Of a stretch of DNA of 64,000 nucleotides, positions 1 through 64,000 are shown piece by piece (the first letter of the stretch is position 1; each line of letters begins with the position of its first letter). Where the stretch lies: assembly GCA_038040265.1 (NCBI GenBank), contig JBBPIP010000010.1, forward strand, positions 9,901-73,900, in the 5' to 3' direction. The translations under genes were made by a program, and so were the position numbers. Under the pieces are notes generated by a model. It made no database searches. It saw only the letters and a list, made by a program, of their open reading frames with translations, and had not been told where the DNA came from. The stretch comes from Chloroflexota bacterium (lineage in GTDB: Bacteria > Chloroflexota > Limnocylindria > P2-11E).

Positions 1-2
1 CG

Positions 3-230
3 CGTCGAGTTGGTAAGGACGCGGAGACCGTCCGCCGTTGGATCCGCTCCGGCAAGCTGCGCGCGCGCAGGGTCGGAACCCAGCACATCATCGAAGAGGA
101 CGATCTCCGCGCTGTCGTTGCGGTGAAAGGCGCGCAGCTCCCCGTGCCTGCGGAGTGGCGCCGCACCTGGACCGGCGAGCCGATGCCCAATGTGGTCAGG
201 CTGATCGAACGCAGCCGTAAAGGCCGATAG
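3..230 (+). CDS. Partial HTH antitoxin (excisionase/MerR-type helix-turn-helix, VapB-like); N-terminus lies outside the window
   Basis: Frame 3 translates to ...AETVRRWIRSGKLRARRVGTQHIIEEDDLRAVVAV..., a typical HTH_17 DNA-binding motif. Its TAG stop at 228-230 is directly followed by the ATG of the PIN gene. Confidence 0.5.
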   Translation, partial: RRVGKDAETVRRWIRSGKLRARRVGTQHIIEEDDLRAVVAVKGAQLPVPAEWRRTWTGEPMPNVVRLIERSRKGR

Positions 231-623
231 ATGCTCGTCGTCGATGCCAGCGTGGCATTCCTAGCGTGCTCCTCCCCGGATGGCTTCGTCCCGTTCGGCC
301 GCGAACAGCTCCTCGCACCGTCACTCATGTGGTCGGAGGTTCGCTCGTCCCTGCACGAGGCGCGTTGGCGCGGTGAAGTTTCCGACGAGCAGGCGAGGCG
401 CGCTGTCGCCACGCTCGACGCGTCGCCGATTCGCATGCGGTCGCACAAGCGTCTCGGCGTTGAGGCTTGGCGGATCGCCGATGAGTTCGGCTGGGCGAAG
501 ACTTACGACGCCGAATACCTAGCGCTAGCCTCACTTCTGGGATGCCGTCTGGTCACAGCGGACGCGAGACTCCGTCGCACGACCGGCCGCTTGGGTTACG
601 TGATCGGCCCTACCGATCTGTGA
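231..623 (+). CDS. vapC: PIN-domain toxin (VapC-like ribonuclease)
   Basis: 130 aa. Acidic PIN residues are present (MLVVDASV..., TYDAEYLALA). The ATG sits immediately after the upstream HTH gene's stop. Confidence 0.75.
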   Translation: MLVVDASVAFLACSSPDGFVPFGREQLLAPSLMWSEVRSSLHEARWRGEVSDEQARRAVATLDASPIRMRSHKRLGVEAWRIADEFGWAKTYDAEYLALASLLGCRLVTADARLRRTTGRLGYVIGPTDL

Positions 624-669
624 GAGGAGGCGAACCATTGAGCCGCTCCGATCCTGGTCGGCGGCACCG

Positions 670-1569
670 CTACTTCAGTCCGGTCGTCGCGACTCCCTGC
701 ACGAAGTAGCGTTGGCCGAGGACGTAGATGATCAGGATGGGCAGGATCGCGATGACCGAGCCGGCCATGATGAGATCCCACTGGTTCTGATAGACGCCGC
801 GGAAGGCGGCGAGGCCGAGCTGGATGTTGAACATGTCCGGCGTCTGCATGTAGACGAGCCAATCGAAATAGCTGTTCCAGTGGTCCTTGAACGAAAGGAT
901 GCCGAGCGCGAGCAGCGCGGGGCGCGCGACCGGCAGCACGACCTTCCAGAAAGCGCCGAACCACCCAACGCCATCCATGATCGCGGCCTCCTCGAGCTCG
1001 CGGGGGACGCTCCTGAAGAACTGCGTCATGAGGAAGATGCCGAACGGGGTGATGAAGGACTGGATGAGGAGTGCACCGTAGGTGTTGACGAGGCCGAGGT
1101 TCTGGATGAGCACGTACTTCGGGACGAGCGTCACCCAGGACGGAATGACCATCGTGCCGAGCATGATCGCGAAGAGGAGGTTGCGGCCTGGGAACTCGAG
1201 GCGCGCGAACGCGTACGCGACGAGGGAGCAGAAGAAGAGGTTGCACCCTACGAGAAGCAGCGTGACGATGAAGCCGTTGACGACCTGGCGGAAGAAGTTC
1301 GGGTTCGCAATGAACACCTGGATGTAGTTCTCGGGATGCCACTCGGACGGCAGGAACGTCGGCGGATATGCGATCACCTCGGATGAGGTCTTGAACGACG
1401 AGAGCACGGTCATGACGAAGGGCGTGAACAGGAACACCGTTACGACGATGTAGAGGATGTAGCGGAACGTCGTCTGGAGCCGCTCCACGCGCTCGGTGGT
1501 GTCGCGCGCTGCGGGTCGGAAGAGGGTTCGGTCGGCCGTATGGCGGATGGGCTGTGGAGTCTGCTCCAC
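670..1569 (-). CDS. Carbohydrate ABC transporter permease (MalG/UgpE-like)
   Basis: 299 aa, 6 TM. Carries the EAAxxDG permease signature (ELEEAAIMDGVGWFGAFWKVVLP). GTG start. Confidence 0.9.
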   Translation of the reverse strand: MEQTPQPIRHTADRTLFRPAARDTTERVERLQTTFRYILYIVVTVFLFTPFVMTVLSSFKTSSEVIAYPPTFLPSEWHPENYIQVFIANPNFFRQVVNGFIVTLLLVGCNLFFCSLVAYAFARLEFPGRNLLFAIMLGTMVIPSWVTLVPKYVLIQNLGLVNTYGALLIQSFITPFGIFLMTQFFRSVPRELEEAAIMDGVGWFGAFWKVVLPVARPALLALGILSFKDHWNSYFDWLVYMQTPDMFNIQLGLAAFRGVYQNQWDLIMAGSVIAILPILIIYVLGQRYFVQGVATTGLK

Positions 1570-1570
1570 G

Positions 1571-2482
1571 CTAGTAGTCGATCCTCGCGTCGAGGTAGCG
1601 CCGCGACACGATGGTGAGGATGTAGATGATCACGCCGAGCGTGAACGCCATGGCGCACGCGACGCCGACCTGACCCTCGTCACGGAAGACGTTCTGGTAG
1701 ATGAGGTACGCGACCGTGAGCGTCGACTTGAGCGGCCCACCCTGGGTCATGATCGAGATCTGGTCGAAGACCTGGAACGTGCCGATGATCCCGAGGGCGA
1801 CGACGAGGAAGATGATCGGGCGCAGGAGCGGGATGGTGATGCTGAAGAAGCGCCGGAGCGGCCCCGCGCCGTCCACCTCGGCCGCCTCGTAGATGGATCG
1901 AGGGATGTCCTGGAGTCCCGCGAGGAACACGATCATGAAGGTGGGCGCGGTGGTCCAGATGTTGAGGCCCATGATGGCGGGCAGCGCCGTTCGCGTGTCC
2001 AGTAGCCAGTTCTGCTGTGTCGTGAAGCCGAAGATGCCGAGGACCGAGTTCAACAGGCCGGTCGGGTGGTAGATCCAGAGGAAGATCATCGAGATCACGA
2101 CGGTGGATGCCACGGACGGCGTGTACCAGGTTGAGCGGAAGAATCCGCTCCCGCGAATCTTCGCATTGAGCAGGACGGCCATGATGAGCGCGAAGATCGT
2201 CTGGAAGATCGTGACGACGACGGCGTAGTACGTGGTGTTAGTGAGCGCGATCCTGAAGTTCTCGTTGTCAGCGAGATTCGTGTAGTTGGACAGCCCGCGG
2301 AACGGGTTCTCGAGCGCCAGCAGGTCGTAGCGGTGCAGGCTGAACCAGAACGCGAAGGCCAGCGCACCGGCCTGCATAACGAGGAAAAAGATGACGTAGG
2401 GGAGGACGAAGACGAGGCCGGCCCGCACTTGAGAAGCGTGGAATCCGCTTCTCCCGCGCCGCGCTACCGCGGTGACGGCCAT
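1571..2482 (-). CDS. Carbohydrate ABC transporter permease (MalF/UgpA-like)
   Basis: 303 aa polytopic protein with EAAxxDG motif (YEAAEVDGAGPLRRFFSITIP). Abuts the downstream permease gene. Confidence 0.9.
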   Translation of the reverse strand: MAVTAVARRGRSGFHASQVRAGLVFVLPYVIFFLVMQAGALAFAFWFSLHRYDLLALENPFRGLSNYTNLADNENFRIALTNTTYYAVVVTIFQTIFALIMAVLLNAKIRGSGFFRSTWYTPSVASTVVISMIFLWIYHPTGLLNSVLGIFGFTTQQNWLLDTRTALPAIMGLNIWTTAPTFMIVFLAGLQDIPRSIYEAAEVDGAGPLRRFFSITIPLLRPIIFLVVALGIIGTFQVFDQISIMTQGGPLKSTLTVAYLIYQNVFRDEGQVGVACAMAFTLGVIIYILTIVSRRYLDARIDY

Positions 2483-2517
2483 CGTCTCGCCTCCCCGTCC
2501 GCTCTAGACGCTCTGCG

Positions 2518-3777
2518 TTACTGCTTCAGCGCCGTATTCGCGTCGGCGACTGCCTTGTCGAGCGCCTCCTTCGGCGTTGACTTGCCCAAGAGGATCGCGC
2601 CCAGCGCATTGCTCATCGCTTCCTGGATCTTGGCCTCGTGCGGCCCGAAGGTCCAAGGCACCGCGAATTGCGCGCTGTCGAAGAGGGTCTTCTCGTTCGG
2701 GTGCGTCGAGAAGAACGGATCGTTCGCCAGGTCCTTGCGGGCCGGCAACGCGAAGCCGCTTTCAAGGACTTGCTTCTGGACTTCCTTGCTGGTCATGTAC
2801 TTGACGAAGAGGAAGCAGGCATCCGGGCTCTTCGTCTTCGCGGCGCAGCCCCACGCGTTCGTGAAGAGGAGCGTCGCTTGCTTTGAGGGACCGGCCGGGA
2901 GAGCGATCGTGCCGTACTCGACCGCGGGATAGGTGTCCTTCATGTACGGAATGAGCCAGCCGCCCTCGATGACCATCGCCGCCTTCTGCTTGCCGAACGC
3001 ATCGCCGGCCCAGGTGGCACCGAGGTTGGATGGCAGGTCCGACGACTTGTCCGTGAGCTGGAAGGACGCGTAGAAGGTCGCGGAATCGATAGCGGCCTTG
3101 TCGTTGAAGACCGCCGTCTTGCCGTCCGGGCTCAGGACGTTGCCGCCCCAGCCGAACAGGAGTGCGTTCCAGCGGGCGCTGTCGTCGGGCAGGCTGATGC
3201 CTTTCGCGTCGCCCTTGGTGAGCGTCTTTGCGGACGAACGGACCTCGTCCCAGGTCTTCGGCGGTTGCAGACCAGCCGCCGTGAACATCTTCTTGTTGTA
3301 GAAAATGACCAGATCGCCGAAGTCCTTCGGCAGGCCGTAGAGCTTGCCGTTGTACTCCCAGGGGCTGAGCAGGCTCGGCACGAACTCGTCCCTCGAGACG
3401 CCCCACTTGCTCATGAGCGGGCCCAGATCGAGGAGCCGACCTGCGGGAGCCGCGAAGTTCATGAGCTTCGTGCTGACATACATGGCGTCCGGCTCGCTGC
3501 CGGCCGTCATCTGCGTCTTGATCTTGTCCTCGAACGCGTCAGGAATCTGCTCCTGCGTGACCTTGATCTTCGGGTACTTCTTCATGAAGTCATCGATGTA
3601 CTTCTTGACGAGGTTGTTCTCCGTCGGGTTGCCGCCCCAGTTCGCGGCGCGGAGATCGCCAGTGATGTCCTGCTCGTTAGTCGCGCTGGTTCCAGCGCCT
3701 CCGCCACCGGCGGAGCAGGCCGCCAGGATCAGCGCCGCAATGAGACCGAACGCGAGCACAAGTCGTGATGCGACCAT
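2518..3777 (-). CDS. Extracellular solute-binding lipoprotein of a sugar ABC transporter
   Basis: SBP_bac_1-like sequence. Likely ATG start at about 3777, preceded by GAGAGGTGG. Lipobox LILAAC. The six-frame track extends the ORF to 3843. Confidence 0.85.
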   Translation of the reverse strand: MVASRLVLAFGLIAALILAACSAGGGGAGTSATNEQDITGDLRAANWGGNPTENNLVKKYIDDFMKKYPKIKVTQEQIPDAFEDKIKTQMTAGSEPDAMYVSTKLMNFAAPAGRLLDLGPLMSKWGVSRDEFVPSLLSPWEYNGKLYGLPKDFGDLVIFYNKKMFTAAGLQPPKTWDEVRSSAKTLTKGDAKGISLPDDSARWNALLFGWGGNVLSPDGKTAVFNDKAAIDSATFYASFQLTDKSSDLPSNLGATWAGDAFGKQKAAMVIEGGWLIPYMKDTYPAVEYGTIALPAGPSKQATLLFTNAWGCAAKTKSPDACFLFVKYMTSKEVQKQVLESGFALPARKDLANDPFFSTHPNEKTLFDSAQFAVPWTFGPHEAKIQEAMSNALGAILLGKSTPKEALDKAVADANTALKQ

Positions 3778-3891
3778 CGTCGCCACCTCTCTCACCGCAT
3801 TCCCCCCTTGCGTCGCGCAAACGGCGGCCGGATTTCTCCGCACCTGCGGTCTAGGGATCGTTTCTGCTCCACTGGTAAAGGGTTGTCAAAT

Positions 3892-3909
3892 AGTCAGCTA
3901 GCGCTGACT
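3892..3909. promoter_or_regulatory. Inverted repeat AGTCAGC-tagc-GCTGACT overlapping the glycoside-hydrolase stop, upstream of the sugar-SBP promoter region
   Basis: 7-nt perfect arms. Located between two co-directional minus-strand genes, about 115 nt upstream of the SBP start. A TTGACA hexamer lies immediately adjacent on the minus strand. Confidence 0.25.
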
Positions 3910-5960
3910 GATACACCGGTTGCCCGCACGTCAGTCACGCGCGCGCGGCCGCGTTTGCGCTCAAGTCGGACAGCGATCGTGCCGGCGCCAACCCGGAGGT
4001 CACTTGCTTCGAAGCGGTTTATCCCGTCGGGAAGTAGTGGATCGAGCGTGACCCCGAGACCGTCCGGGGCGACCACGAGTCCGAGCATCGTCCGGATGCA
4101 AAGAAAGGTCGCCGCCGCCGACCACGCTTGCGGTACGCAAGCGACCGGATAGCTCGTGGGCGACACCCCGCGTCGTTTGGGTTGGCCGCCGAACAGCTCG
4201 GGGATGCGCCAGTCGGGGAACGCCTTCGCCGTCGCGATCATCTCGGCGATCGTCCTCGCCGCGCCCGCCTTGTCACCGTAACGGGCCATGCCCGCGGCCG
4301 CGATCGCGGTGTCGTGCGGCCACACCGCGCCGTTCTGATAACTGACCGGGTCGTAATGCTTCGAGCGTGAGCTCCGCGTGCGGATGCCCCAGCCGCTCGC
4401 GAGATCGGGTTTGCGCAGGCGCAGCGCCGTGGCGCGGCCGTGCGCTGGAGTCGCGGCGCCGGCCCAGATCACGTGCCCCGGGTTCGACACGATGTCCGTC
4501 ATCTGACGCTTGAGGCCGTCGAGCGCCTGCGAGTAGAACGAGCGCTCCGGCATCCAGAACGCACGCTCGAATTTCTGACGAAGCGTGTGCGCGCGATGCG
4601 TGAGCTTGGCGGCCCACGTCGGATCACGCTTGGCGACGACTTCGGCGAGCGATCGCAGCGCGGCATACGCATACGCCTGCACCTCGACCGCCGCGATCGG
4701 TCCCGGCGGCCGCTGCCCTTTCGAAGCGAGGTAGCTGTCGCCCGAGTCCTTCCAGACCTGATTGAGGATCCCGCTCGGACGTTTGCGTTCGAACTCGATG
4801 AACTGGTCCCCGTCGAGATCACCGCGCGTCTCCATCCACTCGAGCGCCCTGCGGATGTTCGGCTCGAACTCGCCGATGAGATCGCGCTCCGGGATCCAGC
4901 GCGCCGCCTCGGCCGCGAGCCACACGAAGAGCGGCGTCGCGTCGACCGATCCGTAGTACGGCGAGCCGAATGCGCCGCCGGTGCGCACGATCTCGCCCTG
5001 CCGGATTTCATGGGCGATGCGGCCGGGCTCCTCGTCGCGCTCGGGGACGTCGCGCGTGCCCTGCTTATCCGCGAGCAGGCGCAGCACCGCGGGGGCGAGA
5101 TCGCGGCGCAGCGGCAACGTCATGAGCGCGGTCGTGATCGAGTCGCGGCCGAACGCGGCAACGAACCACGGGATGCCCGCGGCGGGGAAGTAGCCGTCGG
5201 TGGTCTGGTCCGAGAGCAGGAAGAGATCGAGCGAGCTGCGCGCGATCCACGCGTCGAGATCCGGCGAGTCGCTGGCGAAGCGCGTCGAGGTCCGCTGCCA
5301 CGCGTCCCAGTCCCGATCGGCGACGACGGGGGAGGGGAGCGTCGATCGCACGCGGATGTCGAGCTCGATCGAGCGTCGGTCGCCAGGCGAAACCGTTACG
5401 CCAACTCGCCCACGAGCGGGCCCGTCCCCGGTTTGCCATGCGTCGACCGGCGCCAGGACCTCCGTCGACTGCTTCACGCCGTCGACCGCGGTGTACTGAA
5501 AGAGGAGGCGATGGCCGTTCGCGGCTGTCGGCTCGCGGCGCCCCTTGGTGGTGCGCTTGATTCGTCGCACCTCGAAAAGATCGCGGAAGTCCGCATCGAC
5601 AGTGACGTCGGCTTCGAACGTGGCGGTGCCCGGTCCGGGGTTCTCGATCGACCACTGGTCGGCGATCGCGTTGTCGACGCGGATGCGGCGTCCGACCCGC
5701 AGCGCGCCGAGCCGATACATCAGGAGCGCCCCGTCCGGCAACACCTCGGCCGAAATGAGGCGCAGGCGGCCCCTGCGCGGGCGGACCTCGTACGTTGAAA
5801 GGTGGCGGGTGTCCCAGGCGTATACCCCTGCGCCACGGCGAGAGGGGCCGCGGATATCGGCGCCTGTCGTCGCGACGTACACCAGCCCGGAGCCCTTCAA
5901 AGAGAGCCCAGGCTTGGGTGGCCCAGCGTTTGCACGTCGTCTAGGCAGGCGAGCGAGCAC
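3894..5960 (-). CDS. Glycoside hydrolase, amylo-alpha-1,6-glucosidase / GDE_C (glycogen-debranching-like) family
   Basis: 688 aa. Central (alpha/alpha)6-barrel-type motifs match GDE_N_bis + GDE_C proteins: GIPWFVAAFGRDSITTALMTLPL, SPYYGSVDATPLFVWL, QNGAVWPHDTA. Sits immediately upstream of the sugar ABC importer. Exact start uncertain. Confidence 0.65.
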   Translation of the reverse strand: MLARLPRRRANAGPPKPGLSLKGSGLVYVATTGADIRGPSRRGAGVYAWDTRHLSTYEVRPRRGRLRLISAEVLPDGALLMYRLGALRVGRRIRVDNAIADQWSIENPGPGTATFEADVTVDADFRDLFEVRRIKRTTKGRREPTAANGHRLLFQYTAVDGVKQSTEVLAPVDAWQTGDGPARGRVGVTVSPGDRRSIELDIRVRSTLPSPVVADRDWDAWQRTSTRFASDSPDLDAWIARSSLDLFLLSDQTTDGYFPAAGIPWFVAAFGRDSITTALMTLPLRRDLAPAVLRLLADKQGTRDVPERDEEPGRIAHEIRQGEIVRTGGAFGSPYYGSVDATPLFVWLAAEAARWIPERDLIGEFEPNIRRALEWMETRGDLDGDQFIEFERKRPSGILNQVWKDSGDSYLASKGQRPPGPIAAVEVQAYAYAALRSLAEVVAKRDPTWAAKLTHRAHTLRQKFERAFWMPERSFYSQALDGLKRQMTDIVSNPGHVIWAGAATPAHGRATALRLRKPDLASGWGIRTRSSRSKHYDPVSYQNGAVWPHDTAIAAAGMARYGDKAGAARTIAEMIATAKAFPDWRIPELFGGQPKRRGVSPTSYPVACVPQAWSAAATFLCIRTMLGLVVAPDGLGVTLDPLLPDGINRFEASDLRVGAGTIAVRLERKRGRARVTDVRATGVSVSAS

Positions 5961-6008
5961 CTTTCTTATGGTCGTGGGCTACTTTGCGAAGGAGAAGTGC
6001 CGAAGGGA

Positions 6009-6914
6009 ATGCGCGTACGGCTCAGTTTCGCGCTTGCGCTCGTCGCGGCGCTTGTCGTCACGGGCTGCGGCGGTCTCGGCTCGTCCGGTGGCGCTGTCTG
6101 CCCCGCGCCCGCGCTCGAGGCGGTGACCATGCCGGCGACCGCCGGCGCGTCCGTCACCTACGGCTTCCTCATCGACCGGGCGTACACCGGCGACGCCAAG
6201 CGCTCTCCTTCCTATCCCTGGCCGCAGCTCCCGACGACCGCGCTGAACACCGTCGCCGGTGCCCTCGTGAAGCTCGACCTGCGCCCGGGCGATTCGGTCT
6301 TCGGGACCTGGATCAGCCACAACTCGAACGACACGCGCGAGATCTTCCTGCCGCTCAGCCAGGTGCCGAAATCTTCCGCGACCGAATATCCGGCACCGCC
6401 CGCTGAGCCAAAGGCGCCGGTCAATCAGCTCGACTGCAACGACTACGCGACGAAGGTTCGCGCGTACAACACCGCGGCGAAGGAGTGGCAGGTGAAGGTG
6501 AACGACATCGCACAACGCGCCGCGGCTGACGATGCGCGCGCGGTCACCACATTCATCGAGCGCACGCAGGCCTCGATTCAGGCGGTCTCGCCGGTGCAGG
6601 ATACGGTCGGCACCGACATCTACGGCGGCCTCGCGGTCGCTGGCGGCGTGTTCGGCGCGAACCCGGGCAAGCACAAGCTCGTGCTCTTCTCGGACATGAC
6701 CGACACAGTCGGTAACCCGGTGCGACCAGATCTCGTGCAGAGCGACATCGTCATCGGGCTCTATCACCGCGACGACCCGAGCGATCAGGGCAAGGGCCAG
6801 CGCGATTGGGAGACGACGTTCAAGACTCTGAACGCGCGCGTGCCCGTGTTCCTCCCGTGGGCCGCGACGACGACTGACAAGATCGTCGAGCAGCTGAAGG
6901 CGACCGGCCGATGA
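6009..6914 (+). CDS. Hypothetical lipoprotein with vWA-like C-terminal half
   Basis: ATG at 6009 is preceded by AAGGAG. Signal peptide plus lipobox (LVVTGCGG). The C-terminal part (DIYGGLAVAGGVF...KHKLVLFSDMTDTVGNP) resembles a vWA/MIDAS fold. The track ORF starts earlier, at 5802. Confidence 0.55.
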   Translation: MRVRLSFALALVAALVVTGCGGLGSSGGAVCPAPALEAVTMPATAGASVTYGFLIDRAYTGDAKRSPSYPWPQLPTTALNTVAGALVKLDLRPGDSVFGTWISHNSNDTREIFLPLSQVPKSSATEYPAPPAEPKAPVNQLDCNDYATKVRAYNTAAKEWQVKVNDIAQRAAADDARAVTTFIERTQASIQAVSPVQDTVGTDIYGGLAVAGGVFGANPGKHKLVLFSDMTDTVGNPVRPDLVQSDIVIGLYHRDDPSDQGKGQRDWETTFKTLNARVPVFLPWAATTTDKIVEQLKATGR

Positions 6915-8353
6915 ACGAGGTCGTCGCTCTCCTCGAGTCGCTGCGGCCGATCCTCGAGCGCTGGTACCTGCTGCTCTTCGCGGTCGTTCTCGTGACGCTC
7001 CTCGGCATTCCGGCCCGTTGGTTGGTGAGCTCGGTCGCGGCGCTTCTGCGTGTGCCCGCGAACTTCACGCGAGCGGAGATCGATCCGCCGCTGCACCGCG
7101 CGACGCCGACCGCGCCGTACCGGCTGCTCCGTAACCTCCGTGATTACTTCCGCCCGGTGCTCGATCGTCCCGCGCGCGCTCTTGCGGGCGCGGCCGCTGG
7201 GCTCTTCTTCACCGCCCGCGACGCCGCGAACTGGCCGGTCGCCGCGATCACCGGCGCGGTCGTCGGGCTCATCAGCCCGCTCGTGGACCAGGCCGCGACG
7301 CACGCCGAGAACGGAAGCGATCGTCTCGGCGCCCAGTCGCGCTCCGCCGCGGGCGCGCTCCGCGGCGACTCCGGGCAATGGGCCGGATGGCGCGTGATCG
7401 GCGGGTTCCTGTTCTTCGGCGGGCTGCTGCTCTTCCTCTACGCCGATGCCGCGCTCTCCATCGCGAGCCACGAGAAGGCGATCGGCGCGACGGTCACGTT
7501 CCTGCCGGACTGGTTCCGGGAGATCACGGTCGCGTACGCGATCGCCTCGTTCGTTGGCGCGCTGATGCTCGGACTCGTGTTCTTCGACCTCATCGGGATG
7601 ACGCACCTCGGGCCGTGGGACGACCTCGCGCCCACGCCGCGGAAGTGGCTCACGCGTCTCGCGCTTGGTCTCGCCGTGGGCTTCCTGCTCCTGTCGCTGT
7701 TCCTCGCGCTCTGGCGGTCCTCTGTCGTCGTGCCGGACTTCATCCCTGCGGACGTCGCGAACAAGTTCGAGGGCCTCGCGCTGACATTCCCGATCCCGCT
7801 CATGCTCGTCGCCACAGGGCTCATCGCGTGGGGCGCGATCGCGATGCCGTGGCTTGCCTGGATCCTGGTCGTCGGCGCGCTCGCGATCATCATGCTGATC
7901 GTGGCCCTCGTTCTCCGCGCCGTGAGTCGCGCGCTCCCGCCGCTCGCGGTACTGCTCGGAGGACTCCTGCGCGTCCTTGGGATCGTCGGGATCGTCCTAT
8001 TAATAGGAGTGATCGCGTTCGCGACGGGTGTGTACTTCGTGCTCAGCGTTGTCGCGGTCGGCGTCGTGTTCCTCGGAGCGTTCGCCGGACTCCTGCTCTG
8101 GACTGCGGCCTGGCTGGTCGCCGAGGCGATCGTTTACGTGTTCCGCCTGATCGCGAAGGTCGCGGACGCGCTCGAGCTTGTATTGCAGCGGCTGATCGAC
8201 GCGGTCATGTATCCCGGCCGCGTGCTCTGGAACTGGATCGCGAGCTTCGATCGGTCTCGCGCAATCCACCTGCAGCCGATCCGTACCGTGGAGACGCGTG
8301 CGCTCCGGCTCGCGGCCGGCGAGCAGCGGGAGATCGAGGAAGCCGCTCGTTAG
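6911..8353 (+). CDS. Hypothetical polytopic membrane protein (more than 10 predicted TM segments)
   Basis: Its ATG overlaps the lipoprotein's stop (ATGA), implying translational coupling. The sequence is strongly hydrophobic throughout. I recognise no family. Confidence 0.55.
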   Translation: MNEVVALLESLRPILERWYLLLFAVVLVTLLGIPARWLVSSVAALLRVPANFTRAEIDPPLHRATPTAPYRLLRNLRDYFRPVLDRPARALAGAAAGLFFTARDAANWPVAAITGAVVGLISPLVDQAATHAENGSDRLGAQSRSAAGALRGDSGQWAGWRVIGGFLFFGGLLLFLYADAALSIASHEKAIGATVTFLPDWFREITVAYAIASFVGALMLGLVFFDLIGMTHLGPWDDLAPTPRKWLTRLALGLAVGFLLLSLFLALWRSSVVVPDFIPADVANKFEGLALTFPIPLMLVATGLIAWGAIAMPWLAWILVVGALAIIMLIVALVLRAVSRALPPLAVLLGGLLRVLGIVGIVLLIGVIAFATGVYFVLSVVAVGVVFLGAFAGLLLWTAAWLVAEAIVYVFRLIAKVADALELVLQRLIDAVMYPGRVLWNWIASFDRSRAIHLQPIRTVETRALRLAAGEQREIEEAAR

Positions 8354-9010
8354 TTAGGCGACAGCGGGCCTTCCTTCACGGGCCAGACCGCGCGCGGTGA
8401 GATAGGCGATCGCGCCGAAGAACAAGAGGTTGAGGACCGCCCCTATCAGGGGTGGTCCAACCGGGACATTCGAAAGGGCGAAGAGAAGGAAGAGGAGCCC
8501 GTACCAGCGCCCCGCCGGGGGCCTACGGATCGCGGCGACGACCGCGGCTGCCAAAGAACCGAGGAAGAACGGGATGATGCCGGGCATCAAGAGCGTGCTC
8601 GCCGCGCTGCTTACTTCGCTTGCGGCCGCCTCAAGGCCTGGCCGTAGCGACTCGGCTCCGCCCGCGTAGCTCCTGCTCAGGAAGAGCGTCGAAAACTGCG
8701 CTCCGTCGCCCGCGAGGTTTATGGCGGCTCCGGCAAAAAGCAGGACGACGACCACCGTCGCGGCCCAGCCCCGGCCGATCGCGCGCCAGATGGCTGGCAG
8801 CAGGGCGACGAGGACGATCCACATGGCGATCGCGGCGAAGAGCCACGCGATGAAGAGTGACTGGTTCGCCGCGAAGTACGTGAGACGCGCCCGCATGTCC
8901 TCGGGGTTGCCGCTCGCGTCGATGATCACGCGGAATGTATAGGCATGCACGGCGGCGAGAATCGCACCCGCAGAACCGAGGACCAGCACCCAGTTCCGAT
9001 CTGGCAGCAC
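8354..9010 (-). CDS. Hypothetical membrane protein (about 6 TM)
   Basis: 218 aa hydrophobic ORF, convergent with the previous gene. Composition is coding-like but I recognise no family. Confidence 0.45.
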   Translation of the reverse strand: MLPDRNWVLVLGSAGAILAAVHAYTFRVIIDASGNPEDMRARLTYFAANQSLFIAWLFAAIAMWIVLVALLPAIWRAIGRGWAATVVVVLLFAGAAINLAGDGAQFSTLFLSRSYAGGAESLRPGLEAAASEVSSAASTLLMPGIIPFFLGSLAAAVVAAIRRPPAGRWYGLLFLLFALSNVPVGPPLIGAVLNLLFFGAIAYLTARGLAREGRPAVA

Positions 9011-9224
9011 GGCGGCGCGAGTCTAGATCGGACTTCCCGTACAGGATTTCGCGTGCGATCTCAACGTCCCAAGGTCGCGCGACGGTAGCGGTTTGCCGCT
9101 CGGATCACGCGCGCGCTTCACGAGTTCGCGCTCCTCTTTCAGAACTGCGTAACGCGGATAGGACATCAGTACCTGGGACCTTGTCGCAACCAGTGGCCGC
9201 TAACTAACTTGCAGTCTCCTGCAG

Positions 9225-10382
9225 ATGCGTTGGGCCGCTGTTATTCCGATGGTTCTCGCCTTCGCGCTCTTGGCGCCTGCGCCTGCGCTTGCCGCGCCCC
9301 CGTCCTACTACCCGCCCCTCGACTGGATCCCCGCGGCGCGCAGCAACTACGACGTTGGGCGCACCGCCGCGATCAGGGTGATCGTCATCCACGAGACCGA
9401 CGGGTCGTACATCTCAGCGGCCAACTGGTTCATGAACCCGCGCTCGCGCGTGAGCGCGCATTACCTGGTCCGCGCCTGGGGCGGTGGCATCACTCAGTTC
9501 GTCGCCGAAAGCGACACCGCGTACCACGCGCGCAACGCGAACCCCTACACGATCGGCATCGAGACCGAGTACAACCCGCGGCAGGCCATCTGGCACACCG
9601 ACGCGCAGTACCGGAGCGCAGCGCTCCTGGCGTGCGCGATCGCCCGCCGCTACGGGATTCCGACCGATCGCGCACACATCGTCGGGCACAGGGAGCTCCC
9701 CGGCGCCGATCACGCCGATCCGGGTCCGACCTGGAACTGGAGCTACTACATGTCGCTCGTCAACGCGTGCTCCTGGCAGCGTGTGCAGCCGGTCGCGCGC
9801 GCCGCCCTACGGACGGTCGCCAACCACGGCTACGTCCCCACGCCGGGTCTCGAGTTCGACAACGTCAGCGACGAGGTCGCGCTTCTTCAATGGGACCTCG
9901 TGTACCTCGGCTTCATGGATGCGGACGAGGTCGCCGGGGGCGGCAGCCGGTTCGGGCCGCTCACGGAGGTCGCGGTGAAAGCATTCCAGGAGGCGAAGGG
10001 TGTCGAGACGACCGGCTCATACGGCGAGCAGACCGCCGCGGCGCTCGTGGAGTCGATCCTCGCCGATCCGGCGGGCGTGCCGGCCAAAGATCTCAACTCG
10101 GGCGACGAGTCCGACGACGTTGGGGTGCTCCAGACGGCGCTCCAAGAGCTTGGCTACATGGACATGGTCACGGGCTACTACGGCGACATCACGACCGACG
10201 CGATGACCACGTTCCAGCACGACAACGGCGTCTACGCCACAGGCACCTATGGACCGATCACGCGCATGGCCCTCGCCTCGCGGGTTCGCGCCGCGATCGC
10301 TCGCGAGGAGGTCCAGGACGAGGTTGTGAGCGAGGCAGTCACGTTTGTCGGCATGGTGATGTTCGAGATGCTCGTCCCCTAA
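9225..10382 (+). CDS. Secreted N-acetylmuramoyl-L-alanine amidase (Amidase_2/PGRP) with two peptidoglycan-binding repeats
   Basis: Signal peptide (LAFALLAPAPALAAP). Amidase_2 motifs: VIVIHETDGS, HYLVRAWGGGITQFV, HARNANPYTIGIETE, HIVGHRELPG. C-terminal PG_binding_1-like repeats: GVLQTALQELGY, VKAFQEAKGVETTG. Confidence 0.85.
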   Translation: MRWAAVIPMVLAFALLAPAPALAAPPSYYPPLDWIPAARSNYDVGRTAAIRVIVIHETDGSYISAANWFMNPRSRVSAHYLVRAWGGGITQFVAESDTAYHARNANPYTIGIETEYNPRQAIWHTDAQYRSAALLACAIARRYGIPTDRAHIVGHRELPGADHADPGPTWNWSYYMSLVNACSWQRVQPVARAALRTVANHGYVPTPGLEFDNVSDEVALLQWDLVYLGFMDADEVAGGGSRFGPLTEVAVKAFQEAKGVETTGSYGEQTAAALVESILADPAGVPAKDLNSGDESDDVGVLQTALQELGYMDMVTGYYGDITTDAMTTFQHDNGVYATGTYGPITRMALASRVRAAIAREEVQDEVVSEAVTFVGMVMFEMLVP

Positions 10383-11362
10383 GGCGCGAGCAGGTCCTTC
10401 ACGAGGTCGCGTTCCTTCTCGAGCTCAGCGATCGTCGCGGCAATTTTTCCCTTCGCGAACTCGTCGAGCGGGACGTTCGGGACGATCTGGAATGCGCCGT
10501 CACCCTTTGAGTGCAGCGGGAACGAGCTGACCAGACCCTTCGGCACGCCGTAGCTCCCGTCGCTCACGATCGCGGCCGAGAAGCAGTCGCCCTTTGGCGT
10601 TGGCGTGACCAGCGATCGCACGTGATCGATGAGCGCCTGCGCCGCCGAGAACGCGCTCGACGCGCCGCGCGCTGCGATCACGGCCGCGCCGCGCTGCTGC
10701 ACCTGCGGAATGAACTCGGTCTCGAGCCATTTGCGGTCGACGACCTGGTCCGCGGGCTTGCCGTTCACCTCGGCGTTCGTGAAGTCGGGGTAGAGCGTCG
10801 CCGAGTGATTTCCCCAGATCGCGAGCTTCTTCAAGTCGCGAACCCGTGCGCCGGCCTTCGCTGCGAGCAACGACCGCGCGCGGTTCTGGTCGAGCCGGGT
10901 CATCGCGCTCCACCGGTCGTCGGGGATCGTGTGCGCGTTCGCGCGGGCGATGAGGCAGTTCGTGTTGCATGGGTTCCCGACCACGACGACGCGCACCGAC
11001 GATGACGCGTACCGCTGGATCGCCTTGCCTTCCTCGACGAAGATCGGCCCGTTCTTCCGAATGAGGTCGCCGCGCTCCATGCCCGGGCCCCGCGGCACCG
11101 ATCCCACGAGAAGCACCCAGTCCGCGCGGTGATGACTTTCCGCGCGGTCGGAGCTCGCGCTGACGCGCGAGAGCAGCGGAAACGCGCAGTCCTCTAGCTC
11201 CATAAGGACGCCCTTGGCCTTGTCGATCATCGGCGGGATGTCCGACAGACGAAGGTCGACCTCCGTGTCGGGCCCGAACATCTCACCCGCGGCGATCCGC
11301 GGCAGGAGCGCATAGGCGACCTGGCCGGTTGCTCCGGTGACGACGACGTTCACGGTGCTCAT
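10379..11362 (-). CDS. mdh: Malate dehydrogenase (NAD-dependent, cytosolic-type)
   Basis: 327 aa. Motifs: VVVTGATGQVAY, VVVGNPCNTNCLIA, AIWGNHSATLYPD. 4-nt overlap with the upstream RidA gene. Confidence 0.9.
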   Translation of the reverse strand: MSTVNVVVTGATGQVAYALLPRIAAGEMFGPDTEVDLRLSDIPPMIDKAKGVLMELEDCAFPLLSRVSASSDRAESHHRADWVLLVGSVPRGPGMERGDLIRKNGPIFVEEGKAIQRYASSSVRVVVVGNPCNTNCLIARANAHTIPDDRWSAMTRLDQNRARSLLAAKAGARVRDLKKLAIWGNHSATLYPDFTNAEVNGKPADQVVDRKWLETEFIPQVQQRGAAVIAARGASSAFSAAQALIDHVRSLVTPTPKGDCFSAAIVSDGSYGVPKGLVSSFPLHSKGDGAFQIVPNVPLDEFAKGKIAATIAELEKERDLVKDLLAP

Positions 11363-11805
11363 TTCTTCACGTTCGACTTTCCGTCGGGGAGTTCGTCGGC
11401 TCCGCCGAAGACCGCCTCGGCTTCGATCTCGACCAGGATGTGCGCGTCGATGAAGTCCACCTTCACGATCGTCATTGCGGGCCGGATGTCGCGGAACACC
11501 TCGCCGTGGACGACGGCCACATTCTGGATGTCGGCAGCGTTCCGCACGTAAACCCGCGTCATGATCACGTCGGCGAGCGTGCAGCCCAGGTCCTCCAGCG
11601 ACTCCTTCACCGTCCCGATCGCGGCGCGCATCTGCTCGACGACGTCATCAGACACCACGCTTCCGTCCTCGCCGATCCCGGCGGTTCCGGCGACGCGCAC
11701 CTTGTTGCCGTGCCGGACTGCCCGCGAGAACCCGAACTGGAACTCCCCGCGACTCCCGGTCGTGTACGTGAACCGCTTTGAGTTGTTCTTGTCGACTGTG
11801 GGCAT
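11359..11805 (-). CDS. RidA/YjgF-family reactive-intermediate deaminase
   Basis: 148 aa chorismate-mutase-like fold (TRVYVRNAADIQNV...MTIVKVDFIDAHILVEIEAEAV). Embedded between the isocitrate-dehydrogenase-family gene and mdh. Confidence 0.85.
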   Translation of the reverse strand: MPTVDKNNSKRFTYTTGSRGEFQFGFSRAVRHGNKVRVAGTAGIGEDGSVVSDDVVEQMRAAIGTVKESLEDLGCTLADVIMTRVYVRNAADIQNVAVVHGEVFRDIRPAMTIVKVDFIDAHILVEIEAEAVFGGADELPDGKSNVKK

Positions 11806-12890
11806 CAGTTGCGCATCCTTCTGATCACCGCGTCGGCGAATTCCTTTGTTCCGACCGCGGATGGATCGTCGCGGTCCGCTTTGAGGTCATACGTGACTTC
11901 CTTGCCCTCGGCTACGACCGAAGCGATAGCCTTCTCGAGCCGGTCGCCGGCTTCGCGCTCACCTATGTGGCGAAGCATGAGAGCCCCCGCAAGCATTAAC
12001 GCCATCGGGTTCACTTTGTTGAGTCCCGCGTACTTCGGCGCGGATCCGTGGATCGCCTCGAACATGGCGATGCCGCCCTCACCGATGTTCGCGCCCGGCG
12101 CGACCCCGAGCCCACCGACGAGACCGGCGACCAGGTCGCTCACGATGTCGCCGTAGAGGTTGGGAAGTACGAGGACGTCGTACAGGTCGGGCTTCACGAC
12201 GAGCTGCATGCACATGTTGTCGACGATGCGGTCCTCGAACTCGATCTCGGGGTAGTCGTTCGCGACCTCTCGCGCGACGCGGAGGAAGAGCCCGTCGGCG
12301 TATTTCATGATGTTCGCCTTGTGTACGGCCGTGACTTTCTTGCGGCCGTTGTCCCGCGCGTAGTCGAAGGCGAACTTCACGATGCGCCGCGAACCGAAGT
12401 CGCTGATCGCTTTGATCGCGAGCGCCGAGTGCTCCCGGATCTTCATCTTCGAGACGCGCTCGATGACCTCCTGGACCTCGCGCTCCTCGGGGGAGTCGAC
12501 GTCGAACTCGATCCCCGCGTAGAGGTCCTCGATGTTCTCGCGCACGACGACCAGGTCGACGTCGCCGCGCGGCGCGGGAACGCCGGGATAGGTCTTCGCG
12601 GGCCGCAGGTTCGCGTAGAGGTCGAACTCCCTGCGGAGCGCGACGTTCACGGAGCGAAAGCCCGTGCCCAGCTCGGTCGTGAGCGGGCCCTTGAGCGCGA
12701 TGCGGTTGCGGCGGACGGACTCGATCGCGTCCTTCGGGAACGGGGTGCCGTGCTTTGCCATCGCCGGCGTGCCGATGTCGTGCACGTCCCACTGGATCTT
12801 CACACCGGTAGCCTCGATTGCACGGCGGGTGGCCTCGACGATCTCCGGGCCCGTGCCGTCGCCCGGGATCAGCGTGATTCTGTGGGTCAG
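11805..12890 (-). CDS. Isocitrate / homoisocitrate / isopropylmalate dehydrogenase-family enzyme, most likely NAD-dependent IDH/HICDH; proposed CTG start
   Basis: Family motifs: ITLIPGDGTGPEI, NLRPAKTYPG, NLYGDIVSDLVAGLVGGLG. Homology begins at ...THRITLIPGDG. No ATG/GTG/TTG precedes that region, but a CTG at 12888-12890 lies 7 nt downstream of AAGGGGAGGG. The track ORF's 80-aa upstream extension (to 13133) is Cys/Arg-rich and not family-like. Confidence 0.75.
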   Translation of the reverse strand: MTHRITLIPGDGTGPEIVEATRRAIEATGVKIQWDVHDIGTPAMAKHGTPFPKDAIESVRRNRIALKGPLTTELGTGFRSVNVALRREFDLYANLRPAKTYPGVPAPRGDVDLVVVRENIEDLYAGIEFDVDSPEEREVQEVIERVSKMKIREHSALAIKAISDFGSRRIVKFAFDYARDNGRKKVTAVHKANIMKYADGLFLRVAREVANDYPEIEFEDRIVDNMCMQLVVKPDLYDVLVLPNLYGDIVSDLVAGLVGGLGVAPGANIGEGGIAMFEAIHGSAPKYAGLNKVNPMALMLAGALMLRHIGEREAGDRLEKAIASVVAEGKEVTYDLKADRDDPSAVGTKEFADAVIRRMRN

Positions 12891-13017
12891 TGAAACGCCC
12901 TCCCCTTGGCGATTACGACGCTGGCATCGTACTTCGCCATTCCCCAGCCCGCACGGCTCGGTCGTGGTCTGTCTCGAAAGTGCCGCCTCGATGCGGTCGC
13001 ACGCGCTGATACCTGAA

Positions 13018-13032
13018 GTCGCAATTTGCGAC
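13018..13032. promoter_or_regulatory. Perfect 7-1-7 palindrome GTCGCAAtTTGCGAC in the divergent icd/NMO intergenic region (candidate operator)
   Basis: Both arms are exact reverse complements. It sits between the two divergently transcribed genes. Confidence 0.3.
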
Positions 13033-13098
13033 CTCAAGTAGCAGGGCTGCTCGCGCAGAGCGTGAATCGCGACTACCGTTCCGGCGTGGGGAGCGCCG

Positions 13099-14073
13099 GT
13101 GATCAAGACACGACTAACTGAACTGCTCGGCATCCGTCATCCGATCGTTCTCGGCGGCATGTCGCGCGCGACCGCGGCGGACGTGGTCGCTGCGGTGAGC
13201 AATGCCGGTGGCCTCGGGACTCTGGGCATCTCGTCGATGACGCCGGAGGACATCCGCGCGAGCTGCGAACGCATCCGTTCGCTCACGAGCGCCCCCTTCG
13301 GATTGAACGCGCTGCTCTTTCTGGTATCGCCGGAGCAGCTCGACGCGACCTTCGCCTGCCGCCCGCGCGTGATCGCGACGGCGTGGCGGCGTCCCGAGCA
13401 GGACCTGGGCGCGGTCACAAAGCGCGCTCACGAGATCGGCGCCCTGCACATGCATCAGGCCGACACGCTCGACGAGGCGAAGCGCGCCGCCGAGGCCGGC
13501 GCGGATGTCGTCGTGGCGCAGGGGACCGAGGGCGGGGGACACGTCGGTGTCATGGCGACACTGCCGCTCGCGCGGATGGTCATTCGCGCGCTTCCGGACA
13601 TTCCGGTCCTGGTCGCGGGTGGCATCGCGGACGGTGCCGGGATCGCGGCGGCGCTCGTCCTCGGTGGCGACGGTGTTCTGCTCGGAACGCGATTCCTGGC
13701 GACCGATGAGGCGCCGTTCCCCGACGGGTACAAGCGCGCGATCGTCGAGAGCGACGGGCACGACACGCTTATCAGCGAGATTCCGGACATCGCGGCTGGG
13801 CAGGTCTGGCCTGGCGCGTACGCCCGCGTTCTCCGCAATGCGTTCATCGAAGAGTGGATCGGCCGCGAGGGCGAGCTTCGACGACATCTCGCCGAGGTAC
13901 GGCAGTCATTGCAGGCCGCGCGCGCTGCCGGCGACGCGAAGCGCGGCACCCTGCTGCTGGGTCAGGACGCCGGACTCATCGATTCAATCGAGCCCGCAGG
14001 CGCGCTCGTCGAGCGTCTCGCGGCGGACGCCGAGGCCGCGCTCCGCGAACGCGGGCGTCTGGTGAGTCGCTAG
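13099..14073 (+). CDS. Nitronate monooxygenase (NMO / 2-nitropropane dioxygenase) family flavoprotein
   Basis: 324 aa, GTG start. Motifs: HPIVLGGMSRATAADVVAAVSNAGGLGTLG, VVAQGTEGGGHVG. Confidence 0.8.
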   Translation: MIKTRLTELLGIRHPIVLGGMSRATAADVVAAVSNAGGLGTLGISSMTPEDIRASCERIRSLTSAPFGLNALLFLVSPEQLDATFACRPRVIATAWRRPEQDLGAVTKRAHEIGALHMHQADTLDEAKRAAEAGADVVVAQGTEGGGHVGVMATLPLARMVIRALPDIPVLVAGGIADGAGIAAALVLGGDGVLLGTRFLATDEAPFPDGYKRAIVESDGHDTLISEIPDIAAGQVWPGAYARVLRNAFIEEWIGREGELRRHLAEVRQSLQAARAAGDAKRGTLLLGQDAGLIDSIEPAGALVERLAADAEAALRERGRLVSR

Positions 14074-14092
14074 AAGCGGATCGTAGCCGCCT

Positions 14093-14995
14093 TCATCTCG
14101 CGCCGGCCGCGACCGCGGGAATCTGCGAGTCGAGGAACGCGCTGAGGCGGGCCTGGTACTCGAGCGGGTAGCGGTTGAACGCCCAGGAGTGCTGGCAACC
14201 CGTGGCGATCCAAAGCTCGGACGCCTTGCTCGCGGCAAGAAGCTCGCGCGGGTGATGAAGGGCGATGAGCTCGTCCGCGTCGCAGTGGATGAAGAGGATC
14301 GCACGCTCGGGGTGGGCGCGGACGACGTCGATCGGGCGCACCTGATCTCCATCGAGGCCGAAGACGACGTTCGAGAAAAACAGGACCCCGGGCGTGAACC
14401 AGCCGGGAACCCCGGCTACCACCTCGAGGTCCTCGCCGACGATGGTCCGGGCATCGGTATACGAGGAGTCGGCCACGACCGCTCCGACATTCGGGTGAAG
14501 CAGTAGCGCCTGCAGCACCGTTCCGGCACCCATCGAGATGCCGATGAGCGCGATCCGGCTCTCGGGCACACCGCGACCGGTCACGTAGTCGATCGCGGCG
14601 GCGACGTCGCGGCGCTCGAGGTAGCCGAGCGAGAACCGTTCGCCGTCGCTATCGCCGTGACCGCGGAGATCGAAGAGCAACACGTCGTAGCCGTCGGCAA
14701 CGAGGAAGTCGGCGATCTTCTCCGCGGTCCTGTTCTCTCCCGCGACGCGGTTGCTGTCCTTCCCGTGGACCACGATCGCGGCGCGATCGCCGCCGGTCCG
14801 GAAGTACCAGCCTCGGAGCGTGAGGCCGTCGTTCGTTCGAAAGCTCACGTCTTCGTACGCGGGAGCCACGACGAGCGGCGCCCGAGGCACGCGGTAGCGG
14901 ACGGCGTGCGTGAAGCGTTCCGCCACGACGTACGAGACGGAGAGGTAGCCCACCACGCCAGCGAACAAGGCGACCGCGAGGAGGCGGCGTTTCAA
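14093..14995 (-). CDS. Alpha/beta hydrolase (membrane-anchored, S9/hydrolase_4-like)
   Basis: N-terminal TM helix. Nucleophile elbow GISMGAG. Asp and His motifs: LFDLRGHGDSDG, IHCDADELI. Confidence 0.75.
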   Translation of the reverse strand: MKRRLLAVALFAGVVGYLSVSYVVAERFTHAVRYRVPRAPLVVAPAYEDVSFRTNDGLTLRGWYFRTGGDRAAIVVHGKDSNRVAGENRTAEKIADFLVADGYDVLLFDLRGHGDSDGERFSLGYLERRDVAAAIDYVTGRGVPESRIALIGISMGAGTVLQALLLHPNVGAVVADSSYTDARTIVGEDLEVVAGVPGWFTPGVLFFSNVVFGLDGDQVRPIDVVRAHPERAILFIHCDADELIALHHPRELLAASKASELWIATGCQHSWAFNRYPLEYQARLSAFLDSQIPAVAAGAR

Positions 14996-15891
14996 CGGAC
15001 GACCGAAACCGGGATCTGCGCCTCGAGAAATGCGAGCACGTGGGTGCGGTACTCAGCGGGATAGATGTCCATCGCCGCGGCGTGATCGCACCCGTGCGCG
15101 ATCCAGAGAGCGCTCGCCGAATTCGCGCTGGCCGCGCGCAGGTCCTGAGCGTGATGAACCTGGATGAGCGGGTCGGTGTCGCAGTGGATGAAGAGGATCG
15201 CCCGCTCGGGATGCGCGCGCACAACTTCGATCGGGCGGACCTGGTCACCGTCGAGGCCAAAAGCGATCCGGGTCATCAAGAAGACGCCAGGCGTGAACCA
15301 GCCCGGCACGCCGCCCTCGCGAGGGAGCACCTCCTGAACTTCCGTGAAGGCGTCCATGTACGAAGAGTCGGCAATGACCGCGCCGACCTTCGGATGCAGG
15401 AGCAGCTCCTGTATCGCGGTGCCTGCGCCGAGCGAGATGCCGAGGAGCGCGATTCGCTTTTCCTCGAAGCCGCGGCTCGCTACGAAGTCGATGGCCGACG
15501 CGACATCGAGGCGCTCGAGCTGGCCAAGCGAGAAACGATCGCCATCGCTGTCGCCGTGGCCCCGAAGATCGAACAGGAGAACGCTAAAACCCTGGGCGAT
15601 GAGGAAATCGGCGATGTGCTCGAGCCGACCCTGGTACTCGGCGCGATTCGCGTGCCGGCCGTGGATCAGGATAGCGGCGCGGTCACCGCGAACGGGGAAG
15701 AACCAGCCCCGGAGGGTGAGGCCGTCGCTCGTCCGAAGGACGACGTCCTCGTACGTCGGGGCGGCCACTTGCGGCGCCCGGCCGATCGGGTGCCGCTCGG
15801 CGTGGGTGAGGCGGTCGGCGACGACATAAGACACCGAGAGGTAGCCGACCACACCGGCGAGAAGGGCGACGGCGAGGATCCTGCGTTTCAT
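14992..15891 (-). CDS. Alpha/beta hydrolase, tandem paralog of 14093..14995
   Basis: Roughly 65% identical to its neighbour along the full length, with the same TM anchor and the same GISLGAG and HGDSDG motifs. Start taken at MKRRILAV (15891); the track ORF begins at 15936. 4-nt overlap with the downstream paralog. Confidence 0.75.
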   Translation of the reverse strand: MKRRILAVALLAGVVGYLSVSYVVADRLTHAERHPIGRAPQVAAPTYEDVVLRTSDGLTLRGWFFPVRGDRAAILIHGRHANRAEYQGRLEHIADFLIAQGFSVLLFDLRGHGDSDGDRFSLGQLERLDVASAIDFVASRGFEEKRIALLGISLGAGTAIQELLLHPKVGAVIADSSYMDAFTEVQEVLPREGGVPGWFTPGVFLMTRIAFGLDGDQVRPIEVVRAHPERAILFIHCDTDPLIQVHHAQDLRAASANSASALWIAHGCDHAAAMDIYPAEYRTHVLAFLEAQIPVSVVR

Positions 15892-15926
15892 TGAGGGTGG
15901 CGACCCTAGGTTGGCCCTATCAGGCC

Positions 15927-15942
15927 GTCCCGGCAACGGGAC
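15927..15942. promoter_or_regulatory. 6-4-6 palindrome GTCCCGgcaaCGGGAC in the divergent hydrolase / repeat-membrane-protein intergenic region
   Basis: Perfect inverted repeat. A CGGCAAC direct repeat lies nearby (15931-15937 and 15955-15961). Confidence 0.25.
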
Positions 15943-16003
15943 TCATCCGGAATGTCGGCAACCTCACGTTTCGCGCTCAACCGAGGCGCATCATCAGAGC
16001 TTC

Positions 16004-18403
16004 ATGAACGAAGGGCGCACCCTCCCAGCGGTCCAACGCGCATACCTCTACATCGTCGCGCTCGTCGGAATCCACATGGTCGTCCTCGCGGTCGCGAACC
16101 TCCTGCGGGTCGGAGCGGAGATCGCCGTGAGCGCGCCATCCGGTGGTTTCACCGGACTCCCCTTCGTGTTCAACGACTTCAACCGCCCGAGCGAGCTCTA
16201 CCGCGAGCAGGCCAGCCTCGCGATCGCGCTCCTCGCCGTCGGCGGACCCGCGTGGTGGCTGTCCTTCCGCGCCGCCGACAACGCCGCCCGCCGCGACGTC
16301 GCGGCCCGCGCCTCGGCGATCCGCAGCTTCTACGTGCACCTGGTCATCTTCGTCACCGCGCTGCTCGTGTTCGGCTACGGGCAGCGAACGCTCGGTCTGG
16401 TCCTTCAGGGAACGTTCGCCGGCGCGCTCCCCGGGCTCTTCCTCGAACCCGCGTGGGCCGCGCGCGCGGCGGGTGCAGGCGCGATGGTCCTTACCGCTGC
16501 GGGCGCCCTTGCGTACCACGTCCGCCTCTCGGAGTCGGATCGCCGCGCCACGGTGATCGGGGGACGAGCCGCCGAGGTCCGGCACCTCGCCCTCTACGGT
16601 CTCGCGGTCATCGGCCTCTTCTTCGCGGCCTTCTCGACGGCGTTCACGCTGCAAGGGCTCTGGGACCGTGTGGTCGCTGATTCGCTCGTCACGTTGAACC
16701 GTCCCGACTTCGGACCGCCGGACTTCCAGGCGCCGACCCGCGACGAGATGCTGCGCATTCAGCTCGTAAATCAGATCCCCCCGATCCTCGCGGGCCTCGC
16801 GCTGTGGCTCGGCACGTGGCTCCCGCTGCAGCGCGGGCTGCGCCGACCGAACGCGGACGGCGAGATCGAGCGTCGATCCGTCATTCGCAAGCTCGCGATC
16901 TATCTCATCGTCGGGCTTTCGGCCATCGTGGTCCTGATCTCGACGACGTTCGGTTTGGCGGCGGTCATCCGCCGTCTGCTCGGCGATCCGTTCCAGGAGC
17001 AGTTCACGAGCGTCGTGCACGACCTCGGATTCCCGGTCGCCTTCACGATCATCTTCGCGCCGCTCTGGCTATTCCACCGTCGCGTCGTCGAAGCCGAAGC
17101 CGCGCGCGAGACCGAACTCGGCCGGGCCGCAGCCATCCGACGCCTGTACACGTACGTCGTCGCAGCGTTCGGCCTCGCGATGGCCGCGATCGGCGCGGCG
17201 GGAACGATCGGCGTCTTCGGCAGCCAGCTCATGGGGATGAACACCCATCAGAACGGGGAGACCGCGACGTACCTTTCTCTCGTTCTCGTCGGTCTCCCAG
17301 CGTGGGGCTTTCACTGGTTGCAGGCGCAGCGGCGGCTCGACGAGGCCGAGCGGCGCGCGACGCAGCGTCGCGGTTATCTCTACCTCGCGGTTCTCGGTGG
17401 CGCGATCGGGTTGCTGGTGTTCGGCTCGGCCGCGCTGTACCGGCTCCTCAACGCCGCCCTCGCAGCCGACTTCCCGCTCTCGACCTGGCACGACATCTGG
17501 CACTTCACCGTGGACGCCGCGGTCGCAGGTACGGTGTTCGCGTTCCACTGGCGCGTGATCCGCGCCGATCGGGTCGTGACCGCAGCCGCCCCGGCCATCG
17601 AAGCCGCGCCCTCGGTCTTCACCTACGTCGTGCGCGTGCCCGCACCGACCGCCGCCGAGGCCCGAGCGCGCCTCGCGGCCGCGCTCCCGGAAGCGCAGGT
17701 GACCCCTGCGGACGCGGCGTCCGGCGAAGGGGACGGCGGCCCGAGCATCGTCGCCATCGCCGGGACGCTCTTAGGCATCCTTCTCCTTCTCTTCGTTGTT
17801 TCGACGTTCGCGCTGGGCCCGTTCTTATCGTCGCAGGGCGGCGCTCCTGCCCCTGGGCCTCAAGCCCTGCCCGCGGGTCGACCGATTTGGGTCGCGACCG
17901 TGACTCAGGATCCCTTCGCGACGGAGACCAGCGGCGGTGCCTACATCCGCAGGGAAGGCGCTCTCACCTTCAATTTCAAGGAATCAGGCCAGGCGACCGT
18001 CACGTTTCCCGAGTTTGCGGCACCGTTCATGGCGATCGCGGTGATCTCCAGCACGCCGGAGTCGGATGGAACGCTCCTGTGGCGAGTGCGCGCGGTCGGC
18101 GAGAGGAGCGTGGCGCTGCGGGTCAACGTGTCCAGCCACTCGGCCGATCTCGTCTACCACGACGAGACCAGCGGCGTCACGGAAGTGCTCGGCAATGCCA
18201 TACCGCTACGGGACCTCTCGACCCCGATGGAGTTCGCAGTCCTTGTGCGCACGCCCGGCTACGTGGTGTTCATGGACGGAAAGCCGATGATCGAGGTGAC
18301 CGAAGAGCGTCTCGATACAACGAGCTCCGCGCTCTCGATGACGGCAACCGGGACCACGGGGATGATCGCGTTGATCGAGCTCCGCGTGCACGAGGCACCC
18401 TAG
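16004..18403 (+). CDS. Large integral membrane protein with 4-5 tandem two-helix repeats and a C-terminal beta-rich domain of about 200 aa; hypothetical
   Basis: ATG at 16004 (MNEGRTLPAVQRAYLYIV...). Repeated unit is [PxWxxxW/H...RR] helix + [AIRxxYxYxV...G] helix: AIRSFYVHLVIFV / VIRKLAIYLIVGL / AIRRLYTYVVAAF / QRRGYLYLAVLGG. The track ORF starts at 15911. Confidence 0.6.
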   Translation: MNEGRTLPAVQRAYLYIVALVGIHMVVLAVANLLRVGAEIAVSAPSGGFTGLPFVFNDFNRPSELYREQASLAIALLAVGGPAWWLSFRAADNAARRDVAARASAIRSFYVHLVIFVTALLVFGYGQRTLGLVLQGTFAGALPGLFLEPAWAARAAGAGAMVLTAAGALAYHVRLSESDRRATVIGGRAAEVRHLALYGLAVIGLFFAAFSTAFTLQGLWDRVVADSLVTLNRPDFGPPDFQAPTRDEMLRIQLVNQIPPILAGLALWLGTWLPLQRGLRRPNADGEIERRSVIRKLAIYLIVGLSAIVVLISTTFGLAAVIRRLLGDPFQEQFTSVVHDLGFPVAFTIIFAPLWLFHRRVVEAEAARETELGRAAAIRRLYTYVVAAFGLAMAAIGAAGTIGVFGSQLMGMNTHQNGETATYLSLVLVGLPAWGFHWLQAQRRLDEAERRATQRRGYLYLAVLGGAIGLLVFGSAALYRLLNAALAADFPLSTWHDIWHFTVDAAVAGTVFAFHWRVIRADRVVTAAAPAIEAAPSVFTYVVRVPAPTAAEARARLAAALPEAQVTPADAASGEGDGGPSIVAIAGTLLGILLLLFVVSTFALGPFLSSQGGAPAPGPQALPAGRPIWVATVTQDPFATETSGGAYIRREGALTFNFKESGQATVTFPEFAAPFMAIAVISSTPESDGTLLWRVRAVGERSVALRVNVSSHSADLVYHDETSGVTEVLGNAIPLRDLSTPMEFAVLVRTPGYVVFMDGKPMIEVTEERLDTTSSALSMTATGTTGMIALIELRVHEAP

Positions 18404-18975
18404 GAGCCAGCGGTCCGCGAAACGCGGGCGTGATCCTCTGGTGTGTCGATGTCGTCCAGCGAACCCAGCGCCTCCGTGACGGCGAATTCGACGACGTCTT
18501 GATCCTTGAGCACCTCACGCATACCGACATCTTTGTGAAGAGCGAACGCGGCGGGCCAAAGGCTCTTGTGAAGGACCACCGGCGGCGAACGACGACCGCG
18601 CCAGACCGAGACAACCGCTGACGCGCGGGTCTCCCGGCCACGGAAGACGAGCTCGTCGATCAGCGCCGTAGTCACACCGGGAACGTCGCCGAGGAGCACG
18701 AGCGCGGCGTGCAGGTTTGAGTCGAGGCCGCGCAGGCCGATCTGGAGCGAGCTCGCGAGGCCCCGCGCGGGGTCCGGGTTGTGCACGACGCGCGCTCGAC
18801 CCGCGTCCAGCTGAGCCAGGAGATCGTCCCCGCTCGGGCCGACGACCAACACGATGTCCTCGAGGCACGATGCGTTCGCTGCGTCGATCACGTGTTGCAG
18901 CAGCGGTCGACCACCGAGTGGCGCGAGCAGCTTCTGGGCGCCGAAGCGGCGCGCTTCTCCCGCCGCGAGGATCAC
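18400..18975 (-). CDS. MobA/MocA-like nucleotidyltransferase (molybdenum-cofactor cytidylyltransferase-like)
   Basis: The GTG at 18975 gives IGGVILAAGEARRFG...KLLAPLGGRPLLQHVID, a NTP_transf_3 motif. It is the last gene of the cox operon. The track ORF's 94-aa N-terminal extension is Ser/Arg-rich and implausible. Confidence 0.7.
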   Translation of the reverse strand: MILAAGEARRFGAQKLLAPLGGRPLLQHVIDAANASCLEDIVLVVGPSGDDLLAQLDAGRARVVHNPDPARGLASSLQIGLRGLDSNLHAALVLLGDVPGVTTALIDELVFRGRETRASAVVSVWRGRRSPPVVLHKSLWPAAFALHKDVGMREVLKDQDVVEFAVTEALGSLDDIDTPEDHARVSRTAGS

Positions 18976-19000
18976 TCCGCCGATCTGCGGCGGGTCGGCC

Positions 19001-20062
19001 TCAGCGCGCGGCTGCAACCGGCTCGGCGGAGAGGCTCCGACCGCCGCGATGACGGCGAACCGCGACGATCTCGGCGAGGATCGCGAGCGCGATCTCCTCG
19101 GCGGTACCGGCGCCGATGTCGAGACCAATGGGCGCGTGGACGCGCGCGAGGTCGACCTCTCCGAAGCCCTGGTCGCGCAGCCACGCGAAACGTTCCTCAT
19201 TGGTTGTTCGGCTTCCGATCGCGCCGATATATCCGGACTCGGTTCGTAGTGCCGCAACGAGCGCGGGGTGGTCGAACTTTGGATCGTGCGTGAGGACCAC
19301 GATGGCCGAACTCGCGCCGAAGGTCAGCTTCGCGAGCGCGACGTCGGGCCATGCGAGCAGGAGCTCGTCAGCGAGAGGAAAGCGCTCGCGGTTCGCCAGC
19401 GCCTCGCGTGGATCGGCGACGACCACGCGATAGCCGACTGCTTTCGCGAGCGACGCCAGCGCCTGGGCTGTGTGCGTCGCCCCGACGATCGCGAGGAGCG
19501 GCGGGGTCCCGAGCGCCTCGAGGAAGATCGTGGCCTCGCGTCCGCCGAGTGTCGCGGGAACAGAGCGAGGTCTTCCCTCGGCCAGTGCGGCGACCGCCTG
19601 GACCTTGCTCGCCTCGAGCTCTGGAGGCCACCGGTCGACGCGATCCTCCCGCAGGATCGCGACTGTGCCAGCGCGGTCGGGAGGTGCGACGACCCGCAGG
19701 AGCACGGCTGCGCGCTCAGCGCGCACGGCTTCGAGCGCCGCGCGGTGCAGCGCGCCGACCGGCTCAATGAGCACGTCGATCTCACCCCCACACGAGAGAC
19801 CTACCGTGAAGGCGAACTCGTCGCTGATCCCATAGGTCACGACCCGCGGGTGGCCATCCTTCAACACGGCCATGGCTTCCTCGTACACCGCGGACTCGAC
19901 GCACCCGTTGCTGACTGAGCCCGCGAGCCGGTCGCCGGCGCGCGCGATGAGCGTGGCGCCGAGCTGCCGTGGAGCTGATCCCGCGATGCGCACGACGGTC
20001 GCGATCGCCACCGGCTCGCCCGTGGCGAGCCACTGCTCGAGCTCGGCCGCGACCTCTTTCAT
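19001..20062 (-). CDS. XdhC/CoxI-family molybdenum-cofactor insertion chaperone
   Basis: XdhC_CoxI N-domain (EPVAIATVVRIAGSAPRQLGATL) plus Rossmann XdhC_C (PLLAIVGATHTAQALASLA). ATG start at MKEVAAEL (20062). Confidence 0.8.
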   Translation of the reverse strand: MKEVAAELEQWLATGEPVAIATVVRIAGSAPRQLGATLIARAGDRLAGSVSNGCVESAVYEEAMAVLKDGHPRVVTYGISDEFAFTVGLSCGGEIDVLIEPVGALHRAALEAVRAERAAVLLRVVAPPDRAGTVAILREDRVDRWPPELEASKVQAVAALAEGRPRSVPATLGGREATIFLEALGTPPLLAIVGATHTAQALASLAKAVGYRVVVADPREALANRERFPLADELLLAWPDVALAKLTFGASSAIVVLTHDPKFDHPALVAALRTESGYIGAIGSRTTNEERFAWLRDQGFGEVDLARVHAPIGLDIGAGTAEEIALAILAEIVAVRRHRGGRSLSAEPVAAAR

Positions 20063-21039
20063 CGCGTGGCCGCGAGCGCGGCGGCGGGGTCCTTCAGGAA
20101 TCGGCGGCGGCACCCCTCGCCGCAGAAGTAATAGGTGGTGCCGTCGTAGTCGGCGCGGAGCGCGGTCGGCGTGATCGCGACGACCATGTCGCAGATCGGG
20201 TCGACCGCCTCGGCCGGTTTGGCCATCGGCTGGAAGTTACGGTGGGTCTCGGGCAGAGATGCGGCGACGCTCTCTCGCGCGTGCCGGTGCATCAGGATCT
20301 GCGCGAGGATCGAAAGCGCGATCTCCTCGTCGCTGGCGTGACCCATGTCGAGCCCGGCGGGATAGACGAGCCGCGTGACCTGCGCCTCGGTCAATCCGCG
20401 CCGCATCAGCGTGTCGCGAATCACGTCGCCCCTGGTCTGGCTTGCGACGAGGCCGATGTAGCTCGCCGGAGTCCGGAGCGCCTCCTCGGCCGGGTCCTCG
20501 TCCGCGTCGCCGCGCATGGCGATGACGATCGACGTGCGCGCGTCGACGTTGACGTCCGCGAGCTCGGTCGTGATGCGGTCGGCGGTGGGAAAGTCGACGG
20601 CGTTGACGTTCGGTTCCGCGACGACCACGTATCGGCCGAGCGCCGATCCGAGCGCCGCCAGCGCGCGCGCGACCGGCGTCTTTCCCAGGACGACGAGCTG
20701 CTCGGTCGGAAGGAGCGGTTCGATATGGATCTCCAGCGTGCCGCCTGAGTGGCACGTCATAGGAAAGTGTCGCACTCCAGGTCGCGGCGCTCCGGAGGTC
20801 TTGGAAATCTCGATCAGCCGTGCCTCGCCGTCGGCGATCGCCGCGACGGCCTCGCGGATAACCACCGGCGCCGCGCAGCTCCCGCCGATCCAGCCGGTGA
20901 GCCTGCCGTCCGGAGTGATGATCGCCTTCGCCCCGGGCTTCGCGGACGTCGGCCTGTCGGCGCGAACGACGGTCGCCGTCGCGAAAGGCTCGCGTCGCGC
21001 GAGGAGCTCGGCGGCGAGCTCGAAGAACGACGCGCTCAC
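20059..21039 (-). CDS. XdhC/CoxF-like protein fused to a C-terminal YHS/TRASH metal-binding domain
   Basis: Starts ...SASFFELAAELLARREPFATATVVRAD... (GTG after GGAGG) and ends DPICDMVVAITPTALRADYDGTTYYFCGEGCRRRF, a YHS consensus. The track's 560-aa ORF 20059..21741 is an artefact that runs through the upstream coxE gene in another frame. Confidence 0.65.
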   Translation of the reverse strand: MSASFFELAAELLARREPFATATVVRADRPTSAKPGAKAIITPDGRLTGWIGGSCAAPVVIREAVAAIADGEARLIEISKTSGAPRPGVRHFPMTCHSGGTLEIHIEPLLPTEQLVVLGKTPVARALAALGSALGRYVVVAEPNVNAVDFPTADRITTELADVNVDARTSIVIAMRGDADEDPAEEALRTPASYIGLVASQTRGDVIRDTLMRRGLTEAQVTRLVYPAGLDMGHASDEEIALSILAQILMHRHARESVAASLPETHRNFQPMAKPAEAVDPICDMVVAITPTALRADYDGTTYYFCGEGCRRRFLKDPAAALAATR

Positions 21040-22193
21040 GCAGCCTCCGCGCGGCGAACCGGCCGGCCGCGGCCGACGTGTCCGAGAAGCTCCGCGATGC
21101 GCGCCAGTCCGTCGAGCGTGTTCGCCGCGAGATGGTCGTCGGCGTGACCACTCAAAGCGCGCGCGCCGCGCGCGTCGGGCGAGTAGTCGCGCGTGCCCGA
21201 GAGTGGATCGAGCCAGATGAGTCGGTAGGCCGCGCGCTGCAGGCGGGCCGCTTCGCGCTCGAGCAGCGCGGGATCTCCGCGCTCCCAGCCATCGGTGACG
21301 AGTAGGACGATCGCGCCGCGGCCCAAGACCCGCCGCGACCACCGGAGATTGAACTCGTGCAGCGCTTCGCCGATGCGGGTCCCGCCGGACCAGTCCGCTA
21401 CGGCGCGCGAGACGTGCGCGAGGGCGGCATCGGGACGGCGCTCGCGCAGCTGTCGCGTGATGCGGGTCAGGCGCGTGCCGAAGGTGAATGTCTCGACGCG
21501 GCCCCAGCCTCGCGCGAGTGCGTGAGACATGTGCAGGAGGAGGCGGGTGTACGCCTCCATCGATCCGGAGACGTCGCACAGGATGACGAGCGGGCGCCGC
21601 TTCACGCGTCGCGCCCGGCGGATGAGCACGGCGGGCTCGCCGTGCGTGGCGAGCGATTTCCTCATGGTCGCGCGCGCATCCAGGCGCGACCCGTTTCGCG
21701 AGGAACGGAAGCGCCTGCTCGGGCGCTGGCCCGGCGACCACTGCAAACGCTCGAGGAAGCGCGCGGCCGCGGCGCGCTCGGCGGCGGTCATGGCCGAGAA
21801 GTCGGTGCTGCGCAGGAGCTCGGTCGGGCTTGCCATCACTCGGACGGTGCGCTCGATGAGCGACGTCATTCGGCTCGGCAGGTGCCCGAGCGGGACCTCG
21901 ATCTCGCCGGTCTCGACATCGGGCCGGCGGGCGCTGGGGATCGGCGACGAGAGACGTCCCCCGCGGAGGAGGGACCAGAAGATGTTGAACGTCACATCGA
22001 ACGCGGTGAGGTCGGCCTGGCGGGACACGAGGGCGGTGCGGCTCGCGGCGCGCACGTCGTCGGGACGCTCCAGGTCGATCTCGGCGATCGCCTGAAGATA
22101 GACGCGGGAGCGCTCGGCGTTGACGTGGACACCGGCCCGGCGAAGGAGTCGCGGGAGCATCAGGAGGTTCCGCGCGACGCGGTCGTCAGTCAC
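21036..22193 (-). CDS. coxE: CoxE-like vWA-domain protein
   Basis: vWA/MIDAS motifs: PLVILCDVSGSM, IVLLVTDGWERGDP. GTG start at 22193, overlapping the coxG stop (GTGA). Confidence 0.75.
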   Translation of the reverse strand: MTDDRVARNLLMLPRLLRRAGVHVNAERSRVYLQAIAEIDLERPDDVRAASRTALVSRQADLTAFDVTFNIFWSLLRGGRLSSPIPSARRPDVETGEIEVPLGHLPSRMTSLIERTVRVMASPTELLRSTDFSAMTAAERAAAARFLERLQWSPGQRPSRRFRSSRNGSRLDARATMRKSLATHGEPAVLIRRARRVKRRPLVILCDVSGSMEAYTRLLLHMSHALARGWGRVETFTFGTRLTRITRQLRERRPDAALAHVSRAVADWSGGTRIGEALHEFNLRWSRRVLGRGAIVLLVTDGWERGDPALLEREAARLQRAAYRLIWLDPLSGTRDYSPDARGARALSGHADDHLAANTLDGLARIAELLGHVGRGRPVRRAEAA

Positions 22194-22633
22194 GTGGCCT
22201 CGAGCTTCGCCTTGATGCAGGAGAACATCTGCTGGGTGATCTTGTCGGCCGCGCCCTGCATGAGCCTGGCGCCGACTTGCTGGATCATCCCGGACACCGA
22301 GACGTCGCTCGCCCATTTCATCGTGGTGCGCGTCCCGTCGAGCGCGGTGAGGTCCATCGTGCTTCGCATCTCGACGGCGCTCCCCGGCGCCTGGCCGCGC
22401 GCCAGCACGGAGGCATGACCGGGCTCCTCGAGCTCCGTGAACTCCACGTTCATCGAGAAGGTTCCCTTGATGGGCCCGACGCCGGCCCGGACCACGACCT
22501 TGAAGTGGCGCGGGTCGGTGATGTCGAGACTTTGCACGTCGGGCGCGCACGTCGTGACCTGCTTCGGATCGGTCAGGAAGGACCACACCCGATCGCGCGG
22601 TGCGGCTATGTCGAGCGTGCCCTCGAAACGCAT
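22190..22633 (-). CDS. coxG: CoxG (SRPBCC-fold CO-dehydrogenase subunit G)
   Basis: 147 aa; MRFEGTLDIAAPRDRVWSFLTDPKQV is typical of CoxG/polyketide_cyc2. Positioned directly after coxL. Confidence 0.8.
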   Translation of the reverse strand: MRFEGTLDIAAPRDRVWSFLTDPKQVTTCAPDVQSLDITDPRHFKVVVRAGVGPIKGTFSMNVEFTELEEPGHASVLARGQAPGSAVEMRSTMDLTALDGTRTTMKWASDVSVSGMIQQVGARLMQGAADKITQQMFSCIKAKLEAT

Positions 22634-22646
22634 CCCTTGGGCTAGG

Positions 22647-24998
22647 TCACTCCGCCACGCCGTTTTCCTTGAGGATCTTCTGCACCTTCCACGGTGTGAT
22701 TGGGATGTCGATGTGCCGAACGCCGAGATGAGCGAGCGCGTCGACGACCGCGTTCGCGATCGCCGCGGGTGCGCCGACGGTCGCTGACTCGCCGACGCCC
22801 TTCGCGCCGATGGGGTGGTGCGGCGATGGCGTCACGGTTTTGCCCAGCTCCCAGTTTGGGGTTTCCATCGCCGTGGGCAGGAGGTAGTCCATGAAGTTGC
22901 CGCCCTGTATGTTCCCGTCGTCGTCGTAGTTGATCTGCTCGTAAAGCGCGGGCGCGAGGCCCATGGTGAGGCCGCCGTGGACCTGACCCTCGACGATCAT
23001 CGGATTGATGATGGTCCCGCAGTCGTCCACCGCGACGAAGCGGCGGATCTTCACCTCGCCGGTGCCCTTGTCGATGTCGACGACGCAGATATATGAGCCG
23101 AATGGGTAGGTGAGGTTCGGGGGGTCGTAGTAGTCCACCGCCTCAAGCCCCGGCTCCATGCCCTGCGGGTGGTTCGTGTACGCGGCGAACGCGATCTCCT
23201 GCATCGTCTTCGACTTCGTCGGGACGCCCTTGACCTGGAACTTGTAGTCCTTCCACTCGATGTCGTCGGGGTTCGCTTCGAGGAGATGCGCCGCGATGAG
23301 CTTCGCCTTCTCGCGGATCTTCCGCGCCGCCAGCGCTGTGGCCGCGCCCGCGACCGGCGTGCTCCGGCTCGCATAGGTGCCGAGGCCGTACGGCGCGGTG
23401 TCCGTGTCGCCCTCCTCGACCGCGATGTCGCCGACCGGAAGCCCGAGCTCCTCGGCGACGATCTGCGCGAACGTCGTCTCGTGACCCTGACCCTGTGACT
23501 TCACACCGAGGCGGACCATCGCTTTGCCCGTCGGGTGCACGCGAATCTCGGCGGAGTCGAACATCTTGATGCCAAGGATGTCGAAGTGCTTCGACGGCCC
23601 TGCGCCGACGATCTCCGTGAAGCTTGAGATGCCGATGCCCATGAGCTCGCCCTTGGCGCGCTTCGCGGCCTGCTCCTTGCGGAGCTCGGCGTAGCCGATC
23701 TTGTCCATCGCCAGCTTGAGCGCGCGGCCGTAGTTACCGCTGTCGTATTCCCACCCGAGGACGGACTTGTACGGGAATGCTTCGGGCGGAATGAAGTTCT
23801 GCATCCGTAGCTCAGCGGGGTCCTTCTTCAGCTCGAGAGCGAGCACGTCGACGAGCCGCTCGATCGTGAAGGCGGCCTCGGTGACGCGGAACGAGCAGCG
23901 GTACGCGATGCCCCCCGGAGGCTTGTTCGTGTACGCGCCATCGACCTCGACGAACGACTTCTCGAACGGGTAGCTGCCGGTGACGACGTGGAAGAGCCCC
24001 GCCGGGAACTTGGACGGGTTCGCCGCGGCGTCGAACGCGCCGTGATCGGCGATCGTCTTCACGCGGAGGGCCTGCATCGTGCCGTCCTTCTTCGCGGCGA
24101 GCTCGGCGGTGATGTGGTAGTCCCGCGCGAACGAGTCGGCCTGGATGTTCTCGGAACGGTCTTCGATCCACTTGACCGGATGCCCGGTGAGGACCGACGC
24201 GCCGATCGCGAGCACGTAGCCCGGGTAGACCGGCACCTTGCCGCCGAAGCCACCGCCGATGTCCGGCGAGATGACGCGGATCCGCTCCTCGGAGAGGCCC
24301 AGGTGACCGGCGACGAGCGCGATGACCGTGCGAATCGCGTGGGGCGCCTGCGTCGTCATCCAGACGGTGAGCTTGCCATTGATCTTGTCGAAGCTCGCCA
24401 CCATGCCACACGTCTCGATCGAGGCGACGTGGATTCGCGGGATGTAGATGTCCTGCTTGACGACGACCTCGGCGTCGGCGAAGGCCTTGTCGGTCCCGGC
24501 CTTGTCGCCGACCTCCCAATGCCAGATGTGGTTGTCCTTCTGCGCGCGGTCCTCGCGCACGATCGTGGCGCCCGGTAGGAGCGCTTTGATCGGGTCCACC
24601 ACGACCGGAAGCGGCTCGTAGTCGACCTCGATCGCCGCGACGCCGTCGGCCGCGATGTAGCGCTCGGTCGCGACGACCGCCGCCACCTCCTGCGCCTGGT
24701 AGAGCACGGTGTCCGTCGGCAGGACCATCTGCTTGTCCGACATCAGCGTCGGCATCCACTCGAGCTTGAGCGGGACGAGGTCCTTGCCGGTGATCACGGC
24801 GAGCACGCCGGGGATGGCGAGCGCCTTCGAGGTGTCGATGCTCTTGATGCGCGCGTGCGCGTAGGGGCTGCGGGCGATGTCCATGTAGAGCATGCCCGGC
24901 AGCTTCACGTCGTCGACGTAGTTGCCGCGGCCGCGGATGAAGCGCGCGTCTTCCTTGCGCTTGACGCTCACGCCGATGCCGCCGATCTCTGTAGCCAC
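22647..24998 (-). CDS. coxL: Form I carbon-monoxide dehydrogenase large (molybdopterin) subunit
   Basis: 783 aa in the aldehyde oxidase / xanthine dehydrogenase molybdopterin-binding family. Contains the form-I-specific active-site loop GGIAYRCSFRVTEAA (AYXCSFR). Confidence 0.9.
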   Translation of the reverse strand: MATEIGGIGVSVKRKEDARFIRGRGNYVDDVKLPGMLYMDIARSPYAHARIKSIDTSKALAIPGVLAVITGKDLVPLKLEWMPTLMSDKQMVLPTDTVLYQAQEVAAVVATERYIAADGVAAIEVDYEPLPVVVDPIKALLPGATIVREDRAQKDNHIWHWEVGDKAGTDKAFADAEVVVKQDIYIPRIHVASIETCGMVASFDKINGKLTVWMTTQAPHAIRTVIALVAGHLGLSEERIRVISPDIGGGFGGKVPVYPGYVLAIGASVLTGHPVKWIEDRSENIQADSFARDYHITAELAAKKDGTMQALRVKTIADHGAFDAAANPSKFPAGLFHVVTGSYPFEKSFVEVDGAYTNKPPGGIAYRCSFRVTEAAFTIERLVDVLALELKKDPAELRMQNFIPPEAFPYKSVLGWEYDSGNYGRALKLAMDKIGYAELRKEQAAKRAKGELMGIGISSFTEIVGAGPSKHFDILGIKMFDSAEIRVHPTGKAMVRLGVKSQGQGHETTFAQIVAEELGLPVGDIAVEEGDTDTAPYGLGTYASRSTPVAGAATALAARKIREKAKLIAAHLLEANPDDIEWKDYKFQVKGVPTKSKTMQEIAFAAYTNHPQGMEPGLEAVDYYDPPNLTYPFGSYICVVDIDKGTGEVKIRRFVAVDDCGTIINPMIVEGQVHGGLTMGLAPALYEQINYDDDGNIQGGNFMDYLLPTAMETPNWELGKTVTPSPHHPIGAKGVGESATVGAPAAIANAVVDALAHLGVRHIDIPITPWKVQKILKENGVAE

Positions 24999-25002
24999 CG
25001 AA

Positions 25003-25526
<524 letters not shown>

Positions 25527-25527
<1 letters not shown>

Positions 25528-26399
25528 TAGGCACCTCCCTTCGCGCGAGCGACCGCTTTGACGATCGCCCGCTGCGTGAGCACGCGGACGACGTCCTTCT
25601 TGTATTCGGCAGGCCCGCGCAGGTCGGAGACCGGCTGGGCCGCCGCCGCCGCCCTGGACGCAGCCTCAGTGATCGTCTTGTCGTCGGGAGTCTGGCCGGT
25701 GAGCACGTCCTCGGCCCGGCCTGCGCGGATGGCTGTCGGCCCCACATTGGTGAGGCCGATGCCCGCCCGGGCGACCTTTCCGCTTGCGTCGAGCGTGAGC
25801 ATGACGGCGACGCCCGCGATCGCGAAGTCTCCGACCTTGCGCTCGAACTTGAGGTACACGCCGCCGCTCTTGGGAGCCGGCTTTGGGACGCGGATCTGAA
25901 TGAGAATCTCGTCCGGCGCGAGCGAGGTGGTGAACGTGTCGACAAAGAGCTCGTCGATCGGGATCACGCGCTCGCCCTTCGGGCCCTGCACCACGACGGA
26001 CGCGCGAACCGCGAGCATCGTCGCGGGGTGGTCGTTCGCGGGATCGGCGTGCGCGAGGTTGCCACCGATGGTCGCGAGGTTGCGCACGAGCGGATCGGCG
26101 ACCACCGCGGCTGTGTCGACGAGGATCGGATACCGCTGCCGGACGATGGGATTCGCTTCGAGGTCGTTCTCGCGGACGAGCGCACCGATGCGGAGGTCGC
26201 CGTTCTCCTTGATCTCCGACAGTCCGGCGACGCGGTTGATGTCAATGAGCAGCGCCGGTTGCGCGAGCCGGAACTTCATTAGTGGGATAAGGCTCTGGCC
26301 ACCGGCGAGGATCTTTCCCTCGCCGCCCGAGCCTCGCAGGAGCTCGATTGCGTGGGCGACGTCGCGCGCGACCGCGTAGTCAAACGATGCCGGGATCAT
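25527..26399 (-). CDS. coxM: CO dehydrogenase medium FAD-binding subunit
   Basis: FAD_binding_5 + CO_deh_flav_C: ILAGGQSLIPLMKFRLAQPALLIDI, ATIGGNLAHADP. GGAGG lies upstream of the ATG. Confidence 0.9.
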
Positions 26400-26477
26400 G
26401 TCCGCCTCCCCAAAACCCTCGCCAGACGTTCGAACTTTACACCCGCATACGTTTGAGGCCTGGGACTGGATGCCCCG

Positions 26478-27023
26478 CTAGCGGACGACCACCTCGGTGA
26501 ACACGCCCTGATCGCGCAGCCAGCCGACCGCCACGATGGTGGGGCGGACGTCGATGCGATAGGTGCCCGGGGCAACGCCCTTGACCTTGAAGGTGAACGT
26601 CGCGACTTCGCCGGCTGCCACGACCTCCTCGGCCTGGACCGCGGGCCGATCCGGTAGCGGCCAGTTGACCGCCATCTGGGGATTGAACTTCGCCGCGGTG
26701 CCGACGAAGGCGAGGCTCGCCTCGGAGCCTGTGCCGCGCGCCCACGCGGCCTTGCCGGTGTTCTTGAACTTGAACGTCACGGTCGTTTCGGCGCCGACCG
26801 CGATCTGCGCCGGCACGGTCTGGCTGACCCACGCGCTATCGAGGTCGGCCGCCTTTGGCAGCGGGGCCGTCGGACTCGCGGCGGCCGACGGCTGCGGGCC
26901 TTGCGATGAACGCGCGGGCGTGCCGCCGCAGAGACCGGAGATCGCGATGAGGACGAGGCCGAACACTCCGGCGAAGACCATCGCGCCGGTGTGCGAGCCC
27001 GTGCGCGGCGCCCTCATGTACAT
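26478..27023 (-). CDS. Hypothetical secreted lipoprotein with an Ig-like beta domain
   Basis: Start at MYMRAPRTG. Signal peptide plus lipobox (AISGLCGG). Beta-rich C-terminal region. The track ORF extends to 27098. Confidence 0.5.
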   Translation of the reverse strand: MYMRAPRTGSHTGAMVFAGVFGLVLIAISGLCGGTPARSSQGPQPSAAASPTAPLPKAADLDSAWVSQTVPAQIAVGAETTVTFKFKNTGKAAWARGTGSEASLAFVGTAAKFNPQMAVNWPLPDRPAVQAEEVVAAGEVATFTFKVKGVAPGTYRIDVRPTIVAVGWLRDQGVFTEVVVR

Positions 27024-27072
27024 CGCGTTGAGTGTGGAAACCGGGGCGGTCAGCCGGTAGGACAGCGGCGTA

Positions 27073-28197
27073 TCAATGGCCGACCGCGGTGCGAACACGC
27101 TCGGCCGTAACGTTCAGCCTCGCGAGCATTTGCACGGCAAAGCTCTCGTCGTTGCGCACGATCGCGAGCAGAAGATGCTCGGGGAGGACGCCGATGTCCG
27201 GACCAGATTCCTGGACGACCACCTCGAAGATCTCCTTCGTCTCCGGGCTGAGGACGACCTCCCATTGGGGCGTCCGTTGCTCGACGTGAGGGATGATCTC
27301 GGCAAGCTCGGCGCGCAGCGACTCCACCGTGAGACCGAGCTCGTCGAAGATCCGCTTCATCGCCTGGTCGGCCTGACCCACTCCGGTCAGGCGCGCGAGA
27401 CCAAGAAGCAGATGCTCGGGTCCGATGTAGTTATGGCCCATGCGGACGGCCTCGTCCTGAGCCAGCGCGAGTGCACGCTTCGCGCGGTTGCTGAATCGAT
27501 CGAACGGCCCGGTGTGGTGGCGGCGGAACGGCGGTGCGTAGCCTGCCGGCGCGGCGGTGCCGGATTCGCTGAGCAGCTCGAGCACCTTGGCGCGTAGGGT
27601 CTCGAGCGGCACGCCGAGCGACTCGAGAATGCCCGAGGCGATGCCCTCGCCCTCGTCGACGAGCCCGAGAAGAAAATGCTCCGGGCCGACGTGAGACTGG
27701 CCCATCTGCCCAGCCTCGGCGATCGCGAATTCGATGACCTTCTTGGTGCGCGGCGACAGCGTGATCTCGCTCGGCGACGTCGTTTGATCCCCACGGCCGA
27801 CGATGAAGTCGAGGGCGCTTCGGATCTTCGTCAGATCGATTCCCACGGAAGTGAGTGCGCGGGCCGGGACCGTGTCGCCTTCCCGGATGAGCGCGCAGAG
27901 CACGTGCTCCGTGCCGATGTAGTTGTGGTTGTGTCGAATGGCTTCATCCTGCGCCAGCGCGAGCACCCGTTTGCCGCGATCGCTGAACCGATCGAACGGG
28001 CCCATGGCCTGCGCGGAGCCCATCCTTATGTTTGCCCTCGGGGCGTGCTCGAACCCAGGCGTGTGCCTCATAAAGGTCTGAGTCCGTGATCCTTTGCCGC
28101 CAGCCATCCAAGCCTGGATGGCCCCCATCACGACCGCGGCAACCGCGCCGCCGGCGAGCCCGGCGAGGAGCGCGACAAGGATGACCTCGACCGTCAC
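27073..28197 (-). CDS. Membrane-anchored protein with two complete ClpC-type N-domains (four Clp_N repeats)
   Basis: N-terminal TM helix (VILVALLAGLAGGAVAAVV), then two copies of FDRFSDRGKRVLALAQDEAIRHNHNYIGTEHVL...LSPRTKKVIEFA and FDRFSNRAKRALALAQDEAVRMGHNYIGPEHLLLGL. Confidence 0.75.
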   Translation of the reverse strand: MTVEVILVALLAGLAGGAVAAVVMGAIQAWMAGGKGSRTQTFMRHTPGFEHAPRANIRMGSAQAMGPFDRFSDRGKRVLALAQDEAIRHNHNYIGTEHVLCALIREGDTVPARALTSVGIDLTKIRSALDFIVGRGDQTTSPSEITLSPRTKKVIEFAIAEAGQMGQSHVGPEHFLLGLVDEGEGIASGILESLGVPLETLRAKVLELLSESGTAAPAGYAPPFRRHHTGPFDRFSNRAKRALALAQDEAVRMGHNYIGPEHLLLGLARLTGVGQADQAMKRIFDELGLTVESLRAELAEIIPHVEQRTPQWEVVLSPETKEIFEVVVQESGPDIGVLPEHLLLAIVRNDESFAVQMLARLNVTAERVRTAVGH

Positions 28198-28820
28198 GAC
28201 GTCGGTCCATCAACGATCTCGCGGATCCGCTGAGGCGTCGCGCCCAAAGATGCGAGCACGTCCGCGCCAGCGCCGCCGCCCTCGACGGCAACCGCGATCA
28301 GCAGGTGCTCGGGCGCCACCTCATCGCGGTGGCGTTCCTCCGCGCTCGCGCGCGCTAGGGCGACGATCCTCGTAGCGCGCTCGGTCCAGGTCCCTTCCGT
28401 CGGGAAGGTCCCGAGGATCGGTGGTACCGCCGCCTCGATCCGCCGCCGCAGCACGTCAGACTCGATTCCAAGCTCGCTCCAGATCTTGTCGAGCATCGGC
28501 GTGGAGTAGAGCCGGAGCGCCATCGCCAGGTTTTCGCTACCGATATACGAGTGGCCGCTCTGGATCGCTTCCTGCCGCGCGAGCGTGAGGACCTTCTGCG
28601 TATCGACGTCGAGGTGATCGACGGCTATCGCCCGGACGGTGAAGTGGTCGAACTGCGCTGTGCCCCCTGGCGTGGGCCGGGCGACGTACCTCGAGCCACG
28701 TTCCCTATGGGACTGCCGCTGCCGCAACATTCCTTCGACGGTCCCGACGAGCGCGGCACCGACCGCACCGCCGGCAAGGCCGGCGACGACCGCGACGACC
28801 GCGACTGTTCCGAGGTCCAC
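28194..28820 (-). CDS. Membrane-anchored Clp_N-domain protein
   Basis: N-terminal TM helix (VAVVAVVAGLAGGAVGAALV) followed by Clp_N repeats (KVLTLARQEAIQSGHSYIGSENLAMAL; HRDEVAPEHLLIAVAVEGGG). 4-nt overlap with the next gene. Confidence 0.7.
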   Translation of the reverse strand: MDLGTVAVVAVVAGLAGGAVGAALVGTVEGMLRQRQSHRERGSRYVARPTPGGTAQFDHFTVRAIAVDHLDVDTQKVLTLARQEAIQSGHSYIGSENLAMALRLYSTPMLDKIWSELGIESDVLRRRIEAAVPPILGTFPTEGTWTERATRIVALARASAEERHRDEVAPEHLLIAVAVEGGGAGADVLASLGATPQRIREIVDGPTS

Positions 28821-28826
28821 GCGAAG

Positions 28827-29075
28827 CTACTCCGGTGGGCGGGTTGCCTCGTCCTCTTGCTCGGGGTGGGGTTGAGGTTCGGCGTGCGCGAGATGCCGGG
28901 CGAGGGGTCCGGTCGGGGTGCGCCACTCCGTCGTCGGGTGGGGTGCGCCGACGGTGGTTCCGCCGAGATGGCGCTGCGCGCGTATCACGCCTAGAGAGAC
29001 CACCACCGCGACGAGCGCACCGGTGATGCCACCCGCGATCGCCGCGACGATGATCGCGCTGTCGAAGATGTTCAT
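28827..29075 (-). CDS. Small membrane protein (82 aa); same N-terminal TM anchor as neighbours but no Clp_N domain
   Basis: MNIFDSAIIVAAIAGGITGALVAVVV..., then a Pro/His-rich tail. Abuts the upstream Clp_N gene (stop/start adjacent). Confidence 0.45.
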   Translation of the reverse strand: MNIFDSAIIVAAIAGGITGALVAVVVSLGVIRAQRHLGGTTVGAPHPTTEWRTPTGPLARHLAHAEPQPHPEQEDEATRPPE

Positions 29076-30008
29076 CTATTCACTCATCCTGTCGAGAATT
29101 TCGCGGATACGTTGCGGGGTCGCACCGACCGCCGTGAGAACCGTAGCGCCGATGCCTTCGCCGGCCGCGATCGCGAGGAGGAGGTGCTCGTTGCGGATCG
29201 ACGCACAGCTGCGCTCCGCCGCGAAGGACGCTGCACGTGTGATCACGTCGGAGAGAGCGCGGCCCTCTGTGAGACCGGCAGGTCTCGGGCCTTGTCGCGG
29301 GGGTGCCGCGGAGTCGATGCCTGCCACGAGATCCGCGAAATCGACGCCAGCGTCTGCGAGCACGCGGCGGATCCACACCTCTTCATTGGCAACGAGCGCG
29401 AGCAGGAGATGGTGCGGCTTGATCTCTTCCTCGTTCGCGCGGCCTGCTTCCCAATACGCGCGCGCCCGGGCGCGGCGCGCGCCGCCGTCGAGCCGGTCGT
29501 GCGGCATCGACTGGAAAGCCATCGCGGAGATCTCCGGGCGCGCGGGTGTGGTCCGGGCGTCAGGGTGTTGGGCGAGAGTCGCGATGACCTGCTCGCGCAC
29601 CGTATCGAGAGCCACTCCGAGAGACTGAAGGACACCCGCGCCGATGCTCCCGCCTTCGCGGACGATCCCGAGGAGCAGATGTTCGGTGCCGACCCAGCCG
29701 TGGCCGAGTTTGCGCGCTTCGTCGATCGCGAGCTCGATGACCTTCTTTGTGCGCGGCGAGAGGATGATCTCGCTCGGCGTCGTCGTCGCGTCGCCGCGGC
29801 CGATGATGAACTCGACGTTGGTGCGCGCCTTCGAAAGGTCGACGTCGAGTGAGTTCAGCGCCCGCGCGGCGACCCCTTCGCCTTCGCGGATCAGCCCGAG
29901 CAGCAGATGCTCGACTCCTATGTAGTTGTGGTTGAAGCGGATCGCCTCGTCCTGGGCGAGCGCCAGGACGCGCTTGGCGCGGTCGTTGAAGCGGTCGAAC
30001 GGCCCCAT
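29076..30008 (-). CDS. Soluble orphan ClpC N-domain protein (Clp_N double repeat plus a degenerate third/fourth repeat)
   Basis: MGPFDRFNDRAKRVLALAQDEAIRFNHNYIGVEHLLLGLIREGEGVAARAL...LSPRTKKVIELAIDEARKLGHGWVGTEHLLLGIV closely matches the ClpC N-terminal domain. No AAA+ module follows. Confidence 0.8.
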   Translation of the reverse strand: MGPFDRFNDRAKRVLALAQDEAIRFNHNYIGVEHLLLGLIREGEGVAARALNSLDVDLSKARTNVEFIIGRGDATTTPSEIILSPRTKKVIELAIDEARKLGHGWVGTEHLLLGIVREGGSIGAGVLQSLGVALDTVREQVIATLAQHPDARTTPARPEISAMAFQSMPHDRLDGGARRARARAYWEAGRANEEEIKPHHLLLALVANEEVWIRRVLADAGVDFADLVAGIDSAAPPRQGPRPAGLTEGRALSDVITRAASFAAERSCASIRNEHLLLAIAAGEGIGATVLTAVGATPQRIREILDRMSE

Positions 30009-30042
30009 TGGTAAGCGAGGCTAATCCTCGCTTGGTCGCTTA

Positions 30043-31689
30043 CTAGAGGAGGGTGCCGTAATCCTTGATCGTGTAGCGGAAGTCCTCACGAGTGTTGTCG
30101 AGGGCTTTGACGATGAGCTGCATCGTCTTGCTGACCGCCTCCATCTTGGAGCCGATGGCCTTGTCGTTCTGCAACACCGTGTTCAGGTCGTACGCGGCGG
30201 CCGACTTGAAGAGCATGCGGAACATCTCCATCTCTTCGTCCAGCGTGGCCGGTTTGTCCTTGGCCCTCTGGTATTCGGACCACATCTTGTCGACACCCTT
30301 CGCCTCGATCGTGTCGATCCACGCGCGTTCCTTCTTGTCGTCGACGGCGCGGTAGGAGTTGTAGACGATCTCCTTCGTGCCGGCGGGCGTTCGCCCGACG
30401 AGGAGGCGTGCCATGAACTCGTCGATGTTCAGGCGATCGACGATCACGTCTTCGTCGAAGTTGCGCTTGATGAGAAGCACCGCGTGGATGCGAGCGGGCT
30501 CCATCGGGTTCGTGAACACGCGCTCCTTCGGGAACACCGTGGTGATGTCGAGCATCGCGCGCGTGTTTTCGAACGCGAAGAAGCGGCCGACCATGTCGCG
30601 CAGGGTCTTTTCGTCCATGGCGTCGAACGGCGGCTTGTTCATGCTCTTGAGCTTCGCGGCGACCGCGTCGATCGTTGCCTTGTTCTCGTTCATGAACTCC
30701 GGCGTCACGTCGGGCGCGTTCTCGAGGCGGGAACGGACCATGTCGAAGGCCGCCTGCGGGAAGTTCTCTACCAGGTTCGAGCGAAGGTAGAAGACCTTCT
30801 CGCTCGTGTACGCGTATGCCTCGGGATGGTCCACGTCCAGGTCGCGCGCACTCGCGGTGACCTCGCGGTCGTCGAGTCCTCGACCTATCACGGTCGCGTC
30901 GCTCGACCGATGGTCCTCGAGCCAGCGGTACGTCTGGTAACCCTTTGCGACCTCCGCGCCGCCGTCGAGGATCCGCGCCGGCGAGAAGACCTTCCCGTCC
31001 TTGGCGCGGTAGGCGTAGCGGACGTACACCCAGTCGTCGGAGTGGAAGCGCGTGCCGGGGAACTCCATCACGCCGTATGTCGAGGTCGACTTCCCGGTGC
31101 CGGTGGGCGCGATATAGAGGATGCCCTTTCCGTCCTTGGTCACGACGGCGCCGTGGATGGAGTGGATGCCGTACTCGACCGCGAGCTTGCGCCCGACCGC
31201 GCCGAGCACCCACGACTTCAGCTGGCCGTAGTAGCTCGTGTTGAAGAAGATGACCGTGTCGTTCTGCCGCGAGTAGTACGCGGCCTCGGCCTCGCTCGGC
31301 ACGCGGCCAAGAGCCACGACCAAAACGTCGGGAGTTTCCGCCGGCTTCTGGCCGGTGATCCGCTGCCACTCGTCGACGCCGTACCAGTTGTCTTTCCAGT
31401 ACCCGTAGAGGTGCTCGCTGTTGGTGAGCGCGCGAACGCGCAGGCCGTGGATCACCACGTCGTGCGAGTACGTCGTCTCCTTCGCCGTCGCGATGTGCTC
31501 GAATGCGTTCGCGAGGAGGCGCTTGAAGAGGCCCGGCTTCGCATCGACCGTCTTGTCGCTGACGAGCGTTCGGCCCTTGGTGCGCGTGATCGTGTTCTTC
31601 GCGCCGATCGGCGTGCCTGCCCATTCCGGCGACGTCGCATCGGGCGCGGCAGGGAAGGTGTAGAGGTCCTTCTTTTCGGCGATTGCCAT
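30043..31689 (-). CDS. Divergent P-loop protein with a PEP-carboxykinase(ATP)/HPr-kinase-like nucleotide-binding core; function unknown
   Basis: 548 aa. Core NTSYYGQLKSW...IHSIHGAVVTKDGKGILYIAPTGTGKSTSTYGVMEFPGTRFHSDDWVYV parallels PEPCK kinase-1a ([28 protein letters not shown]...LIGDDEHGW) and HprK (GxxGxGKS...ADD). The flanking sequence is Lys/Asp-rich and unlike canonical PEPCK. GC is slightly lower than in neighbouring genes. Confidence 0.6.
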   Translation of the reverse strand: MAIAEKKDLYTFPAAPDATSPEWAGTPIGAKNTITRTKGRTLVSDKTVDAKPGLFKRLLANAFEHIATAKETTYSHDVVIHGLRVRALTNSEHLYGYWKDNWYGVDEWQRITGQKPAETPDVLVVALGRVPSEAEAAYYSRQNDTVIFFNTSYYGQLKSWVLGAVGRKLAVEYGIHSIHGAVVTKDGKGILYIAPTGTGKSTSTYGVMEFPGTRFHSDDWVYVRYAYRAKDGKVFSPARILDGGAEVAKGYQTYRWLEDHRSSDATVIGRGLDDREVTASARDLDVDHPEAYAYTSEKVFYLRSNLVENFPQAAFDMVRSRLENAPDVTPEFMNENKATIDAVAAKLKSMNKPPFDAMDEKTLRDMVGRFFAFENTRAMLDITTVFPKERVFTNPMEPARIHAVLLIKRNFDEDVIVDRLNIDEFMARLLVGRTPAGTKEIVYNSYRAVDDKKERAWIDTIEAKGVDKMWSEYQRAKDKPATLDEEMEMFRMLFKSAAAYDLNTVLQNDKAIGSKMEAVSKTMQLIVKALDNTREDFRYTIKDYGTLL

Positions 31690-31786
31690 GGAGACGACTC
31701 ACATTAGCGGCGCGCTTATTTCCTTGCTGCGAACCTAGCGGCCCGCGGCTCCCTATCCTTGCGCTATGGCCGCGCGCGCTGGTGCG

Positions 31787-32743
31787 ATGGTCGAACTGCG
31801 CGAGGTCACCAAACGCTACGGCGACACCGTCGCGGTCGACCATCTCAGCTTCACCGCTCCCGCCGGGCGGATCACTGTCTTGATCGGTCCGTCAGGCTGC
31901 GGAAAGACCACGTCGCTTCGCATGGTGAATCGGCTGATCGAGCCGACCTCGGGCGAGATCCTCATCGACGGGCACAACGTTCTTCAGGAGGATCCGACCG
32001 AACTCCGGCGGCGCATCGGCTACGTCATTCAGCAGGTCGGCCTGTTCCCGCACCGAACGATCGCCCAGAACATCGCCACGGTCCCGGAGCTTCTCGGCTG
32101 GCCGGAGGCGCGGATACGCGCGCGTGTTGACGAGCTTCTCTCACTTATCGGCTTCGACCCCGAGCGCATGCGCCACCGTTATCCAGCCCAGCTTTCGGGT
32201 GGCGAGCGCCAGCGCGTCGGCGTCGCGCGCGCGATGGCCGCCGAGCCGCCGCTCATGCTTATGGACGAGCCCTTCGGCGCGGTCGACCCGATCGTCCGCG
32301 AGCGCCTGCAGAACGAATTCCTGCAGCTGCAGCGCGCCCAGGGCATCACCGTCATCTTCGTAACGCACGACATCGATGAGGCGATCAAGCTCGGCGACCG
32401 CATCGCGATCATGCGTGCAGGGAAGCTCGTGCAATTCGCACCGCCCGCGGAGCTGCTGGCGCATCCCGCCGACGACTTCGTCGCACAGTTCGTGGGAAGC
32501 GATCGCGGCCTCAAGCGCCTTGCGCTTCTCACCGTCGGTGGGGCCGAGCTCGATCCGCCGGTGGATCCGTCGCGGCTCGATGGCGCGCCCGTCCTCTCGC
32601 CGGCGATGACGCTCCGCGACGCGCTCGCCGAGATGCTCGCGTCCGAAACGCAAGTGGGCATAGTGCGCGACGGCGACCGGTATCTCGGAGTGCTGACCCT
32701 CTCGCACATCGGGAGGCTGCTTCGCAGCGAGGACCACAAATGA
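31787..32743 (+). CDS. Osmoprotectant (glycine betaine/choline, OpuC/OsmV-type) ABC transporter ATP-binding protein with C-terminal CBS pair
   Basis: Walker A (GPSGCGKTT), ABC signature (LSGGERQRVGVARA), Walker B (LMLMDEPFGAVD). C-terminal ...QVGIVRDGDRYLGVLTLSHI is CBS-like. The track ORF starts at 31766. Confidence 0.85.
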   Translation: MVELREVTKRYGDTVAVDHLSFTAPAGRITVLIGPSGCGKTTSLRMVNRLIEPTSGEILIDGHNVLQEDPTELRRRIGYVIQQVGLFPHRTIAQNIATVPELLGWPEARIRARVDELLSLIGFDPERMRHRYPAQLSGGERQRVGVARAMAAEPPLMLMDEPFGAVDPIVRERLQNEFLQLQRAQGITVIFVTHDIDEAIKLGDRIAIMRAGKLVQFAPPAELLAHPADDFVAQFVGSDRGLKRLALLTVGGAELDPPVDPSRLDGAPVLSPAMTLRDALAEMLASETQVGIVRDGDRYLGVLTLSHIGRLLRSEDHK

Positions 32744-33393
32744 CCGCGGGCGAGCCGCTGATCCGCTGGGACTGGCTGGGGAGCCACGCGGAGGAGATCG
32801 GCCAGCGCATCGGCGAGCACCTCGAACTGACGGTCATCGCGGTCGTCGTTGGCCTCGTGATCGCTTTTGCGCTGTCGTTCGTGGCGTTGCGCGTCCCCCG
32901 CCTGTACCCGCCCATCACCGGTATCACCGGGATTCTCTACACGATCCCGAGCCTTGCGCTCTTCGCGTTTCTGGTTCCGTACACCGGCCTGTCGGTGCTC
33001 ACCGCGGAGATCGGGCTCGTCAGCTACACGCTGCTCATCCTCATTCGCAACATCGTGGGTGGGATCCGCGGCGTGCCGGCGGAGGTACGGGAGGCCGCGC
33101 TCGGCATGGGCTACACGACGCGGCAGATCCTCTGGCGGATAGAGCTGCCGCTCGCGCTCGGCGTGATCTTCGCGGGGATCCGCGTCGCGACGATCACGAC
33201 GATCGGTCTTGTCACGGTGACGGCGCTCATCGGCGAGGGCGGCCTCGGCTACTTCATCCTCCTCGGGATCCAGCTCTTCTTCAGCACCCCGCTCATCGTG
33301 GGCGCCGTCGGTTCGGTGCTCCTGGCGGTCCTCATCGACGGCGGGCTCGTTCTGGTGCAGCACGCGCTCACGCCGTGGAGCCGCGTCCGATGA
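32740..33393 (+). CDS. Osmoprotectant ABC transporter permease
   Basis: 217 aa, 5-6 TM. 4-nt overlap with the ATPase gene. Confidence 0.85.
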   Translation: MTAGEPLIRWDWLGSHAEEIGQRIGEHLELTVIAVVVGLVIAFALSFVALRVPRLYPPITGITGILYTIPSLALFAFLVPYTGLSVLTAEIGLVSYTLLILIRNIVGGIRGVPAEVREAALGMGYTTRQILWRIELPLALGVIFAGIRVATITTIGLVTVTALIGEGGLGYFILLGIQLFFSTPLIVGAVGSVLLAVLIDGGLVLVQHALTPWSRVR

Positions 33394-34073
33394 GCTTGCT
33401 GGGCGACGTCGCGCGATGGTTCGCCGATCCGGCTCACTGGCAGGGACCGCAGGGCATACCCGCGCGCGTCCTCGAGCACCTCGAGTACTCAGGCGTCGCG
33501 ATCGCGCTCGCGCTGCTAATTGCCTTACCGGTCGCGCTTTATCTCGGCCACACCGGGCGTGGCGGCTTCGTCGCGATCAATGTTGCGAACATCGGCCGCG
33601 CGCTGCCGTCGTTCGCGCTGCTCGGATTCGGCCTGCTGATCGCCATCCCACTGGGTCTCGGGCTTGGGTTCTGGCCGACGATGTTCGCTCTGGTGCCGCT
33701 CGCGATACCGCCGATCGTGACGAACACCTTCGTCGCCATACGCGAGGTTGATCGCGATGTCGTCGACGCCGCGCGAGGGATGGGCCTTGCCGAAGGTCAG
33801 ATCCTGCGCTCGATCGAGATACCCCTGGGTCTACCGCTGATCCTGGCGGGCCTCCGCACCGCCGCGGTGAACGTGGTCGCGACGGCCACCCTGGGCGCGG
33901 TCGTTGCAGGCGGGGCGCTGGGCCGGTTCATCGTCGACGGGTTCGCGCTCCGGGAATTCGACCAGCTGGTCGCAGGCGGCATCCTCGTCGCGCTCCTGGC
34001 GATTGTTACGGAGGCAACGTTCTCAGTTCTGGAGCGCGCCTCGCGGTCGCCGGGAATGGCTGCCATCCGCTGA
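33390..34073 (+). CDS. Osmoprotectant ABC transporter permease (second)
   Basis: ATG at 33390 (MSLLGD) overlaps the previous stop (ATGA). Polytopic. Track ORF from 33375. Confidence 0.8.
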   Translation: MSLLGDVARWFADPAHWQGPQGIPARVLEHLEYSGVAIALALLIALPVALYLGHTGRGGFVAINVANIGRALPSFALLGFGLLIAIPLGLGLGFWPTMFALVPLAIPPIVTNTFVAIREVDRDVVDAARGMGLAEGQILRSIEIPLGLPLILAGLRTAAVNVVATATLGAVVAGGALGRFIVDGFALREFDQLVAGGILVALLAIVTEATFSVLERASRSPGMAAIR

Positions 34074-34161
34074 GCGTTTGCGCTCGTAACGGGGTATTCG
34101 AAGCACATACTCAAACCGCGTGGCCGGAAAGACTAAGCGCTACGGCCGGGGAGGATCCCAC

Positions 34162-35094
34162 ATGAACCCTCGACGAGCTCTATTTGCGGCGTTCGTCGCC
34201 GCATCCGTGATCGTTACCGCCTGCGGCGGCGCCGGCACGGGCGGCGCATCACCAAGCGTGTCCAGGCCGGCGGTCACCGTCGGATCGACGAACTTCTACG
34301 AGCAGCTCACCCTCGGCGAGCTCTACAAGCAGATCCTCGAGGCGAACGGGTACAAGGTGACCCCCAAGTTCAACCTGGGGAACCGCGAGATCGTCTACCC
34401 GGCGCTCAAGTCCGGCCAGATCGACATACAAGCCGACTACCTCGCGACGCTCCTCGCGTTCGTCGACAAGGACGGCAAGATCGCCAAGCCGACGACGGAT
34501 AAGAACGAGACCCTGACCGGCCTGAAGAAGGCCATCGACGCTGACGGCCTTACCGTGCTCGACGCTGCTGACGCCACCGACCAGAACGGGTTCGTCGTCA
34601 CGAAGGACACCGCGACAGCCAAGAATCTGAAGAAGATCAGCGACCTCGCGTCCGTCGCGAGCACGATGGTGCTCGGTGGCCCGCCCGAATGCCCGCAGCG
34701 CCCGTTCTGCCTGATCGGACTGAAGAACACGTACGGACTCACCTTCAAGGAGTTCAAGCCGCTTGACGCGGGTGGCCCGCTCACGGTCACGGCACTCGAA
34801 GGCAAGCAGATCGATGTGGGGCTGCTCTTCACGAGCGACCCGAGCATCGTCGCGAAGAGCTTCGTTCTGCTTGACGATGACAAGCACCTGCAGCTCGCCG
34901 ACAACATCGCCCCGATCGTGCGGAAGGACCTGCTCTCGAAGGACGACGGGACGATCACCAAACTGCTGAACTCGATCAGCGCGAAGCTCACGCAGGCCGA
35001 GCTCAACGACATGAACAAGCAGGTGGCCGTCGACAAAGCGGACAGCAAGGTGGTCGCGGCCGCGTGGCTCAAGAAGCAGGGCCTCATCAAGTAA
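34162..35094 (+). CDS. Osmoprotectant (OpuCC-like) substrate-binding lipoprotein
   Basis: MNPRRALFAAFVAASVIVTACGG lipobox. OpuAC-fold motifs: LGNREIVYPALKSGQIDIQADY, CPQRPFCLIGL. Track ORF from 34120. Confidence 0.8.
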   Translation: MNPRRALFAAFVAASVIVTACGGAGTGGASPSVSRPAVTVGSTNFYEQLTLGELYKQILEANGYKVTPKFNLGNREIVYPALKSGQIDIQADYLATLLAFVDKDGKIAKPTTDKNETLTGLKKAIDADGLTVLDAADATDQNGFVVTKDTATAKNLKKISDLASVASTMVLGGPPECPQRPFCLIGLKNTYGLTFKEFKPLDAGGPLTVTALEGKQIDVGLLFTSDPSIVAKSFVLLDDDKHLQLADNIAPIVRKDLLSKDDGTITKLLNSISAKLTQAELNDMNKQVAVDKADSKVVAAAWLKKQGLIK

Positions 35095-35498
35095 CGACGC
35101 ATTGGACCGCGCTGGGCGGCGCGCTCCGCACAGGAGCCGCCGCTGCGGCTTGGGGCAATGCCGGCGAGACCGAGATCTTCGCCGTCCATGACGACGGCCA
35201 GCTCTGGGATCGCTACTGGGACGGAAAAACTTGGCACGCGTGGGAGTCACTCGGCGGCGCATTCACGGGACAGCCCGGAGCCGCCGCGCGCGACGCCGAC
35301 CGCATAGACGTATTCGCGATCGGCACTGACGGCGTGCTTCGCCATCGCTGGTGGGACGGAAAGCGCTGGGTCGAGTGGCGTGACGTCGAAGGCGCGCCCC
35401 GTGGCGGCCGTGCGGTGGCGTGTTCTTGGAGCGGCGTGCGGCTCGACGTGTTCATCTGGGGCGCGGACGGCGGTCTTCATTACGCGGATCTCGCGTGA
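35064..35498 (+). CDS. RSL/AAL-type (fucose-lectin-like) beta-propeller repeat protein, 3 blades
   Basis: Three ~45-aa repeats: ...EIFAVHDDGQLWDRYWDGKTWHAWESLGGAF / ...IDVFAIGTDGVLRHRWWDGKRWVEWRDVEG / ...LDVFIWGADGGLHY. These match Ralstonia RSL blades (ERCWDGKGWYTGAF / EWCWDGNGWTKGAY). The start is uncertain because the track ORF overlaps the binding-protein gene by about 31 nt. Confidence 0.55.
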   Translation: MAQEAGPHQVTTHWTALGGALRTGAAAAAWGNAGETEIFAVHDDGQLWDRYWDGKTWHAWESLGGAFTGQPGAAARDADRIDVFAIGTDGVLRHRWWDGKRWVEWRDVEGAPRGGRAVACSWSGVRLDVFIWGADGGLHYADLA

Positions 35499-36859
35499 CC
35501 GAACGGTTCGACTTCGTCGTCATCGGCGCCGGCGCGTCCGGCGAAGCAGCCGCGAGCCATGCGCGCGCTCGGGGCGCGACGGTGGCTCTTGTCGAGCGCG
35601 ACCTCTTCGGCGGAACGTGCGCGTTCTGGGGATGCATGCCGTCGAAGACGCTCCTCCACGCGGCCGAGATCCGCGCCTCCGGCGGCGACTATCCATGGGA
35701 GAAGGCCTCGGCGCGACGCGACTACATGATCGTCCGCGAGGGCCGCGATTATCCCGATGACTCGGGACACATCAAGGGGTACAAGGCCGCGGGGACTGTC
35801 CCCGTACGCGGTTCGGCGAAGATCGCCGGATCCGGCAAGGTGGTCGTGCGTACGGGTGACGGCGCGCGCGAGCTCGAGGCGCGCGACATCGTGATCGCGG
35901 TCGGGTCCGTGGCGAAGGTGCCGAAGATCGAGGGTCTCGCGGAGGCCGGCTTCTGGACGAACAAAGAGGGAACCAGCCTGCGCGAGCTTCCGAAGAGCAT
36001 CGCGATCCTCGGCGCCGGCCCGTCCGGCACCGAGCTCGCGCAGGTCTACGCGCGGTTCGGCGTGCGCACGACCCTCGTCAGCCCACGGCAGGTGAACCCG
36101 ACCGACCACCCACGAAGCTCGGCGCTGCTCGCAAAGGCGCTCCGCGCATCGGGTGTCGATGTGCGCGAGAACGCGCGTGCCCAGCGCGTCCGGCCGCACG
36201 CCGGAAAGGGCGGAGACCACGTCGTCGAGCTCGCCGACGGCTCGACCGTCGAGGCCGCGGTGATCGAGCTCAACGTCGGCCGCACGGCCGCGCCCGCGCT
36301 CTCCACGTTGGGTCTCGAAGCGGTCGGCATCGCCTACGACGGTGGCGACATCCTGGAGGTCGACGACAGGCTTCGCGCCGCCGATCACGTCTACGCGATC
36401 GGCGACTGCATCGGTCACGAGCTCTCCACGCACCTCGGGTACTACGAGGGCGAGACCGCGGTGAAGATCGCGCTCGGCGACAACATCCGCGCCGACTTGA
36501 GCGCGACGCCACGCGCCGTGTACACGGACCCGGAAACGGCCGCGGTCGGGATGCTGCTGGAACAGGCCAAAGAGCGCGGGATCGACGCGTACGAGGAGAC
36601 CGCCAACCTCGCGACGAGCGCGAAGGGCTACGTGAGCGAATCGGAGGGGCACGTCTCGATCGTGATCGACCGCAAGAACAAGGTCCTCGTCGGCGCGTTC
36701 ATCGGCGGCCCCGCGGCATCGGAGGCGATCCACGAGGCGGTGCTCGCGATCAAGCTCAAAACGCCGATCTCGCTCCTCGCGCAGACGATCCACGCGTTCC
36801 CCACGGTGACGCGCGTCATGGGCGGGCTCTTCGCGAAGGCCGACCTGGCGCTGCGGTGA
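35495..36859 (+). CDS. Class I pyridine-nucleotide-disulfide flavoprotein oxidoreductase (dihydrolipoamide dehydrogenase / mercuric-reductase-like)
   Basis: GTG at 35495 overlaps the previous stop (GTGA). Motifs: FDFVVIGAGASGEAAA, redox-active GGTCAFWGCMPSK, and a C-terminal dimerisation domain (HAFPTVTRVMG). Confidence 0.8.
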   Translation: MTERFDFVVIGAGASGEAAASHARARGATVALVERDLFGGTCAFWGCMPSKTLLHAAEIRASGGDYPWEKASARRDYMIVREGRDYPDDSGHIKGYKAAGTVPVRGSAKIAGSGKVVVRTGDGARELEARDIVIAVGSVAKVPKIEGLAEAGFWTNKEGTSLRELPKSIAILGAGPSGTELAQVYARFGVRTTLVSPRQVNPTDHPRSSALLAKALRASGVDVRENARAQRVRPHAGKGGDHVVELADGSTVEAAVIELNVGRTAAPALSTLGLEAVGIAYDGGDILEVDDRLRAADHVYAIGDCIGHELSTHLGYYEGETAVKIALGDNIRADLSATPRAVYTDPETAAVGMLLEQAKERGIDAYEETANLATSAKGYVSESEGHVSIVIDRKNKVLVGAFIGGPAASEAIHEAVLAIKLKTPISLLAQTIHAFPTVTRVMGGLFAKADLALR

Positions 36860-37455
36860 GCGAGGAGTACGTCACGCTTCTCGACTGGCGCCGTCGCGTC
36901 GCCGACCTCTACTCGACTGTGCGCGCGAAGCTCCGCACCGACGCGCCCGCCGCTCACGCGCTCTGGCGGGTCACGCGCGACGAGCTGTTTCGCGCGCACC
37001 CGCAGTCACCGATTCCCGAAGCCGAGCGCGCGAGCTTTCGCGGGCTCCCGTACTACGACTACGACCCGCGCCACGCCAAGCGCGGGACGATCCGGCCACT
37101 TCCGGAGGAGCGGTACGACGTGGCCACGAGCGGCGACGGAGTCATCCCGTTCGTGCGGTTTGGCGCGGTCGACCTCGATGTCGGGTCGCTCGAGGTGTTC
37201 TGGCTCGATGCGTACTCGGGCGGCGTGTTCGTCCCGTTCCGCGACGCGACCGCGGGCACGACGACGTACGGCGGCGGGCGTTATCTGCTCGACACGGCGA
37301 AGAGCGCCGACCTCGGCGCCATCGGCGACGAGCTGATCCTCGACTTCAACTTCGCGTACCACCCATCGTGCCGGTACGACCCGAAGTGGGTTTGTCCGCT
37401 CGCACCACCCGGGAATAGGCTCCAGGTCGCCATCGAGGCGGGGGAGCGGATGTGA
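36856..37455 (+). CDS. DUF1684-family protein
   Basis: 199 aa. ...LDFNFAYHPSCRYDPKWVCPLAPPGNRL is the hallmark C-terminal DUF1684 motif. GTG start overlaps the upstream stop. Confidence 0.7.
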   Translation: MSEEYVTLLDWRRRVADLYSTVRAKLRTDAPAAHALWRVTRDELFRAHPQSPIPEAERASFRGLPYYDYDPRHAKRGTIRPLPEERYDVATSGDGVIPFVRFGAVDLDVGSLEVFWLDAYSGGVFVPFRDATAGTTTYGGGRYLLDTAKSADLGAIGDELILDFNFAYHPSCRYDPKWVCPLAPPGNRLQVAIEAGERM

Positions 37456-39023
37456 GCAGTCGCGAGCGGTGGACGCTCATCGCTGCGGTCCTCGGTTCGG
37501 CGATCGTCTTCGTCGACTCGTCTGTCGTCGGCGTCGCGCTTCCACGCATCGGCGAGGAGCTCCCGACGACGGTCCTCGGTGTCTTCGAGGGCCTGTCCTA
37601 CGTGTACAGCGGCTATCTCCTCACGCTGTCGGCGCTCCTCATCCTCGCGGGCGCGCTTTCCGACTTCTACGGCCGGCGCCGGATGTTCCTCATCGGGCTC
37701 GTCGGCTTCGGCCTCACGAGCGTGCTCTGCGGGCTCGCCCCAAACATGGAATTCCTCGTCGTGTCGCGCGTCCTTCAGGGTGCGGCGGGCGCGATTCTCG
37801 TGCCGGGATCGCTCGCCCTCATCACGGCGACGTTCACCGGCGAGGCGCAGGGACGCGCGTTCGGAACGTGGGCCGCGGCGTCGGCGGCCACGACGATCCT
37901 TGGCCCCTTCGTTGGTGGGGTGTTCGTTGACACGATTTCGTGGCGCGCGGCATTCCTCGTGAACGTGCCGCTCGTCGTGCTCGCGGTCTGGGCGACCGTG
38001 CGCTACGTGCCCGAGAGCCGCAACGAGAGCGCGAGCGGGCGGTTCGACTGGCTTGGCGCGGCGGTGGTTGCCATCGCCGTCGGCGGACTCAGCTTCGGAG
38101 CGATCTACGGTGGGCAGCGTGAGTGGCGCGATCCGCTCGCGTACATCGCGCTTGCGGCCGGCGCTCTTGCGACGATCGCATTCCCGTTCCTCATGGCCCG
38201 CAACCGCGACCCGCTCGTTCCCCTCGAGCTCTTCCGCTCGCGCAACTTCACGGTGACGAACATCTCGACGTTCCTCATCTACGGAGCGCTGTACGTCTTC
38301 TTCTACTACTTCGGTGTGTTCGTCCAGGGAACGCTCGGCTACTCCGCTTCGGCCGCGGGCCTCGCGGGCATTCCCGGCGGCGTTCTGCTGGCGGCGCTCT
38401 CCACGCGTTTCGGTGCCCTTGCCGCGCGCCGGGGTCCGCGGTTCTTCATGAGCGTCGGTCCGGCGCTGATGGCGCTCGGCATGTTGTGGTTCGTGCGCAC
38501 GCCCGCAACGAGCCGGGCCTGGGCCTTCAATCCCGGCGATGTTTCGACATGGGTGCCACCGAACGACTACCTCATCGACTTCTTGCCGGGGCAGGTCGTC
38601 TTCGGACTCGGGCTCGCGATGATGGTCGCTCCTCTCACGACGGCGCTGATGACGAGCGTGCCGGTCCGCAACTCCGGCGTCGCGTCGGCGATCAACAATG
38701 CGATCTCGCGCGTTGGCCCCCAGCTCGCGGGAGCCGTGATCTTCGTCGTCATCACCGCAAGCTTCTACAACGGCATGGCTGCGCGTCTACCGGGAACGGA
38801 CCCGTCCGATCCCCAGCTTCGGAAGGACTATCCGCCGCTCCTCGTACCAAAGACGAACGACCCGAAGGCGATCGCGTCGCGCGGCCAATCGACAGAAGCG
38901 TTTCATCTCGCGGCCCTGATCTCCGCGGGACTGTGCGCCGCGGGCGCGCTGGTGAACTTCATCGGTATCAATGACGCGGTCGCGCTCAAGGCGGGGAAGC
39001 CCCGGGAGGCGGCGGCAAGCTAA
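37452..39023 (+). CDS. MFS transporter, DHA2 (EmrB/QacA) 14-TM family
   Basis: 523 aa. MFS motif A: GALSDFYGRRRMFLIGL. 14 predicted helices. GTG start overlaps the upstream stop. Confidence 0.85.
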   Translation: MSSRERWTLIAAVLGSAIVFVDSSVVGVALPRIGEELPTTVLGVFEGLSYVYSGYLLTLSALLILAGALSDFYGRRRMFLIGLVGFGLTSVLCGLAPNMEFLVVSRVLQGAAGAILVPGSLALITATFTGEAQGRAFGTWAAASAATTILGPFVGGVFVDTISWRAAFLVNVPLVVLAVWATVRYVPESRNESASGRFDWLGAAVVAIAVGGLSFGAIYGGQREWRDPLAYIALAAGALATIAFPFLMARNRDPLVPLELFRSRNFTVTNISTFLIYGALYVFFYYFGVFVQGTLGYSASAAGLAGIPGGVLLAALSTRFGALAARRGPRFFMSVGPALMALGMLWFVRTPATSRAWAFNPGDVSTWVPPNDYLIDFLPGQVVFGLGLAMMVAPLTTALMTSVPVRNSGVASAINNAISRVGPQLAGAVIFVVITASFYNGMAARLPGTDPSDPQLRKDYPPLLVPKTNDPKAIASRGQSTEAFHLAALISAGLCAAGALVNFIGINDAVALKAGKPREAAAS

Positions 39024-39032
39024 TTTCACGCG

Positions 39033-40115
39033 GTGAGTTTTGTCCGGGTCGCCGCGCTGATCGGGATTCTCGCGATTAGCTGCGCGCCGACCGCTTCGGC
39101 TCCGACCCCCGCCGCGTCGACCGCGACATCTCCGAGCGGCTCGCCCACCGCGTCTCCCGCACCGAAGCGGATCCAATCTGCAGAGACTCCATTCCCCGCG
39201 GCGCCGGGCGCCTTTGTCATATTTCAGCTCCCAAGCGAGACGCGACTCCGTGGGATCTCGTTCGGTGGCGAGGTGAACGGTCGGCTCGATGGTGGCGGGG
39301 CCGGCCAGACCTCAGAAAGCGCGGGCTGGTCGCAATCGCTACAGGGCACGCCCTATCTCGTCGGCACGACGGTGTACGACCGCGACGGCAAATCGCTGGG
39401 GACCATTCCGTGGGCCGCGAAGGAATCGAAGACATGGTCGAGCGACGGACGGTTCCTCTGCGCGGCGGTTCCGGGGACTGCCACGGCAGGAGCGCAGATG
39501 CGCCTGGAGATGGCTCTGATCGGCCAAACCGCGAAGGTGGTCGCGACCGGCTACACGACGTACAGCGACAACGCGGTGTACCGGGTGCTCGCGTGCGACC
39601 AGGGCACGGACCGCGCGATTGTTGCGTCGTTCGGACAGGGGACCACCGCCTCGAAGCTGTGGGTGTTCCGTCTCTCGAGCGGCGCCGTGGTTCGGTCGGT
39701 GGACTACGCCGGCGTGGGCGGATGGGTCGCAGCCAGCGCGGATGGGTCGATGCTTGCCGAGTCCGTCCCGCCGGTCGGTGCCGCGACTAATTGGAAGACG
39801 ACGATCCGTTCCGCGGACGACGGCGCGCAGCTCGCGACGATCGATGACCTCGTGGCTCGCGGCTTCTCGGGCGACAAATCGCTCGTTGTCGGCAACACAC
39901 CGGGTGCCGCAGCGGTCGTCGATTGGAAGACCGGGCGCAAGGTCTGGACCGCGAGCGGACCGTACGGGGGCTTTCTCGCCGAGCCCGCGGGGCGGCGCTT
40001 CGCGGTCGGCGTTGGGTTCGTCGGGGGTTCAGACCAGCGCGACGTGTATCTCGTTGCGGCGGACGGGTCCGCTCCTCTTCTGCCCGAGCGCGTGCGGGTC
40101 TCGCTCCGTTATTAG
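39033..40115 (+). CDS. Hypothetical secreted lipoprotein (beta-propeller-like)
   Basis: Signal peptide plus lipobox (LAISCAP) and a Pro/Thr/Ser-rich linker, followed by a beta-rich domain. Confidence 0.55.
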   Translation: MSFVRVAALIGILAISCAPTASAPTPAASTATSPSGSPTASPAPKRIQSAETPFPAAPGAFVIFQLPSETRLRGISFGGEVNGRLDGGGAGQTSESAGWSQSLQGTPYLVGTTVYDRDGKSLGTIPWAAKESKTWSSDGRFLCAAVPGTATAGAQMRLEMALIGQTAKVVATGYTTYSDNAVYRVLACDQGTDRAIVASFGQGTTASKLWVFRLSSGAVVRSVDYAGVGGWVAASADGSMLAESVPPVGAATNWKTTIRSADDGAQLATIDDLVARGFSGDKSLVVGNTPGAAAVVDWKTGRKVWTASGPYGGFLAEPAGRRFAVGVGFVGGSDQRDVYLVAADGSAPLLPERVRVSLRY

Positions 40116-40210
40116 AAGGAAGGCTCCCCGCGCGGCTTGCGTACTTGACGCCATTGGTAAGTGCGGACTAACGTAAGGAAGTTGGCGCCACGGCGCAAAG
40201 GGAGGTCCCG

Positions 40211-40561
40211 GTGGGCGATCCGGTCACGAATTTCGAGGTCAATAGCTCCGATCCCGCAAAGACACGGCGGTTCTACAGCACGGTCCTCGGCTGGAAGATG
40301 CAGGAGGCCCCGAACAACTACACGTTCGTCGACACCGATGCCGGCGGCAAAGGAATCGGTGGGGGCATCGGTCCGCTTCGCGGGCCGAAGCCGTTCGTCA
40401 CGTTCTATGTCGTCGTGCGCGACCTCAACGCGACATTGAAGAAGGCCACCGATAACGGTGGAAAGGTCGTGTTCCCCGTGACGAAGGTCGGACCGACGAC
40501 GACGATCGCGCTGTTCAGCGATCCCGACGGCAACGTCATCGGTCTCACCGACGGCAACTAG
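40211..40561 (+). CDS. VOC-family (glyoxalase/bleomycin-resistance fold) protein
   Basis: 116 aa. FEVNSSDPAKTRRFYSTVLGW...GNVIGL is a typical glyoxalase fold. GTG start preceded by AAGGGAGG. Confidence 0.7.
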   Translation: MGDPVTNFEVNSSDPAKTRRFYSTVLGWKMQEAPNNYTFVDTDAGGKGIGGGIGPLRGPKPFVTFYVVVRDLNATLKKATDNGGKVVFPVTKVGPTTTIALFSDPDGNVIGLTDGN

Positions 40562-40567
40562 CGCCTC

Positions 40568-42058
40568 CTAGGCGAGGAGGCCCTCGAGCGCGGCGACGAC
40601 CGCGCGCTCGTGATCGCGCGTGCGGAAGTCGTGAAGTGGATGCGGCGGCAGATCGTGCTCGGCACTGACGCCGCCGCGTCGCGTGTACAGGACCGGGTAG
40701 ATGTCTCCGTCGGTGTTCTCTTCAAGGGTCGCGGCGACCGCGTCGGCCGGGCCCGAGTCCAGAAAGCTCTGGAGCGGGAGAATCCCGTCGTCGACGATCC
40801 CACGCTTTTCGTCGCGGACGAGCACGCGCGCGAGGTAGGACTTCTGGTGCCAGAGCTCGGGCGCGTTGGTCACCTCGTGCAAGAGATAGGACACGAGCTC
40901 GGCGCGAGGCACGACCGGCCGTTCCGGATCTATGCCGAAGTGCTTCTTCGCTACCTGGCGCGCGAGGACCCGTCCGTTGTAGCGGTGTCCGTTCACGCCG
41001 CCGGAGTTGCTCGGCATGCCGTGCTTGCGGAGGCCGGGCGATGCCTGATGGATCGTTCCGCCGAAGTACACACCGGGTAGCGACGCGCTCTCCCAGAACG
41101 GAGTCTGCGCGGGCAGCTTGTTGCGTCCCACCGTCGCGACTCCGAGCTTCGGCAGGTCGTTGATCGGGCTCGTGAACCCGGTGGCGGCGATGACATCGTC
41201 GACTTCGAAGACGAGCTCGGCGGCGGTCTCGGCCCTGCGCGTGTGCACGAGGAAGGTCTTGCCCGTTCGCTCGATGCGCTCGATCGACGCGTCGAGCACG
41301 AGCACGCCACCAGCGAGGACGTGATCCTCGTACGGCTGAACGTATCGCGCGCGGACGCCGACGAGGGAGCGCGTGGTGATCGAGAGCTTCGTCGGCGAGG
41401 GTGAGGCGAGGACGATCTGCTTCGCCCACTGGAGGAATCCGGTCGCGAGCTCGAAGCCGGAGTTCTCCTTGCCGACGATGAAGACCCGCCGTCCCGCGTA
41501 GGTCTCCGCCGGTCGGGTCTGCGCGTAGTGCGCCGCGTCCTCGATACCCGGGATTTGCGGTCGCCATGGCTCAGCCACACCAACGGCGAAGATCGGCACC
41601 TGGCAGCGGTACTCGCCGTCGCTCGTCTCGAGCACCCACCGCTCGCCGTCGCGGCGGGTCCCTGTCCACCGGCATCCGTATCGAACCGCGACGTGGGTGC
41701 GGTCCGCGAACGCGACGAGGTTGCGCTCCATCTCCGGACGAGACGGGTAGTAGGAGGTGCCGTCCATCATCGAGCACATCAGCGCGCGACACTCCTTCTC
41801 TTCGGGAAGGAGGCTGTTCCAGTCGTAGCGCTCGTACTCGCGGGTGCCCTGCGCGAACGGTGCGTACGGCTTTGTCCACGAGAGAAGCCGCTGGAAGAAG
41901 GGCCACTTTCGAAACATGCCGCCGGCGTTCTCGTCCGCAGAGATCATGGCGTGCTTCACGCCGAGGCGCGAGAGCGAGTAGCTGATCTGAAGGCCGCCAG
42001 GTCCGCTGCCGACGAGGACGACGGGATAGTCGCCGGGCGGGTGCGGTCGGTCCGTCAA
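40568..42058 (-). CDS. FAD/NAD(P)-binding oxidoreductase, flavin-monooxygenase (CzcO/FMO)-like
   Basis: Two Rossmann dinucleotide motifs: VVLVGSGPGGLQISYSL and RVFIVGKENSGFELATGF. 496 aa. 4-nt overlap with the upstream cNMP-binding gene. Confidence 0.7.
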   Translation of the reverse strand: MTDRPHPPGDYPVVLVGSGPGGLQISYSLSRLGVKHAMISADENAGGMFRKWPFFQRLLSWTKPYAPFAQGTREYERYDWNSLLPEEKECRALMCSMMDGTSYYPSRPEMERNLVAFADRTHVAVRYGCRWTGTRRDGERWVLETSDGEYRCQVPIFAVGVAEPWRPQIPGIEDAAHYAQTRPAETYAGRRVFIVGKENSGFELATGFLQWAKQIVLASPSPTKLSITTRSLVGVRARYVQPYEDHVLAGGVLVLDASIERIERTGKTFLVHTRRAETAAELVFEVDDVIAATGFTSPINDLPKLGVATVGRNKLPAQTPFWESASLPGVYFGGTIHQASPGLRKHGMPSNSGGVNGHRYNGRVLARQVAKKHFGIDPERPVVPRAELVSYLLHEVTNAPELWHQKSYLARVLVRDEKRGIVDDGILPLQSFLDSGPADAVAATLEENTDGDIYPVLYTRRGGVSAEHDLPPHPLHDFRTRDHERAVVAALEGLLA

Positions 42059-42480
42059 CCGCCCCTTCTCGTCGCATTCGCGAGCTTGCGCGCCTCCGCC
42101 ACCAGGATCCGGTAGCAGACTCGCGGGTTGCTCTGCAGGAACTCGCGAAGGAGCTCGCCGGGAAGCACGAGGCAGCGCAGCGGACGCGCCGCCATGATGT
42201 CCGCGACCGGCGCCTCGCCGAGAAGCACCGAGATCTCGCCGAAGAAGTCGCCGCGGCCCAACGTATTGACGCGTTTACCCCCGGCCATGACCGCGGCTTC
42301 GCCCTCGAGGATGATGTAGAAGGCCGACCCGGAGAGGCCCTCGCGAAGGACCCGTTCGTCCTGCGCGAAGTAGCGCTCCTCCAGCGTGTGCGCGACGCGC
42401 TCCAGCTCGGGACGCGATAGATCGGCGAAGATCGCGAGGCCCGCGAGGGTATCGCTGATGTCGTCGGGGGCTGTGCGCAT
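42055..42480 (-). CDS. Stand-alone cyclic-nucleotide-binding domain protein
   Basis: 141 aa. cNMP_binding motifs: GSAFYIILEGEAAV...LGRGDFFGEISVLLGEAPVADIMAARP. Confidence 0.8.
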   Translation of the reverse strand: MRTAPDDISDTLAGLAIFADLSRPELERVAHTLEERYFAQDERVLREGLSGSAFYIILEGEAAVMAGGKRVNTLGRGDFFGEISVLLGEAPVADIMAARPLRCLVLPGELLREFLQSNPRVCYRILVAEARKLANATRRGG

Positions 42481-42544
42481 CGCTGTGGTCTATAGGCTCG
42501 CTTCGCCCTTGGCAAACGGCGAGAAGGCGCAGAATCAAAGGAGG

Positions 42545-45217
42545 ATGAGTTCGGGGAGAGGGTTGCCGGCCGGCACCCTCACGTTCCTCTTCACCGACAT
42601 CGAGGGCTCGACCAAGCTCCAGACCGAGCTCGGCACCGACCGCTACCAGGATGTCCTCGAGACGCACACGCGCATCCTCCGCCAGGCATTCAAAGATGGC
42701 GGCTTCGAGGTCCGCGTCGAGGGTGACGCGCTGTTCGTCGTCTTTCCGGTGGCCGCGCGGGCCGTCCACGCGACCGCAGAGGCGCAGCGCGGGCTCGCGG
42801 CGGCCACGTTCCCGCACGGGGCGACCGTGAGGGTACGGATGGGGATGCACACCGGCGAGGGCCGCCCTGCGACCGCTGAGGCCGGCGCAGATTACGTCGG
42901 CATCGATGTCAACCGAGCGGCGCGCGTGGCCGCGGCGGGCCACGGTGGCCAGGTCCTACTGAGCGAGGCCACGGCGACACTCGCGCGGCCAGAGCTTGGG
43001 AACGGAGTGTCGCTTCGCGATCTCGGCGAATTCCGTTTGAAGGACCTCGCGAATCCGGAGCGCATCTACCAGCTCGTGATCAGCGGGTGCGCGATCGACT
43101 TTCCGCCAATCCGGAGCCTTGACCGTACTCCTACGTTCCTGCCGTCACAGCCGTCGACCTTCATCGGCCGCGCCCGCGAGATTGCCGAAGGGCAGCGGCT
43201 CCTCGAGCGCTCGCGGCTCGTCACGCTGACCGGACCCGGCGGCACCGGAAAGACGCGGCTCTCCCTTCGCATCGCGGAAGAGTCGGCGGAAGCGTTCGCC
43301 GACGGCACCTGGTTCGTCCCGCTCGCCCCGATCAGCGATCCGGAGCTTGTGCCCTCCACAATCGCGCACAGTCTCGGCGTGCAGGTGAGCGGCACCGAGA
43401 TGCCGCTCACGCGAGTTCTCGATTTCGTGAAGAGCAAGCGCATCCTGCTCGTGCTCGACAACTTCGAGCAGATCCTTCCCGCAGCATCGGTCGTCGGGCA
43501 GCTGCTTGGCGCGAGCCCAGCCCTCAAAGTCATCACCTCCAGCCGTGCGCCACTCCGCATCGCGGGCGAGCAGGAGTTTCCAGTCCCGCCTCTGGAGCTG
43601 CCCGATCCGCAGCGTCTTCCGGCGCTCGAGGTGCTCGCGCAATCCGACGCCGTGCGCCTATTTATCGAGCGCGCCATGGCGGTGCGTCCCGACTTCCGCG
43701 TGACGCCCGAGAACGCGGCGGCCGTTGCCGAGGTCGTGTACCGCCTCGATGGTTTGCCACTCGCGATCGAGCTCGCCGCGGCCCGCGTCAAAGTCCTGAC
43801 CCCGCAGGCGATGCTCCCGAAGCTGCGAGAGGGCCTCGACGTCCTCGCATCCACCGCGCGCGACGTTCCCGAGCGCCAGCGGACGTTGCGCGGCGCGATC
43901 GCGTGGAGCTGGGATCTCCTGAACCCCGCGGAGTGCAAGCTCTTCTCGAGGCTCGCGATCTTCGTGAGCGGCGGGATGCTCGCGCAGATCGAGGAGATCT
44001 GCGGCCCGGCGAAGGACCTCGGGGGCGATGTGCTCGATGTCCTGAGCAGCCTGGTCGAGCACAGCCTGGTCCGACAGCTGGAGATGGCGGGGCAGCCGCG
44101 ATTCCGCATGCTCGTCACGATCCGGGAGTACGCGCTCGAGCGTCTGGATGAGAGCGACGAGCGGGACGCCATCCGCGTGCGCCATGCCCGCGCGTACCTC
44201 GCGCTCGCGGAGCATGCACGCACCTATTTTCAAGGCGCCGAGCAAAAGCGCTGGCTCGATCTTCTCGAGGACGAGCACGACAACCTTCGCGCGGCTCTCG
44301 ATTCGTCGATCGCGGACGGTCGTGGCGAGGACGCATGCCGCCTCGTCTTCGTTCTCTGGCGTTTCTGGCAAGTCCGCGGTCATCTGGTCGAGGGGACGCG
44401 GTGGCTCGAACGAGTACTCGCGCTTCCGACGGCGGGAGTGCCTCCTCTCGTTTTGATGGGTGCGCGGGAGGCTGCCGGCGGCATTGCCTACTGGCGCGGT
44501 GACTTCGGTCTGGCCGCGGAGCATTACTTGAGGGCCGAGGAGCTTGCGCGCGCGCATGGCGACGAGTCCGCGCAGGCAAATGCCGAATACAATCTGTCGT
44601 TCGCGTACGGGATGCCGCTCTCGGATCTCTCCCGCGGGCTGGCCCTTCTACGGAGCGCGCGCGAGAAGTGGGCCCGCGTCGGCGATGAGGTCGGGGTCGG
44701 GCGCGCCGCGTGGGGCCTCGCGACGTTTCTGCAGCTGGGAAAGCGCGGCGAGATCGAACCATCGCGTCTCGAGGAGGCGCGTGTCGCCGCGCACGAGGCG
44801 CTCGCCATCCACCGCCGGGGCACGAACCGCTTCGAGCTGGCATGGAGCCTCCACCTGGCCGGCATGATCGACGTCAAGCGCGGAGAGTTCGGAGAAGCTG
44901 CGTCCGCGTTCCGTGAGGCCGCACAGATCTTTACCAGTGACAACGATCTCTCGGGCCTCGTCATCATCGCGAGCGACTGCGCCGAGCTTGCGGCGGCGCA
45001 AGGCCAGCTGGAGAGGCAAGCGGTGCTCGTAGGACTCGCGGACGCGCTGGCGGTGCGTGCGGGGACCGGGATCTTACGCGAGATCTCGAAGCAGGATGGC
45101 CGGGCCGAGGTGAGCGACATCGCGCCCGAATTCAAGCCGGCTCTCGAGCGTGGCCGAGCGATGGAGGCGGCCGCAGGGATCGCGTACGCCCTCGATACGT
45201 CGGCCGCCCGGGTATGA
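42545..45217 (+). CDS. Class III adenylate/guanylate cyclase fused to AAA+/NB-ARC ATPase and TPR domains (mycobacterial Rv0386/Rv1358-like architecture; no LuxR HTH seen)
   Basis: ATG at 42545 follows AAAGGAGG. CHD motifs: TLTFLFTDIEGST, GIDVNRAARV. P-loop: LTGPGGTGKTRL. TPR-like C-terminus. The track ORF starts at 42386. Confidence 0.85.
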   Translation: MSSGRGLPAGTLTFLFTDIEGSTKLQTELGTDRYQDVLETHTRILRQAFKDGGFEVRVEGDALFVVFPVAARAVHATAEAQRGLAAATFPHGATVRVRMGMHTGEGRPATAEAGADYVGIDVNRAARVAAAGHGGQVLLSEATATLARPELGNGVSLRDLGEFRLKDLANPERIYQLVISGCAIDFPPIRSLDRTPTFLPSQPSTFIGRAREIAEGQRLLERSRLVTLTGPGGTGKTRLSLRIAEESAEAFADGTWFVPLAPISDPELVPSTIAHSLGVQVSGTEMPLTRVLDFVKSKRILLVLDNFEQILPAASVVGQLLGASPALKVITSSRAPLRIAGEQEFPVPPLELPDPQRLPALEVLAQSDAVRLFIERAMAVRPDFRVTPENAAAVAEVVYRLDGLPLAIELAAARVKVLTPQAMLPKLREGLDVLASTARDVPERQRTLRGAIAWSWDLLNPAECKLFSRLAIFVSGGMLAQIEEICGPAKDLGGDVLDVLSSLVEHSLVRQLEMAGQPRFRMLVTIREYALERLDESDERDAIRVRHARAYLALAEHARTYFQGAEQKRWLDLLEDEHDNLRAALDSSIADGRGEDACRLVFVLWRFWQVRGHLVEGTRWLERVLALPTAGVPPLVLMGAREAAGGIAYWRGDFGLAAEHYLRAEELARAHGDESAQANAEYNLSFAYGMPLSDLSRGLALLRSAREKWARVGDEVGVGRAAWGLATFLQLGKRGEIEPSRLEEARVAAHEALAIHRRGTNRFELAWSLHLAGMIDVKRGEFGEAASAFREAAQIFTSDNDLSGLVIIASDCAELAAAQGQLERQAVLVGLADALAVRAGTGILREISKQDGRAEVSDIAPEFKPALERGRAMEAAAGIAYALDTSAARV

Positions 45218-46887
45218 ATCAGACGGCGCCCTCCGCGGGACGAGGAGCCGCAGGAAGCAGCGAGCGCCGCCCCCTCACCGTGCTGTTCGCCGATATCGCC
45301 GGGTCGACCGCGATCGCCGAGCGCATGGACCCCGAGGACTGGACCGCCATCGTGAGCCAGGCCTTCGCGCGAATGAACGCGACCGTGACTCGGTACGACG
45401 GGACGATCGCGCGCCTGATGGGCGACGGCGTGCTCGCGTTCTTCGGCGCGCCCGTGGCCCACGAGGATGATCCGCTGCGCGCGGTGCGCTGCGGGCTCGA
45501 TATGGCGCGTGCGGTCGACGAGCTCAGCGCGGAGCTGAGTGCCAAGGAGCCGATCGATCTCAAAGTACGTGTCGGGATCAACACCGGTCCCGTCGTGGTC
45601 GGTATGGTCGGCACGCAGGCCGCGAGCGAGTACACCGCGATGGGCGACGCGGTGAACGTCGCCGCGCGGATGCAGGCGCTGGCACGGCCGGGGACGGTGC
45701 TCGTGAGCGGCGCCACCCACCGCTTCGTCGTCGCGCTCGTCGAGTCCCTCGATGTTGGCGCGCTCGACCTCAAGGGGAAAGCCAACGCCGTTCAGGCCTA
45801 CGAAGTGACCGGGTTGAAGGAGGGGGCTACGGGGCGCGGCCTCGCTGGCATCCATGCGCCGATGATCGGACGCGACGCGCAGCTACGCCGACTTCGTGAC
45901 GTGTTCGCGATCGCCAGGGCGGGACAGGGCCGATTCGCTTCCATCCTCGGCGAGCCGGGCATCGGGAAGAGCCGGCTCCTCGCCGAGTTGCGCGCGGAGA
46001 TCGGGGGCAGCGATGGTCAGGTGCGGTGGGTCGAAGGCCGTTGCCTTTCGTATGGTCAGACGCTGCCGTATCACCTGGTGCTCGATGTGATTCGGTCGGT
46101 GATCGGTGTGAGCGGATCCGCCGGCGAGCCGGAGGTGCGCGAAGCGCTGGAGAGAGCTCTGCGTGAGCTCGTCGGTGAGGACTGGGCCGAGCCGTACGCG
46201 TATCTGGGGCATCTGCTCTCGCTGAAGCTCGCGCCAGAAATGCAGGCACGCGTCTCGGCCAGCGAGATGGAGGCCGTCAAGCGGTACGTCTCGTCGCTGA
46301 TGCAGATGGTGCGGGCGCTCTCCACCCGCGGCCCGCTGGTACTCGTGTTCGAGGACCTGCACTGGGCAGATGCCGCCTCGGTGGATGCGCTGCTCGCGTT
46401 CATGCCTCTCGCGGCACAGATGCCGGTCCTATCGATCTTGAGCTCGCGCACGGATCGAGACGCCGAGGGCTGGCGTCTTGTTTCGGGCGCGCGCGACCTG
46501 TTCGGTGACGCGCTCACCGAGATACGTCTCGATCCACTCAAGAGCGATGAGACGCGAAGCCTCGTGGCGAGTCTGCTCGAGATCGAATCCCTGCCGCAAA
46601 AGACGCGCGACCTCGTCCTCGCCAAGGCCGAGGGCAATCCGTTCTTCGTCGAGGAGGTCATCCGGATGCTGATCGACCGCGGCGCGATCCAGCGCGAAGG
46701 CGACCGCTGGATCGCCACCGCGAGCGTCACGGGGGTTGAGATACCCGACACCCTTCAAGGGCTTTTGCTCGAGCGGATCGACCGCCTGCCGCAGGAGAGC
46801 AGACGTACGCTACGTGTCGCCTCGGTGATCGGTCGACAGTTCGGTGTGAGCATCCTGGAGCGGCTCCTCGAAGGGAGAACCACATGA
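45214..46887 (+). CDS. Cyclase/AAA+ ATPase N-terminal portion of a second cyclase-AAA-TPR protein (gene split by frameshift)
   Basis: CHD (LTVLFADIAGSTAI, GDAVNVAARM) + P-loop (ILGEPGIGKSRL). Ends ...VIGRQFGVSILERLLEGRTT*, where homologs continue. 4-nt overlap (ATGA) with the next ORF in a different frame. Confidence 0.7.
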   Translation: MNQTAPSAGRGAAGSSERRPLTVLFADIAGSTAIAERMDPEDWTAIVSQAFARMNATVTRYDGTIARLMGDGVLAFFGAPVAHEDDPLRAVRCGLDMARAVDELSAELSAKEPIDLKVRVGINTGPVVVGMVGTQAASEYTAMGDAVNVAARMQALARPGTVLVSGATHRFVVALVESLDVGALDLKGKANAVQAYEVTGLKEGATGRGLAGIHAPMIGRDAQLRRLRDVFAIARAGQGRFASILGEPGIGKSRLLAELRAEIGGSDGQVRWVEGRCLSYGQTLPYHLVLDVIRSVIGVSGSAGEPEVREALERALRELVGEDWAEPYAYLGHLLSLKLAPEMQARVSASEMEAVKRYVSSLMQMVRALSTRGPLVLVFEDLHWADAASVDALLAFMPLAAQMPVLSILSSRTDRDAEGWRLVSGARDLFGDALTEIRLDPLKSDETRSLVASLLEIESLPQKTRDLVLAKAEGNPFFVEEVIRMLIDRGAIQREGDRWIATASVTGVEIPDTLQGLLLERIDRLPQESRRTLRVASVIGRQFGVSILERLLEGRTT

Positions 46888-48362
46888 CCGCGAAAGCCGA
46901 GCTCGGAACTCTCGAAGCGAGCGGCCTCATCCAGATCGCGGCCGTGCAGCCGGAGCTCGAATACCTCTTCCGGCACGCGCTCGTTCAGGATGCCGCGTAC
47001 AGCTCCCTTCTCAAGCAGGACCGCCGCTCGCTCCACAAGCTCGCGGCCGAAACGCTCCTGTCGTTGTACCCGGAACGGCGTCGCGAGCTCGCGGCCGTCA
47101 TCGCCATGCACTTCGAGCAGGCGGGCGAGCCAGGCAGCGCCGCCGAGCATCTGATCGTCGCGGGCGAGCACGCTCTCGAGCGGTTCGCGCAGCGCGAGGC
47201 CGTCGCTTTCTTCGCTCGCTCGGCTGAGCTGCTGCCCGCGGACGACCCGCGGATCGACCTGCGCATGCGCGCGGCGATCGGCTCCGCGAGAGCGGGTTGG
47301 ACGTTCAGCGGGCTGGGCGGTGCCATCGAGCAGCTCGGGCGTGCCATCGCGATCGCTGGCGATCGTGCCGATCGCAGGCTGCTCGCCGACGCCTACTTCT
47401 GGGTGGCGTTCCTGCGGCGGATGACCGGCGAGTCGCCAGACTCCAGTCCGGCACTGAAGCACGCGCTCGAGCAGGCCGAAGCCATCGGCACCGAGCTTGG
47501 GGATCCGGCGGCGCACGCTATTCCCAAGGCGTTTATGGGAGTGGGGGTGATGTTTAACGGCGAGCTGCGTGAAGGTGCCCAGCTCCTTAGCGAGTCACTC
47601 GATGAGCTCGAGGGCAGGACCGATGCGGTCTCGACGGCCATCCTTTCTGGGTTCCTAGCGATCACGTACGCGCGCCTCGGCGAGTTCGCGGAAGCGGAAC
47701 GTGCCCTGAGCCGCGCAGAGCGCTTCGCGGCCGAGGGGGATGAGATCGCGAGGCTGGACACACTCATCACGCGAAGCGCTATTAACCTGGAGCGTGGCGA
47801 TATCGCCGAGGGCTCGGCGCTCGCGCTGCAGTGCGCCGAGACGTCCGAAGCGCTTGGCGCCGTTTCCTGCGCGGTCGCCTCGAACGTCTTCCTTGGACAG
47901 GGCCGGCTCATCCTCGAAGATGCGGTCGGTGCGCGCGCGCCGCTCGAGCGCGGCCTCGAGCTCTCGCTCGTCACGTACATGGCGCCGATGCGGACGCTTG
48001 CGACGGGCATGCTCGGGTCGGTGAGAGCGCGGCTCGGCGACCTACCTGCCGGCGACGCTGGCTGGAACGGCGCCCTCGAGGCGGCCCGCGCCGGCAGCGA
48101 TCGCTTCGGTGAGGCGGTAACGCTCTGGGGTCGTGCGCGAACGTACGTCCGGCAAGGAGCGCCGGACTGGGCGGCTGCTCTCAGCGACATCGACAAAGCG
48201 GTCGCCCTGTTCGACGCGATGGAGGCCCGTCCATCGCTGGCGCGAGCGCTACGTGATCGGGGGCAGGTGCTGCGCGCGATCGGTCGCAACTCCGAAGCGG
48301 ATGAGACGCAGCACCGTGCACTCGAGATCGCAGGTCAGATGGGGTTGAGGGACTTCAGCTGA
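46884..48362 (+). CDS. C-terminal portion (AAA lid / TPR) of the same cyclase-AAA-TPR gene
   Basis: Begins ...ELEYLFRHALVQDAAYSSLLKQDRRSLH, the conserved motif that in intact homologs directly follows the ATPase domain. TPR-like repeats run to the end. Confidence 0.65.
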   Translation: MTAKAELGTLEASGLIQIAAVQPELEYLFRHALVQDAAYSSLLKQDRRSLHKLAAETLLSLYPERRRELAAVIAMHFEQAGEPGSAAEHLIVAGEHALERFAQREAVAFFARSAELLPADDPRIDLRMRAAIGSARAGWTFSGLGGAIEQLGRAIAIAGDRADRRLLADAYFWVAFLRRMTGESPDSSPALKHALEQAEAIGTELGDPAAHAIPKAFMGVGVMFNGELREGAQLLSESLDELEGRTDAVSTAILSGFLAITYARLGEFAEAERALSRAERFAAEGDEIARLDTLITRSAINLERGDIAEGSALALQCAETSEALGAVSCAVASNVFLGQGRLILEDAVGARAPLERGLELSLVTYMAPMRTLATGMLGSVRARLGDLPAGDAGWNGALEAARAGSDRFGEAVTLWGRARTYVRQGAPDWAAALSDIDKAVALFDAMEARPSLARALRDRGQVLRAIGRNSEADETQHRALEIAGQMGLRDFS

Positions 48363-49506
48363 TCTCCGAGGTCATCGTTAGCGGAGCGCTGGCACGCGAC
48401 AGGACCGCAGCCACGATCGCAGCGACGGGCAAGGCGAGCGCCGCGGTCGCGATGAATGGCAGGAGTGGATCCGCCTCGTAGAGGAAGCCGGCGATCGTGC
48501 CTCCCGCTCCAAAACCGAGCGCGAACGCGACCTGGTACGTCGCGTAACCCTGCGCCGCGCGCGCGGGCGGGATGATCCGCTCCACCGCGGAGGCGACCAC
48601 GGGGTTTGCGGCCTGCGTGGCGCCGAGGAGGAGCGCGGCCGCGCCGACCAGAGGTTCCGCGCGTCCGGAGAGCGCCATGAGCACGCTCGCCGCGGTCATC
48701 AGCGCCGCCGCGCCGAGTAGGGCCGGCACCGCGCCGATCGCGTCCGCGAGCCGGCCGGCCGCCACCGCAAGACCCGCCGCGCCGACGGAGACCAGCCCGA
48801 GATAGATGCCGAGCCGATCGAGCGGGATCGCGGCGACCTCGCGCAGATAGACCGGCAGGAACGCGAGCGACACGATCGAAAGCCCCGCCGCGAACGGCGT
48901 GATCGCAAGGAGGACCCAGAACGTCCGCGGCGGCCGAAAGGGGCCGCGCTCGACGTGCGGCGGCACGGCTCGAAGGCCGAAGCTGAGGGCGCCCGAACCA
49001 GCGAGCAGCGCCGCCGCGATCGCGATCGCGGCGCGGAACCCGACCGATGCCGCGATCAGCCCGGCGAACGGCGCGCCGATGATGTTGCCGGCGAAGTAGG
49101 CGCCGAAGACGATCCCGAGCGCGCGGCCGAGGTCCGCGCGCGGCGTCGTGGACGTGACGTAGGCGATGATCAGCGGGACTCCGGCCGTGCCGGACCAGTA
49201 CAGCGCGGAGCCGACGAACGCTCCGTGCCAGTCCGTCAGCGGCACGAACGACGCGACGCCGACGGCGGCGACGAGCGCGGCCGCGATCATCACCGGCTTG
49301 CGGCCGATCCGGTCGGCGAGGTAGCCGGCCGGCAGGAAGCACAGGACCGCGACGAGGTTCCCTGCGCCGAAGACGATTCCGATCTCCTGCGGGCTCGCGC
49401 CGAGGTCCCGCAGGTAGAGGGGCCATACCGCTGACAGAAGCCCGAACCCGGACCCGAAGAGGATCTGCGCTCCGGTGAGGATCCAGATGTCGCGCGAGAG
49501 CTTCAG
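48355..49506 (-). CDS. MFS transporter (12 TM); proposed CTG start
   Basis: The track ORF (GTG at 49293) begins inside MFS motif A (PAGYLADRIGRKPVMIAAA), between TM2 and TM3. The frame stays open upstream, encoding TM1-TM2 (LKLSRDIWILTGAQILFGSGFGLLSAVWPLYL), with no ATG/GTG/TTG. A CTG at 49504-49506 lies 5 nt after GAAGGGA and overlaps the upstream gene's TGA (CTGA). Confidence 0.7.
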   Translation of the reverse strand: MKLSRDIWILTGAQILFGSGFGLLSAVWPLYLRDLGASPQEIGIVFGAGNLVAVLCFLPAGYLADRIGRKPVMIAAALVAAVGVASFVPLTDWHGAFVGSALYWSGTAGVPLIIAYVTSTTPRADLGRALGIVFGAYFAGNIIGAPFAGLIAASVGFRAAIAIAAALLAGSGALSFGLRAVPPHVERGPFRPPRTFWVLLAITPFAAGLSIVSLAFLPVYLREVAAIPLDRLGIYLGLVSVGAAGLAVAAGRLADAIGAVPALLGAAALMTAASVLMALSGRAEPLVGAAALLLGATQAANPVVASAVERIIPPARAAQGYATYQVAFALGFGAGGTIAGFLYEADPLLPFIATAALALPVAAIVAAVLSRASAPLTMTSEIS

Positions 49507-50717
49507 CTGCGTCCCTTCACGACGCCGCGTGCGCGGCGTTCATCGAACTCGCTTCGCGCTTTGCGAAGGACGTCGGGATCGGCGAGGACGTCGATCGCCG
49601 TCATGGCCAGCGCCTTCGCCGCGATGAGCGCGCTCTGATGCGCCTCGGGCTGGACGACGGCCTCGCGGAACGCATTCGAGTGGCCGGGGATCGACTCCTG
49701 TGAGATCGCGATGTACGGGTGGATCGCTGGGAGAACCTGCATGACGTTGCCCATGTCGGTCGAGCCGACGCGCTCGTCGTCGCGGGCCTCGAAGACCTGC
49801 ACCCCCAGCGAGCGCATGTGCTGCGTCCACCGATCGGCGAGCGGCGTGGAGAAGACCATGTTCTCGTACCCCGCGTTCTCGTTGACCGTGACGGTGAGCT
49901 TCGTGCCGGTGGCTTTTGAGGCACCTTCGGCGCACGCGATGAAGCGGCGCAGCACCTCCTGCTGGTAGCGGCGATCGAGCGCGCGGATCGAGAAACGCGC
50001 CGCGGCATAGTCGGGGATCACGTTCGCGGCGCTGCCCCCACTCGTGATGATCCCGTGCACTCGCGCGTCCGGTCGCAGCTGCTGTCGCATGGCATTCACG
50101 TTGTTGAAGAGCTGCAGCACGCCGTCGAGCGCGTTGATCCCGAGATCCGGTTGGGACGCCGCGTGCGCGGACTTTCCCTTGAACTCCACCATCACGCGAT
50201 TCGACGCGAGCGAGTGCCGTCCCGCGAGCGACCGTCCCGAGGTCGGGTGGATCATCATCGCGGCGTCCACGTCGTCGAACCCGCCCTTGCGGATAAGTGC
50301 GACCTTGCCGCCGCCGCCTTCCTCCGCGGGCGTACCGATGGCCGCGAGGTTCCCCGGCAGTTGGTCCATGACCGCGCGCACGCCGACCGCGGCGGCGACG
50401 CCGATCATCGCGATGAGGTTGTGGCCGCATGCGTGGCCGATCTCCGCGAGGGCGTCGTATTCCTGGAGGATCGCGACCGTCGGGCCGGGGGCGTGACCTT
50501 TCGCATCGCCGCGATATGAGGTCTCGATGCCCTTGTATCCGCGCTCGACGGCGAACCCCGCGCCCTCGAGAAACTCGGTGATGCGCAGCGCGGCCTCGCG
50601 CTCCTCGTACGCGAGCTCGGGCTTGGCGTGGATCGCGCGCGAGAGCGCGAAGAGCGCGTCGCGCCGCTCGTCGATGGCCTTGATCGCGTGCTGCCCGAGG
50701 ACCTTCGGGCCGCTCAT
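49503..50717 (-). CDS. M20D-family amidohydrolase (hippurate hydrolase / aminoacylase-like)
   Basis: 404 aa. Metal-binding motifs: IGHACGHNLIA, GTPAEEGGGGK, MIHP. Confidence 0.85.
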   Translation of the reverse strand: MSGPKVLGQHAIKAIDERRDALFALSRAIHAKPELAYEEREAALRITEFLEGAGFAVERGYKGIETSYRGDAKGHAPGPTVAILQEYDALAEIGHACGHNLIAMIGVAAAVGVRAVMDQLPGNLAAIGTPAEEGGGGKVALIRKGGFDDVDAAMMIHPTSGRSLAGRHSLASNRVMVEFKGKSAHAASQPDLGINALDGVLQLFNNVNAMRQQLRPDARVHGIITSGGSAANVIPDYAAARFSIRALDRRYQQEVLRRFIACAEGASKATGTKLTVTVNENAGYENMVFSTPLADRWTQHMRSLGVQVFEARDDERVGSTDMGNVMQVLPAIHPYIAISQESIPGHSNAFREAVVQPEAHQSALIAAKALAMTAIDVLADPDVLRKARSEFDERRARGVVKGRS

Positions 50718-51367
50718 CGGGTCTGGTGTCCCGCGATGAGCGCGAGGATCACGCGGTCGAGCGCGCGATCCGCCTCCTCGAACAGGAGCGCGGCCTGATC
50801 CGATCCGAGCGAGCGCCGTCGTGCGACGTTCGCGATCTCCGACATGAAGCGCGCGCGGAAGAAGAGGAAGACCTGCGTGCCCTCGCCGAGCGAGAGCCCG
50901 TGGCGGCGAGCCTCGACCCCGTACTCGCGGCCGAGCACCTCGGCCTGCGCGATGAGCTGATCGCGCCCGACCGCGCGTGTCGTATCGAGGTGCCCGAGCA
51001 GCAGGTCGCTCATCCGCACGCCGCGCTCGCGGAACCAGCGGAGCGAGTCCTCGTCGAAGCGCGCATACCAGTCCTGCGTCGCGAGGTCGACGCGGACGCG
51101 CTTGAGGAACTCTGCGGAGACGCGATCGGGAGCTTCACCGAGCGCGGAGAGCGACTGACGGCGCGCCTGCCGCGGGCGGGGAAGCATCGCGTCGATCGAG
51201 GCGCGCATGAAACGGCGATGCCCGCCGGGCGTGGTGAAGACCTCGATCTTTCCGGAATCGGCCCAGCGGCGAAGCGTGTCGGGATCCACGCCGAGGATCC
51301 GGCTCGCCTCCCCCAGCGTTAGCCAGTCACCGCGCTCGAGCGTCGTCGCCTTGGAGATACCGCAAAT
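50714..51367 (-). CDS. MerR/excisionase-type HTH transcriptional regulator with C-terminal effector domain; start uncertain
   Basis: The complete HTH (DWLTLGEASRILGVDPDTLRRWADSGKIEVFTTPGGHRRF) begins upstream of the first canonical start (GTG at 51289). The frame is open back to a TAG at 51368-51370 with only ATT/ATC/CTG-type candidate starts. Confidence 0.55.
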   Translation of the reverse strand: MCGISKATTLERGDWLTLGEASRILGVDPDTLRRWADSGKIEVFTTPGGHRRFMRASIDAMLPRPRQARRQSLSALGEAPDRVSAEFLKRVRVDLATQDWYARFDEDSLRWFRERGVRMSDLLLGHLDTTRAVGRDQLIAQAEVLGREYGVEARRHGLSLGEGTQVFLFFRARFMSEIANVARRRSLGSDQAALLFEEADRALDRVILALIAGHQTR

Positions 51368-51397
51368 CTAGGCGAAGCTGGGTCGCGCTGTCTCGGC

Positions 51398-51565
51398 TAG
51401 CCGCCCCCGCAGCCGTTGCCCTGGTCCGCGAAGCCGAGGGCAGAGAACGCGACCGTGCCCAGGAGAACGAGCACCGCCTGAACGGCCACGACGATCAGGA
51501 CGATCCGCCAGACGCGGCTGACCTTGGCGGAGACCGGCGGTTCGGGTGTCGTGGCGACGCCCATC
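51398..51565 (-). CDS. Possible small membrane protein (55 aa)
   Basis: MGVATTPEPPVSAKVSRVWRIVLIVVAVQAVLVLLGTVAFSALGFADQGNGCGGG. Its ATG overlaps the upstream gene's TGA (TGATG). Below the 60-aa cutoff, so absent from the ORF track. Confidence 0.3.
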
Positions 51566-51929
51566 ACGTGTGGAGTCTACGCGAGAGCACCAAGGGCAAT
51601 GCGGACGGAATCGTGTAGAGGATGAGCCACGTCCGCCAGGCGAGACCCGGCAGCAGGATGTTGAAGTCGAGCGAATCGCGATACCACCAGATCGCGACCA
51701 GCACGAGCGCCGGGACGATCGCCGCAACGCCGTGACCGATGCGGAGCTCGTGTAGCCCGGCGCGGTCTCCGGCGCGCCGCCAGATAAGGAACGCGGTGGC
51801 AACGAGGGTGAACGCGATGACAACGTCGAGCGGGCCGCCCCAGGCCGGGAGATCGGACCGCGTGCTCGCGATTAGAAGGAGCGCGAAGGACACAACGAGC
51901 TGAAGGAGCGCGAGCGCGAGAAGCGTCAA
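51564..51929 (-). CDS. Hypothetical 4-TM membrane protein (121 aa)
   Basis: Hydrophobic (LALALLQLVVSFALLLIA...). 4-nt overlap with the upstream gene. Confidence 0.45.
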   Translation of the reverse strand: MTLLALALLQLVVSFALLLIASTRSDLPAWGGPLDVVIAFTLVATAFLIWRRAGDRAGLHELRIGHGVAAIVPALVLVAIWWYRDSLDFNILLPGLAWRTWLILYTIPSALPLVLSRRLHT

Positions 51930-52405
51930 GAGTTTGGGCTATTGCCGAGGATCGCGCCGCTCCTGTTCTGGAGGACCTTTTGCGCTCTGGGGCCGGGAAT
52001 GAGACAACCGAGGGCGCCCCAAGCCCTTACCCGCTGCCATCCGCCGCGACCGTTCGGTCGTTCGAGTACCGCGCTGTCCGCCTTCCCGAAAAGGTACCGC
52101 TCGACGATCCGGTACTCGCCCGAGATAACGCCAGTAACCGCTTCGATGCAATCATCGAAGACTTCCTGTTTCCGGCAGGGAAACCATTCGACCCAGAAGT
52201 TCTTGCCCACGTTCAGATGGAGCTCGTCCAAGTTTTGGAGATTGATGCTTACGTTGAAGTCAAGGCCGGGCTGGGCGGGGATGTCAGCGATGGCATGAAC
52301 AGAGGGGTGCTCGCGTCGCACGTCCATGCGAAGCGATGGGAATTGGCTCCGTATTTTCTCGAGAGCTTGATCGAACCGCTCAATCTCTACCTTGCGCGTG
52401 CCCAT
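51926..52405 (-). CDS. Hypothetical cytoplasmic protein (159 aa)
   Basis: Coding-like composition. First gene of a three-gene run of overlapping small genes (51398..52405). No recognisable family. Confidence 0.45.
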   Translation of the reverse strand: MGTRKVEIERFDQALEKIRSQFPSLRMDVRREHPSVHAIADIPAQPGLDFNVSINLQNLDELHLNVGKNFWVEWFPCRKQEVFDDCIEAVTGVISGEYRIVERYLFGKADSAVLERPNGRGGWQRVRAWGALGCLIPGPRAQKVLQNRSGAILGNSPNS

Positions 52406-52413
52406 CGGCCTGG

Positions 52414-54249
<1,836 letters not shown>

Positions 54250-54343
54250 AGATGTAATTGTCGGGCATGGCGAACCCGCGGAAGTGAGTGTTTCGACTCT
54301 AAACGGCGCGAAAAGCGACCCAGGCGCGCTTGCGCCGGTGGTA

Positions 54344-54985
54344 TTACGCCACGTTGACGACGAACGTGAAGGTGCCGGTGACCGGGCTCGTGGCCGTATT
54401 CAGCTTCACGAGCATCTGCGAGCTGTAGATGGAGTCAGCCTCGTTCTGCGAAACGCCGGGGAAGAAGAGCTGCGATGTATAGGTCTGACCGTTCACCGTG
54501 ACCTTGAAGTGGATGTGCTCGGTGCGTCCCGGATACAGGCCAGGGATCACGGTCTCCAGCTTGTAGGCGCCATTCGCGTCGGTCAGCTGCCATCCGCGCA
54601 GGGTGTACCCCGAGTTGTCGTAGTTCCCGTTGCCGTCGGCCTGCCAGAAGTCGAGCCTCGCGTTCGCGATCGGCTGGCATGACTTGGAGACGACGTATCC
54701 GGTGAGGGTAAGCGGAGTGCCAGCGACTCCCGCCGTGCGCAGCGTCGCGTTCTGCGGTGGGTTGGCGGTGTAGTAGGGCCCCTCGGTGAGCTGGACGAGC
54801 GGCGTTGCCGGTGCGGTGCATGCGAGCGTGGCGCTCGCCGCCTGCGTTGCGGTCGCCGAGGTCGTCGGCGCGCTCGTCGCCGTAACCGTCGATGACGCGA
54901 CCGGCGTCGCGGTCGGAGCTGCCGCGGTGCTGCCCGCGCATCCGGCGATGAGGACCGAGATGATCGTCGCTGCTGCAAATCGCAT
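54344..54985 (-). CDS. Secreted lipoprotein with intradiol ring-cleavage dioxygenase-like (Dioxygenase_C) domain
   Basis: Lipobox (LIAGCAG) plus a Thr/Ala/Ser-rich linker. C-terminal domain motifs: [29 protein letters not shown] and [10 protein letters not shown], matching the catechol/protocatechuate dioxygenase fold. Start taken at MRFAAATI. Confidence 0.65.
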
Positions 54986-55169
54986 CGCGCACATCATGGC
55001 GGGGCCGCGAGGCTCTTGGGGTAAGACTTCGCTAAAGAGAGCTAGCTCGGCGCGTGGAACAGAAGCGCAACCGCGGGCTCGGCTACTGGGGCTGGCTGGC
55101 CGTGATCATTCTCGTGATCGTGCTTGCGTATGGATTGCTCTACGCATACCGCGCGTTCTCCCCACCGAT

Positions 55170-55745
55170 CTAACTACACCGGGCGGGCTTGCCCTTTGGC
55201 GTGTCGGGTGGTGGCGGCACGACACCGAACATCTTCGCGAGCTCAGCCGGCATCACGTGCGACGGCTCTTCGTCGAAGATCGCGGTCGTCCGCTCGAGCG
55301 CGCGAGCGACTAATCCGCTGCAGATCTGCTGGCCAGCGAATCCGAAGCTGACCTTCGCGCCGGTGAGGAGCGAGAGCGTGATGCTCACGATCTTGGCCCA
55401 GTCGTACTGGCCGCCCACCCAGTGTTCGGCGAACGCGACCATCTGCTTGCGGTCCTCGTCCGACGCTTCGATATGGACGACCGTGTACTGCGTGCCGTCG
55501 TAAGCCGCGAGCGTGTTCCGTTGCACGCCGGGCCCGAGCGCCTCGATGAGCGCGCCGTCCGCCGACACGATCAGCGCGCTGTGATTCCAGTACGTGTACG
55601 CGCGGTCGTCGTCCATGAAGCGAAGGCGCTGCCCGAACTGGATGACACGGCTGAAGAACTCACCGCCGTGCGTGAGGATGAAGTCGCCGGGCAGCGGGTC
55701 GGGATCGGTCTGGCCGGGCGGGATGTGCTCGAACCTCGCGTGCAT
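55170..55745 (-). CDS. Hypothetical protein, possibly a permuted papain-fold (YiiX/DUF830-like) amidase
   Basis: 191 aa with His (YTYWNHSALIV) before Cys (QQICSGLVARALE), the order expected for permuted NlpC/P60 enzymes. The assignment is tentative. Confidence 0.4.
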   Translation of the reverse strand: MHARFEHIPPGQTDPDPLPGDFILTHGGEFFSRVIQFGQRLRFMDDDRAYTYWNHSALIVSADGALIEALGPGVQRNTLAAYDGTQYTVVHIEASDEDRKQMVAFAEHWVGGQYDWAKIVSITLSLLTGAKVSFGFAGQQICSGLVARALERTTAIFDEEPSHVMPAELAKMFGVVPPPPDTPKGKPARCS

Positions 55746-55781
55746 CGCCGTCCGAGCCTAGCGGCCGAAAGGCTCCGCGCA

Positions 55782-56606
55782 CTAGCGCAGTGGCTTCTCC
55801 GACCCGATCCAGCGCAGGTACCGCTCTGCCGACCTCTCGATCGCCCCGATCCCGCCTGAGGGCGTGACGCGATCCCACCAACCGCCGTAGATCCGATCGA
55901 ACCTGTAGGGCCGCACCCGTTCGACGAGGTGACGGATCTCGTCCGCCGGTAGTGGAATGAGATTGGGGTAGCTGCGCATGAAGCTCACGAAGCGGACATC
56001 CGGAACGACGGTGATCGTGTCGCCGACTAGAAGCGCACCGCGGCCCTCCGCGCCGTCCGCCCAATGCAGGACCGCGCTTCCGTCGAAGTGACCGCCGCAC
56101 TGGACGACCGTGACACCGGGCGCGAGCTCTCGCGTGCCGCGCCACGTCACGATCGCGGCATCTTCGCGCTGGACCCACTCGCGATCGGCGACGGGGATGT
56201 AGATCGGTGCTCCACCGAAAGCCTGGCTCCACTCGACCGCCGCACCGTAGAAGTGCGGATGCGAGAACGCGATGCCGCTGATGCCGCCGCGCGCGCGGAT
56301 CGCGGCGACTACGTCATCGTCGATGTACCCGACGCAGTCCCAGAGGACATTCCCGCTCTTCGTTCGCACCAGGAGCGCACGCTGTCCGATGCCGAGCGAG
56401 GGCGTCACGCCCACGCCGACGAGACCGGTCTCGAGCTCGCGCAGCTCGATGCGGTGCCCCATCAGGCGAAGCTCCTCGAGCGTGGTCCAGGCTTGGCCAC
56501 CCTGGCGCACGTACTGCCGCTCGTCCTCGCAGATCGGGCAGTGCCTCGGTGGCGCGACGCTCGGCGACTGCTGCACCGCGCAGGTCGCGCAGATGTACGC
56601 CCTCAC
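55782..56606 (-). CDS. MBL-fold metallo-hydrolase with an N-terminal Cys4 zinc-ribbon
   Basis: GTG at 56606 overlaps the upstream MFS stop (GTGA). N-terminal CATC...CPIC, then a lactamase_B-like core (IAFSHPHFYG, VQCGGHFDGSAVLH). The track ORF extends to 56888. Confidence 0.65.
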   Translation of the reverse strand: MRAYICATCAVQQSPSVAPPRHCPICEDERQYVRQGGQAWTTLEELRLMGHRIELRELETGLVGVGVTPSLGIGQRALLVRTKSGNVLWDCVGYIDDDVVAAIRARGGISGIAFSHPHFYGAAVEWSQAFGGAPIYIPVADREWVQREDAAIVTWRGTRELAPGVTVVQCGGHFDGSAVLHWADGAEGRGALLVGDTITVVPDVRFVSFMRSYPNLIPLPADEIRHLVERVRPYRFDRIYGGWWDRVTPSGGIGAIERSAERYLRWIGSEKPLR

Positions 56607-57859
56607 TCGGCCGCCTGCTCCAACACTTCGTCGGCCGGCGGTTCGTTCAGGTTGTAGCCGCGCAGGGGCGTGAAGTACGTGACCGCGACGGCGAGGAGCG
56701 CTGACGCACCCGCGACGGCGAACGCCGCCGATGAGCTCGCGACGGCGACCACGAAGGCGAGAAACGGAGGTGAGGCGCTGTTCGAGATGAGCACGAGCGT
56801 GCGGAACGCACCGTTCGCCCGCCCACGGATCTGCGCCGGGACCTCGCGCTGCCGCGGCACGAACGCGTAGATGATGAAGCTCATCCACGCGACCTCCCGC
56901 GCGGCGAAGCCGGCGACGATGTAGCGCCAGTCGCGCGTCAGGGACGTCAGCAGCACGACGACGCCGGCCGCCGCGGCCGAGCCCAAGAGGGTGTGGCCGA
57001 GCGGACGTCCCCGCGCGAGCCGCGGCGCGATGAAGCTCGCGAGGACCGTGACGGCGCCGGCGAGCGACAGCGCGAGGCCGATGGTGACCTCGTCGAGGCC
57101 GTTCTCTTCGCGGAGCACGTAGAGGACGAGGGTCTGGATGCCCTGCTGGCCGAGGTTCGCGATGAACATCAGCACGAGCAGCCAGCGGAGGATGTGGTTG
57201 CGGAAGACGAACCGGAAGCCGTCGGCCATCTCATTCGCGAGGTTCCGCGCGGTGATCGCCGCGGTCGGGCGGTGCATGTCGTAGATCGGGGGCATGAGGA
57301 AGAAGATGAAGAGCGTCGGCACAAATGCCAGCGCCGCGATGTACATCGCGTTGGCCGTGCCGAAAGCCGCGATGGCCAGGCCGCCGATCGTCGGACCGAG
57401 GATGCGCGCGGTCCGGTCGATCCCGAAGTACGCCGCGTTCGCGCTCGTGAGCTCGTCGGGCTCGACGAGAGCGGGGATGACGCTGAAGTCCGTGGTCACG
57501 CCCCACGCCACCTCGACCGTGCCGAGGAGAAACCCGATCACGTAGAGCAGGTCGAGCGAGAACACCCCCGCCGCGAATGAGAGCGGGATCGCGAGGGTCA
57601 ACGCGATGCTCAATGCGTCGCACCCGATGAGGAGCTTCCGCTTGTCCGCGCGATCGATGAGGACGCCGAGGATGCCGCCGAAGAACACGTACGGGAGCGC
57701 CTGGACGAGCCGCAGGGCAGCCGCGGCGGCGATCGAGTGCGTCAGGTCCAGGATGAGGAGCGGTAACGCCAGGCGCGCGACTTCATCGCCGAGTCCGCCG
57801 AGGCCGACGGACCCGGAAAAGGCTGCAAACCACTTGTGACGGAGCGGGCCGAGCCGCAT
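56603..57859 (-). CDS. MFS transporter (EntS/YbdA-like, 12 TM)
   Basis: 418 aa. MFS motif A: GVLIDRADKRKLLIG. Confidence 0.85.
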   Translation of the reverse strand: MRLGPLRHKWFAAFSGSVGLGGLGDEVARLALPLLILDLTHSIAAAAALRLVQALPYVFFGGILGVLIDRADKRKLLIGCDALSIALTLAIPLSFAAGVFSLDLLYVIGFLLGTVEVAWGVTTDFSVIPALVEPDELTSANAAYFGIDRTARILGPTIGGLAIAAFGTANAMYIAALAFVPTLFIFFLMPPIYDMHRPTAAITARNLANEMADGFRFVFRNHILRWLLVLMFIANLGQQGIQTLVLYVLREENGLDEVTIGLALSLAGAVTVLASFIAPRLARGRPLGHTLLGSAAAAGVVVLLTSLTRDWRYIVAGFAAREVAWMSFIIYAFVPRQREVPAQIRGRANGAFRTLVLISNSASPPFLAFVVAVASSSAAFAVAGASALLAVAVTYFTPLRGYNLNEPPADEVLEQAAE

Positions 57860-57943
57860 GCTGAGCGAGCATACGAACGAGCGCGGGGTCGCGGCACGCT
57901 GCTTGCGAGGACTACGACCGACTTAGCGCGAGGAGGTTCCTAA

Positions 57944-58126
57944 ATGGGCCAGGTCAACGTAAACCCGGGTGGCGGGACGAGCGACGGTGGTTTTGGTGCC
58001 GGAATGATCATCGGGATCATCCTGCTCATCCTCATCGTTCTTGTTCTCATCTTCTACGCCGGTCCCCAGATCTTTAACTCGGGTACGAACACGAAGTCCT
58101 TCTTAGACATCCTGTCCATCGGTTGA
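57944..58126 (+). CDS. Small membrane protein (60 aa)
   Basis: GAGGAGG sits 7 nt upstream of the ATG. Gly-rich N-terminus, then one TM helix (MIIGIILLILIVLVLIFYAG). Confidence 0.5.
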   Translation: MGQVNVNPGGGTSDGGFGAGMIIGIILLILIVLVLIFYAGPQIFNSGTNTKSFLDILSIG

Positions 58127-58192
58127 TCGCACACACACCATGACTGGGGGTGGCGCCGGGCGTGAGCTCGGCGCCATCGCCATGCTTAGCGC

Positions 58193-58594
58193 GTGAAGCG
58201 CGTTCTGTTCCTCTGCTCCCATAACGCCGCGCGCTCTCAGATGGCCGAAGGCTTCCTGCGCACATACGCGGGCGATCGCTTCTCGGTGCAGAGCGCGGGA
58301 ACGAAGTCGACCGAACTCCATCCCCTCGCCGTCCGTGCGATGCGCGAAGTGGGGATCGACATCTCAGGTCAGCGGAGCAAGTCCGTCGAAGAGGTTGGCG
58401 AAGGGTGGGACGTCGTGGTCACGGTGTGTGACGCCAACTGTCCGATTCCCCCGCGATCCGGCCTGAAGCTTCGGTGGTCGTTTCCCGACCCCGCTCTCGC
58501 CGGTGGCGATGACGACGAGCGCCTCGCGGCGTTCCGAACGGTGCGCGACGGGATTCAGAAAAGGGTGCGCTCGCTGGCGATACGGCTCGGATGA
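58193..58594 (+). CDS. Low-molecular-weight phosphotyrosine phosphatase-family protein (ArsC-type arsenate reductase / LMW-PTP)
   Basis: CX5R P-loop: VLFLCSHNAARSQMAEG. Downstream Cys residues (VCDANCP) are consistent with a thioredoxin-coupled ArsC. GTG start. Confidence 0.75.
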   Translation: MKRVLFLCSHNAARSQMAEGFLRTYAGDRFSVQSAGTKSTELHPLAVRAMREVGIDISGQRSKSVEEVGEGWDVVVTVCDANCPIPPRSGLKLRWSFPDPALAGGDDDERLAAFRTVRDGIQKRVRSLAIRLG

Positions 58595-58730
58595 CTTTCA
58601 GCGAAGCTCAAGTCGTTACATCTGAGGCGACGAGCTTATTTAAGGTCTTTCTGAGTGATCGGCACGGCTAATGCTCGCTCCTTTGGGTGCACCTCTACCG
58701 AGGCGACAACTCAACGGAGGCGAATTGGAA

Positions 58731-58904
58731 ATGCAGGAGAAGAAGGACCAGCCGGGTCAGGGCGACATGGGCGAGAAGAAGCCGTGGCGGCCAGGTGACG
58801 AGGCCGGTAAGCAAGGCGGCGAGGGCGACATCGGCAAGAAGGGCGGCAGCGGTGACGTCGGCGGCGACAAGGTCTCGCCTCCGGGCACCGAGAAGAAGCT
58901 CTAG
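58731..58904 (+). CDS. KGG-repeat small stress-induced protein (YciG-like)
   Basis: GGAGG lies 9 nt upstream of the ATG. MQEKKDQPGQGDMGEKKPWRPGDEAGKQGGEGDIGKKGGSGDVGGDKVS contains KGG/KQGG repeats. The track ORF 58671..58904 starts earlier. Confidence 0.55.
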   Translation: MQEKKDQPGQGDMGEKKPWRPGDEAGKQGGEGDIGKKGGSGDVGGDKVSPPGTEKKL

Positions 58905-59054
58905 TGCAGTCGAAGGATCTGCCCAAGCGTCCGGGTGAATACGGACCGGACGACGTTGGCAACAAGGGTGGAGCTCCGCTCGATAACCCGAGCATCGAAG
59001 GGCCCACTGATGTACCCGACAAGGGCGGCGACGTCAGGCAGCCTCCGGCCTAGT
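58905..59054 (+). CDS. Second small Gly-rich KGG-like protein (49 aa)
   Basis: GTG immediately follows the previous TAG. VQSKDLPKRPGEYGPDDVGNKGGAPLDNPSIEGPTDVPDKGGDVRQPPA. Confidence 0.35.
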
Positions 59055-59087
59055 CCTCGCGACAACTGAATAGCACGTGAAGACGTG

Positions 59088-59122
59088 AGAGCGCCGGCTT
59101 TAACCGGCGCTCTTCGTTTTCT
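59088..59122. terminator. Rho-independent terminator between convergent genes
   Basis: AGAGCGCCGG-ctttaa-CCGGCGCTCT is a 10-bp perfect stem with a 6-nt loop, followed by TCGTTTTCT. Confidence 0.6.
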
Positions 59123-59409
59123 CAGGAGCCGTTGTTGAGTGTGTTGATCGATCCGGTCGTGTCGAGGAGCTGGCTGAAGATCGCGAAGATCGCGTAGCCC
59201 GCGATGAGCGCGGTCACGAAGATCCCACCGACCATCGCGGCGCTGAGCAAGATCGTCTGCCGCGTCGCGGCCCCGCCAGAGAGCTGTTTTTCCATCACGC
59301 GGTACGCGACGCTTCCTATCTGAATTGCGGACCGCGCGACCACAAATACACCAGCCGCGATGCCCGCACCGATAGCGAGCCAGACGAGGATTGCCGCTTC
59401 CACCGACAT
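59122..59409 (-). CDS. Small membrane protein (about 95 aa, 3 TM)
   Basis: Start taken at MSVEAAILVWLAIGAGIAAGVFVV. The track ORF extends to 59592 with an implausible N-terminus. Confidence 0.4.
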   Translation of the reverse strand: MSVEAAILVWLAIGAGIAAGVFVVARSAIQIGSVAYRVMEKQLSGGAATRQTILLSAAMVGGIFVTALIAGYAIFAIFSQLLDTTGSINTLNNGS

Positions 59410-59515
59410 TCCGCTGATTCTGCGTCCAGGGGTAGGGGCTGAGACCTCGCCCACACGGGGGTGTATTGAAATCTGACTAGCGTCGTTCTCAATCCAGATG
59501 CCCCGGAGCCCGTAG

Positions 59516-60148
59516 ATCGTCCAGGACGCCGGCATCACCGGTGAGACGGCAAGAGGCACGCAGCAGCGCGGTATCGACGCTGCGCTCGTCAAAGCCGCCC
59601 AGGCCGGAGATGCCTCAGCGTTCGGCCAGCTCTACGAACGCTATCGCGACCCGGTCTTTCGGTACTGCTTGTCGAGGACCGGCGCGAAACACGAGGCGGA
59701 GGACCTGGTAGCCGACGTATTCATCCGCGCGATGCAAGCGCTCGACAGGTACGAGGACCGTGGCCTTCCGTTCGTCGCGTTCCTCTTCCGGATCGCGCGC
59801 AACGCCGCGATCGACAAGAGCCGGCGCACCCGACCGGACATGTCGATCGACGAGCTCGTGAATCATCCCGAGTCGGGTCAGAACGTCGAGGCCGAGGCCA
59901 TTCGCTCGATCGAGCGGGACGCCCTCTACGGTGCGATGTCAAAGCTGAAGCCCGACTATCGCGAAGTCCTCCTCCTGCGTTTTGTCGAGGGATATGGCGC
60001 GGCGGATGTGGGGCGCATGACCGGTCGCAGCGAAGGTGCGGTGCGCACGCTGCAGCACCGTGCGCTCGATCGCCTTCGCAAGGAGCTCGAGCGGATGGGC
60101 GACCTTTCTCTCTTTGAACGCTGGTCGGGCGCGGACGCGGCCGAATGA
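59516..60148 (+). CDS. ECF (sigma-70 family group IV) sigma factor; start uncertain (non-canonical)
   Basis: Region 2/4 motifs: IDAALVKAAQAGDASAFGQLYERYRDPVFRYCLSRTG..AEDLVADVFIRAMQAL...REVLLLRFVEGYGAADVGRMTGRSEGAVRTLQHRA. The first canonical start (TTG at 59669) would delete region 2.1. The frame is open back to a TAG at 59513 with no ATG/GTG/TTG. Confidence 0.7.
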   Translation: MVQDAGITGETARGTQQRGIDAALVKAAQAGDASAFGQLYERYRDPVFRYCLSRTGAKHEAEDLVADVFIRAMQALDRYEDRGLPFVAFLFRIARNAAIDKSRRTRPDMSIDELVNHPESGQNVEAEAIRSIERDALYGAMSKLKPDYREVLLLRFVEGYGAADVGRMTGRSEGAVRTLQHRALDRLRKELERMGDLSLFERWSGADAAE

Positions 60149-61077
60149 TGCAGGACTCCCTCGCCCGCGCACTCGGCACGCTCAAAGGTGCGCGCATGGA
60201 CGACGTAGCGGCGGACGAGGTGCGCAGGCGCCTCGAGCAGGCCTGGGCCGAGCGCGCGACCCGACGCCGGCCGCGCTTCGTCGTTCCCTGGTTCGCTCGC
60301 ACATTCGTGGTCGCGACGCTCGTCGTCTTCGCAGCGTTCAGCACGATGCGCGCGGCCGCCGACAGCCCGCTGTACGGCGCGCGTGTCGCGGTCGAGGATT
60401 CGCTCGTCGCGTTCCAGTCCGACCCGGTCGGCTACCTGAGCCAGCTCTACGAGGAGCGGCTCGAGGAAGCGGCGCACTTCGAGGCGACCGGCAACGCGCT
60501 CGCCGCCTCACGCGCACACGACGCGAAGACCGAGGCCCTCCGTCTCCTGCATCAGATCTCGCCCCAGCCGGATCCGTCGCCCGAGCCATCGGTGAGCACG
60601 GCGATCACGCTGCCCGCGCCGACACAGACCCCCGAGGCGCCCGCGGCGGCGACCGAGTCGCCCACGCCGGTTCCGACGGCCACGCCGCGCCCGCCGGTGA
60701 TCGCCACGCCGAAGCCCGCGACGCCGAAGCCGGCGACACCCACGCCCAAGCCCACGGCGACCGCCAAGCCCACGGCCACCGCGAAGCCCCCGGCGACGCC
60801 TACGCCGACCCCGATGATCGTTCACGCCACTGGCGAGGTTCTCTACGCAGACGGTTCGCGCGTTGACGGCGGCTGCATTTCAACGGCACTCGACGGTCCA
60901 TGTATCGCGGGCACGATCAACGGAAAGATCGACATACAGCTGACCGCGAAGAAGGGGCAGTCGATCGCGATTTACGTCCGCAACTACGCCGACGGGCGCG
61001 CCGGAACGCTCCGTGGGAAGGTCATCGTCACCGTCGGCGGCACGGAGGTCCTGCTCGGAACGATCACGCTGCGTTAG
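60145..61077 (+). CDS. Putative membrane-spanning anti-sigma factor with Pro/Thr-rich linker and C-terminal beta domain
   Basis: ATGA overlap with the sigma-factor gene. Single TM helix (FVVATLVVFAAF). Linker PTATPRPPVIATPKPATPKPATPTPKPTATAKPTATAKP. Confidence 0.55.
   Translation: MMQDSLARALGTLKGARMDDVAADEVRRRLEQAWAERATRRRPRFVVPWFARTFVVATLVVFAAFSTMRAAADSPLYGARVAVEDSLVAFQSDPVGYLSQLYEERLEEAAHFEATGNALAASRAHDAKTEALRLLHQISPQPDPSPEPSVSTAITLPAPTQTPEAPAAATESPTPVPTATPRPPVIATPKPATPKPATPTPKPTATAKPTATAKPPATPTPTPMIVHATGEVLYADGSRVDGGCISTALDGPCIAGTINGKIDIQLTAKKGQSIAIYVRNYADGRAGTLRGKVIVTVGGTEVLLGTITLR
60700..60815 (+). repeat. Coding tandem repeat (ACGCCGAAGCCNGCG / AAGCCCACGGCNACCGCC units) encoding the P/T/A/K linker
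   Basis: Direct nucleotide repeats are visible: acgccgaagcccgcg-acgccgaagccggcg, and gcgaccgccaagcccacg-gccaccgcgaagccc. Confidence 0.5.
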
Positions 61078-61099
61078 TCAGCACGCGTGCCGGGAACGT

Positions 61100-62446
61100 C
61101 TACTTCGAGGCGAGGTACTCCAGGAAGAGCGCCTCGGCGAGCGTGGACCGCTCCAGATCCTTGAGATCGACGCTCTCGTCCTCGGAGTGGGCGTTCGAGA
61201 ACGGGTCGCCCGCGCCGGTGAGGAGAAGCGTGGCCTTGGGGAAGGCCTTCGCGAAGTCGGCGACGAAGGGGATCGTGCCGCCGGCGCCCATGAAGACGGG
61301 GTCGCGCTCGAATGCTTCCTTCATCGCCCGCCGCATCGCGTCGTACGCGGCGCCCTGCCCCTCGAGCTTGTACGGCTTGCCGGACCCGCGGGGAGTGATC
61401 GACACCTCCGCGCCCCACGGCACGTGCGTGCGGAGATGGTCGGCGAGCGCCTTGAGCGCGGCGTCGGCGTCCTGACCGGGCGGGATGCGCATGGACACGC
61501 GCGCCTTCGCGGACGGCACGAGCTGATTGGTGGACTCGGTGATCTTGGGCGCGTCGATCCCGAGGATCGAGATCGAGGGCTTCATCCACATGCGGTCGGT
61601 GATCCCGCCCTCGCCGATGAGCTTCGTGCCGGGCCGGAGCCCGACCTGTTTGCGAAGCTCTTCCTCGGTGAGGTCGAGCGGGTCGGCCTTCCCTTTCGCG
61701 ATGCCAGCAACAGCGACGTTGCCGCGCTCGTCGTGCAGCGTCGCGAGAGTCTTCGCAAGGACCGTGAGCGCGTCGGGCACGGGGCCGCCGAACTCGCCTG
61801 AGTGCACCGCGTGGTCGAGCGTCCGCACCTCGATGTCGCAGGCGACGATGCCGCGCAGCGAGATCGTGATTCCTGGCTGACCGGGCCGCCAGTTGCCTGA
61901 GTCCGCGAGGATCACCGCGTCCGCGCCGAGCTCAGTGCCGTATTCGTCCAGGAACTTCGCGAGGTTGGGCGAGCCCCACTCCTCCTCACCCTCGACGAAG
62001 ACCGTCACGCCGACGGGCGGTTGCGAGTCGTGTGCCCGCAGCGCGCCTGCGTGCATGACGACACCGCACTTGTCGTCCGAGGTTCCGCGGCCGTAGAGCC
62101 GGCCGTCTTTCTCGATGGGCTCGAATGGCTCGGAGTGCCAGAGATGGCGTCCTCCCGTCGGCTGCACGTCGTGATGCGCGTACAGGAGAACCGTCGGTGC
62201 GCCCGCCGGTCCCGCGACATGCCCGATGACCGCAGGCACACCCTCGATCTCGACGATCTTCGTCTCGCATCCAGCATCGCGGAGGATCTTCTCCGTCGCT
62301 TCGGCCGAACGTCGCAGCTGTGATGGGTCGTGGCCCGGATGGCTGATCGACGGAATGCGGACGAGCGTTTCGAGCTCCGCGCGAATGCGCGGCATGTCCT
62401 CGCTGACTCGGTCGCGCAACGTTACGGACGAAGTTCGTGTCGTCAT
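61100..62446 (-). CDS. M20A-family dipeptidase (DapE/ArgE/Sapep-like)
   Basis: ATG at 62446 (MTTRTSSVTLRD). Motifs: LLYAHHDVQP, GRGTSDDKCG, VFVEGEEEWGSPN. The track ORF extends to 62854 in an implausible N-terminus. Confidence 0.85.
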   Translation of the reverse strand: MTTRTSSVTLRDRVSEDMPRIRAELETLVRIPSISHPGHDPSQLRRSAEATEKILRDAGCETKIVEIEGVPAVIGHVAGPAGAPTVLLYAHHDVQPTGGRHLWHSEPFEPIEKDGRLYGRGTSDDKCGVVMHAGALRAHDSQPPVGVTVFVEGEEEWGSPNLAKFLDEYGTELGADAVILADSGNWRPGQPGITISLRGIVACDIEVRTLDHAVHSGEFGGPVPDALTVLAKTLATLHDERGNVAVAGIAKGKADPLDLTEEELRKQVGLRPGTKLIGEGGITDRMWMKPSISILGIDAPKITESTNQLVPSAKARVSMRIPPGQDADAALKALADHLRTHVPWGAEVSITPRGSGKPYKLEGQGAAYDAMRRAMKEAFERDPVFMGAGGTIPFVADFAKAFPKATLLLTGAGDPFSNAHSEDESVDLKDLERSTLAEALFLEYLASK

Positions 62447-62581
62447 GGAGAAATGCAGAGTACTCCGCCCGCGAGACAGGCGTGTAAAAGCGCTACGCGG
62501 GAGGATCGATTTCGTTGCGGATGCACTCTGGTACCCCGGCGACATTGACCGAAACATGCCGCCCAAATTGAATGCATCGTC

Positions 62582-62824
62582 ATGAAGAACCCCTCTTGGC
62601 CGAAAGCCTTGGCGTTCATTGGCTTCGCGATCTTCGGGCTCGCGCTCGCGTACTACTCGACGGCGATAGCGACCGCCGGTGTGGCGGCGGGGCGATTTGG
62701 GACAGACCGCTCGGGCGACTGGCTCACGACCGGAAGCGCTGTCCTGCTGGTCGGCATTGCAGCCGCCGCAGCGTTCGGCTTCCTCGCGCTCGCAAACGTT
62801 CGCGCGCTCATGCGTCGCGGCTAG
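62582..62824 (+). CDS. Small 2-TM membrane protein (80 aa)
   Basis: MKNPSWPKALAFIGFAIFGLALAYY...LLVGIAAAAAFGFLALA. Convergent with and slightly overlapping the MFS gene end. Confidence 0.4.
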   Translation: MKNPSWPKALAFIGFAIFGLALAYYSTAIATAGVAAGRFGTDRSGDWLTTGSAVLLVGIAAAAAFGFLALANVRALMRRG

Positions 62825-64000
62825 AACTCTCCCTCGCGTTGGGCGCCGGAGCACGATAGGAGACGAGCTCCGGCGCCCACAGCGCGACGAGGCCGACGCA
62901 CGCGACGGTGGCGACCCCTCCCGAAATCACGGCGAACTCGGGTGACACCGCGTCCGCGACCACCCCCGACTCGACCTGTCCCAGGTACGGCCCGCCGAGA
63001 AAGAACATCTGCCCGATCGAGGTGAGCCGGCCGCGGAGCTCATCGGGGACCAGGGTCAACAGGATCGTGTGGCGGAAGATCGCGCTCACCGTGTCGGCCG
63101 CCTGCGCGAGCGCGACGAACACCAGAGCCGGAACGAAGAGACCCTCGCGCATGAACCCGAATCCGACGATCGCGAGACCCCACGCTGCCACGGACACGAG
63201 TACCGCGACGCCCTGGCGGCGGACGCGAGGGATCCATCCGGCCGTCAGAGCGGCGATGAGGGACCCGATGCCTGGCGCCGCGAACAGAAGGCCAAGACCC
63301 TGCGGTCCGACGGCGAACACGCGGTCCGCGTAATACGGAAAGAGCGCGCGCGGAGAGCCGAAGAACGTCGCGAGGAAATCGAGGATGAAGGTCGAGAAGA
63401 GGATGCGGTTGGCCCGAAGATACGTGAGTCCCTCGACGAGTGCGCGCATCACCGGCGCGTGTTCGCGCGGCTGCGCGGGCGGCACGCGCATGGCCGCAAC
63501 GGCTGCGATCGCCACGGCGAAGGACACGACGTCGATCCAGTACGCGCCGGCGACCCCAAAGCTCAGGATGATCACCCCGGCGAATGCGGGCCCGGCGATC
63601 GCGGCCGTCTGGAAGAGGACCTGGTTGAGCGTGATCGCGGCGGGAATTTGATCCCCTCTTACGAGGCTCGGTGTGAGCGATCCACGGGCGGGGCCGTCAA
63701 TCGCGGAGAAGCCGGCGCCGATGGCGGTCATCGCGTACAGGAAGGGCACGCCCGCGACCCCGAGCTGCGTCCCGATCGCGAGGGCCGCGGAGGAAAGCGC
63801 GAGACCGCACTGGGTCAGCAGTAAGAGGCGCCGCCGGTTGAAGCGATCCGCTAGGACGCCACCGAAGAGCCCGAGAGATATCAGCGGGACCGCCTGGAAG
63901 AGCCCGATGAGACCAACGTCCAGCGAAGAGCCCGTGAGCAGATAGATCTGATAGGGGATGGCCACGAGACGCAGCTGCGTACCGGAGAGCGACACGAGCT
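62808..64000 (-). CDS. MFS transporter, partial (N-terminus beyond the window end)
   Basis: 395 aa of open frame reach the window edge. MFS motif A: GGVLADRFNRRRLLLL. Confidence 0.8.
   Translation of the reverse strand, partial: LVSLSGTQLRLVAIPYQIYLLTGSSLDVGLIGLFQAVPLISLGLFGGVLADRFNRRRLLLLTQCGLALSSAALAIGTQLGVAGVPFLYAMTAIGAGFSAIDGPARGSLTPSLVRGDQIPAAITLNQVLFQTAAIAGPAFAGVIILSFGVAGAYWIDVVSFAVAIAAVAAMRVPPAQPREHAPVMRALVEGLTYLRANRILFSTFILDFLATFFGSPRALFPYYADRVFAVGPQGLGLLFAAPGIGSLIAALTAGWIPRVRRQGVAVLVSVAAWGLAIVGFGFMREGLFVPALVFVALAQAADTVSAIFRHTILLTLVPDELRGRLTSIGQMFFLGGPYLGQVESGVVADAVSPEFAVISGGVATVACVGLVALWAPELVSYRAPAPNARESSSRDA

What the first reader, a model, noticed from the sequence alone, without database searches (positions are those of the whole stretch)
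12868..12907. Isocitrate-dehydrogenase-family gene appears to start at CTG with a strong SD; no canonical start before the conserved N-terminus
Family homology begins at T-H-R-I-T-L-I-P-G-D-G. Upstream of it in frame there is no ATG/GTG/TTG for 80 codons, and that stretch is Cys/Arg/Ser-rich and non-homologous. A CTG two codons before the homology (CTG ACC CAC AGA ATC ACG CTG ATC, i.e. L/M-T-H-R-I-T-L-I) is 7 nt downstream of AAGGGGAGGG. This is one of at least four genes in the window showing the same problem; the others are the MFS gene at 49506, the MerR-like gene at 51367 and the ECF sigma gene at 59516.
Basis: seen in the sequence. Interest (0 to 1): 0.55.

Follow-up and report, generated by a model that had tools for sequence, protein, structure and literature searches.

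The report
CTG start codon of isocitrate dehydrogenase
A soil bacterium of the uncultured class Limnocylindria almost certainly starts translating its isocitrate dehydrogenase gene at CTG instead of ATG/GTG/TTG, and several neighbouring genes also use rare start codons, which standard gene callers get wrong.

Summary
The gene lies on the minus strand (stop at 11805). CTG at 12890-12888 sits 7 nt after AAGGGGAGGG, at the exact codon where more than 80 orthologues from other phyla have ATG/GTG/TTG.

One detail is wrong. In-frame TTGs exist 49 and 72 codons upstream, and an ATG at 81.

Twelve independent Limnocylindria assemblies carry CTG at this codon, in two separate clades. In three of them an in-frame stop lies 6-27 codons upstream with no canonical start in between. 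Downstream of the CTG there are no indels, and variation falls on third codon positions. Upstream, the frame is not conserved.

NCBI already annotates one orthologue (P0004) from this CTG.

- The MFS gene starts at a CTG that overlaps the upstream TGA stop (CTGA) in 6 of 7 lineages.
- The ECF sigma gene starts at ATC 59516.
- The MerR-like gene probably starts at a leaderless ATC.

Relatives add three more CTGA starts: aconitase, a flavoprotein and a HADH-like gene.

The kind is known, for example Deinococcus rpsL (CTG) and dnaA (ATC). The apparent percent-level frequency in this lineage looks unusual but is untested experimentally. Interest is moderate.

The parts
12888..12890 (-). Proposed CTG initiation codon of the IDH-family gene
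   Evidence: This is the exact column where orthologues carry ATG/GTG/TTG. CTG is present in 12 Limnocylindria loci plus L173. The codon-usage (LLR) coding onset falls 4 codons away.
12898..12907 (-). Shine-Dalgarno-like AAGGGGAGGG, 7 nt upstream of the CTG
   Evidence: A GGGGAG(G/A) motif is kept 6-10 nt before the NTG in every CTG locus, while the flanking sequence diverges.
11805..12890 (-). IDH-family coding sequence, 361 aa including the initiator, stop at 11807-11805
   Evidence: Pfam PF00180 E=1.6e-103. The best solved relative is the NAD-dependent IDH 6lky_A. Codons 2-20 show 2/1/16 variable columns at codon positions 1/2/3 and no gaps.
12926..12931 (-). Conserved TACGAT, inferred -10 promoter element, 35 nt upstream of the CTG
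   Evidence: It is invariant or nearly invariant in 17 aligned loci, while its distance to the NTG varies from 29 to 45 nt. Its function is inferred only; the strict sigma-70 consensus scan found nothing.
12891..13098 (-). Non-coding divergent intergenic region and 5' leader, including the spurious in-frame TTG at 13037
   Evidence: Of the 100 upstream alignment columns, 61 are gapped, and the frame is not preserved. There is no Rfam match.
12801..12803 (-). First downstream canonical start (GTG, codon +29), used by gene callers to produce truncated 332-aa proteins
   Evidence: Starting here would delete the conserved ITLIPGDGTGPE segment.
49504..49506 (-). CTG start of the MFS transporter gene, overlapping the TGA stop of the upstream M20 peptidase gene (CTGA)
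   Evidence: Pfam MFS_1 begins 60 residues before the first canonical start. The CTGA overlap is kept in 6 of 7 lineages even though the junction shifts.
51356..51358 (-). Probable ATC start of the MerR/HTH_17-like regulator, 6 nt after the conserved TAGATT (51370-51365)
   Evidence: An ATC/ATT/ATA codon is in frame in 6 lineages. L168 has a 1-nt indel just upstream of it. The spacer to the HTH is always a whole number of codons. The HTH starts before the first canonical GTG.
59516..59518 (+). Probable ATC start of the ECF sigma factor gene, directly after an in-frame TAG, with GGAG 7 nt upstream
   Evidence: NCBI protein P0249 starts at the equivalent ATC in L171. L172 has GTG one codon further on. 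Region 2 begins before the first canonical TTG.

Best explanation
The IDH-family gene is the first gene of an IDH-RidA-malate dehydrogenase operon. It is translated from the CUG codon at 12890.

The 30S subunit is positioned by pairing of the strong Shine-Dalgarno sequence (AAGGGGAGGG, 7-nt spacer) with the 16S rRNA 3' end. Initiator fMet-tRNA then decodes CUG with a first-position mismatch. The product is 361 aa and begins (M)THRITLIPGDG.

Shown: translation begins at this codon and not elsewhere, and the codon is stably CTG in two clades of Limnocylindria.

Inferred: the SD-directed mechanism, insertion of Met, and the promoter assignment.

The case is not isolated. The same lineage uses CTG and ATC/ATT/ATA at other genes, which suggests unusually tolerant start-codon selection.
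For: 1. Position. Orthologues from Ktedonobacteria, Chloroflexia, Omnitrophota, Planctomycetota and others carry ATG/GTG/TTG at the same codon or one codon away. Close relatives carry GTG (L002, L007, L092, L168, L169), TTG (L033, L085, L091) or ATG (L170) there.

2. CTG is found in the window plus 11 other loci and L173, each preceded by GGGGAG 6-10 nt upstream.

3. L001, L006 and L009 have in-frame stops at -27, -16 and -6 codons and no canonical start before the CTG. The next canonical start is at +29 or +40.

4. Downstream of the NTG there are no gaps, and variable columns number 2/1/16 at codon positions 1/2/3. Upstream, 61 of 100 columns are gapped and spacing is not frame-preserving.

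5. The start-column codon is always NTG, whereas the Leu codon six codons later varies between CTG, CTC and TTG.

6. The codon-usage (LLR) coding onset lies 4 codons from the CTG, with no canonical start within -20 to +12 codons.

7. The N-termini of solved NAD-IDHs are collinear with the CTG-started protein.

8. NCBI annotates the orthologue from this CTG.

9. An NJ tree shows two separate all-CTG clades.
Against: There is no experimental evidence: no N-terminal peptide, no ribosome profiling and no reporter assay.

In E. coli, near-cognate codons initiate at about 1% of AUG or less. ATT, at about 0.3%, is cited from Hecht et al. 2017 in PMC10666635. This seems low for a central TCA-cycle enzyme unless this lineage initiates on CUG more efficiently.

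The components that would explain such tolerance (IF3, initiator tRNA, 16S rRNA) could not be retrieved.

The promoter assignment rests on conservation only.
Confidence: 0.9

Rival explanations
1. Translation starts at an upstream canonical codon (TTG 13037, TTG 13106 or ATG 13133) and yields a protein with a 49-81-residue N-terminal extension.
For: These codons exist in frame in this window. Gene callers pick such starts in many database entries.
Against: The extension has no homology and is not conserved in sequence, length or frame among relatives. Relatives have in-frame stops 6-27 codons upstream of the CTG. ATG 13133 lies inside the divergent gene that starts at 13099. The codon-usage score is negative upstream of the CTG.
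Confidence: 0.03
2. Translation starts at the next canonical codon downstream (GTG 12803) and gives a 332-aa protein.
For: Many database entries are called this way, for example P0054 and P0056-P0065.
Against: The skipped 29 codons are under strong amino-acid-level constraint, with third-position variation only and no indels. They encode the family's conserved N-terminal strand and GDGxGPE loop, which start at residue 2 in solved structures and at profile position 2 of PF00180.
Confidence: 0.03
3. The CTG is used by a ribosome that has just terminated on a short upstream ORF ending at the overlapping TGA (CTGA). This would be termination-reinitiation rather than de novo SD-led initiation.
For: A +1-frame uORF with a canonical start ends at the CTGA in the window (17 codons) and in 8 of the 11 other CTG loci. 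CTGA overlaps are clearly used at other genes in this lineage.
Against: The uORF's start, length and sequence are not conserved. L001 and L094 have none. L089 has CTG GCC, so there is no overlapping stop. Loci with canonical starts have similar uORFs. The conserved TACGAT, if it is the -10 element, would place several of the uORF ATGs outside the transcript.
Confidence: 0.05
4. Sequencing or assembly error, or a decaying pseudogene.
For: It is a single non-canonical base in a metagenome-derived sequence.
Against: The same base is present in 12 or more independent assemblies from different samples. The ORF is intact and under purifying selection.
Confidence: 0.01

Closest known systems
Deinococcus-Thermus rpsL (CTG), Deide_03051 (CTG) and dnaA (ATC) starts, shown by N-terminal proteomics in Deinococcus deserti (PMC2830850)
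   Same: These are conserved housekeeping genes that start at CTG or ATC. The codon is conserved across related genomes. Automatic callers gave heterogeneous, wrong N-termini. The cases were recognised by aligning orthologous loci.
   Different: Those cases have peptide evidence and this one does not. That study reports only four non-canonical starts (dnaA, rpsL, Deide_03051, infC) in the D. deserti genome. Here, four genes in 64 kb need such starts and further cases occur in relatives. The phylum also differs (Chloroflexota).
infC (ATT/ATA) and pcnB (ATT) non-canonical starts in E. coli and others, as summarised in PMC2830850
   Same: A near-cognate start codon is maintained by selection.
   Different: For infC and pcnB the weak codon is part of a specific regulatory mechanism (PMC2830850), IF3 autoregulation in the case of infC (own knowledge). 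There is no sign of such a circuit for IDH. The CTG interchanges with GTG/TTG/ATG among close relatives.
Translational coupling through -4 nt overlaps (ATGA/GTGA) by termination-reinitiation (PMC10666635)
   Same: This applies to the MFS gene and the three extra cases found in relatives. The start codon overlaps the upstream TGA by 4 nt. This is the dominant junction type in this window: 15 canonical NTGA junctions were counted.
   Different: The overlapping start is CTG, giving CTGA. That form is not among the overlaps described in that paper: a search of its text for CTGA found no occurrence.
Type I homodimeric NAD-dependent isocitrate dehydrogenases (PDB 6lky, 6ltf/6m3s)
   Same: Collinear over the full length from residue 2-3, E=1e-110. 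The genomic context is TCA-cycle: RidA, malate dehydrogenase, and aconitase in relatives.
   Different: Scores fall below NCBIfam equivalog cut-offs (392 bits against 510). There is an insertion of roughly 16-20 residues around residues 137-155 relative to 6lky. Cofactor and substrate were not determined.

Membership tests
Bacterial genes initiated at a near-cognate (non-ATG/GTG/TTG) codon | No canonical start is compatible with the conserved N-terminus | tested here: met
   The nearest upstream canonical start is 49 codons away in non-conserved sequence. Relatives have in-frame stops with no canonical start before the CTG. The next downstream start removes 29 conserved residues.
Bacterial genes initiated at a near-cognate (non-ATG/GTG/TTG) codon | The near-cognate codon sits at the orthologous start position and is conserved | tested here: met
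   NTG is in one alignment column in all 17 aligned loci. CTG occurs in two clades, 12 loci plus L173. Outgroups have ATG/GTG/TTG.
Bacterial genes initiated at a near-cognate (non-ATG/GTG/TTG) codon | A ribosome-binding signal at functional spacing | tested here: met
   AAGGGGAGGG with a 7-nt spacer. GGGGAG is conserved 6-10 nt upstream in every CTG locus.
Bacterial genes initiated at a near-cognate (non-ATG/GTG/TTG) codon | Direct evidence of the protein N-terminus or of an initiating ribosome | not testable with these tools
   Requires N-terminal proteomics or metaproteomics, or ribosome profiling.
Isocitrate/isopropylmalate dehydrogenase family (PF00180) | A full-length match to the family profile above the curated threshold | tested here: met
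   347 bits against a cut-off of 27, profile positions 2-348 of 348.
NAD-dependent isocitrate dehydrogenase (specific enzyme) | Reaches an equivalog model cut-off, or cofactor and substrate determinants are verified | tested here: not met
   The best NCBIfam IDH equivalog scores 392 bits against a 510 cut-off. The closest solved protein is a putative NAD-IDH. Specificity residues were not examined, so 'IDH-family' is the safe label.
Termination-reinitiation coupling via 4-nt overlap (for the MFS gene) | The start codon overlaps the upstream stop by 4 nt, and the overlap is conserved when the junction moves | tested here: met
   CTGA occurs in the window, L081, L167, L085, L168 and L170, with M20 lengths of 403-406 aa. 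L169 has TAG followed in frame by ATC. Actual coupling was not tested.
Leaderless mRNA (for the MerR-like gene) | The transcription start coincides with the start codon | tested here: inconclusive
   Conserved TAGATT lies 6-7 nt before the in-frame ATC/ATT/ATA in 6 lineages. TANNNT ends 6-11 nt upstream of 7 of 46 canonical starts, against 0.3 expected. There are no transcript data.

The most novel reading that the evidence does not exclude
Limnocylindria as a lineage has relaxed start-codon discrimination. Near-cognate codons (CTG, ATC, ATT, ATA) would serve as genuine starts at percent-level frequency, in all three initiation modes:
- SD-led: IDH and the ECF sigma gene.
- Reinitiation at a 4-nt overlap: CTGA at the MFS, aconitase, flavoprotein and HADH-like genes.
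- Leaderless: the MerR-like gene.

These codons also interchange freely with GTG/TTG/ATG over short evolutionary distances. This implies an altered proofreading component (IF3, the initiator tRNA anticodon stem, or 16S rRNA). It also means systematic mis-annotation of this abundant soil and freshwater class by callers that allow only ATG/GTG/TTG.
Probability: 0.5. Interest if true: 0.7.

Novelty: new member of a known kind. Interest (0 to 1): 0.5.

Why it matters
Taken alone, a CTG-initiated IDH gene is a well-supported new example of a known rarity, and NCBI's pipeline already annotates an orthologue that way.

The more useful point is the pattern around it. Four of about 50 genes in one 64-kb window need a non-canonical start. 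Two independent CTG clades exist for one gene. CTGA overlaps are conserved. Three more ATG/TTG-to-CTG replacements appear in the few relatives examined. For comparison, a survey of 36 groups of closely related genomes found only 2 switches to CUG among 61,358 ancestral AUG starts (PMC5622118).

If the pattern is general, it has two consequences:
- It offers a natural system for asking how bacterial start-codon fidelity can be loosened.
- Most public protein predictions for this widespread uncultured class carry wrong N-termini for a few percent of genes. For this IDH, database entries range from 318 to 459 aa for one 361-aa protein.

Tried and rejected
1. The uORF and termination-reinitiation explanation for the IDH CTG. 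The uORFs are not conserved and are absent in L001, L094 and L089.

2. A known RNA element in the leader. Rfam gave no match at E<=1.

3. A consensus sigma-70 promoter or terminator in the intergenic region. None was found, so the -10 assignment of TACGAT rests on conservation alone.

4. An initiator tRNA in the window or in 32 related loci, to inspect the three G-C pairs. None was present; the only tRNA was a tRNA-Thr in L086.

5. Additional non-canonical candidates in the window flagged by the codon-usage onset screen. Both have plausible canonical starts: ORF 19323-18400 has TTG or GTG before GGVILAAG, and ORF 39024-40115 has a GTG followed by a lipoprotein signal peptide. The suspected case at 35384-36859 has GTG 35495 immediately before the FAD-binding motif.

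6. The same screen on 171 ORFs in related loci found no convincing new gene families beyond orthologues of the four. The three extra cases came only from the NTGA junction census.

7. Literature searches for Limnocylindria or Chloroflexi combined with start-codon terms returned nothing.

8. ATC 59573 ('MDAALVKAAQ') as the ECF sigma start. It was set aside in favour of ATC 59516, because relatives start at ATC or GTG within one codon of 59516 and distant homologues have 25-30 residues before DAALV.

Full report
**What is at the coordinates.** The gene is on the minus strand. Read 5'->3' on that strand, the sequence is AAGGGGAGGG (12907-12898), a 7-nt spacer CGTTTCA, then CTG ACC CAC AGA ATC ACG CTG ATC CCG GGC GAC from 12890. 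The frame runs to a stop at 11807-11805. The longest ORF in this frame (442 aa) starts at ATG 13133, and in-frame TTGs lie at 13106 and 13037. ATG 13133 lies inside the divergently transcribed NMO/FabK-like gene, which starts at GTG 13099.

**Where the protein should begin.** Pfam Iso_dh matches residues 86-436 of the long ORF, from profile position 2. Full-length NCBIfam IDH models align from model position 4-5 to residue 3 of the CTG-started protein. The closest solved proteins begin M-HKITLIPGDG (6lky_A, NAD-dependent IDH, E=1e-110) and M-TQTITVIRGDG (6ltf_A). They are collinear with (M)THRITLIPGDG.

**Homologous proteins.** The closest database proteins come from Candidatus Limnocylindria (Chloroflexota) MAGs and soil metagenomes. 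Those at 89% identity or more all read L-T-H-T/R-I-T-L. Depending on the gene caller, they carry unrelated N-terminal extensions of 5-98 residues or are truncated to 332 aa at the next GTG. Several NCBI entries are exactly 361 aa and start M-T-H. Relatives at 82-84% identity start M or V at that very residue: MTHRITL, VTHRITL, MAHRITL, MSHTITL. P0020 (NCBI, 361 aa) and P0021 (ENA, 408 aa) are identical from the second residue of P0020 (T-H-T-I-T-L) onwards, with M in one where the other has L.

**DNA of relatives.**
- Scans of species-representative genomes and of metagenome contigs gave about 100 orthologous loci.
- At the aligned codon, CTG occurs in the window, L001, L003, L006, L009, L087, L088, L089, L093, L094, L095 and L097, and also in L173.
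- Other Limnocylindria-type loci have GTG (L002, L007, L092, L168, L169), TTG (L033, L085, L091) or ATG (L170). L004, L005, L008 and L096 have ATG or GTG one codon upstream.
- All outgroups below 70% identity (Ktedonobacteria, Chloroflexia, Omnitrophota, Planctomycetota, Nitrospirota and others) have ATG/GTG/TTG at that codon or one codon away. None has CTG.
- In L001, L006 and L009 an in-frame stop lies 27, 16 and 6 codons upstream, with no canonical start before the CTG. The next canonical start is at +29 or +40.
- L173 is the NCBI record that encodes the 361-aa protein P0004, and its first codon is CTG. NCBI's pipeline has therefore already accepted this start for the orthologue.

**Where coding begins.**
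- In a 17-locus alignment, the 19 codons after the NTG contain no gaps. They have 2, 1 and 16 variable columns at codon positions 1, 2 and 3.
- Of the 100 columns before the NTG, 61 are gapped. Only three islands are conserved: TGTTCTATG (absent or diverged in the window's own clade), GTACGAT and GGGGAG.
- The distance from TACGAT to the NTG ranges from 29 to 45 nt without preserving frame. The SD-to-NTG spacer is 6-12 nt (6-10 nt in the CTG loci).
- The start-column codon is always NTG, whereas the Leu codon six codons later varies between CTG, CTC and TTG.
- A codon-usage log-likelihood model trained on the window places the coding onset 4 codons from the CTG, with no canonical start within -20 to +12 codons.
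- GGGGAGG occurs only 9 times in the 128 kb of both strands. Two other copies sit just upstream of canonical gene starts.

**Evolution of the codon.** An NJ tree of the proteins shows two separate all-CTG clades:
- Clade A: window, L173, L087, L088, L001, L009, L089.
- Clade B: L093, L095, L006, L094, L003. It is sister to a TTG locus and nested among GTG, TTG and ATG loci.

This means either at least two origins or long retention with reversions. For comparison, a survey of 36 groups of closely related genomes found 2 switches to CUG among 61,358 ancestral AUG starts, 1 among 5,080 GUG starts and 1 among 2,468 UUG starts (PMC5622118).

**Mechanism.** The simplest reading is ordinary SD-directed initiation at CUG by fMet-tRNA. 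I tested the alternative that the CUG is a reinitiation site after a uORF ending at the overlapping TGA. Such uORFs with canonical starts exist in 9 of 12 CTG loci. However, they are unconserved, are absent in L001 and L094, cannot exist in L089 (CTG GCC), and occur equally in loci with canonical starts. No Rfam family matches the leader. The consensus promoter scan found nothing, so calling TACGAT a -10 element is inference from conservation.

Pfam domain starts lie upstream of the first canonical start in all three, and the codon-usage onset falls 0-3 codons from the proposed start in each.

- *MFS transporter.* The CTG at 49506 overlaps the TGA stop of the upstream M20 peptidase gene (AGCTGAAG). 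The CTGA overlap is present in the window, L081, L167, L085/L086, L168 and L170. This holds although the M20 protein is 403, 404 or 406 aa and the MFS N-terminus shortens or lengthens accordingly. L169 instead has a TAG stop followed in frame by ATC. This looks like termination-reinitiation at a CTG. Four-nucleotide overlaps are the commonest junction in this window, but published descriptions list ATGA and GTGA (PMC10666635).

- *ECF sigma factor.* NCBI protein P0249 (211 aa, 'MIPDAGITGET') is encoded from ATC directly after an in-frame TAG in L171, equivalent to window 59516. L172 has GTG one codon further on. Homologues at 65% identity have 25-30 residues before the DAALV motif. GGAG lies 7 nt upstream. 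A five-codon ORF (ATG CCC CGG AGC CCG TAG) abuts the ATC in four lineages, and its three substitutions are all at third positions.

- *MerR/HTH_17-like gene.* The motif TTCGCCTAGATTTNCGG(T/C)AT(C/T/A) is conserved in six lineages. Its last three bases (ATC, ATT or ATA) are always in frame with the gene. The spacer to the HTH is 8-10 whole codons. L168 has a 1-nt indel just upstream. TANNNT ends 6-11 nt upstream of 7 of 46 canonical starts in the window, against 0.3 expected. Leaderless transcripts therefore appear common, and this gene fits that architecture with a non-AUG start. No transcript data are available.

**How frequent.**
- Pfam scans of stop-to-stop translations of about 50 window genes, together with the onset screen, flagged only these four genes. 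Two further flags and one suspected case resolved to canonical starts.
- My best-guess canonical starts are GTG 23, ATG 18 and TTG 5. Only about 30% have an SD-like motif.
- The onset screen on 171 ORFs in related loci added no new gene families.
- A census of NTGA junctions found three more CTG starts where orthologues are canonical:
  - aconitase in L006 (ATGA in L094, L095, L168, L169 and L170);
  - the Pyr_redox_3 flavoprotein in L081 (TTGA in the window at 42058);
  - a HADH-like gene in L007 that begins (M)KRVAIVGAG.
- The sample is small and was partly chosen around the flagged genes. "A few percent" is therefore an estimate, not a measurement.

**Comparison with what is known.** CTG, ATT, ATC and ATA are recognised rare bacterial initiators. 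Examples include infC and pcnB in E. coli. In Deinococcus, N-terminal proteomics showed dnaA starting at ATC and rpsL at a CTG conserved across Deinococcus-Thermus. As here, callers gave heterogeneous N-termini for those genes (PMC2830850). The IDH case is a new, well-supported member of that kind, without peptide evidence. I found no paper linking Limnocylindria or Chloroflexi to unusual start codons.

**Verdict.** The item itself is a new member of a known kind and is already reflected in NCBI annotation. The surrounding pattern raises a testable hypothesis of lineage-wide relaxed start-codon selection. I rate that hypothesis at about even odds.

Noticed in passing
window 49503-49506 (minus strand): The MFS transporter gene starts at a CTG that overlaps the TGA stop of the upstream M20 peptidase gene (CTGA). 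The overlap is kept in 6 of 7 lineages even though the junction shifts by 1-3 codons. L169 has TAG followed directly by ATC instead.
   Followed up: yes
window 51356-51370 (minus strand): The MerR/HTH_17-like regulator has no canonical start before its HTH. A conserved TAGATT lies 6-7 nt before an in-frame ATC/ATT/ATA in six lineages, which suggests a leaderless mRNA with a non-AUG start.
   Followed up: partly
window 59498-59518 (plus strand): The ECF sigma gene probably starts at ATC 59516. A conserved five-codon ORF (ATG CCC CGG AGC CCG TAG, MPRSP*) abuts it. All three substitutions in that ORF across four lineages fall at third codon positions. The ORF also contains the GGAG that could serve as the SD.
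   Followed up: partly
L006:4360-4362, L081:20804-20806 (window orthologue TTG at 42058-42056, minus strand), L007:5500-5502: Three further CTGA-overlap starts occur in relatives where orthologues have ATGA or TTGA: aconitase, a Pyr_redox_3 flavoprotein, and a HADH-like gene beginning (M)KRVAIVGAG.
   Followed up: partly
window, upstream of starts at 9010, 30008, 31689, 31766, 39033, 55745 and 57859: TANNNT hexamers end 6-11 nt before 7 of 46 canonical start codons, against about 0.3 expected. Only about 30% of starts have an SD-like motif. Leaderless or very short-leader mRNAs therefore seem common in this organism.
   Followed up: partly
whole window (46 canonical gene starts): Start-codon usage appears to be GTG 23, ATG 18 and TTG 5, so ATG is a minority. 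The starts were chosen by me from the codon-usage onset and nearby codons, so the counts are approximate.
   Followed up: no
L168:18162-19838: The aconitase gene downstream of IDH-RidA-MDH in this relative is called as 1415 aa with a Pfam Intein_splicing hit between two aconitase segments. This suggests an intein inside aconitase.
   Followed up: no
window 11805-12890 (minus strand), protein residues about 137-155: The IDH-family protein has an insertion of roughly 16-20 residues (SPEEREVQEVIERVSKMKIRE) relative to the closest solved NAD-IDH (6lky). It scores below all NCBIfam IDH equivalog cut-offs.
   Followed up: no
public protein databases (homologues P0001-P0120 and P0241-P0360): The database holds the same orthologue at widely different lengths: IDH 318-459 aa, ECF sigma 138-238 aa, and MFS 325-352 aa in called genes. 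The cause is that the callers allow only ATG/GTG/TTG.
   Followed up: yes

Follow-up and report, generated by a model that had tools for sequence, protein, structure and literature searches.

Membrane proteins built from tandem two-helix units with a repeated His/Tyr motif, and encoded beside the genes of aerobic CO dehydrogenase, are known from the MHYT family (PF03707), where every other helix carries an M-H-Y-T motif at its outer end. For instance, CoxC of Afipia carboxidovorans is a repeat-built membrane sensor in the cox cluster, with copper used for CO sensing (PMC11347149). The protein considered here, of the Pfam family DUF5671 (PF18920), shares with MHYT the tandem two-helix units, a repeated motif containing His and Tyr, and a gene next to those of aerobic CO dehydrogenase, but the DUF5671 motifs are composed of Arg, Tyr, Trp, and His and lie at the predicted cytoplasmic face. 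A triple-domain layout with 12 transmembrane (TM) helices and a length of about 500-670 aa is typical of the family and occurs in hundreds of clusters; no paper naming DUF5671 or PF18920 was found in the literature searched. Some DUF5671 proteins contain a further uncharacterized domain, the Rossmann-like DUF3842 (PF12953, with a G-D-G-x-x-G motif), for which the literature search returned nothing relevant.

The window analyzed here is a stretch of 64,000 nucleotides from a soil Chloroflexota (Candidatus Limnocylindria-like), and the features considered are listed in Table 1. A single open reading frame, running from ATG to a stop codon at 18401-18403, overlapping with that of the mobA-like gene transcribed toward it, encodes a protein of 799 aa. 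The identical NCBI protein has the same length and start and is titled "DUF5671 domain-containing protein [Chloroflexota bacterium]". Against PF18920 the whole protein scores 167.5 bits (E=1.7e-49) in four matched stretches, the gathering score being 28.4 bits, and it is thus a direct sequence member of the family, sharing its motifs and its triple-domain layout. A sequence-only reading of the window had been unable to place the protein in any known family, which the Pfam match and the NCBI annotation contradict. With this protein as query, relatives at E<=0.001 form ~1,033 clusters (50% identity); a profile search with a diverse alignment of the family brought back mostly close relatives already in hand, and a genome scan for related loci with the narrower alignment A3 recovered Chloroflexota loci only. 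No NCBIfam model matched it, the anti-phage defence models of PADLOC matched neither it nor the two neighboring hydrolases, and the window holds no second DUF5671 gene. A relation to DUF4153 was considered and rejected, as the sub-threshold match seen in one of 35 members was judged to be compositional or a helix-start resemblance. We regard the protein as an ordinary representative, or a variant, of a family that is catalogued but has no assigned function. In architecture it is very probably a 13-TM inner-membrane protein, in which three tandem four-helix domains, each made of two older hairpins, are followed by a DUF3842 stump, a thirteenth helix, a Pro-rich linker, and a concanavalin-A-like beta-sandwich.

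Table 1. Features of the DUF5671 locus (positions in the 64-kb window)
Feature	Positions	Strand	Basis and remarks
Membrane-anchored alpha/beta hydrolase 2, 300 aa	14093..14995	-	Pfam
Membrane-anchored alpha/beta hydrolase 1, 299 aa (from ATG 15891)	14992..15891	-	Pfam Hydrolase_4 / Abhydrolase_1
Inverted repeat GTCCCG-gcaa-CGGGAC	15927..15942	.	110-bp intergenic region; judged chance
DUF5671 protein gene	16004..18403	+	ORF list, Pfam PF18920, 100% identical NCBI protein
DUF5671 domain 1 (aa 8-185), TM1-TM4, hairpins U1 + U2	16025..16558	+	58.2 bits alone; model helices 9-41, 66-97, 105-139, 151-182
DUF5671 domain 2 (aa 186-372), TM5-TM8, hairpins U3 + U4	16559..17119	+	57.8 bits alone; model helices 187-228, 246-279, 293-325, 342-368
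DUF5671 domain 3 (aa 373-525), TM9-TM12, hairpins U5 + U6	17120..17578	+	85.0 bits alone; model helices 372-409, 417-443, 453-487, 492-527
Short conserved soluble segment (aa 537-566, 'VFTYVVRVPAPTAAEARARLAAALPEAQV'), predicted cytoplasmic	17612..17701	+	Conserved columns, model
TM13 (aa 582-604), returns chain across membrane	17747..17815	+	Hydropathy, model helix 582-604, loop charge count
C-terminal beta-sandwich ectodomain (aa 625-799)	17876..18400	+	Model, Foldseek vs PDB
cox cluster: mobA-like, xdhC, xdhC-YHS, coxE, coxG, coxL, coxS, coxM	18400..26399	-	Adjoins the DUF5671 gene

An ancient intragenic duplication in a large membrane protein, as proposed earlier, is borne out by separate domain scores and by profile-profile alignment. 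Each third of the core, scanned alone, exceeds the DUF5671 gathering score (Table 1), domain 3 being the copy nearest to the Pfam consensus, and hhalign aligns domain 3 with domain 1 (P=1.3e-11) and with domain 2 (P=8.3e-12) over about 150 columns each, so that the repeats survive statistical comparison at P about 1e-11 between four-helix blocks. The domains divide into six two-helix hairpins, U1-U6 (aa 8-98, 102-182, 188-291, 292-365, 375-450, and 452-522). Odd hairpins match odd ones (U1-U5, P=2.8e-9) and even ones match even (U4-U6, P=2.3e-6), the odd-even likeness being weaker. The period of the repeat is in fact four helices, and three DUF5671 domains make up the 12 TM helices. The two-helix repeats that had been noticed are real, but there are six of them rather than four or five, the first and third hairpins having been missed; the supposed fifth repeat at aa 520-560 is not a membrane hairpin but a non-hydrophobic stretch between TM12 and TM13.

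The hairpins start with R-x-x-Y-x-Y and end with P-x-W-x-x-H...R-R. Both motifs had been seen before, the helix-end form being better written as P-x-W-x-x-H(-W), and they are almost the sole positions conserved across the DUF5671 family. Among 35 sequences with 24-69% identity to the core of the window protein, R107, W355, W434, and R455 are invariant, and conservation of at least 90% is found at Y14, Y16, H87, H172, R193, W268, S292, R295, R379, Y382, Y384, W438, Y458, H515, and D522. The window protein has all four invariant residues and 17 of the 18 near-invariant ones; His87, kept in 34 of the 35 relatives, is Ser here. Of the six even helices, five carry a near-invariant histidine at their end (H87, H172, H358, H437, and H515). 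The loops assigned to the inside contain 35 Lys/Arg in 178 residues, compared to 10 in 153 residues of the outside loops, and the positive-inside rule accordingly predicts that the N-terminus and the motifs are cytoplasmic and the beta-sandwich is outside the cell. By the same rule, all the family-wide Trp, His, Arg, and Tyr residues would lie at the cytoplasmic membrane interface, a position more in keeping with contact to lipid headgroups or with the clamping of helices than with a buried cofactor.

A different set of residues is restricted to the close clade. H24, H415, H496, H500, and D504, on the predicted outer face, are conserved in only 10-13 of the 35 sequences, and together with E39, E419, and D497 they form a clade-specific His/Asp/Glu cluster. 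The DUF5671 clade of the window also has an invariant loop, SGGFTGLPFVF. The cluster and the loop could represent an active or metal-binding site, which a pure scaffold model does not explain.

The C-terminus of DUF5671 proteins is modular: it holds a DUF3842 domain, nothing, or TM13 with a lectin-like ectodomain. In distant 12-TM relatives with 30-35% identity (P0162, P0176, P0205, P0225, P0254, and P0273), DUF3842 follows TM12 and precedes a tail TM helix, the two standing in place of TM13 and the ectodomain, whereas relatives of about 576 aa lack TM13 and the ectodomain. In the window protein the place of DUF3842 is taken by the segment at aa 537-566, with conserved columns V543, A553, R554, R556, and L557. 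By eye, this beta-alpha-beta segment resembles the first beta-alpha-beta of DUF3842, but it is without the glycine motif and about 100 residues shorter, the model shows a short helix at 550-560 only, and PF12953 has no match in aa 520-799 even at E<=10. The segment is probably what remains of a lost cytoplasmic DUF3842 domain, which in the clade of the window would have been cut down to a stump of roughly 30 aa. This clade further differs from the rest of PF18920 by the additional TM13 and by a predicted extracellular concanavalin-like domain for which there is no Pfam model.

That the protein ends in a beta domain, as had been read from the sequence, is upheld by the AlphaFold2 model, in which aa 627-797 contain 13 strands and most residues from aa 641 onward have a pLDDT of 84-92. 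Foldseek comparison of the modeled ectodomain with the PDB gave 197 matches at E<=0.001, and the best 50 of these 197 are all lectin/glucanase-type beta-sandwich proteins. The top TM-score is that of CBM66 (4b1m/4azz; TM-score 0.75, rmsd 3.3 Å, ~160 residues), and the fold is common to YesU (1oq1), the L-type lectins Emp46p/VIP36, and GH16 glucanases (E about 1e-6 to 1e-4). The modeled ectodomain is thus of a concanavalin-A-like lectin/CBM66-like fold. Sequence identity to these proteins is only 7-13%, with no match to a Pfam or CAZy-type family: no Pfam family, CBM66 and GH16 included, is found in the ectodomain at E<=10, and the GH16 catalytic motif E-x-D-x-x-E is absent from aa 605-799. The beta-sandwich here hangs on a 13-TM protein rather than on a glycoside hydrolase or in a secreted protein; proteins with a concanavalin-like fold are not always lectins. 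A homolog search with the ectodomain alone returned five gene fragments of the same family only, and hence no outside relatives by sequence. Relatives with 83-94% core identity have an ectodomain that is 76-89% identical in some and only 43-59% in others and does not track the core (for instance, core and ectodomain identities are 93.5 and 46.6 for P0013, but 88.9 and 89.1 for P0003). These comparisons are evidence that the ectodomain may be exchanged, or may diversify, independently of the core, a pattern expected for an exposed ligand-binding module.

As the best explanation of the whole, joining the DUF5671 identity, the architecture, the topology, and a scaffold mechanism, we propose with a probability of roughly 35% that the protein acts as a scaffold in the membrane on which a variable ectodomain is displayed; that the ectodomain binds glycans is put forward with low confidence. 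The mechanism itself is tentative. The 12-TM core would be a rigid membrane scaffold or transducer, and not a substrate-translocating carrier; the six Arg/Tyr/Trp/His clusters would clamp adjacent helices and touch inner-leaflet lipid headgroups; and the core would display a rapidly diversifying lectin-like ectodomain, whose ligand may be a carbohydrate or another envelope or environmental molecule. Binding could then be passed inward, as a signal or as anchoring, to the tips of the cytoplasmic hairpins and, in distant relatives, to the DUF3842 module. The window protein has no recognizable output domain, which we count against the scaffold/transducer reading.

The core could instead have a new fold and work as a secondary transporter or as an exporter, with the ectodomain capturing or selecting the substrate in this clade, although we regard this as rather unlikely. 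Twelve TM helices made of repeated units would give the pseudo-symmetry typical of carriers, and in the Limnocylindria clade polar residues in or near the membrane are conserved (H24, N32, R35, E39, and D504). Additional support comes from the sister clade: in 18 of 20 loci with 53-65% core identity the upstream neighbor is a gene for a LysR-type regulator, on the same strand, 76-94% conserved, and separated by an 8-nt gap or joined by a 4-nt overlap (in the other two loci the gene sits directly opposite coxM). Genes of the LysR type are often found together with those of transporters or exporters. The structural comparisons, however, show no likeness to any transporter fold. The full-length AlphaFold model has a pLDDT of 81.5 and the core-only model a pLDDT of 87.2 and a pTM of 0.83, and yet Foldseek found no match for the core in the PDB, the best being MFS proteins at E=0.13 and above, with TM-scores of 0.12-0.19 and rmsd above 17 Å. 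A confident match to a characterized transporter family, which would have spoken against the earlier reading, was not among these results. Profile searches of PDB sequences with the core, the C-terminal part, and DUF3842 gave nothing beyond spurious low-complexity or Rossmann-like matches, and no significant sequence or fold similarity was seen to a solved member of the characterized transporter superfamilies (MFS, MATE/MOP, ABC TMD, POT, and others). The modeled core helices, 27-42 residues long and with protruding cytoplasmic hairpins, are unusual for carriers. Finally, the wider family conserves only cytoplasmic-interface positions: no charged or polar residue of the membrane core was found to be conserved family-wide among the 35 sequences, which speaks against a substrate site in the center that is common to the family.

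The genomic neighborhood suggests, by analogy with the MHYT proteins of proteobacterial cox clusters, that the DUF5671 protein might be a membrane partner of aerobic CO dehydrogenase, serving as a docking site, a copper handler, or a gas or metal sensor. We consider this improbable. The gene abuts a complete cox cluster, and in the fetched loci of relatives the adjacency holds in three gene arrangements, namely those of the window with L001, L008, and L009, of L006, and of L028/L029. The clade-conserved outer-face His/Asp/Glu cluster and the precedent of copper-based CO sensing by CoxC (PMC11347149) are consistent with such a role. On the other hand, CoxL is 91-96% identical across all cox-adjacent loci, which points to closely related genomes, so that the adjacency may be inherited synteny. 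The fetched flanks of the LysR-linked sister clade and of the distant relatives, whose neighbors are unrelated genes, contain no cox genes. Further, PF03707 does not match the DUF5671 protein at E<=1, the family-wide motifs face the cytoplasm and not the outer side, and, unlike the MHYT sensors, the window protein is without LytTR, GGDEF/EAL, a DNA-binding domain, or another output domain. More doubtful still is the combined proposal that a core of unsolved fold serves the neighboring CO dehydrogenase, either with the outer-face cluster handling copper or sensing gas or metal, or with the core docking the enzyme, and that a swappable ectodomain provides a second environment-facing input.

There is similarly little to recommend a partnership of the DUF5671 protein with the divergent membrane-anchored esterases, for example as donor or acceptor of a substrate from the lipids or the envelope, with one palindromic operator serving both. 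The divergent transcription described earlier is confirmed: two hydrolase genes lie upstream on the opposite strand as tandem paralogs. The two are 67% identical, both bear a membrane anchor at the N-terminus, and the start of hydrolase 2 shares 4 nt with the hydrolase 1 stop. The KRR-TM anchor suggests a hydrolase catalytic domain outside the cell, where the ectodomain is predicted as well. A divergent hydrolase is kept in the window and in five fetched loci with core identity of at least 68%; it was seen in L001/L002, L006/L007, L008, and L009, and L006 retains the pair despite different surrounding genes. But none of the 20 full-length loci fetched at 53-65% core identity has the hydrolase, not even the cox-keeping L028/L029, nor do two distant loci, and the double copy occurs only in the window, relatives carrying one. 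The co-occurrence proposed for checking is thus a weak link, confined to close relatives, and the hydrolases are generic esterase-like enzymes (the closest solved relative of hydrolase 2 is the esterase 5g59, E=1.9e-22). As for the palindrome noted in the promoter region, a search for perfect arms of at least 6 nt with a spacer of at most 8 nt did find one inverted repeat in the 110-bp intergenic region, but an equal or better one occurs in 21% of shuffles of this region and in 34% of all 110-bp segments of the window, and it is not preserved in the intergenic regions of the closest relatives L001, L008, and L009. Given these figures and the lack of conservation, we reject it as an operator. 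No promoter or terminator turned up when the intergenic region was scanned.

It is very improbable that heme or a different redox cofactor is bound within the membrane by the conserved histidines and aromatic residues, as in a cytochrome-b-like electron carrier, as might be suggested by the His at the even-helix ends and by matches to the Rieske TM-region family UCR_TM in eight of 35 members, since these matches are below the cut-off and are attributed to a common R-R-x-x-Y/F-L helix start, the histidines are at the cytoplasmic interface beside Arg clusters and are not paired at matching membrane depths, position 87 is Ser in the window protein, and neither the PDB profile search nor Foldseek revealed likeness to any solved cytochrome.

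The repeats are real, but the family has already been named, and its function is not revealed by the present results. The protein was already catalogued as DUF5671, and these results overturn no expectation and answer no open question. What is new is the anatomy of three times four helices, the six-fold Arg/Tyr/Trp/His motif conserved family-wide at the predicted cytoplasmic interface, and the modular C-terminus with an ectodomain that varies independently of the core. DUF5671 is a sizeable 12-TM family with a confidently predicted core that Foldseek does not match in the PDB; its size, the lack of a paper in the literature searched, and this unmatched core make it a reasonable candidate for studies of structure and function.

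The window carries a single long ORF on the plus strand (15911-18403), whose product is read from the ATG at 16004, in agreement with an identical NCBI protein and with the conserved N-termini of relatives. The protein, which the sequence-only reading could not place in any known family, clearly belongs to Pfam PF18920 (DUF5671), which it matches in four stretches with E=1.7e-49 and 167.5 bits (cut-off 28.4 bits). No NCBIfam or PADLOC model matches it, and a literature search returned no paper mentioning DUF5671 or PF18920; the family has a catalogue entry but has not been studied. Searched exhaustively with HMMER, 1.84 billion cluster representatives yielded 1,033 related clusters at E<=0.001, of which 656 reach E<=1e-10, the best 150 listed being mostly proteins of 500-670 aa, 30-35% identical and matched over the whole 12-TM core. 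All 20 related loci among the GTDB species genomes belong to Chloroflexota, the majority to Candidatus Limnocylindria MAGs.

Coordinates of the DUF5671 gene, its domains and its neighbours (aa, residues of the product)
Feature	Coordinates	Strand	Remarks
DUF5671 gene	16004-18403	+	799-aa product
Hairpin U1	aa 8-98		hydropathy, AlphaFold2
Hairpin U2	aa 102-182		hydropathy, AlphaFold2
Hairpin U3	aa 188-291		hydropathy, AlphaFold2
Hairpin U4	aa 292-365		hydropathy, AlphaFold2
Hairpin U5	aa 375-450		hydropathy, AlphaFold2
Hairpin U6	aa 452-522		hydropathy, AlphaFold2
Ectodomain	17876-18400 (aa 625-799)	+	C-terminal beta-sandwich
Alpha/beta hydrolases, tandem pair	14992-15891, 14093-14995	-	Pfam; divergent from DUF5671 gene
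Aerobic CO dehydrogenase (cox) cluster, complete	18400-26399	-	mobA-like, xdhC, xdhC-YHS (metal-binding domain), coxE, coxG, coxL, coxS, coxM; convergent with DUF5671 gene

Hydropathy analysis and the AlphaFold2 model concur on 13 TM helices, the first 12 of which form the six hairpins. In every hairpin the first helix starts with [S/A]-x-x-R-x-x-Y-x-Y and the second terminates in G-x-P-x-W-x-x-H(-W), after which comes an Arg cluster. These repeats and motifs, noticed from the sequence alone, are real: each third of the core scanned separately exceeds the Pfam threshold (58.2, 57.8, and 85.0 bits for aa 1-189, 185-371, and 371-529), and in profile-profile alignments of sub-alignments, over about 150 columns, the block of hairpins 5-6 matches blocks 1-2 (P=1.3e-11) and 3-4 (P=8.3e-12). 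Among lone hairpins, U1, U4, and U5 pass the threshold; U2, U3, and U6 fall below it, yet DUF5671 is the best Pfam match of each. Odd hairpins resemble odd ones (U1-U5, P=2.8e-9; U3-U5, P=3.4e-6) and even resemble even (U4-U6, P=2.3e-6; U2-U6, P=3.4e-5), whereas odd-even pairs are weaker (P of 9e-5 or worse). Thus triplication acted on the four-helix DUF5671 domain, which had arisen earlier by duplication of a hairpin. The four to five two-helix repeats proposed earlier need revision: those at about residues 100-165, 290-350, 380-440, and 455-510 represent hairpins 2, 4, 5, and 6, hairpins 1 and 3 escaped notice, and the segment 520-560 is non-hydrophobic and forms no membrane hairpin, which gives six hairpins with a threefold four-helix period.

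In an alignment of 35 sequences, 24-69% identical to the window core, R107, W355, W434, and R455 are invariant, and Y14, Y16, A75, H87, H172, R193, W268, S292, R295, R379, Y382, Y384, G430, W438, Y458, L471, H515, and D522 nearly so; all except A75, G430, and L471 are motif residues. At aa 87 (16262-16264), where TM2 ends, Ser occupies the motif position in the window protein and its closest relatives, against His in 34 of the 35 family members; the hairpin 1 motif has decayed locally here. The motif-bearing loops contain 35 Lys/Arg in 178 residues and the alternate loops 10 in 153, so by the positive-inside rule the N-terminus and the motifs are predicted to be cytoplasmic and the C-terminal domain to lie outside. 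Sequences of the Limnocylindria clade (identity of 43% or more) share an additional invariant outer-face set, H24, N32, R35, E39, H415, E419, H496, D497, W499, H500, and D504 together with the loop G-F-T-G-L-P-F-V-F, at positions that vary across the wider family.

The full-length model has a mean pLDDT of 81.5 (mostly 82-96 in the 12-TM core and 84-92 from aa 641 on), and the core-only model a pLDDT of 87.2 and pTM of 0.83. At 27-42 residues the core helices are long, and on the motif side they carry helical extensions. Foldseek returned 197 PDB matches to the full model at E<=0.001, and the best 50 listed are all lectin- or glucanase-type beta-sandwich proteins, so it is the C-terminal beta-sandwich that is matched and not the core. 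The matches to CBM66 (4b1m; TM 0.75, rmsd 3.3 Å, 7% identity), YesU (1oq1), the L-type lectins Emp46p and VIP36, and GH16 glucanases therefore assign the C-terminal beta domain, correctly recognized before, to the concanavalin-A-like lectin/glucanase fold. No Pfam model matches this domain, and the GH16 motif E-x-D-x-x-E is absent from it. The core-only model has no PDB match by Foldseek (best E=0.13, TM-scores of 0.19 or lower, rmsd above 17 Å), and a PDB sequence-profile search found nothing.

The region after TM12 differs among relatives. Proteins of about 576 aa stop just past a short beta-alpha-beta segment, those of about 800 aa from both Limnocylindria clades continue with TM13, a Pro-rich linker, and a beta domain that is recognizably related though very divergent, and distant relatives (30-35% identity) have Pfam DUF3842 and then a tail TM helix. 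By eye, aa 537-566 of the window protein resemble the first beta-alpha-beta of DUF3842, though a Pfam scan of this segment gave no DUF3842 match. In six distant 12-TM relatives (P0162, P0176, P0205, P0225, P0254, and P0273) DUF3842 is located in the C-terminal ~140 aa, and its V-x-V-x-D-x-G-D-G-x-x-G segment resembles a Rossmann dinucleotide-binding loop; the domain has no solved relative by sequence. Among close relatives (P0003-P0038, cores 83-97% identical to the window), ectodomain identity has a bimodal distribution, 76-97% or 43-59%, that does not follow core identity. For instance, P0013 and P0019 have core identities of 93.5% and 92.6% and ectodomain identities of 46.6% and 42.8%, while the values are 88.9% and 89.1% for P0003 and 85.9% and 84.7% for P0008. 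This suggests cassette-like exchange of the exposed ectodomain by recombination, or else strong, possibly selected, diversification.

We tentatively suggest, with a probability of about 0.3-0.35, that the 12-TM core could be a scaffold or transducer, whose motifs would clamp helices or contact inner-leaflet headgroups, and that the variable ectodomain would bind a ligand, probably a glycan. That the core is a transporter of a new fold seems doubtful: the LysR neighbour in the sister clade speaks for it, but in the 35-sequence alignment none of the polar or charged positions of the membrane core is conserved family-wide, and no fold similarity was found.

A metal, gas, or docking role linked to cox has a precedent in MHYT (PMC11347149), but the protein gives no match to the MHYT HMM, and we consider this role unlikely. 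The coxL gene of the downstream cluster carries the form-I loop AYRCSFR. The DUF5671 gene (stop codon at 18401-18403, plus strand) and the mobA-like gene (stop codon at 18400-18402, minus strand) overlap in their stop codons, leaving no room for a terminator between them. On related contigs, the DUF5671 gene adjoins cox in three different arrangements; since their CoxL proteins are all 91-96% identical, the adjacency may be inherited synteny. Locus L001, from one close relative, has an extra alpha/beta hydrolase gene (14214-15047) between coxE and coxG, a position with no gene in the window.

The upstream hydrolases are, as described from the sequence, duplicated and membrane-anchored (67% identity, a KRR-TM anchor on each), with a 4-nt start/stop overlap; among solved structures, the esterase 5g59 is closest to them. 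The promoter palindrome reported between them and the DUF5671 gene is an inverted repeat (15927-15942) at chance level and not conserved, and a scan of the intergenic region revealed no sigma-70-like promoter and no terminator. The tandem duplication occurs only in the window genome; the single hydrolase of relatives groups with either paralog (L008, 89% to copy 1; L009, 79% to copy 2). One upstream hydrolase is present in loci with at least 68% core identity (L001/L002, L006/L007, L008, L009) but is absent from all 20 fetched full-length loci with 53-65%. In 17 of these 20, the gene directly upstream, in the same orientation, is a LysR gene that is 76-94% conserved; an eighteenth, L012, was assumed to belong to this group, and no LysR match was found there, and in L028/L029 the DUF5671 gene is directly opposite coxM. 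The LysR-type gene of this sister clade (L003, 7109-7993; likewise L010, L011, L013-L024) is separated from the DUF5671 gene by an 8-nt gap or overlaps it by 4 nt, shows much stronger conservation than the DUF5671 protein, and has no copy in the window. Two distant loci have unrelated neighbours, for example, dnaN, isochorismatase, and PEP mutase. Therefore the esterase link is lineage-restricted, and a functional partnership with the esterases is improbable. A heme or redox carrier is very improbable.

Overall, what the sequence-only reading observed is partly confirmed and its interpretation partly supported. The protein is one variant form of a previously catalogued family: TM13 and a lectin-like ectodomain take the place of DUF3842. 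These findings should neither surprise specialists nor settle any open question. Worth noting are its core fold without a PDB match and its swappable ectodomain.

Follow-up and report, generated by a model that had tools for sequence, protein, structure and literature searches.

Organisation of the gene array

The stretch of DNA analysed here (the window, 64,000 nucleotides) comes from the genome of a soil Chloroflexota bacterium (Limnocylindria). Its ORF list contains a row of four minus-strand genes at positions 27073–30008, and all four ORFs of the original prediction were found there at the coordinates it had given. The first, g1 (29076..30008), encodes a soluble protein of 310 aa that consists of two Clp_N double-repeat modules (aa 2–148 and 169–309). 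It is followed by g2 (28827..29075), encoding an 82 aa single-pass membrane protein with its helix at aa 6–31 (nt 28983–29060) and no Clp_N, and by g3 (28194..28820; 208 aa), in which a predicted N-out/C-in anchor (aa 3–28, nt 28737–28814) precedes one divergent, 'terminal-type' Clp_N module (aa 56–207, nt 28200–28655). The last gene, g4 (27073..28197; 374 aa), has a predicted anchor of the same orientation (aa 5–34, nt 28096–28185), a basic linker of approximately 30 aa and two modules, the first ClpC-like (aa 66–209, nt 27571–28002) and the second divergent (aa 230–373, nt 27079–27510). Its product is 100% identical to P0001, which is named by NCBI 'Clp protease N-terminal domain-containing protein [Chloroflexota bacterium]'. 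Two 4-nt overlaps and one abutting junction had been predicted. g1 and g2 abut directly (TAG/ATG) and g3 and g4 overlap by 4 nt (GTGA), but the second overlap was not found, since g2 and g3 are separated by a gap of 6 nt.

Clp_N modules without an AAA+ motor

The array proteins had been proposed to consist of Clp_N repeats (PF02861) with no AAA+ module. Against the Pfam Clp_N gathering cut-off of 20.7 bits, g1 scored 158.5 bits (E=4.2e-47) and g4 scored 173.5 bits (E=9.2e-52), each over four half-repeats, while g3 scored 52.9 bits (E=4.3e-14). The similarity is therefore borne out for these three proteins by a profile search, with scores far above chance. g2 had no Pfam match at all, and because it lacks a Clp_N repeat the Clp_N genes number three rather than the four originally counted. 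In a search of the PDB, g1 aligned end to end with the ClpC N-domains 5hbn, 2y1r and 3wdb (E approximately 1e-45; E=3.2e-46 for 5hbn, the N-terminal domain (NTD) of B. subtilis ClpC). A purpose-built module HMM matched the whole g3 module, aa 56–207.

No Walker A motif was found in g1–g4, compared with two in the ClpC of the same lineage (829–842 aa). The NCBIfam models for ClpA, ClpB, ClpK and ClpV were matched in their N-terminal part only (~140 positions; range ~1–250), with 20–85 bits against cut-offs of 885–1900, and g3 also touches N-terminal positions of the ClpK and ClpB models. These results agree with the predicted lack of an AAA+ module, and they set g1–g4 apart from the class I Hsp100/Clp unfoldases (ClpC, ClpA, ClpB), which are defined by AAA+ modules with Walker motifs. 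Membership of a defence system was considered and dropped, as the PADLOC anti-phage defence models gave no match at E≤0.01 for g1–g4 or the flanking genes g0 and g5.

Membrane anchors and the 82 aa protein

A single hydrophobic helix is present at the N-terminus of g2, g3 and g4 alike, and its Kyte-Doolittle 19-mer mean lies between 2.3 and 2.65. Ahead of this helix there is no lysine or arginine in any of the orthologues (32/32), and the n-region contains on average at least one D/E. The hydrophobic cores of 26–29 residues are followed by 2.2–4.1 K/R. The absence of K/R before the helix, with two to four after it, argues for N-out/C-in anchors rather than signal peptides, and this predicted orientation would place the Clp_N modules of g3 and g4 on the cytoplasmic face. 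The combination of a charged n-region with a cleavage site or lipobox, by which Sec/Tat or lipoprotein signals are recognised, was not found at the N-termini of g2–g4. The original prediction of membrane anchors is thus upheld by the K/R-free n-regions, against its own alternative that the segments are signal peptides of secreted proteins.

The anchors had also been called paralogous, and the exact 8-mer AGLAGGAV is indeed common to g3 and g4. The helices are rich in small residues (AGLAGG / AGGITG), and in the alignment of the g4 family (A1) the helix residues A12, G13, G16, G17, G25, Q28, A29 and M31 are invariant. Because the helices are similar and rich in small residues, they suggest that g2, g3 and g4 may form a hetero-oligomer, for which the common small-xxx-small helix pattern is the sole basis.

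The description of g2 as a TM-only remnant has to be abandoned. Its orthologues occur in 13 loci with 58–87% identity, and the alignment shows a conserved cytoplasmic tail (RAQRHLGGT..EWRxPxGPLARHLAHAE) containing the invariant motif W-R-x-P-(S/T)-G-P-L-A-R-H, which is absent from all other ORFs of 80 loci. The pN/pS of g2 against close relatives is 0.20–0.25, and at locus L081 it was called as a gene by an independent pipeline too.

Conservation of the array

At least 13 Limnocylindria assemblies carry the array, with gene order and reading frames unchanged, and g1 orthologues lie at loci L001, L004–L006, L008, L009, L021, L025 and L081. The array is partly optional, as g1 or g3 is absent from some genomes. 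Across the array genes pN/pS is 0.2–0.6, all values being below 1 with synonymous sites near saturation, and g3 is the least constrained (0.40–0.53). An intact ClpC (830 aa) is encoded elsewhere in the same MAGs. Recurrence, pN/pS and intact ClpC together speak against a single disrupted clpC, which the original prediction had held to be unlikely.

More generally, the locus might be non-functional: its genes could be clpC fragments, ORFs that arose by chance at high GC, or genes for secreted proteins whose signal peptides are removed. Many spurious ORFs arise in high-GC DNA, the pN/pS of g3 is as high as 0.53, and one locus (L019) looks decayed, having apparently lost its start codon and reading frame. 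This reading is already contradicted by the data: order and frames are kept in the recurring arrays and the genes were called independently, pN/pS is below 1 in every gene, ClpC is intact in the same MAGs, no AAA+ remnants lie between the array genes, and the n-regions are free of K/R. We consider its probability to be close to nil.

Relationship to the ClpC of the same lineage

A comparison with ClpC N-domains had been called for. In an unbootstrapped NJ tree all of the array modules cluster with the Limnocylindria ClpC NTD, and not with the NTDs of B. subtilis or M. tuberculosis; they therefore branch with the lineage's own ClpC. Within this tree the g3 module groups with the second module of the two-module g3 found in L006 and L025. 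The first module of g1 shares 82% of its residues with the Limnocylindria ClpC NTD and 55% with B. subtilis ClpC, and modules 1 and 2 of g4 are 70% and 46% identical to the native NTD, respectively. Lineage-specific features, MGPFDRFNDR and TTSPSEITLSPRTKK, are common to the modules and the native NTD. At the level of sequence, these comparisons show that all modules derive from the ClpC N-domain of their own lineage. The array genes are thus paralogues of this receptor domain that lack an ATPase and are specific to the lineage.

The native ClpC NTD is essentially invariant in 40 genomes, and the first 31 residues of g1 are identical to the native N-terminus. Gene conversion between g1 and clpC was rejected as the source of this identity, because g1 is 55–65% identical at third-codon positions to the ClpC of the same genome, no higher than to that of other genomes. 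With no gene conversion detected, it is selection on the protein that maintains the mimicry.

Conservation within g1 module 1 and g4 module 1 is highest in helix 1, in the GxEH loops and in SPRTKKVIELAIDEARKLGH. These segments include the equivalents of T7, E32, K85 and E106, which in the ClpC NTD make up the pArg pockets and the adaptor/cyclic-peptide contact (PMC12583610). The pArg pocket residues are T7 and T81 with E32 and E106 in B. subtilis/S. aureus numbering (PMC12583610, PMC13345244). g1 module 1, both g4 modules and g3 retain the two pocket glutamates. In contrast to the ClpC NTD, the threonine of both pockets is Asn or Ser in the array (N/S in g1 module 1, S/S in both g4 modules), and the native ClpC of the lineage itself has N and S at T7 and T81. 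Most pocket residues are gone from g1 module 2; g3 was counted with it as losing most of them, yet it keeps the glutamates and T/T. Since the pocket threonines are replaced in native ClpC and copies alike, pArg binding by either is uncertain, and we know of no arginine kinase in these bacteria. At the position that corresponds to M. tuberculosis F80, the native ClpC and the copies all have Leu.

Comparison with known Clp_N proteins

The array proteins have the double Clp_N fold in common with the ClpC NTD (B. subtilis and S. aureus ClpC, M. tuberculosis ClpC1; 5hbn, 3wdb), and g1 module 1 keeps the equivalents of E32, K85 and E106. They differ from ClpC in having no AAA+ modules, M-domain or ClpP loop, in their tandem modules and in the anchoring of two of the Clp_N proteins.

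Actinobacterial ClpC2 (Rv2667; 8ad9, 9p2p) likewise lacks an ATPase and has a ClpC-NTD-like domain as its core. Cyclomarin, rufomycin, pArg and casein are ligands for which it competes with ClpC1, and of the two pArg sites it keeps only one (PMC10030653, PMC13345244). A comparable change is seen in all g1 orthologues, where one pocket is altered from GTEH to G(V/M)EH. However, ClpC2 joins an N-terminal dimerisation/DNA-binding part to a single C-terminal Clp_N, whereas the array has no such part, has one or two modules per Clp_N protein and anchors, and is as much as 82% identical to the native NTD. In the PDB search, ClpC2 chains were matched at E=1.9e-19 and 1.8e-15, compared with ~3e-46 for ClpC. 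Given the differing layout, the weaker match and the branching of the modules with their own ClpC, the array proteins have neither the architecture of ClpC2 nor orthology to Rv2667, and we judge the array and ClpC2 to be of independent origin.

ClpC3 is a small Clp_N-only protein that is reported to share its ligands with the ClpC1 NTD (PMC10864484, citing Hoi 2023). It is a single soluble module of the mycobacterial lineage, whereas the array is tandem, anchored and found in Limnocylindria. The match to PDB 8b9o ('Clp amino terminal domain protein'), which from its name we take to be ClpC3, was weak (E=1.5e-15). In chloroplasts, the free-standing double Clp_N proteins ClpT1 and ClpT2 ('double Clp-N motif protein'; 4y0b, 4y0c) reside in the stroma of plants and associate with the ClpP core. 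They have no ATPase, as in the array, but have neither anchor nor tandem modules and are distant matches (E=1.6e-10 and 6.1e-08). In the literature searched we found no bacterial membrane-anchored (tandem) Clp_N proteins, and no report joining Limnocylindria and Clp.

Adaptors, phospho-tagged substrates and several antibiotic leads exert their control over an essential protease at the ClpC N-domain, its gate, and ClpC2 and ClpC3 have only recently been shown to modulate this gate, in mycobacteria. The array would show that an uncultured yet abundant soil lineage arrived at the same solution independently and on a much larger scale. To this it would add membrane tethering by conserved small-residue helices, with a dedicated 82 aa partner, and a tandem layout in which a ClpC-like module is joined to a divergent terminal one.

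Possible functions of the array

As a tentative explanation, and a plausible one, we propose that the array encodes ATPase-less competitors or holders for ClpC N-domain ligands that are in part placed at the membrane; the mechanism is one we infer. The first modules would keep the ClpC N-domain surfaces for adaptors, tagged substrates and unfolded segments, and because the copies would be incapable of unfolding they would act as competing receptors or holders. Endogenous ClpC ligands would be captured at the membrane by g3 and g4 and in the cytosol by g1, so that delivery to ClpCP would be buffered or delayed, and the divergent last module of each protein, together with the g2 tail, may serve assembly or partner contacts. 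ClpC2 and ClpC3 are ATPase-less ClpC-NTD homologues that compete with ClpC1 for ligands (PMC10030653, PMC13345244, PMC10864484). The same lineage also encodes soluble three- and four-module chains, Clp_N+HIT fusions and ClpX-zinc-finger+Clp_N fusions, which suggests that motor-less receptor domains are in general use there. No regulator gene is linked to the array; ClpC2, by contrast, represses its own gene. If the copies do compete with ClpC, they would offer natural, highly similar decoys for probing N-domain recognition and an example of spatially organised proteolysis without a motor; if they do not, the array would be an ordinary lineage-specific domain expansion.

A more far-reaching version, which we regard as unlikely, is that Limnocylindria possess a motor-less layer of substrate triage. 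This layer would comprise soluble chains of two to four modules, fusions to a HIT phosphoramidase-type domain and to the ClpX zinc finger, and a membrane complex of g2, g3 and g4. At the cytoplasmic face of the membrane, the complex would take hold of proteins that are tagged or unfolded and govern their transfer to ClpCP or a membrane protease. If true, this would introduce a new principle into the organisation of regulated proteolysis, beyond another ClpC2-like sponge.

The copies could instead soak up toxins directed at the ClpC N-domain, whether cyclic and lasso peptides of soil neighbours (cyclomarin, rufomycin, ecumicin or lassomycin type) or phage proteins, with the membrane copies intercepting them just inside the membrane. 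There is precedent in mycobacterial ClpC2 and ClpC3 (PMC10030653, PMC13345244, PMC10864484). From the invariant native NTD, g1 has copied the first 31 residues as well as the region of K85, which with the hydrophobic groove is a site of peptide contact (PMC12583610); multivalent chains of three to four modules are present, and the habitat, judged by sample names, is soil. However, with Leu at the F80 equivalent one would not expect binding of the cyclomarin type, a drug-responsive regulator of the ClpC2-autorepressor kind is lacking, and the copies are under ordinary purifying selection. No ClpC-NTD toxin of such a type is known for Chloroflexota, and we find this role distinctly unlikely. Similarly doubtful is a role in tethering or regulating ClpC itself. 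Here the free copies would associate in trans with the M-domains or AAA1 of ClpC, through those pockets by which ClpC is held in its resting state, and so ClpC(P) would be brought to the membrane or have its activation tuned. In the resting state the NTD pArg pockets and K85 touch the M-domain and AAA1 (PMC12583610), g1 module 1 and both g4 modules retain these contact residues, and membrane anchoring makes spatial sense. To our knowledge, however, binding of NTD and M-domain in trans has no published report, and neither soluble g1 nor the soluble multi-module paralogues fit a tether.

Flanking genes

The gene downstream of g4, g5 (26478..27023, minus strand), encodes approximately 180 aa and follows g4 in seven related loci with 53–71% identity. 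By orthology it probably starts near 27023, ~50 nt after g4, rather than at the overlapping GTG at 27098. Positive charges at the N-terminus, a hydrophobic helix, a Pro/Ala/Ser linker and a beta-rich domain characterise its product, which probably lies outside the cytoplasm; its membership of the array system is uncertain. Pfam matches were sub-threshold (Cupredoxin_1, 0.0036; N_BRCA1_IG, 0.0069). A lipoprotein gene had been predicted at this position, and while a gene does follow g4, the Cys is kept in only 6/8 orthologues and the lipobox is non-canonical.

The array had further been described as running into the cox genes, which raises the possibility that it is an accessory of the adjacent form I CO dehydrogenase (CODH), acting for example in membrane docking or quality control of CODH maturation. 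The synteny is conserved, as coxMSL follows the array in the window and in L001, L004, L005, L007, L008, L023 and L081; CoxL has the form I motif AYRCSFR, and no minus-strand terminator-like site lies between array and cox. The arrangement is nevertheless not an obligate operon, since in four related genomes (L004, L005, L007 and L008) an opposite-strand, DUF5671-like membrane-protein gene intervenes between g5 and coxM. Moreover, at L019 the upstream gene and a Clp_N gene occur with no cox within 10 kb, the accessory genes already known for cox (coxG, coxE, XdhC-like) lie downstream of coxL as usual, and Clp_N-only paralogues also occur at other, cox-free loci. The link between array and cox is one of synteny only, and a CODH accessory role seems very improbable. 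A scan of positions 20000–33000 gave no promoter-like sites and six terminator-like sites, all on the plus strand, a number that is uninformative against the 5.8 expected.

Between the stop codon of the upstream gene, g0, and the first gene of the array lies an intercistronic hairpin (30013..30033, minus strand; AAGCGAGG-ATTAG-CCTCGCTT) with an RNA fold of -12.5 kcal/mol. Its core, GAGGATTAGCCTC, is kept in L001, L004, L009 and L021, and in L003 and L022 the stem sequences are changed with pairing retained. Rfam had no match for the region or the hairpin.

g0 itself (30043–31689) is a predicted PEPCK-fold enzyme with a P-loop kinase core, and its function is unrelated to the array. It has no PEPCK match in Pfam or NCBIfam, where only distant relatives reach the PEPCK models, and sequence and profile searches of the PDB gave nothing significant; a first AF2 model from a shallow alignment (pLDDT 44.7) was set aside. 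Weak HprK-related matches had suggested a protein kinase that writes a mark for the Clp_N modules, which was ruled out by the full PEPCK fold. This idea also fails on the homologues of g0 in Armatimonadota and other Chloroflexota, which are without Clp_N neighbours and adjoin an aminotransferase gene or a gene of the lactate/malate dehydrogenase family (Ldh_1).

The array encodes ClpC receptor domains without a motor

Four ORFs lie back-to-back on the minus strand at 27073–30008. The first, g1 (29076–30008), encodes a 310-aa protein that matches Pfam Clp_N (PF02861) with E=4.2e-47 over four half-repeats, which make up two modules. It is followed by g2 (28827–29075), which encodes 82 aa without a Pfam domain. 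Clp_N is matched again by g3 (28194–28820, 208 aa, E=4.3e-14) and by g4 (27073–28197, 374 aa, E=9.2e-52, four half-repeats). The original prediction of four Clp_N genes therefore holds for g1, g3 and g4, each with its Pfam match, and fails for g2. It had also placed 4-nt overlaps at two junctions: g3 and g4 do overlap by GTGA, but g2 and g3 are 6 nt apart and g1 directly abuts g2 (TAG/ATG).

A motif search of the array proteins found no Walker A motif in g1, g2, g3 or g4, and the NCBIfam models for ClpA, ClpB, ClpK and ClpV matched them through their N-terminal parts alone, with scores far below cut-off, in agreement with the predicted absence of an AAA+ module. Since the AAA+ test fails, the array proteins that carry Clp_N belong to the Clp_N domain family and are not ClpC. 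Solved ClpC N-domains align with g1 from end to end (5hbn, E=3.2e-46; 3wdb, E=8.9e-45), and g1, g3 and g4 copy the ClpC receptor domain without the ATPase. Judged by their different architecture, much weaker matches and independent origin from the lineage's own ClpC, the array proteins are not orthologues of ClpC2, ClpC3 or ClpT; matches to ClpC2/ClpC3 have E-values of 1e-15 to 1e-19 and those to ClpT of 1e-8 to 1e-10, compared with 1e-46 for ClpC. The anatomy of the array is solid and somewhat unexpected. In the literature searched, neither the Clp proteins of Limnocylindria nor bacterial Clp_N proteins with a membrane anchor were the subject of a paper, and the array region gave neither an Rfam nor a defence-system match. 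A public name has already been given, g4 being 100% identical to the NCBI entry 'Clp protease N-terminal domain-containing protein [Chloroflexota bacterium]', and its relatives there carry the name Candidatus Limnocylindria.

Conservation of the cluster

Scanning species-representative genomes yielded 80 loci, which were analysed by ORF calling, a module HMM and BLAST. The conserved order is g0 (the 548-aa PEPCK-fold gene upstream), g1, g2, g3, g4 and g5 (the gene that usually follows g4), with g1 and g3 optional, and is seen in L001–L009, L021, L022/L023 and L025. The same order is found on a 188-kb metagenome contig (L081), where independent gene calls include the 82-aa gene. No array lacks g2 or g4 where its contig extends to their position. 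The first gene is missing from L002, L003 and L022; L001 and L004 lack g3, which is a two-module gene in L006, L021 and L025; in L007 and L008 the order is g2-g1-g4. Measured against the window, pN/pS was below 1 for all four array genes (0.29–0.47 for g1, 0.20–0.25 for g2 against close relatives, 0.40–0.53 for g3 and 0.35–0.59 for g4), and as synonymous sites are close to saturation these values are upper bounds.

The product of g2 had been described as a TM-only remnant. Its cytoplasmic motif W-R-x-P-(S/T)-G-P-L-A-R-H is invariant and absent from all other ORFs of the 80 loci, which indicates a dedicated small subunit instead. The array does not represent pieces of a broken clpC, as had been anticipated, since the MAGs that carry the array also encode an intact ClpC at another site (829–842 aa, two Walker A motifs; for instance L001/L028, L002/L030, L005/L047 and L008/L048).

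At L019 (10000–11370), a Clp_N gene after a PEPCK-fold gene appears to have ATA where the ATG start would be and to run across two overlapping frames; g2, g4 and cox are all missing from its vicinity. The gene has either decayed or been misassembled. Contigs with the array or a Limnocylindria-type ClpC were also filed under MAGs of other taxa (L009, L021, L024, L056 and L064; MAG names Bathyarchaeia, Udaeobacter, Dormiibacterota, Acidiferrales and Saccharimonadales). The Limnocylindria-type ClpC NTD (N-terminal domain) on such contigs is ~83% identical to g1 module 1, g0 of L009 and L021 is ~90% identical to that of the window, and all five are probably binning contaminants.

Origin of the modules and their ligand-site residues

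The native Limnocylindria ClpC NTD is essentially invariant across 40 genomes and served as the reference for identities. It can be seen that g1 module 1 (82%) and g4 module 1 (70%) are closer to it than is B. subtilis ClpC (61%), followed by g4 module 2 (46%), the g3 module (32%) and g1 module 2 (29%); the B. subtilis NTD sequence used for identities and tree agrees with the PDB alignment, and the M. tuberculosis one is provisional. In a neighbour-joining tree (no bootstrap), all ATPase-less modules group with the ClpC of their own lineage and at a distance from B. subtilis and M. tuberculosis. The first modules are ClpC-like, and a divergent 'terminal' group is made up of the last ones; the g3 module of the window is the counterpart of the terminal module in genomes whose g3 has two.

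The first 31 residues of g1 are identical to the ClpC N-terminus. Gene conversion between g1 and clpC was rejected, because third-codon-position identity of g1 module 1 is no higher to ClpC of the same genome (55–65%) than to that of other genomes (52–67%), and the resemblance is thus held by selection on the protein. In g1 module 1 and g4 module 1, conservation is highest along helix 1, in both GxEH loops and in SPRTKKVIELAIDEARKLGH. These segments contain T7, E32, K85 and E106 (S. aureus/B. subtilis numbering), which form two pArg pockets and the contact for adaptors and cyclic peptides (PMC12583610). The two Glu and the Lys are retained in g1 module 1 and both g4 modules, where the pocket Thr pair is Asn/Ser or Ser/Ser, as in native ClpC. 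In repeat 1 of all g1 orthologues GTEH has become G(V/M)EH, and few of the pocket and contact residues remain in g1 module 2 and g3.

Membrane anchors and topology

Each of g2, g3 and g4 starts with a single strongly hydrophobic helix, with a core of 26–29 residues among orthologues. Across 32 orthologues the segment before the helix has zero Lys/Arg and on average at least one acidic residue, and the 15 residues past the core contain a mean of 2.2 (g2), 3.4 (g3) and 4.1 (g4) Lys/Arg. By the positive-inside rule we infer membrane anchors, as predicted, in an N-out/C-in orientation, and not signal peptides. On this topology g3 and g4, together with their small partner g2, are membrane-anchored, and the Clp_N modules would lie in the cytoplasm, where ClpC works.

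The helices are conserved beyond the needs of hydrophobicity alone, judging from g4, in which A12, G13, G16, G17, G25, Q28, A29 and M31 are invariant among 20 homologues. All three have a small-xxx-small pattern (AGLAGGAV in g3 and g4, AGGITGALVA in g2), and this pattern suggests helix-helix packing, possibly of g2, g3 and g4 with one another.

Proposed function of the array

Cyclomarin, rufomycin, pArg and casein are ligands for which ClpC2 and ClpC3 compete with ClpC1 (PMC10030653, PMC13345244, PMC10864484), and by analogy the array proteins would probably work like these two in ligand competition. In the first modules, the parts that face a ligand are kept by purifying selection. We tentatively propose that they bind ClpC N-domain ligands, a reading that is quite possible. 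The array modules would bind the same ligands as the ClpC N-domain and, having no motor, would hold or compete for a ligand and not unfold it. For the anchored copies this would take place at the membrane, perhaps within an assembly of g2, g3 and g4, and assembly or partner contacts would be made by the g2 tail and the divergent terminal modules.

A sponge for toxins that target the ClpC N-domain is unlikely. T7, E32, K85 and E106 also maintain the ClpC resting state (PMC12583610); an in-trans tether or regulator of ClpC, acting via M-domain contacts, is about as doubtful as a sponge. That the array is non-functional is extremely improbable.

A CODH-specific role has gene order on its side. 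Downstream of the array is a form I CO dehydrogenase cluster (18400–26399, minus strand) with coxM, coxS and coxL (AYRCSFR), then a CoxE-like VWA protein with a long N-terminal extension, two XdhC-like genes, of which the first encodes an XdhC/CoxI-like protein joined to a metal-binding YHS domain, and finally a MobA-like transferase. The scanned ORFs of the cox region included no AAA+ gene of the coxD type. The cox genes follow the array in eight loci (the window, L001, L004, L005, L007, L008, L023 and L081), so the predicted order is recurrent, but the predicted unbroken strand is not kept in all of them: in L004, L005, L007 and L008 a DUF5671-like gene (574–627 aa) on the opposite strand separates g5 from coxM, and array-cox co-transcription is therefore not conserved. 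Further arrays lie at the cox-free loci L013 and L017, and a CODH-specific role is very unlikely. A large DUF5671 membrane protein is also encoded at 15911–18403 (plus strand), and is recurrent around the cox cluster.

Returning to ligand binding, the lineage has many other motor-less receptor-domain proteins (L010–L012, L015, L016, L018, L020; P0003, P0017, P0056, P0077). These include soluble three- and four-module chains of ~480 and ~640 aa, most of those read beginning with the ClpC N-terminus MGPFDRFNDR, two modules with a ClpX C4 zinc finger (L018, L020), and two modules with a HIT domain (L015, P0077). HIT enzymes hydrolyse phosphoramidates, of which pArg is one, and the last fusion is a weak hint of a phospho-ligand.

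Flanking genes

A conserved hairpin with an 8-bp stem, AAGCGAGG-ATTAG-CCTCGCTT (30013–30033, minus strand), lies between the g0 stop and the first array gene. It also occurs in L001, L003, L004, L009, L021 and L022, and in L003 and L022 the stem sequence is altered with pairing retained. The hairpin has no U-tract and no Rfam match, and may set array expression by acting in processing, stability or partial termination. The g5 product starts with a positively charged segment and contains a helix and a beta-rich domain, for which Ig-like and cupredoxin-like matches were all sub-threshold, and probably lies outside the membrane.

The PEPCK-fold gene g0 (30043–31689) is the best conserved neighbour (85–91% identity), with the precomputed annotation PF27840 'ScmC' and a small family of 196 clusters at E<=0.001 among 1.84 billion representatives. 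Weak HprK-related matches had made it a candidate kinase partner, which was rejected: g0 has a full PEPCK fold, and its homologues in other phyla have no Clp_N neighbour and adjoin either a class I/II aminotransferase or a gene of the lactate/malate dehydrogenase family (Ldh_1). Relatives are also fused to aspartate aminotransferase or to a true PEPCK. Most likely g0 is a divergent PEPCK-like metabolic enzyme, and its link to the array is lineage-specific synteny. One g0 homologue (P0241) has an intein directly after the P-loop, a position typical of inteins in highly conserved nucleotide-binding sites.
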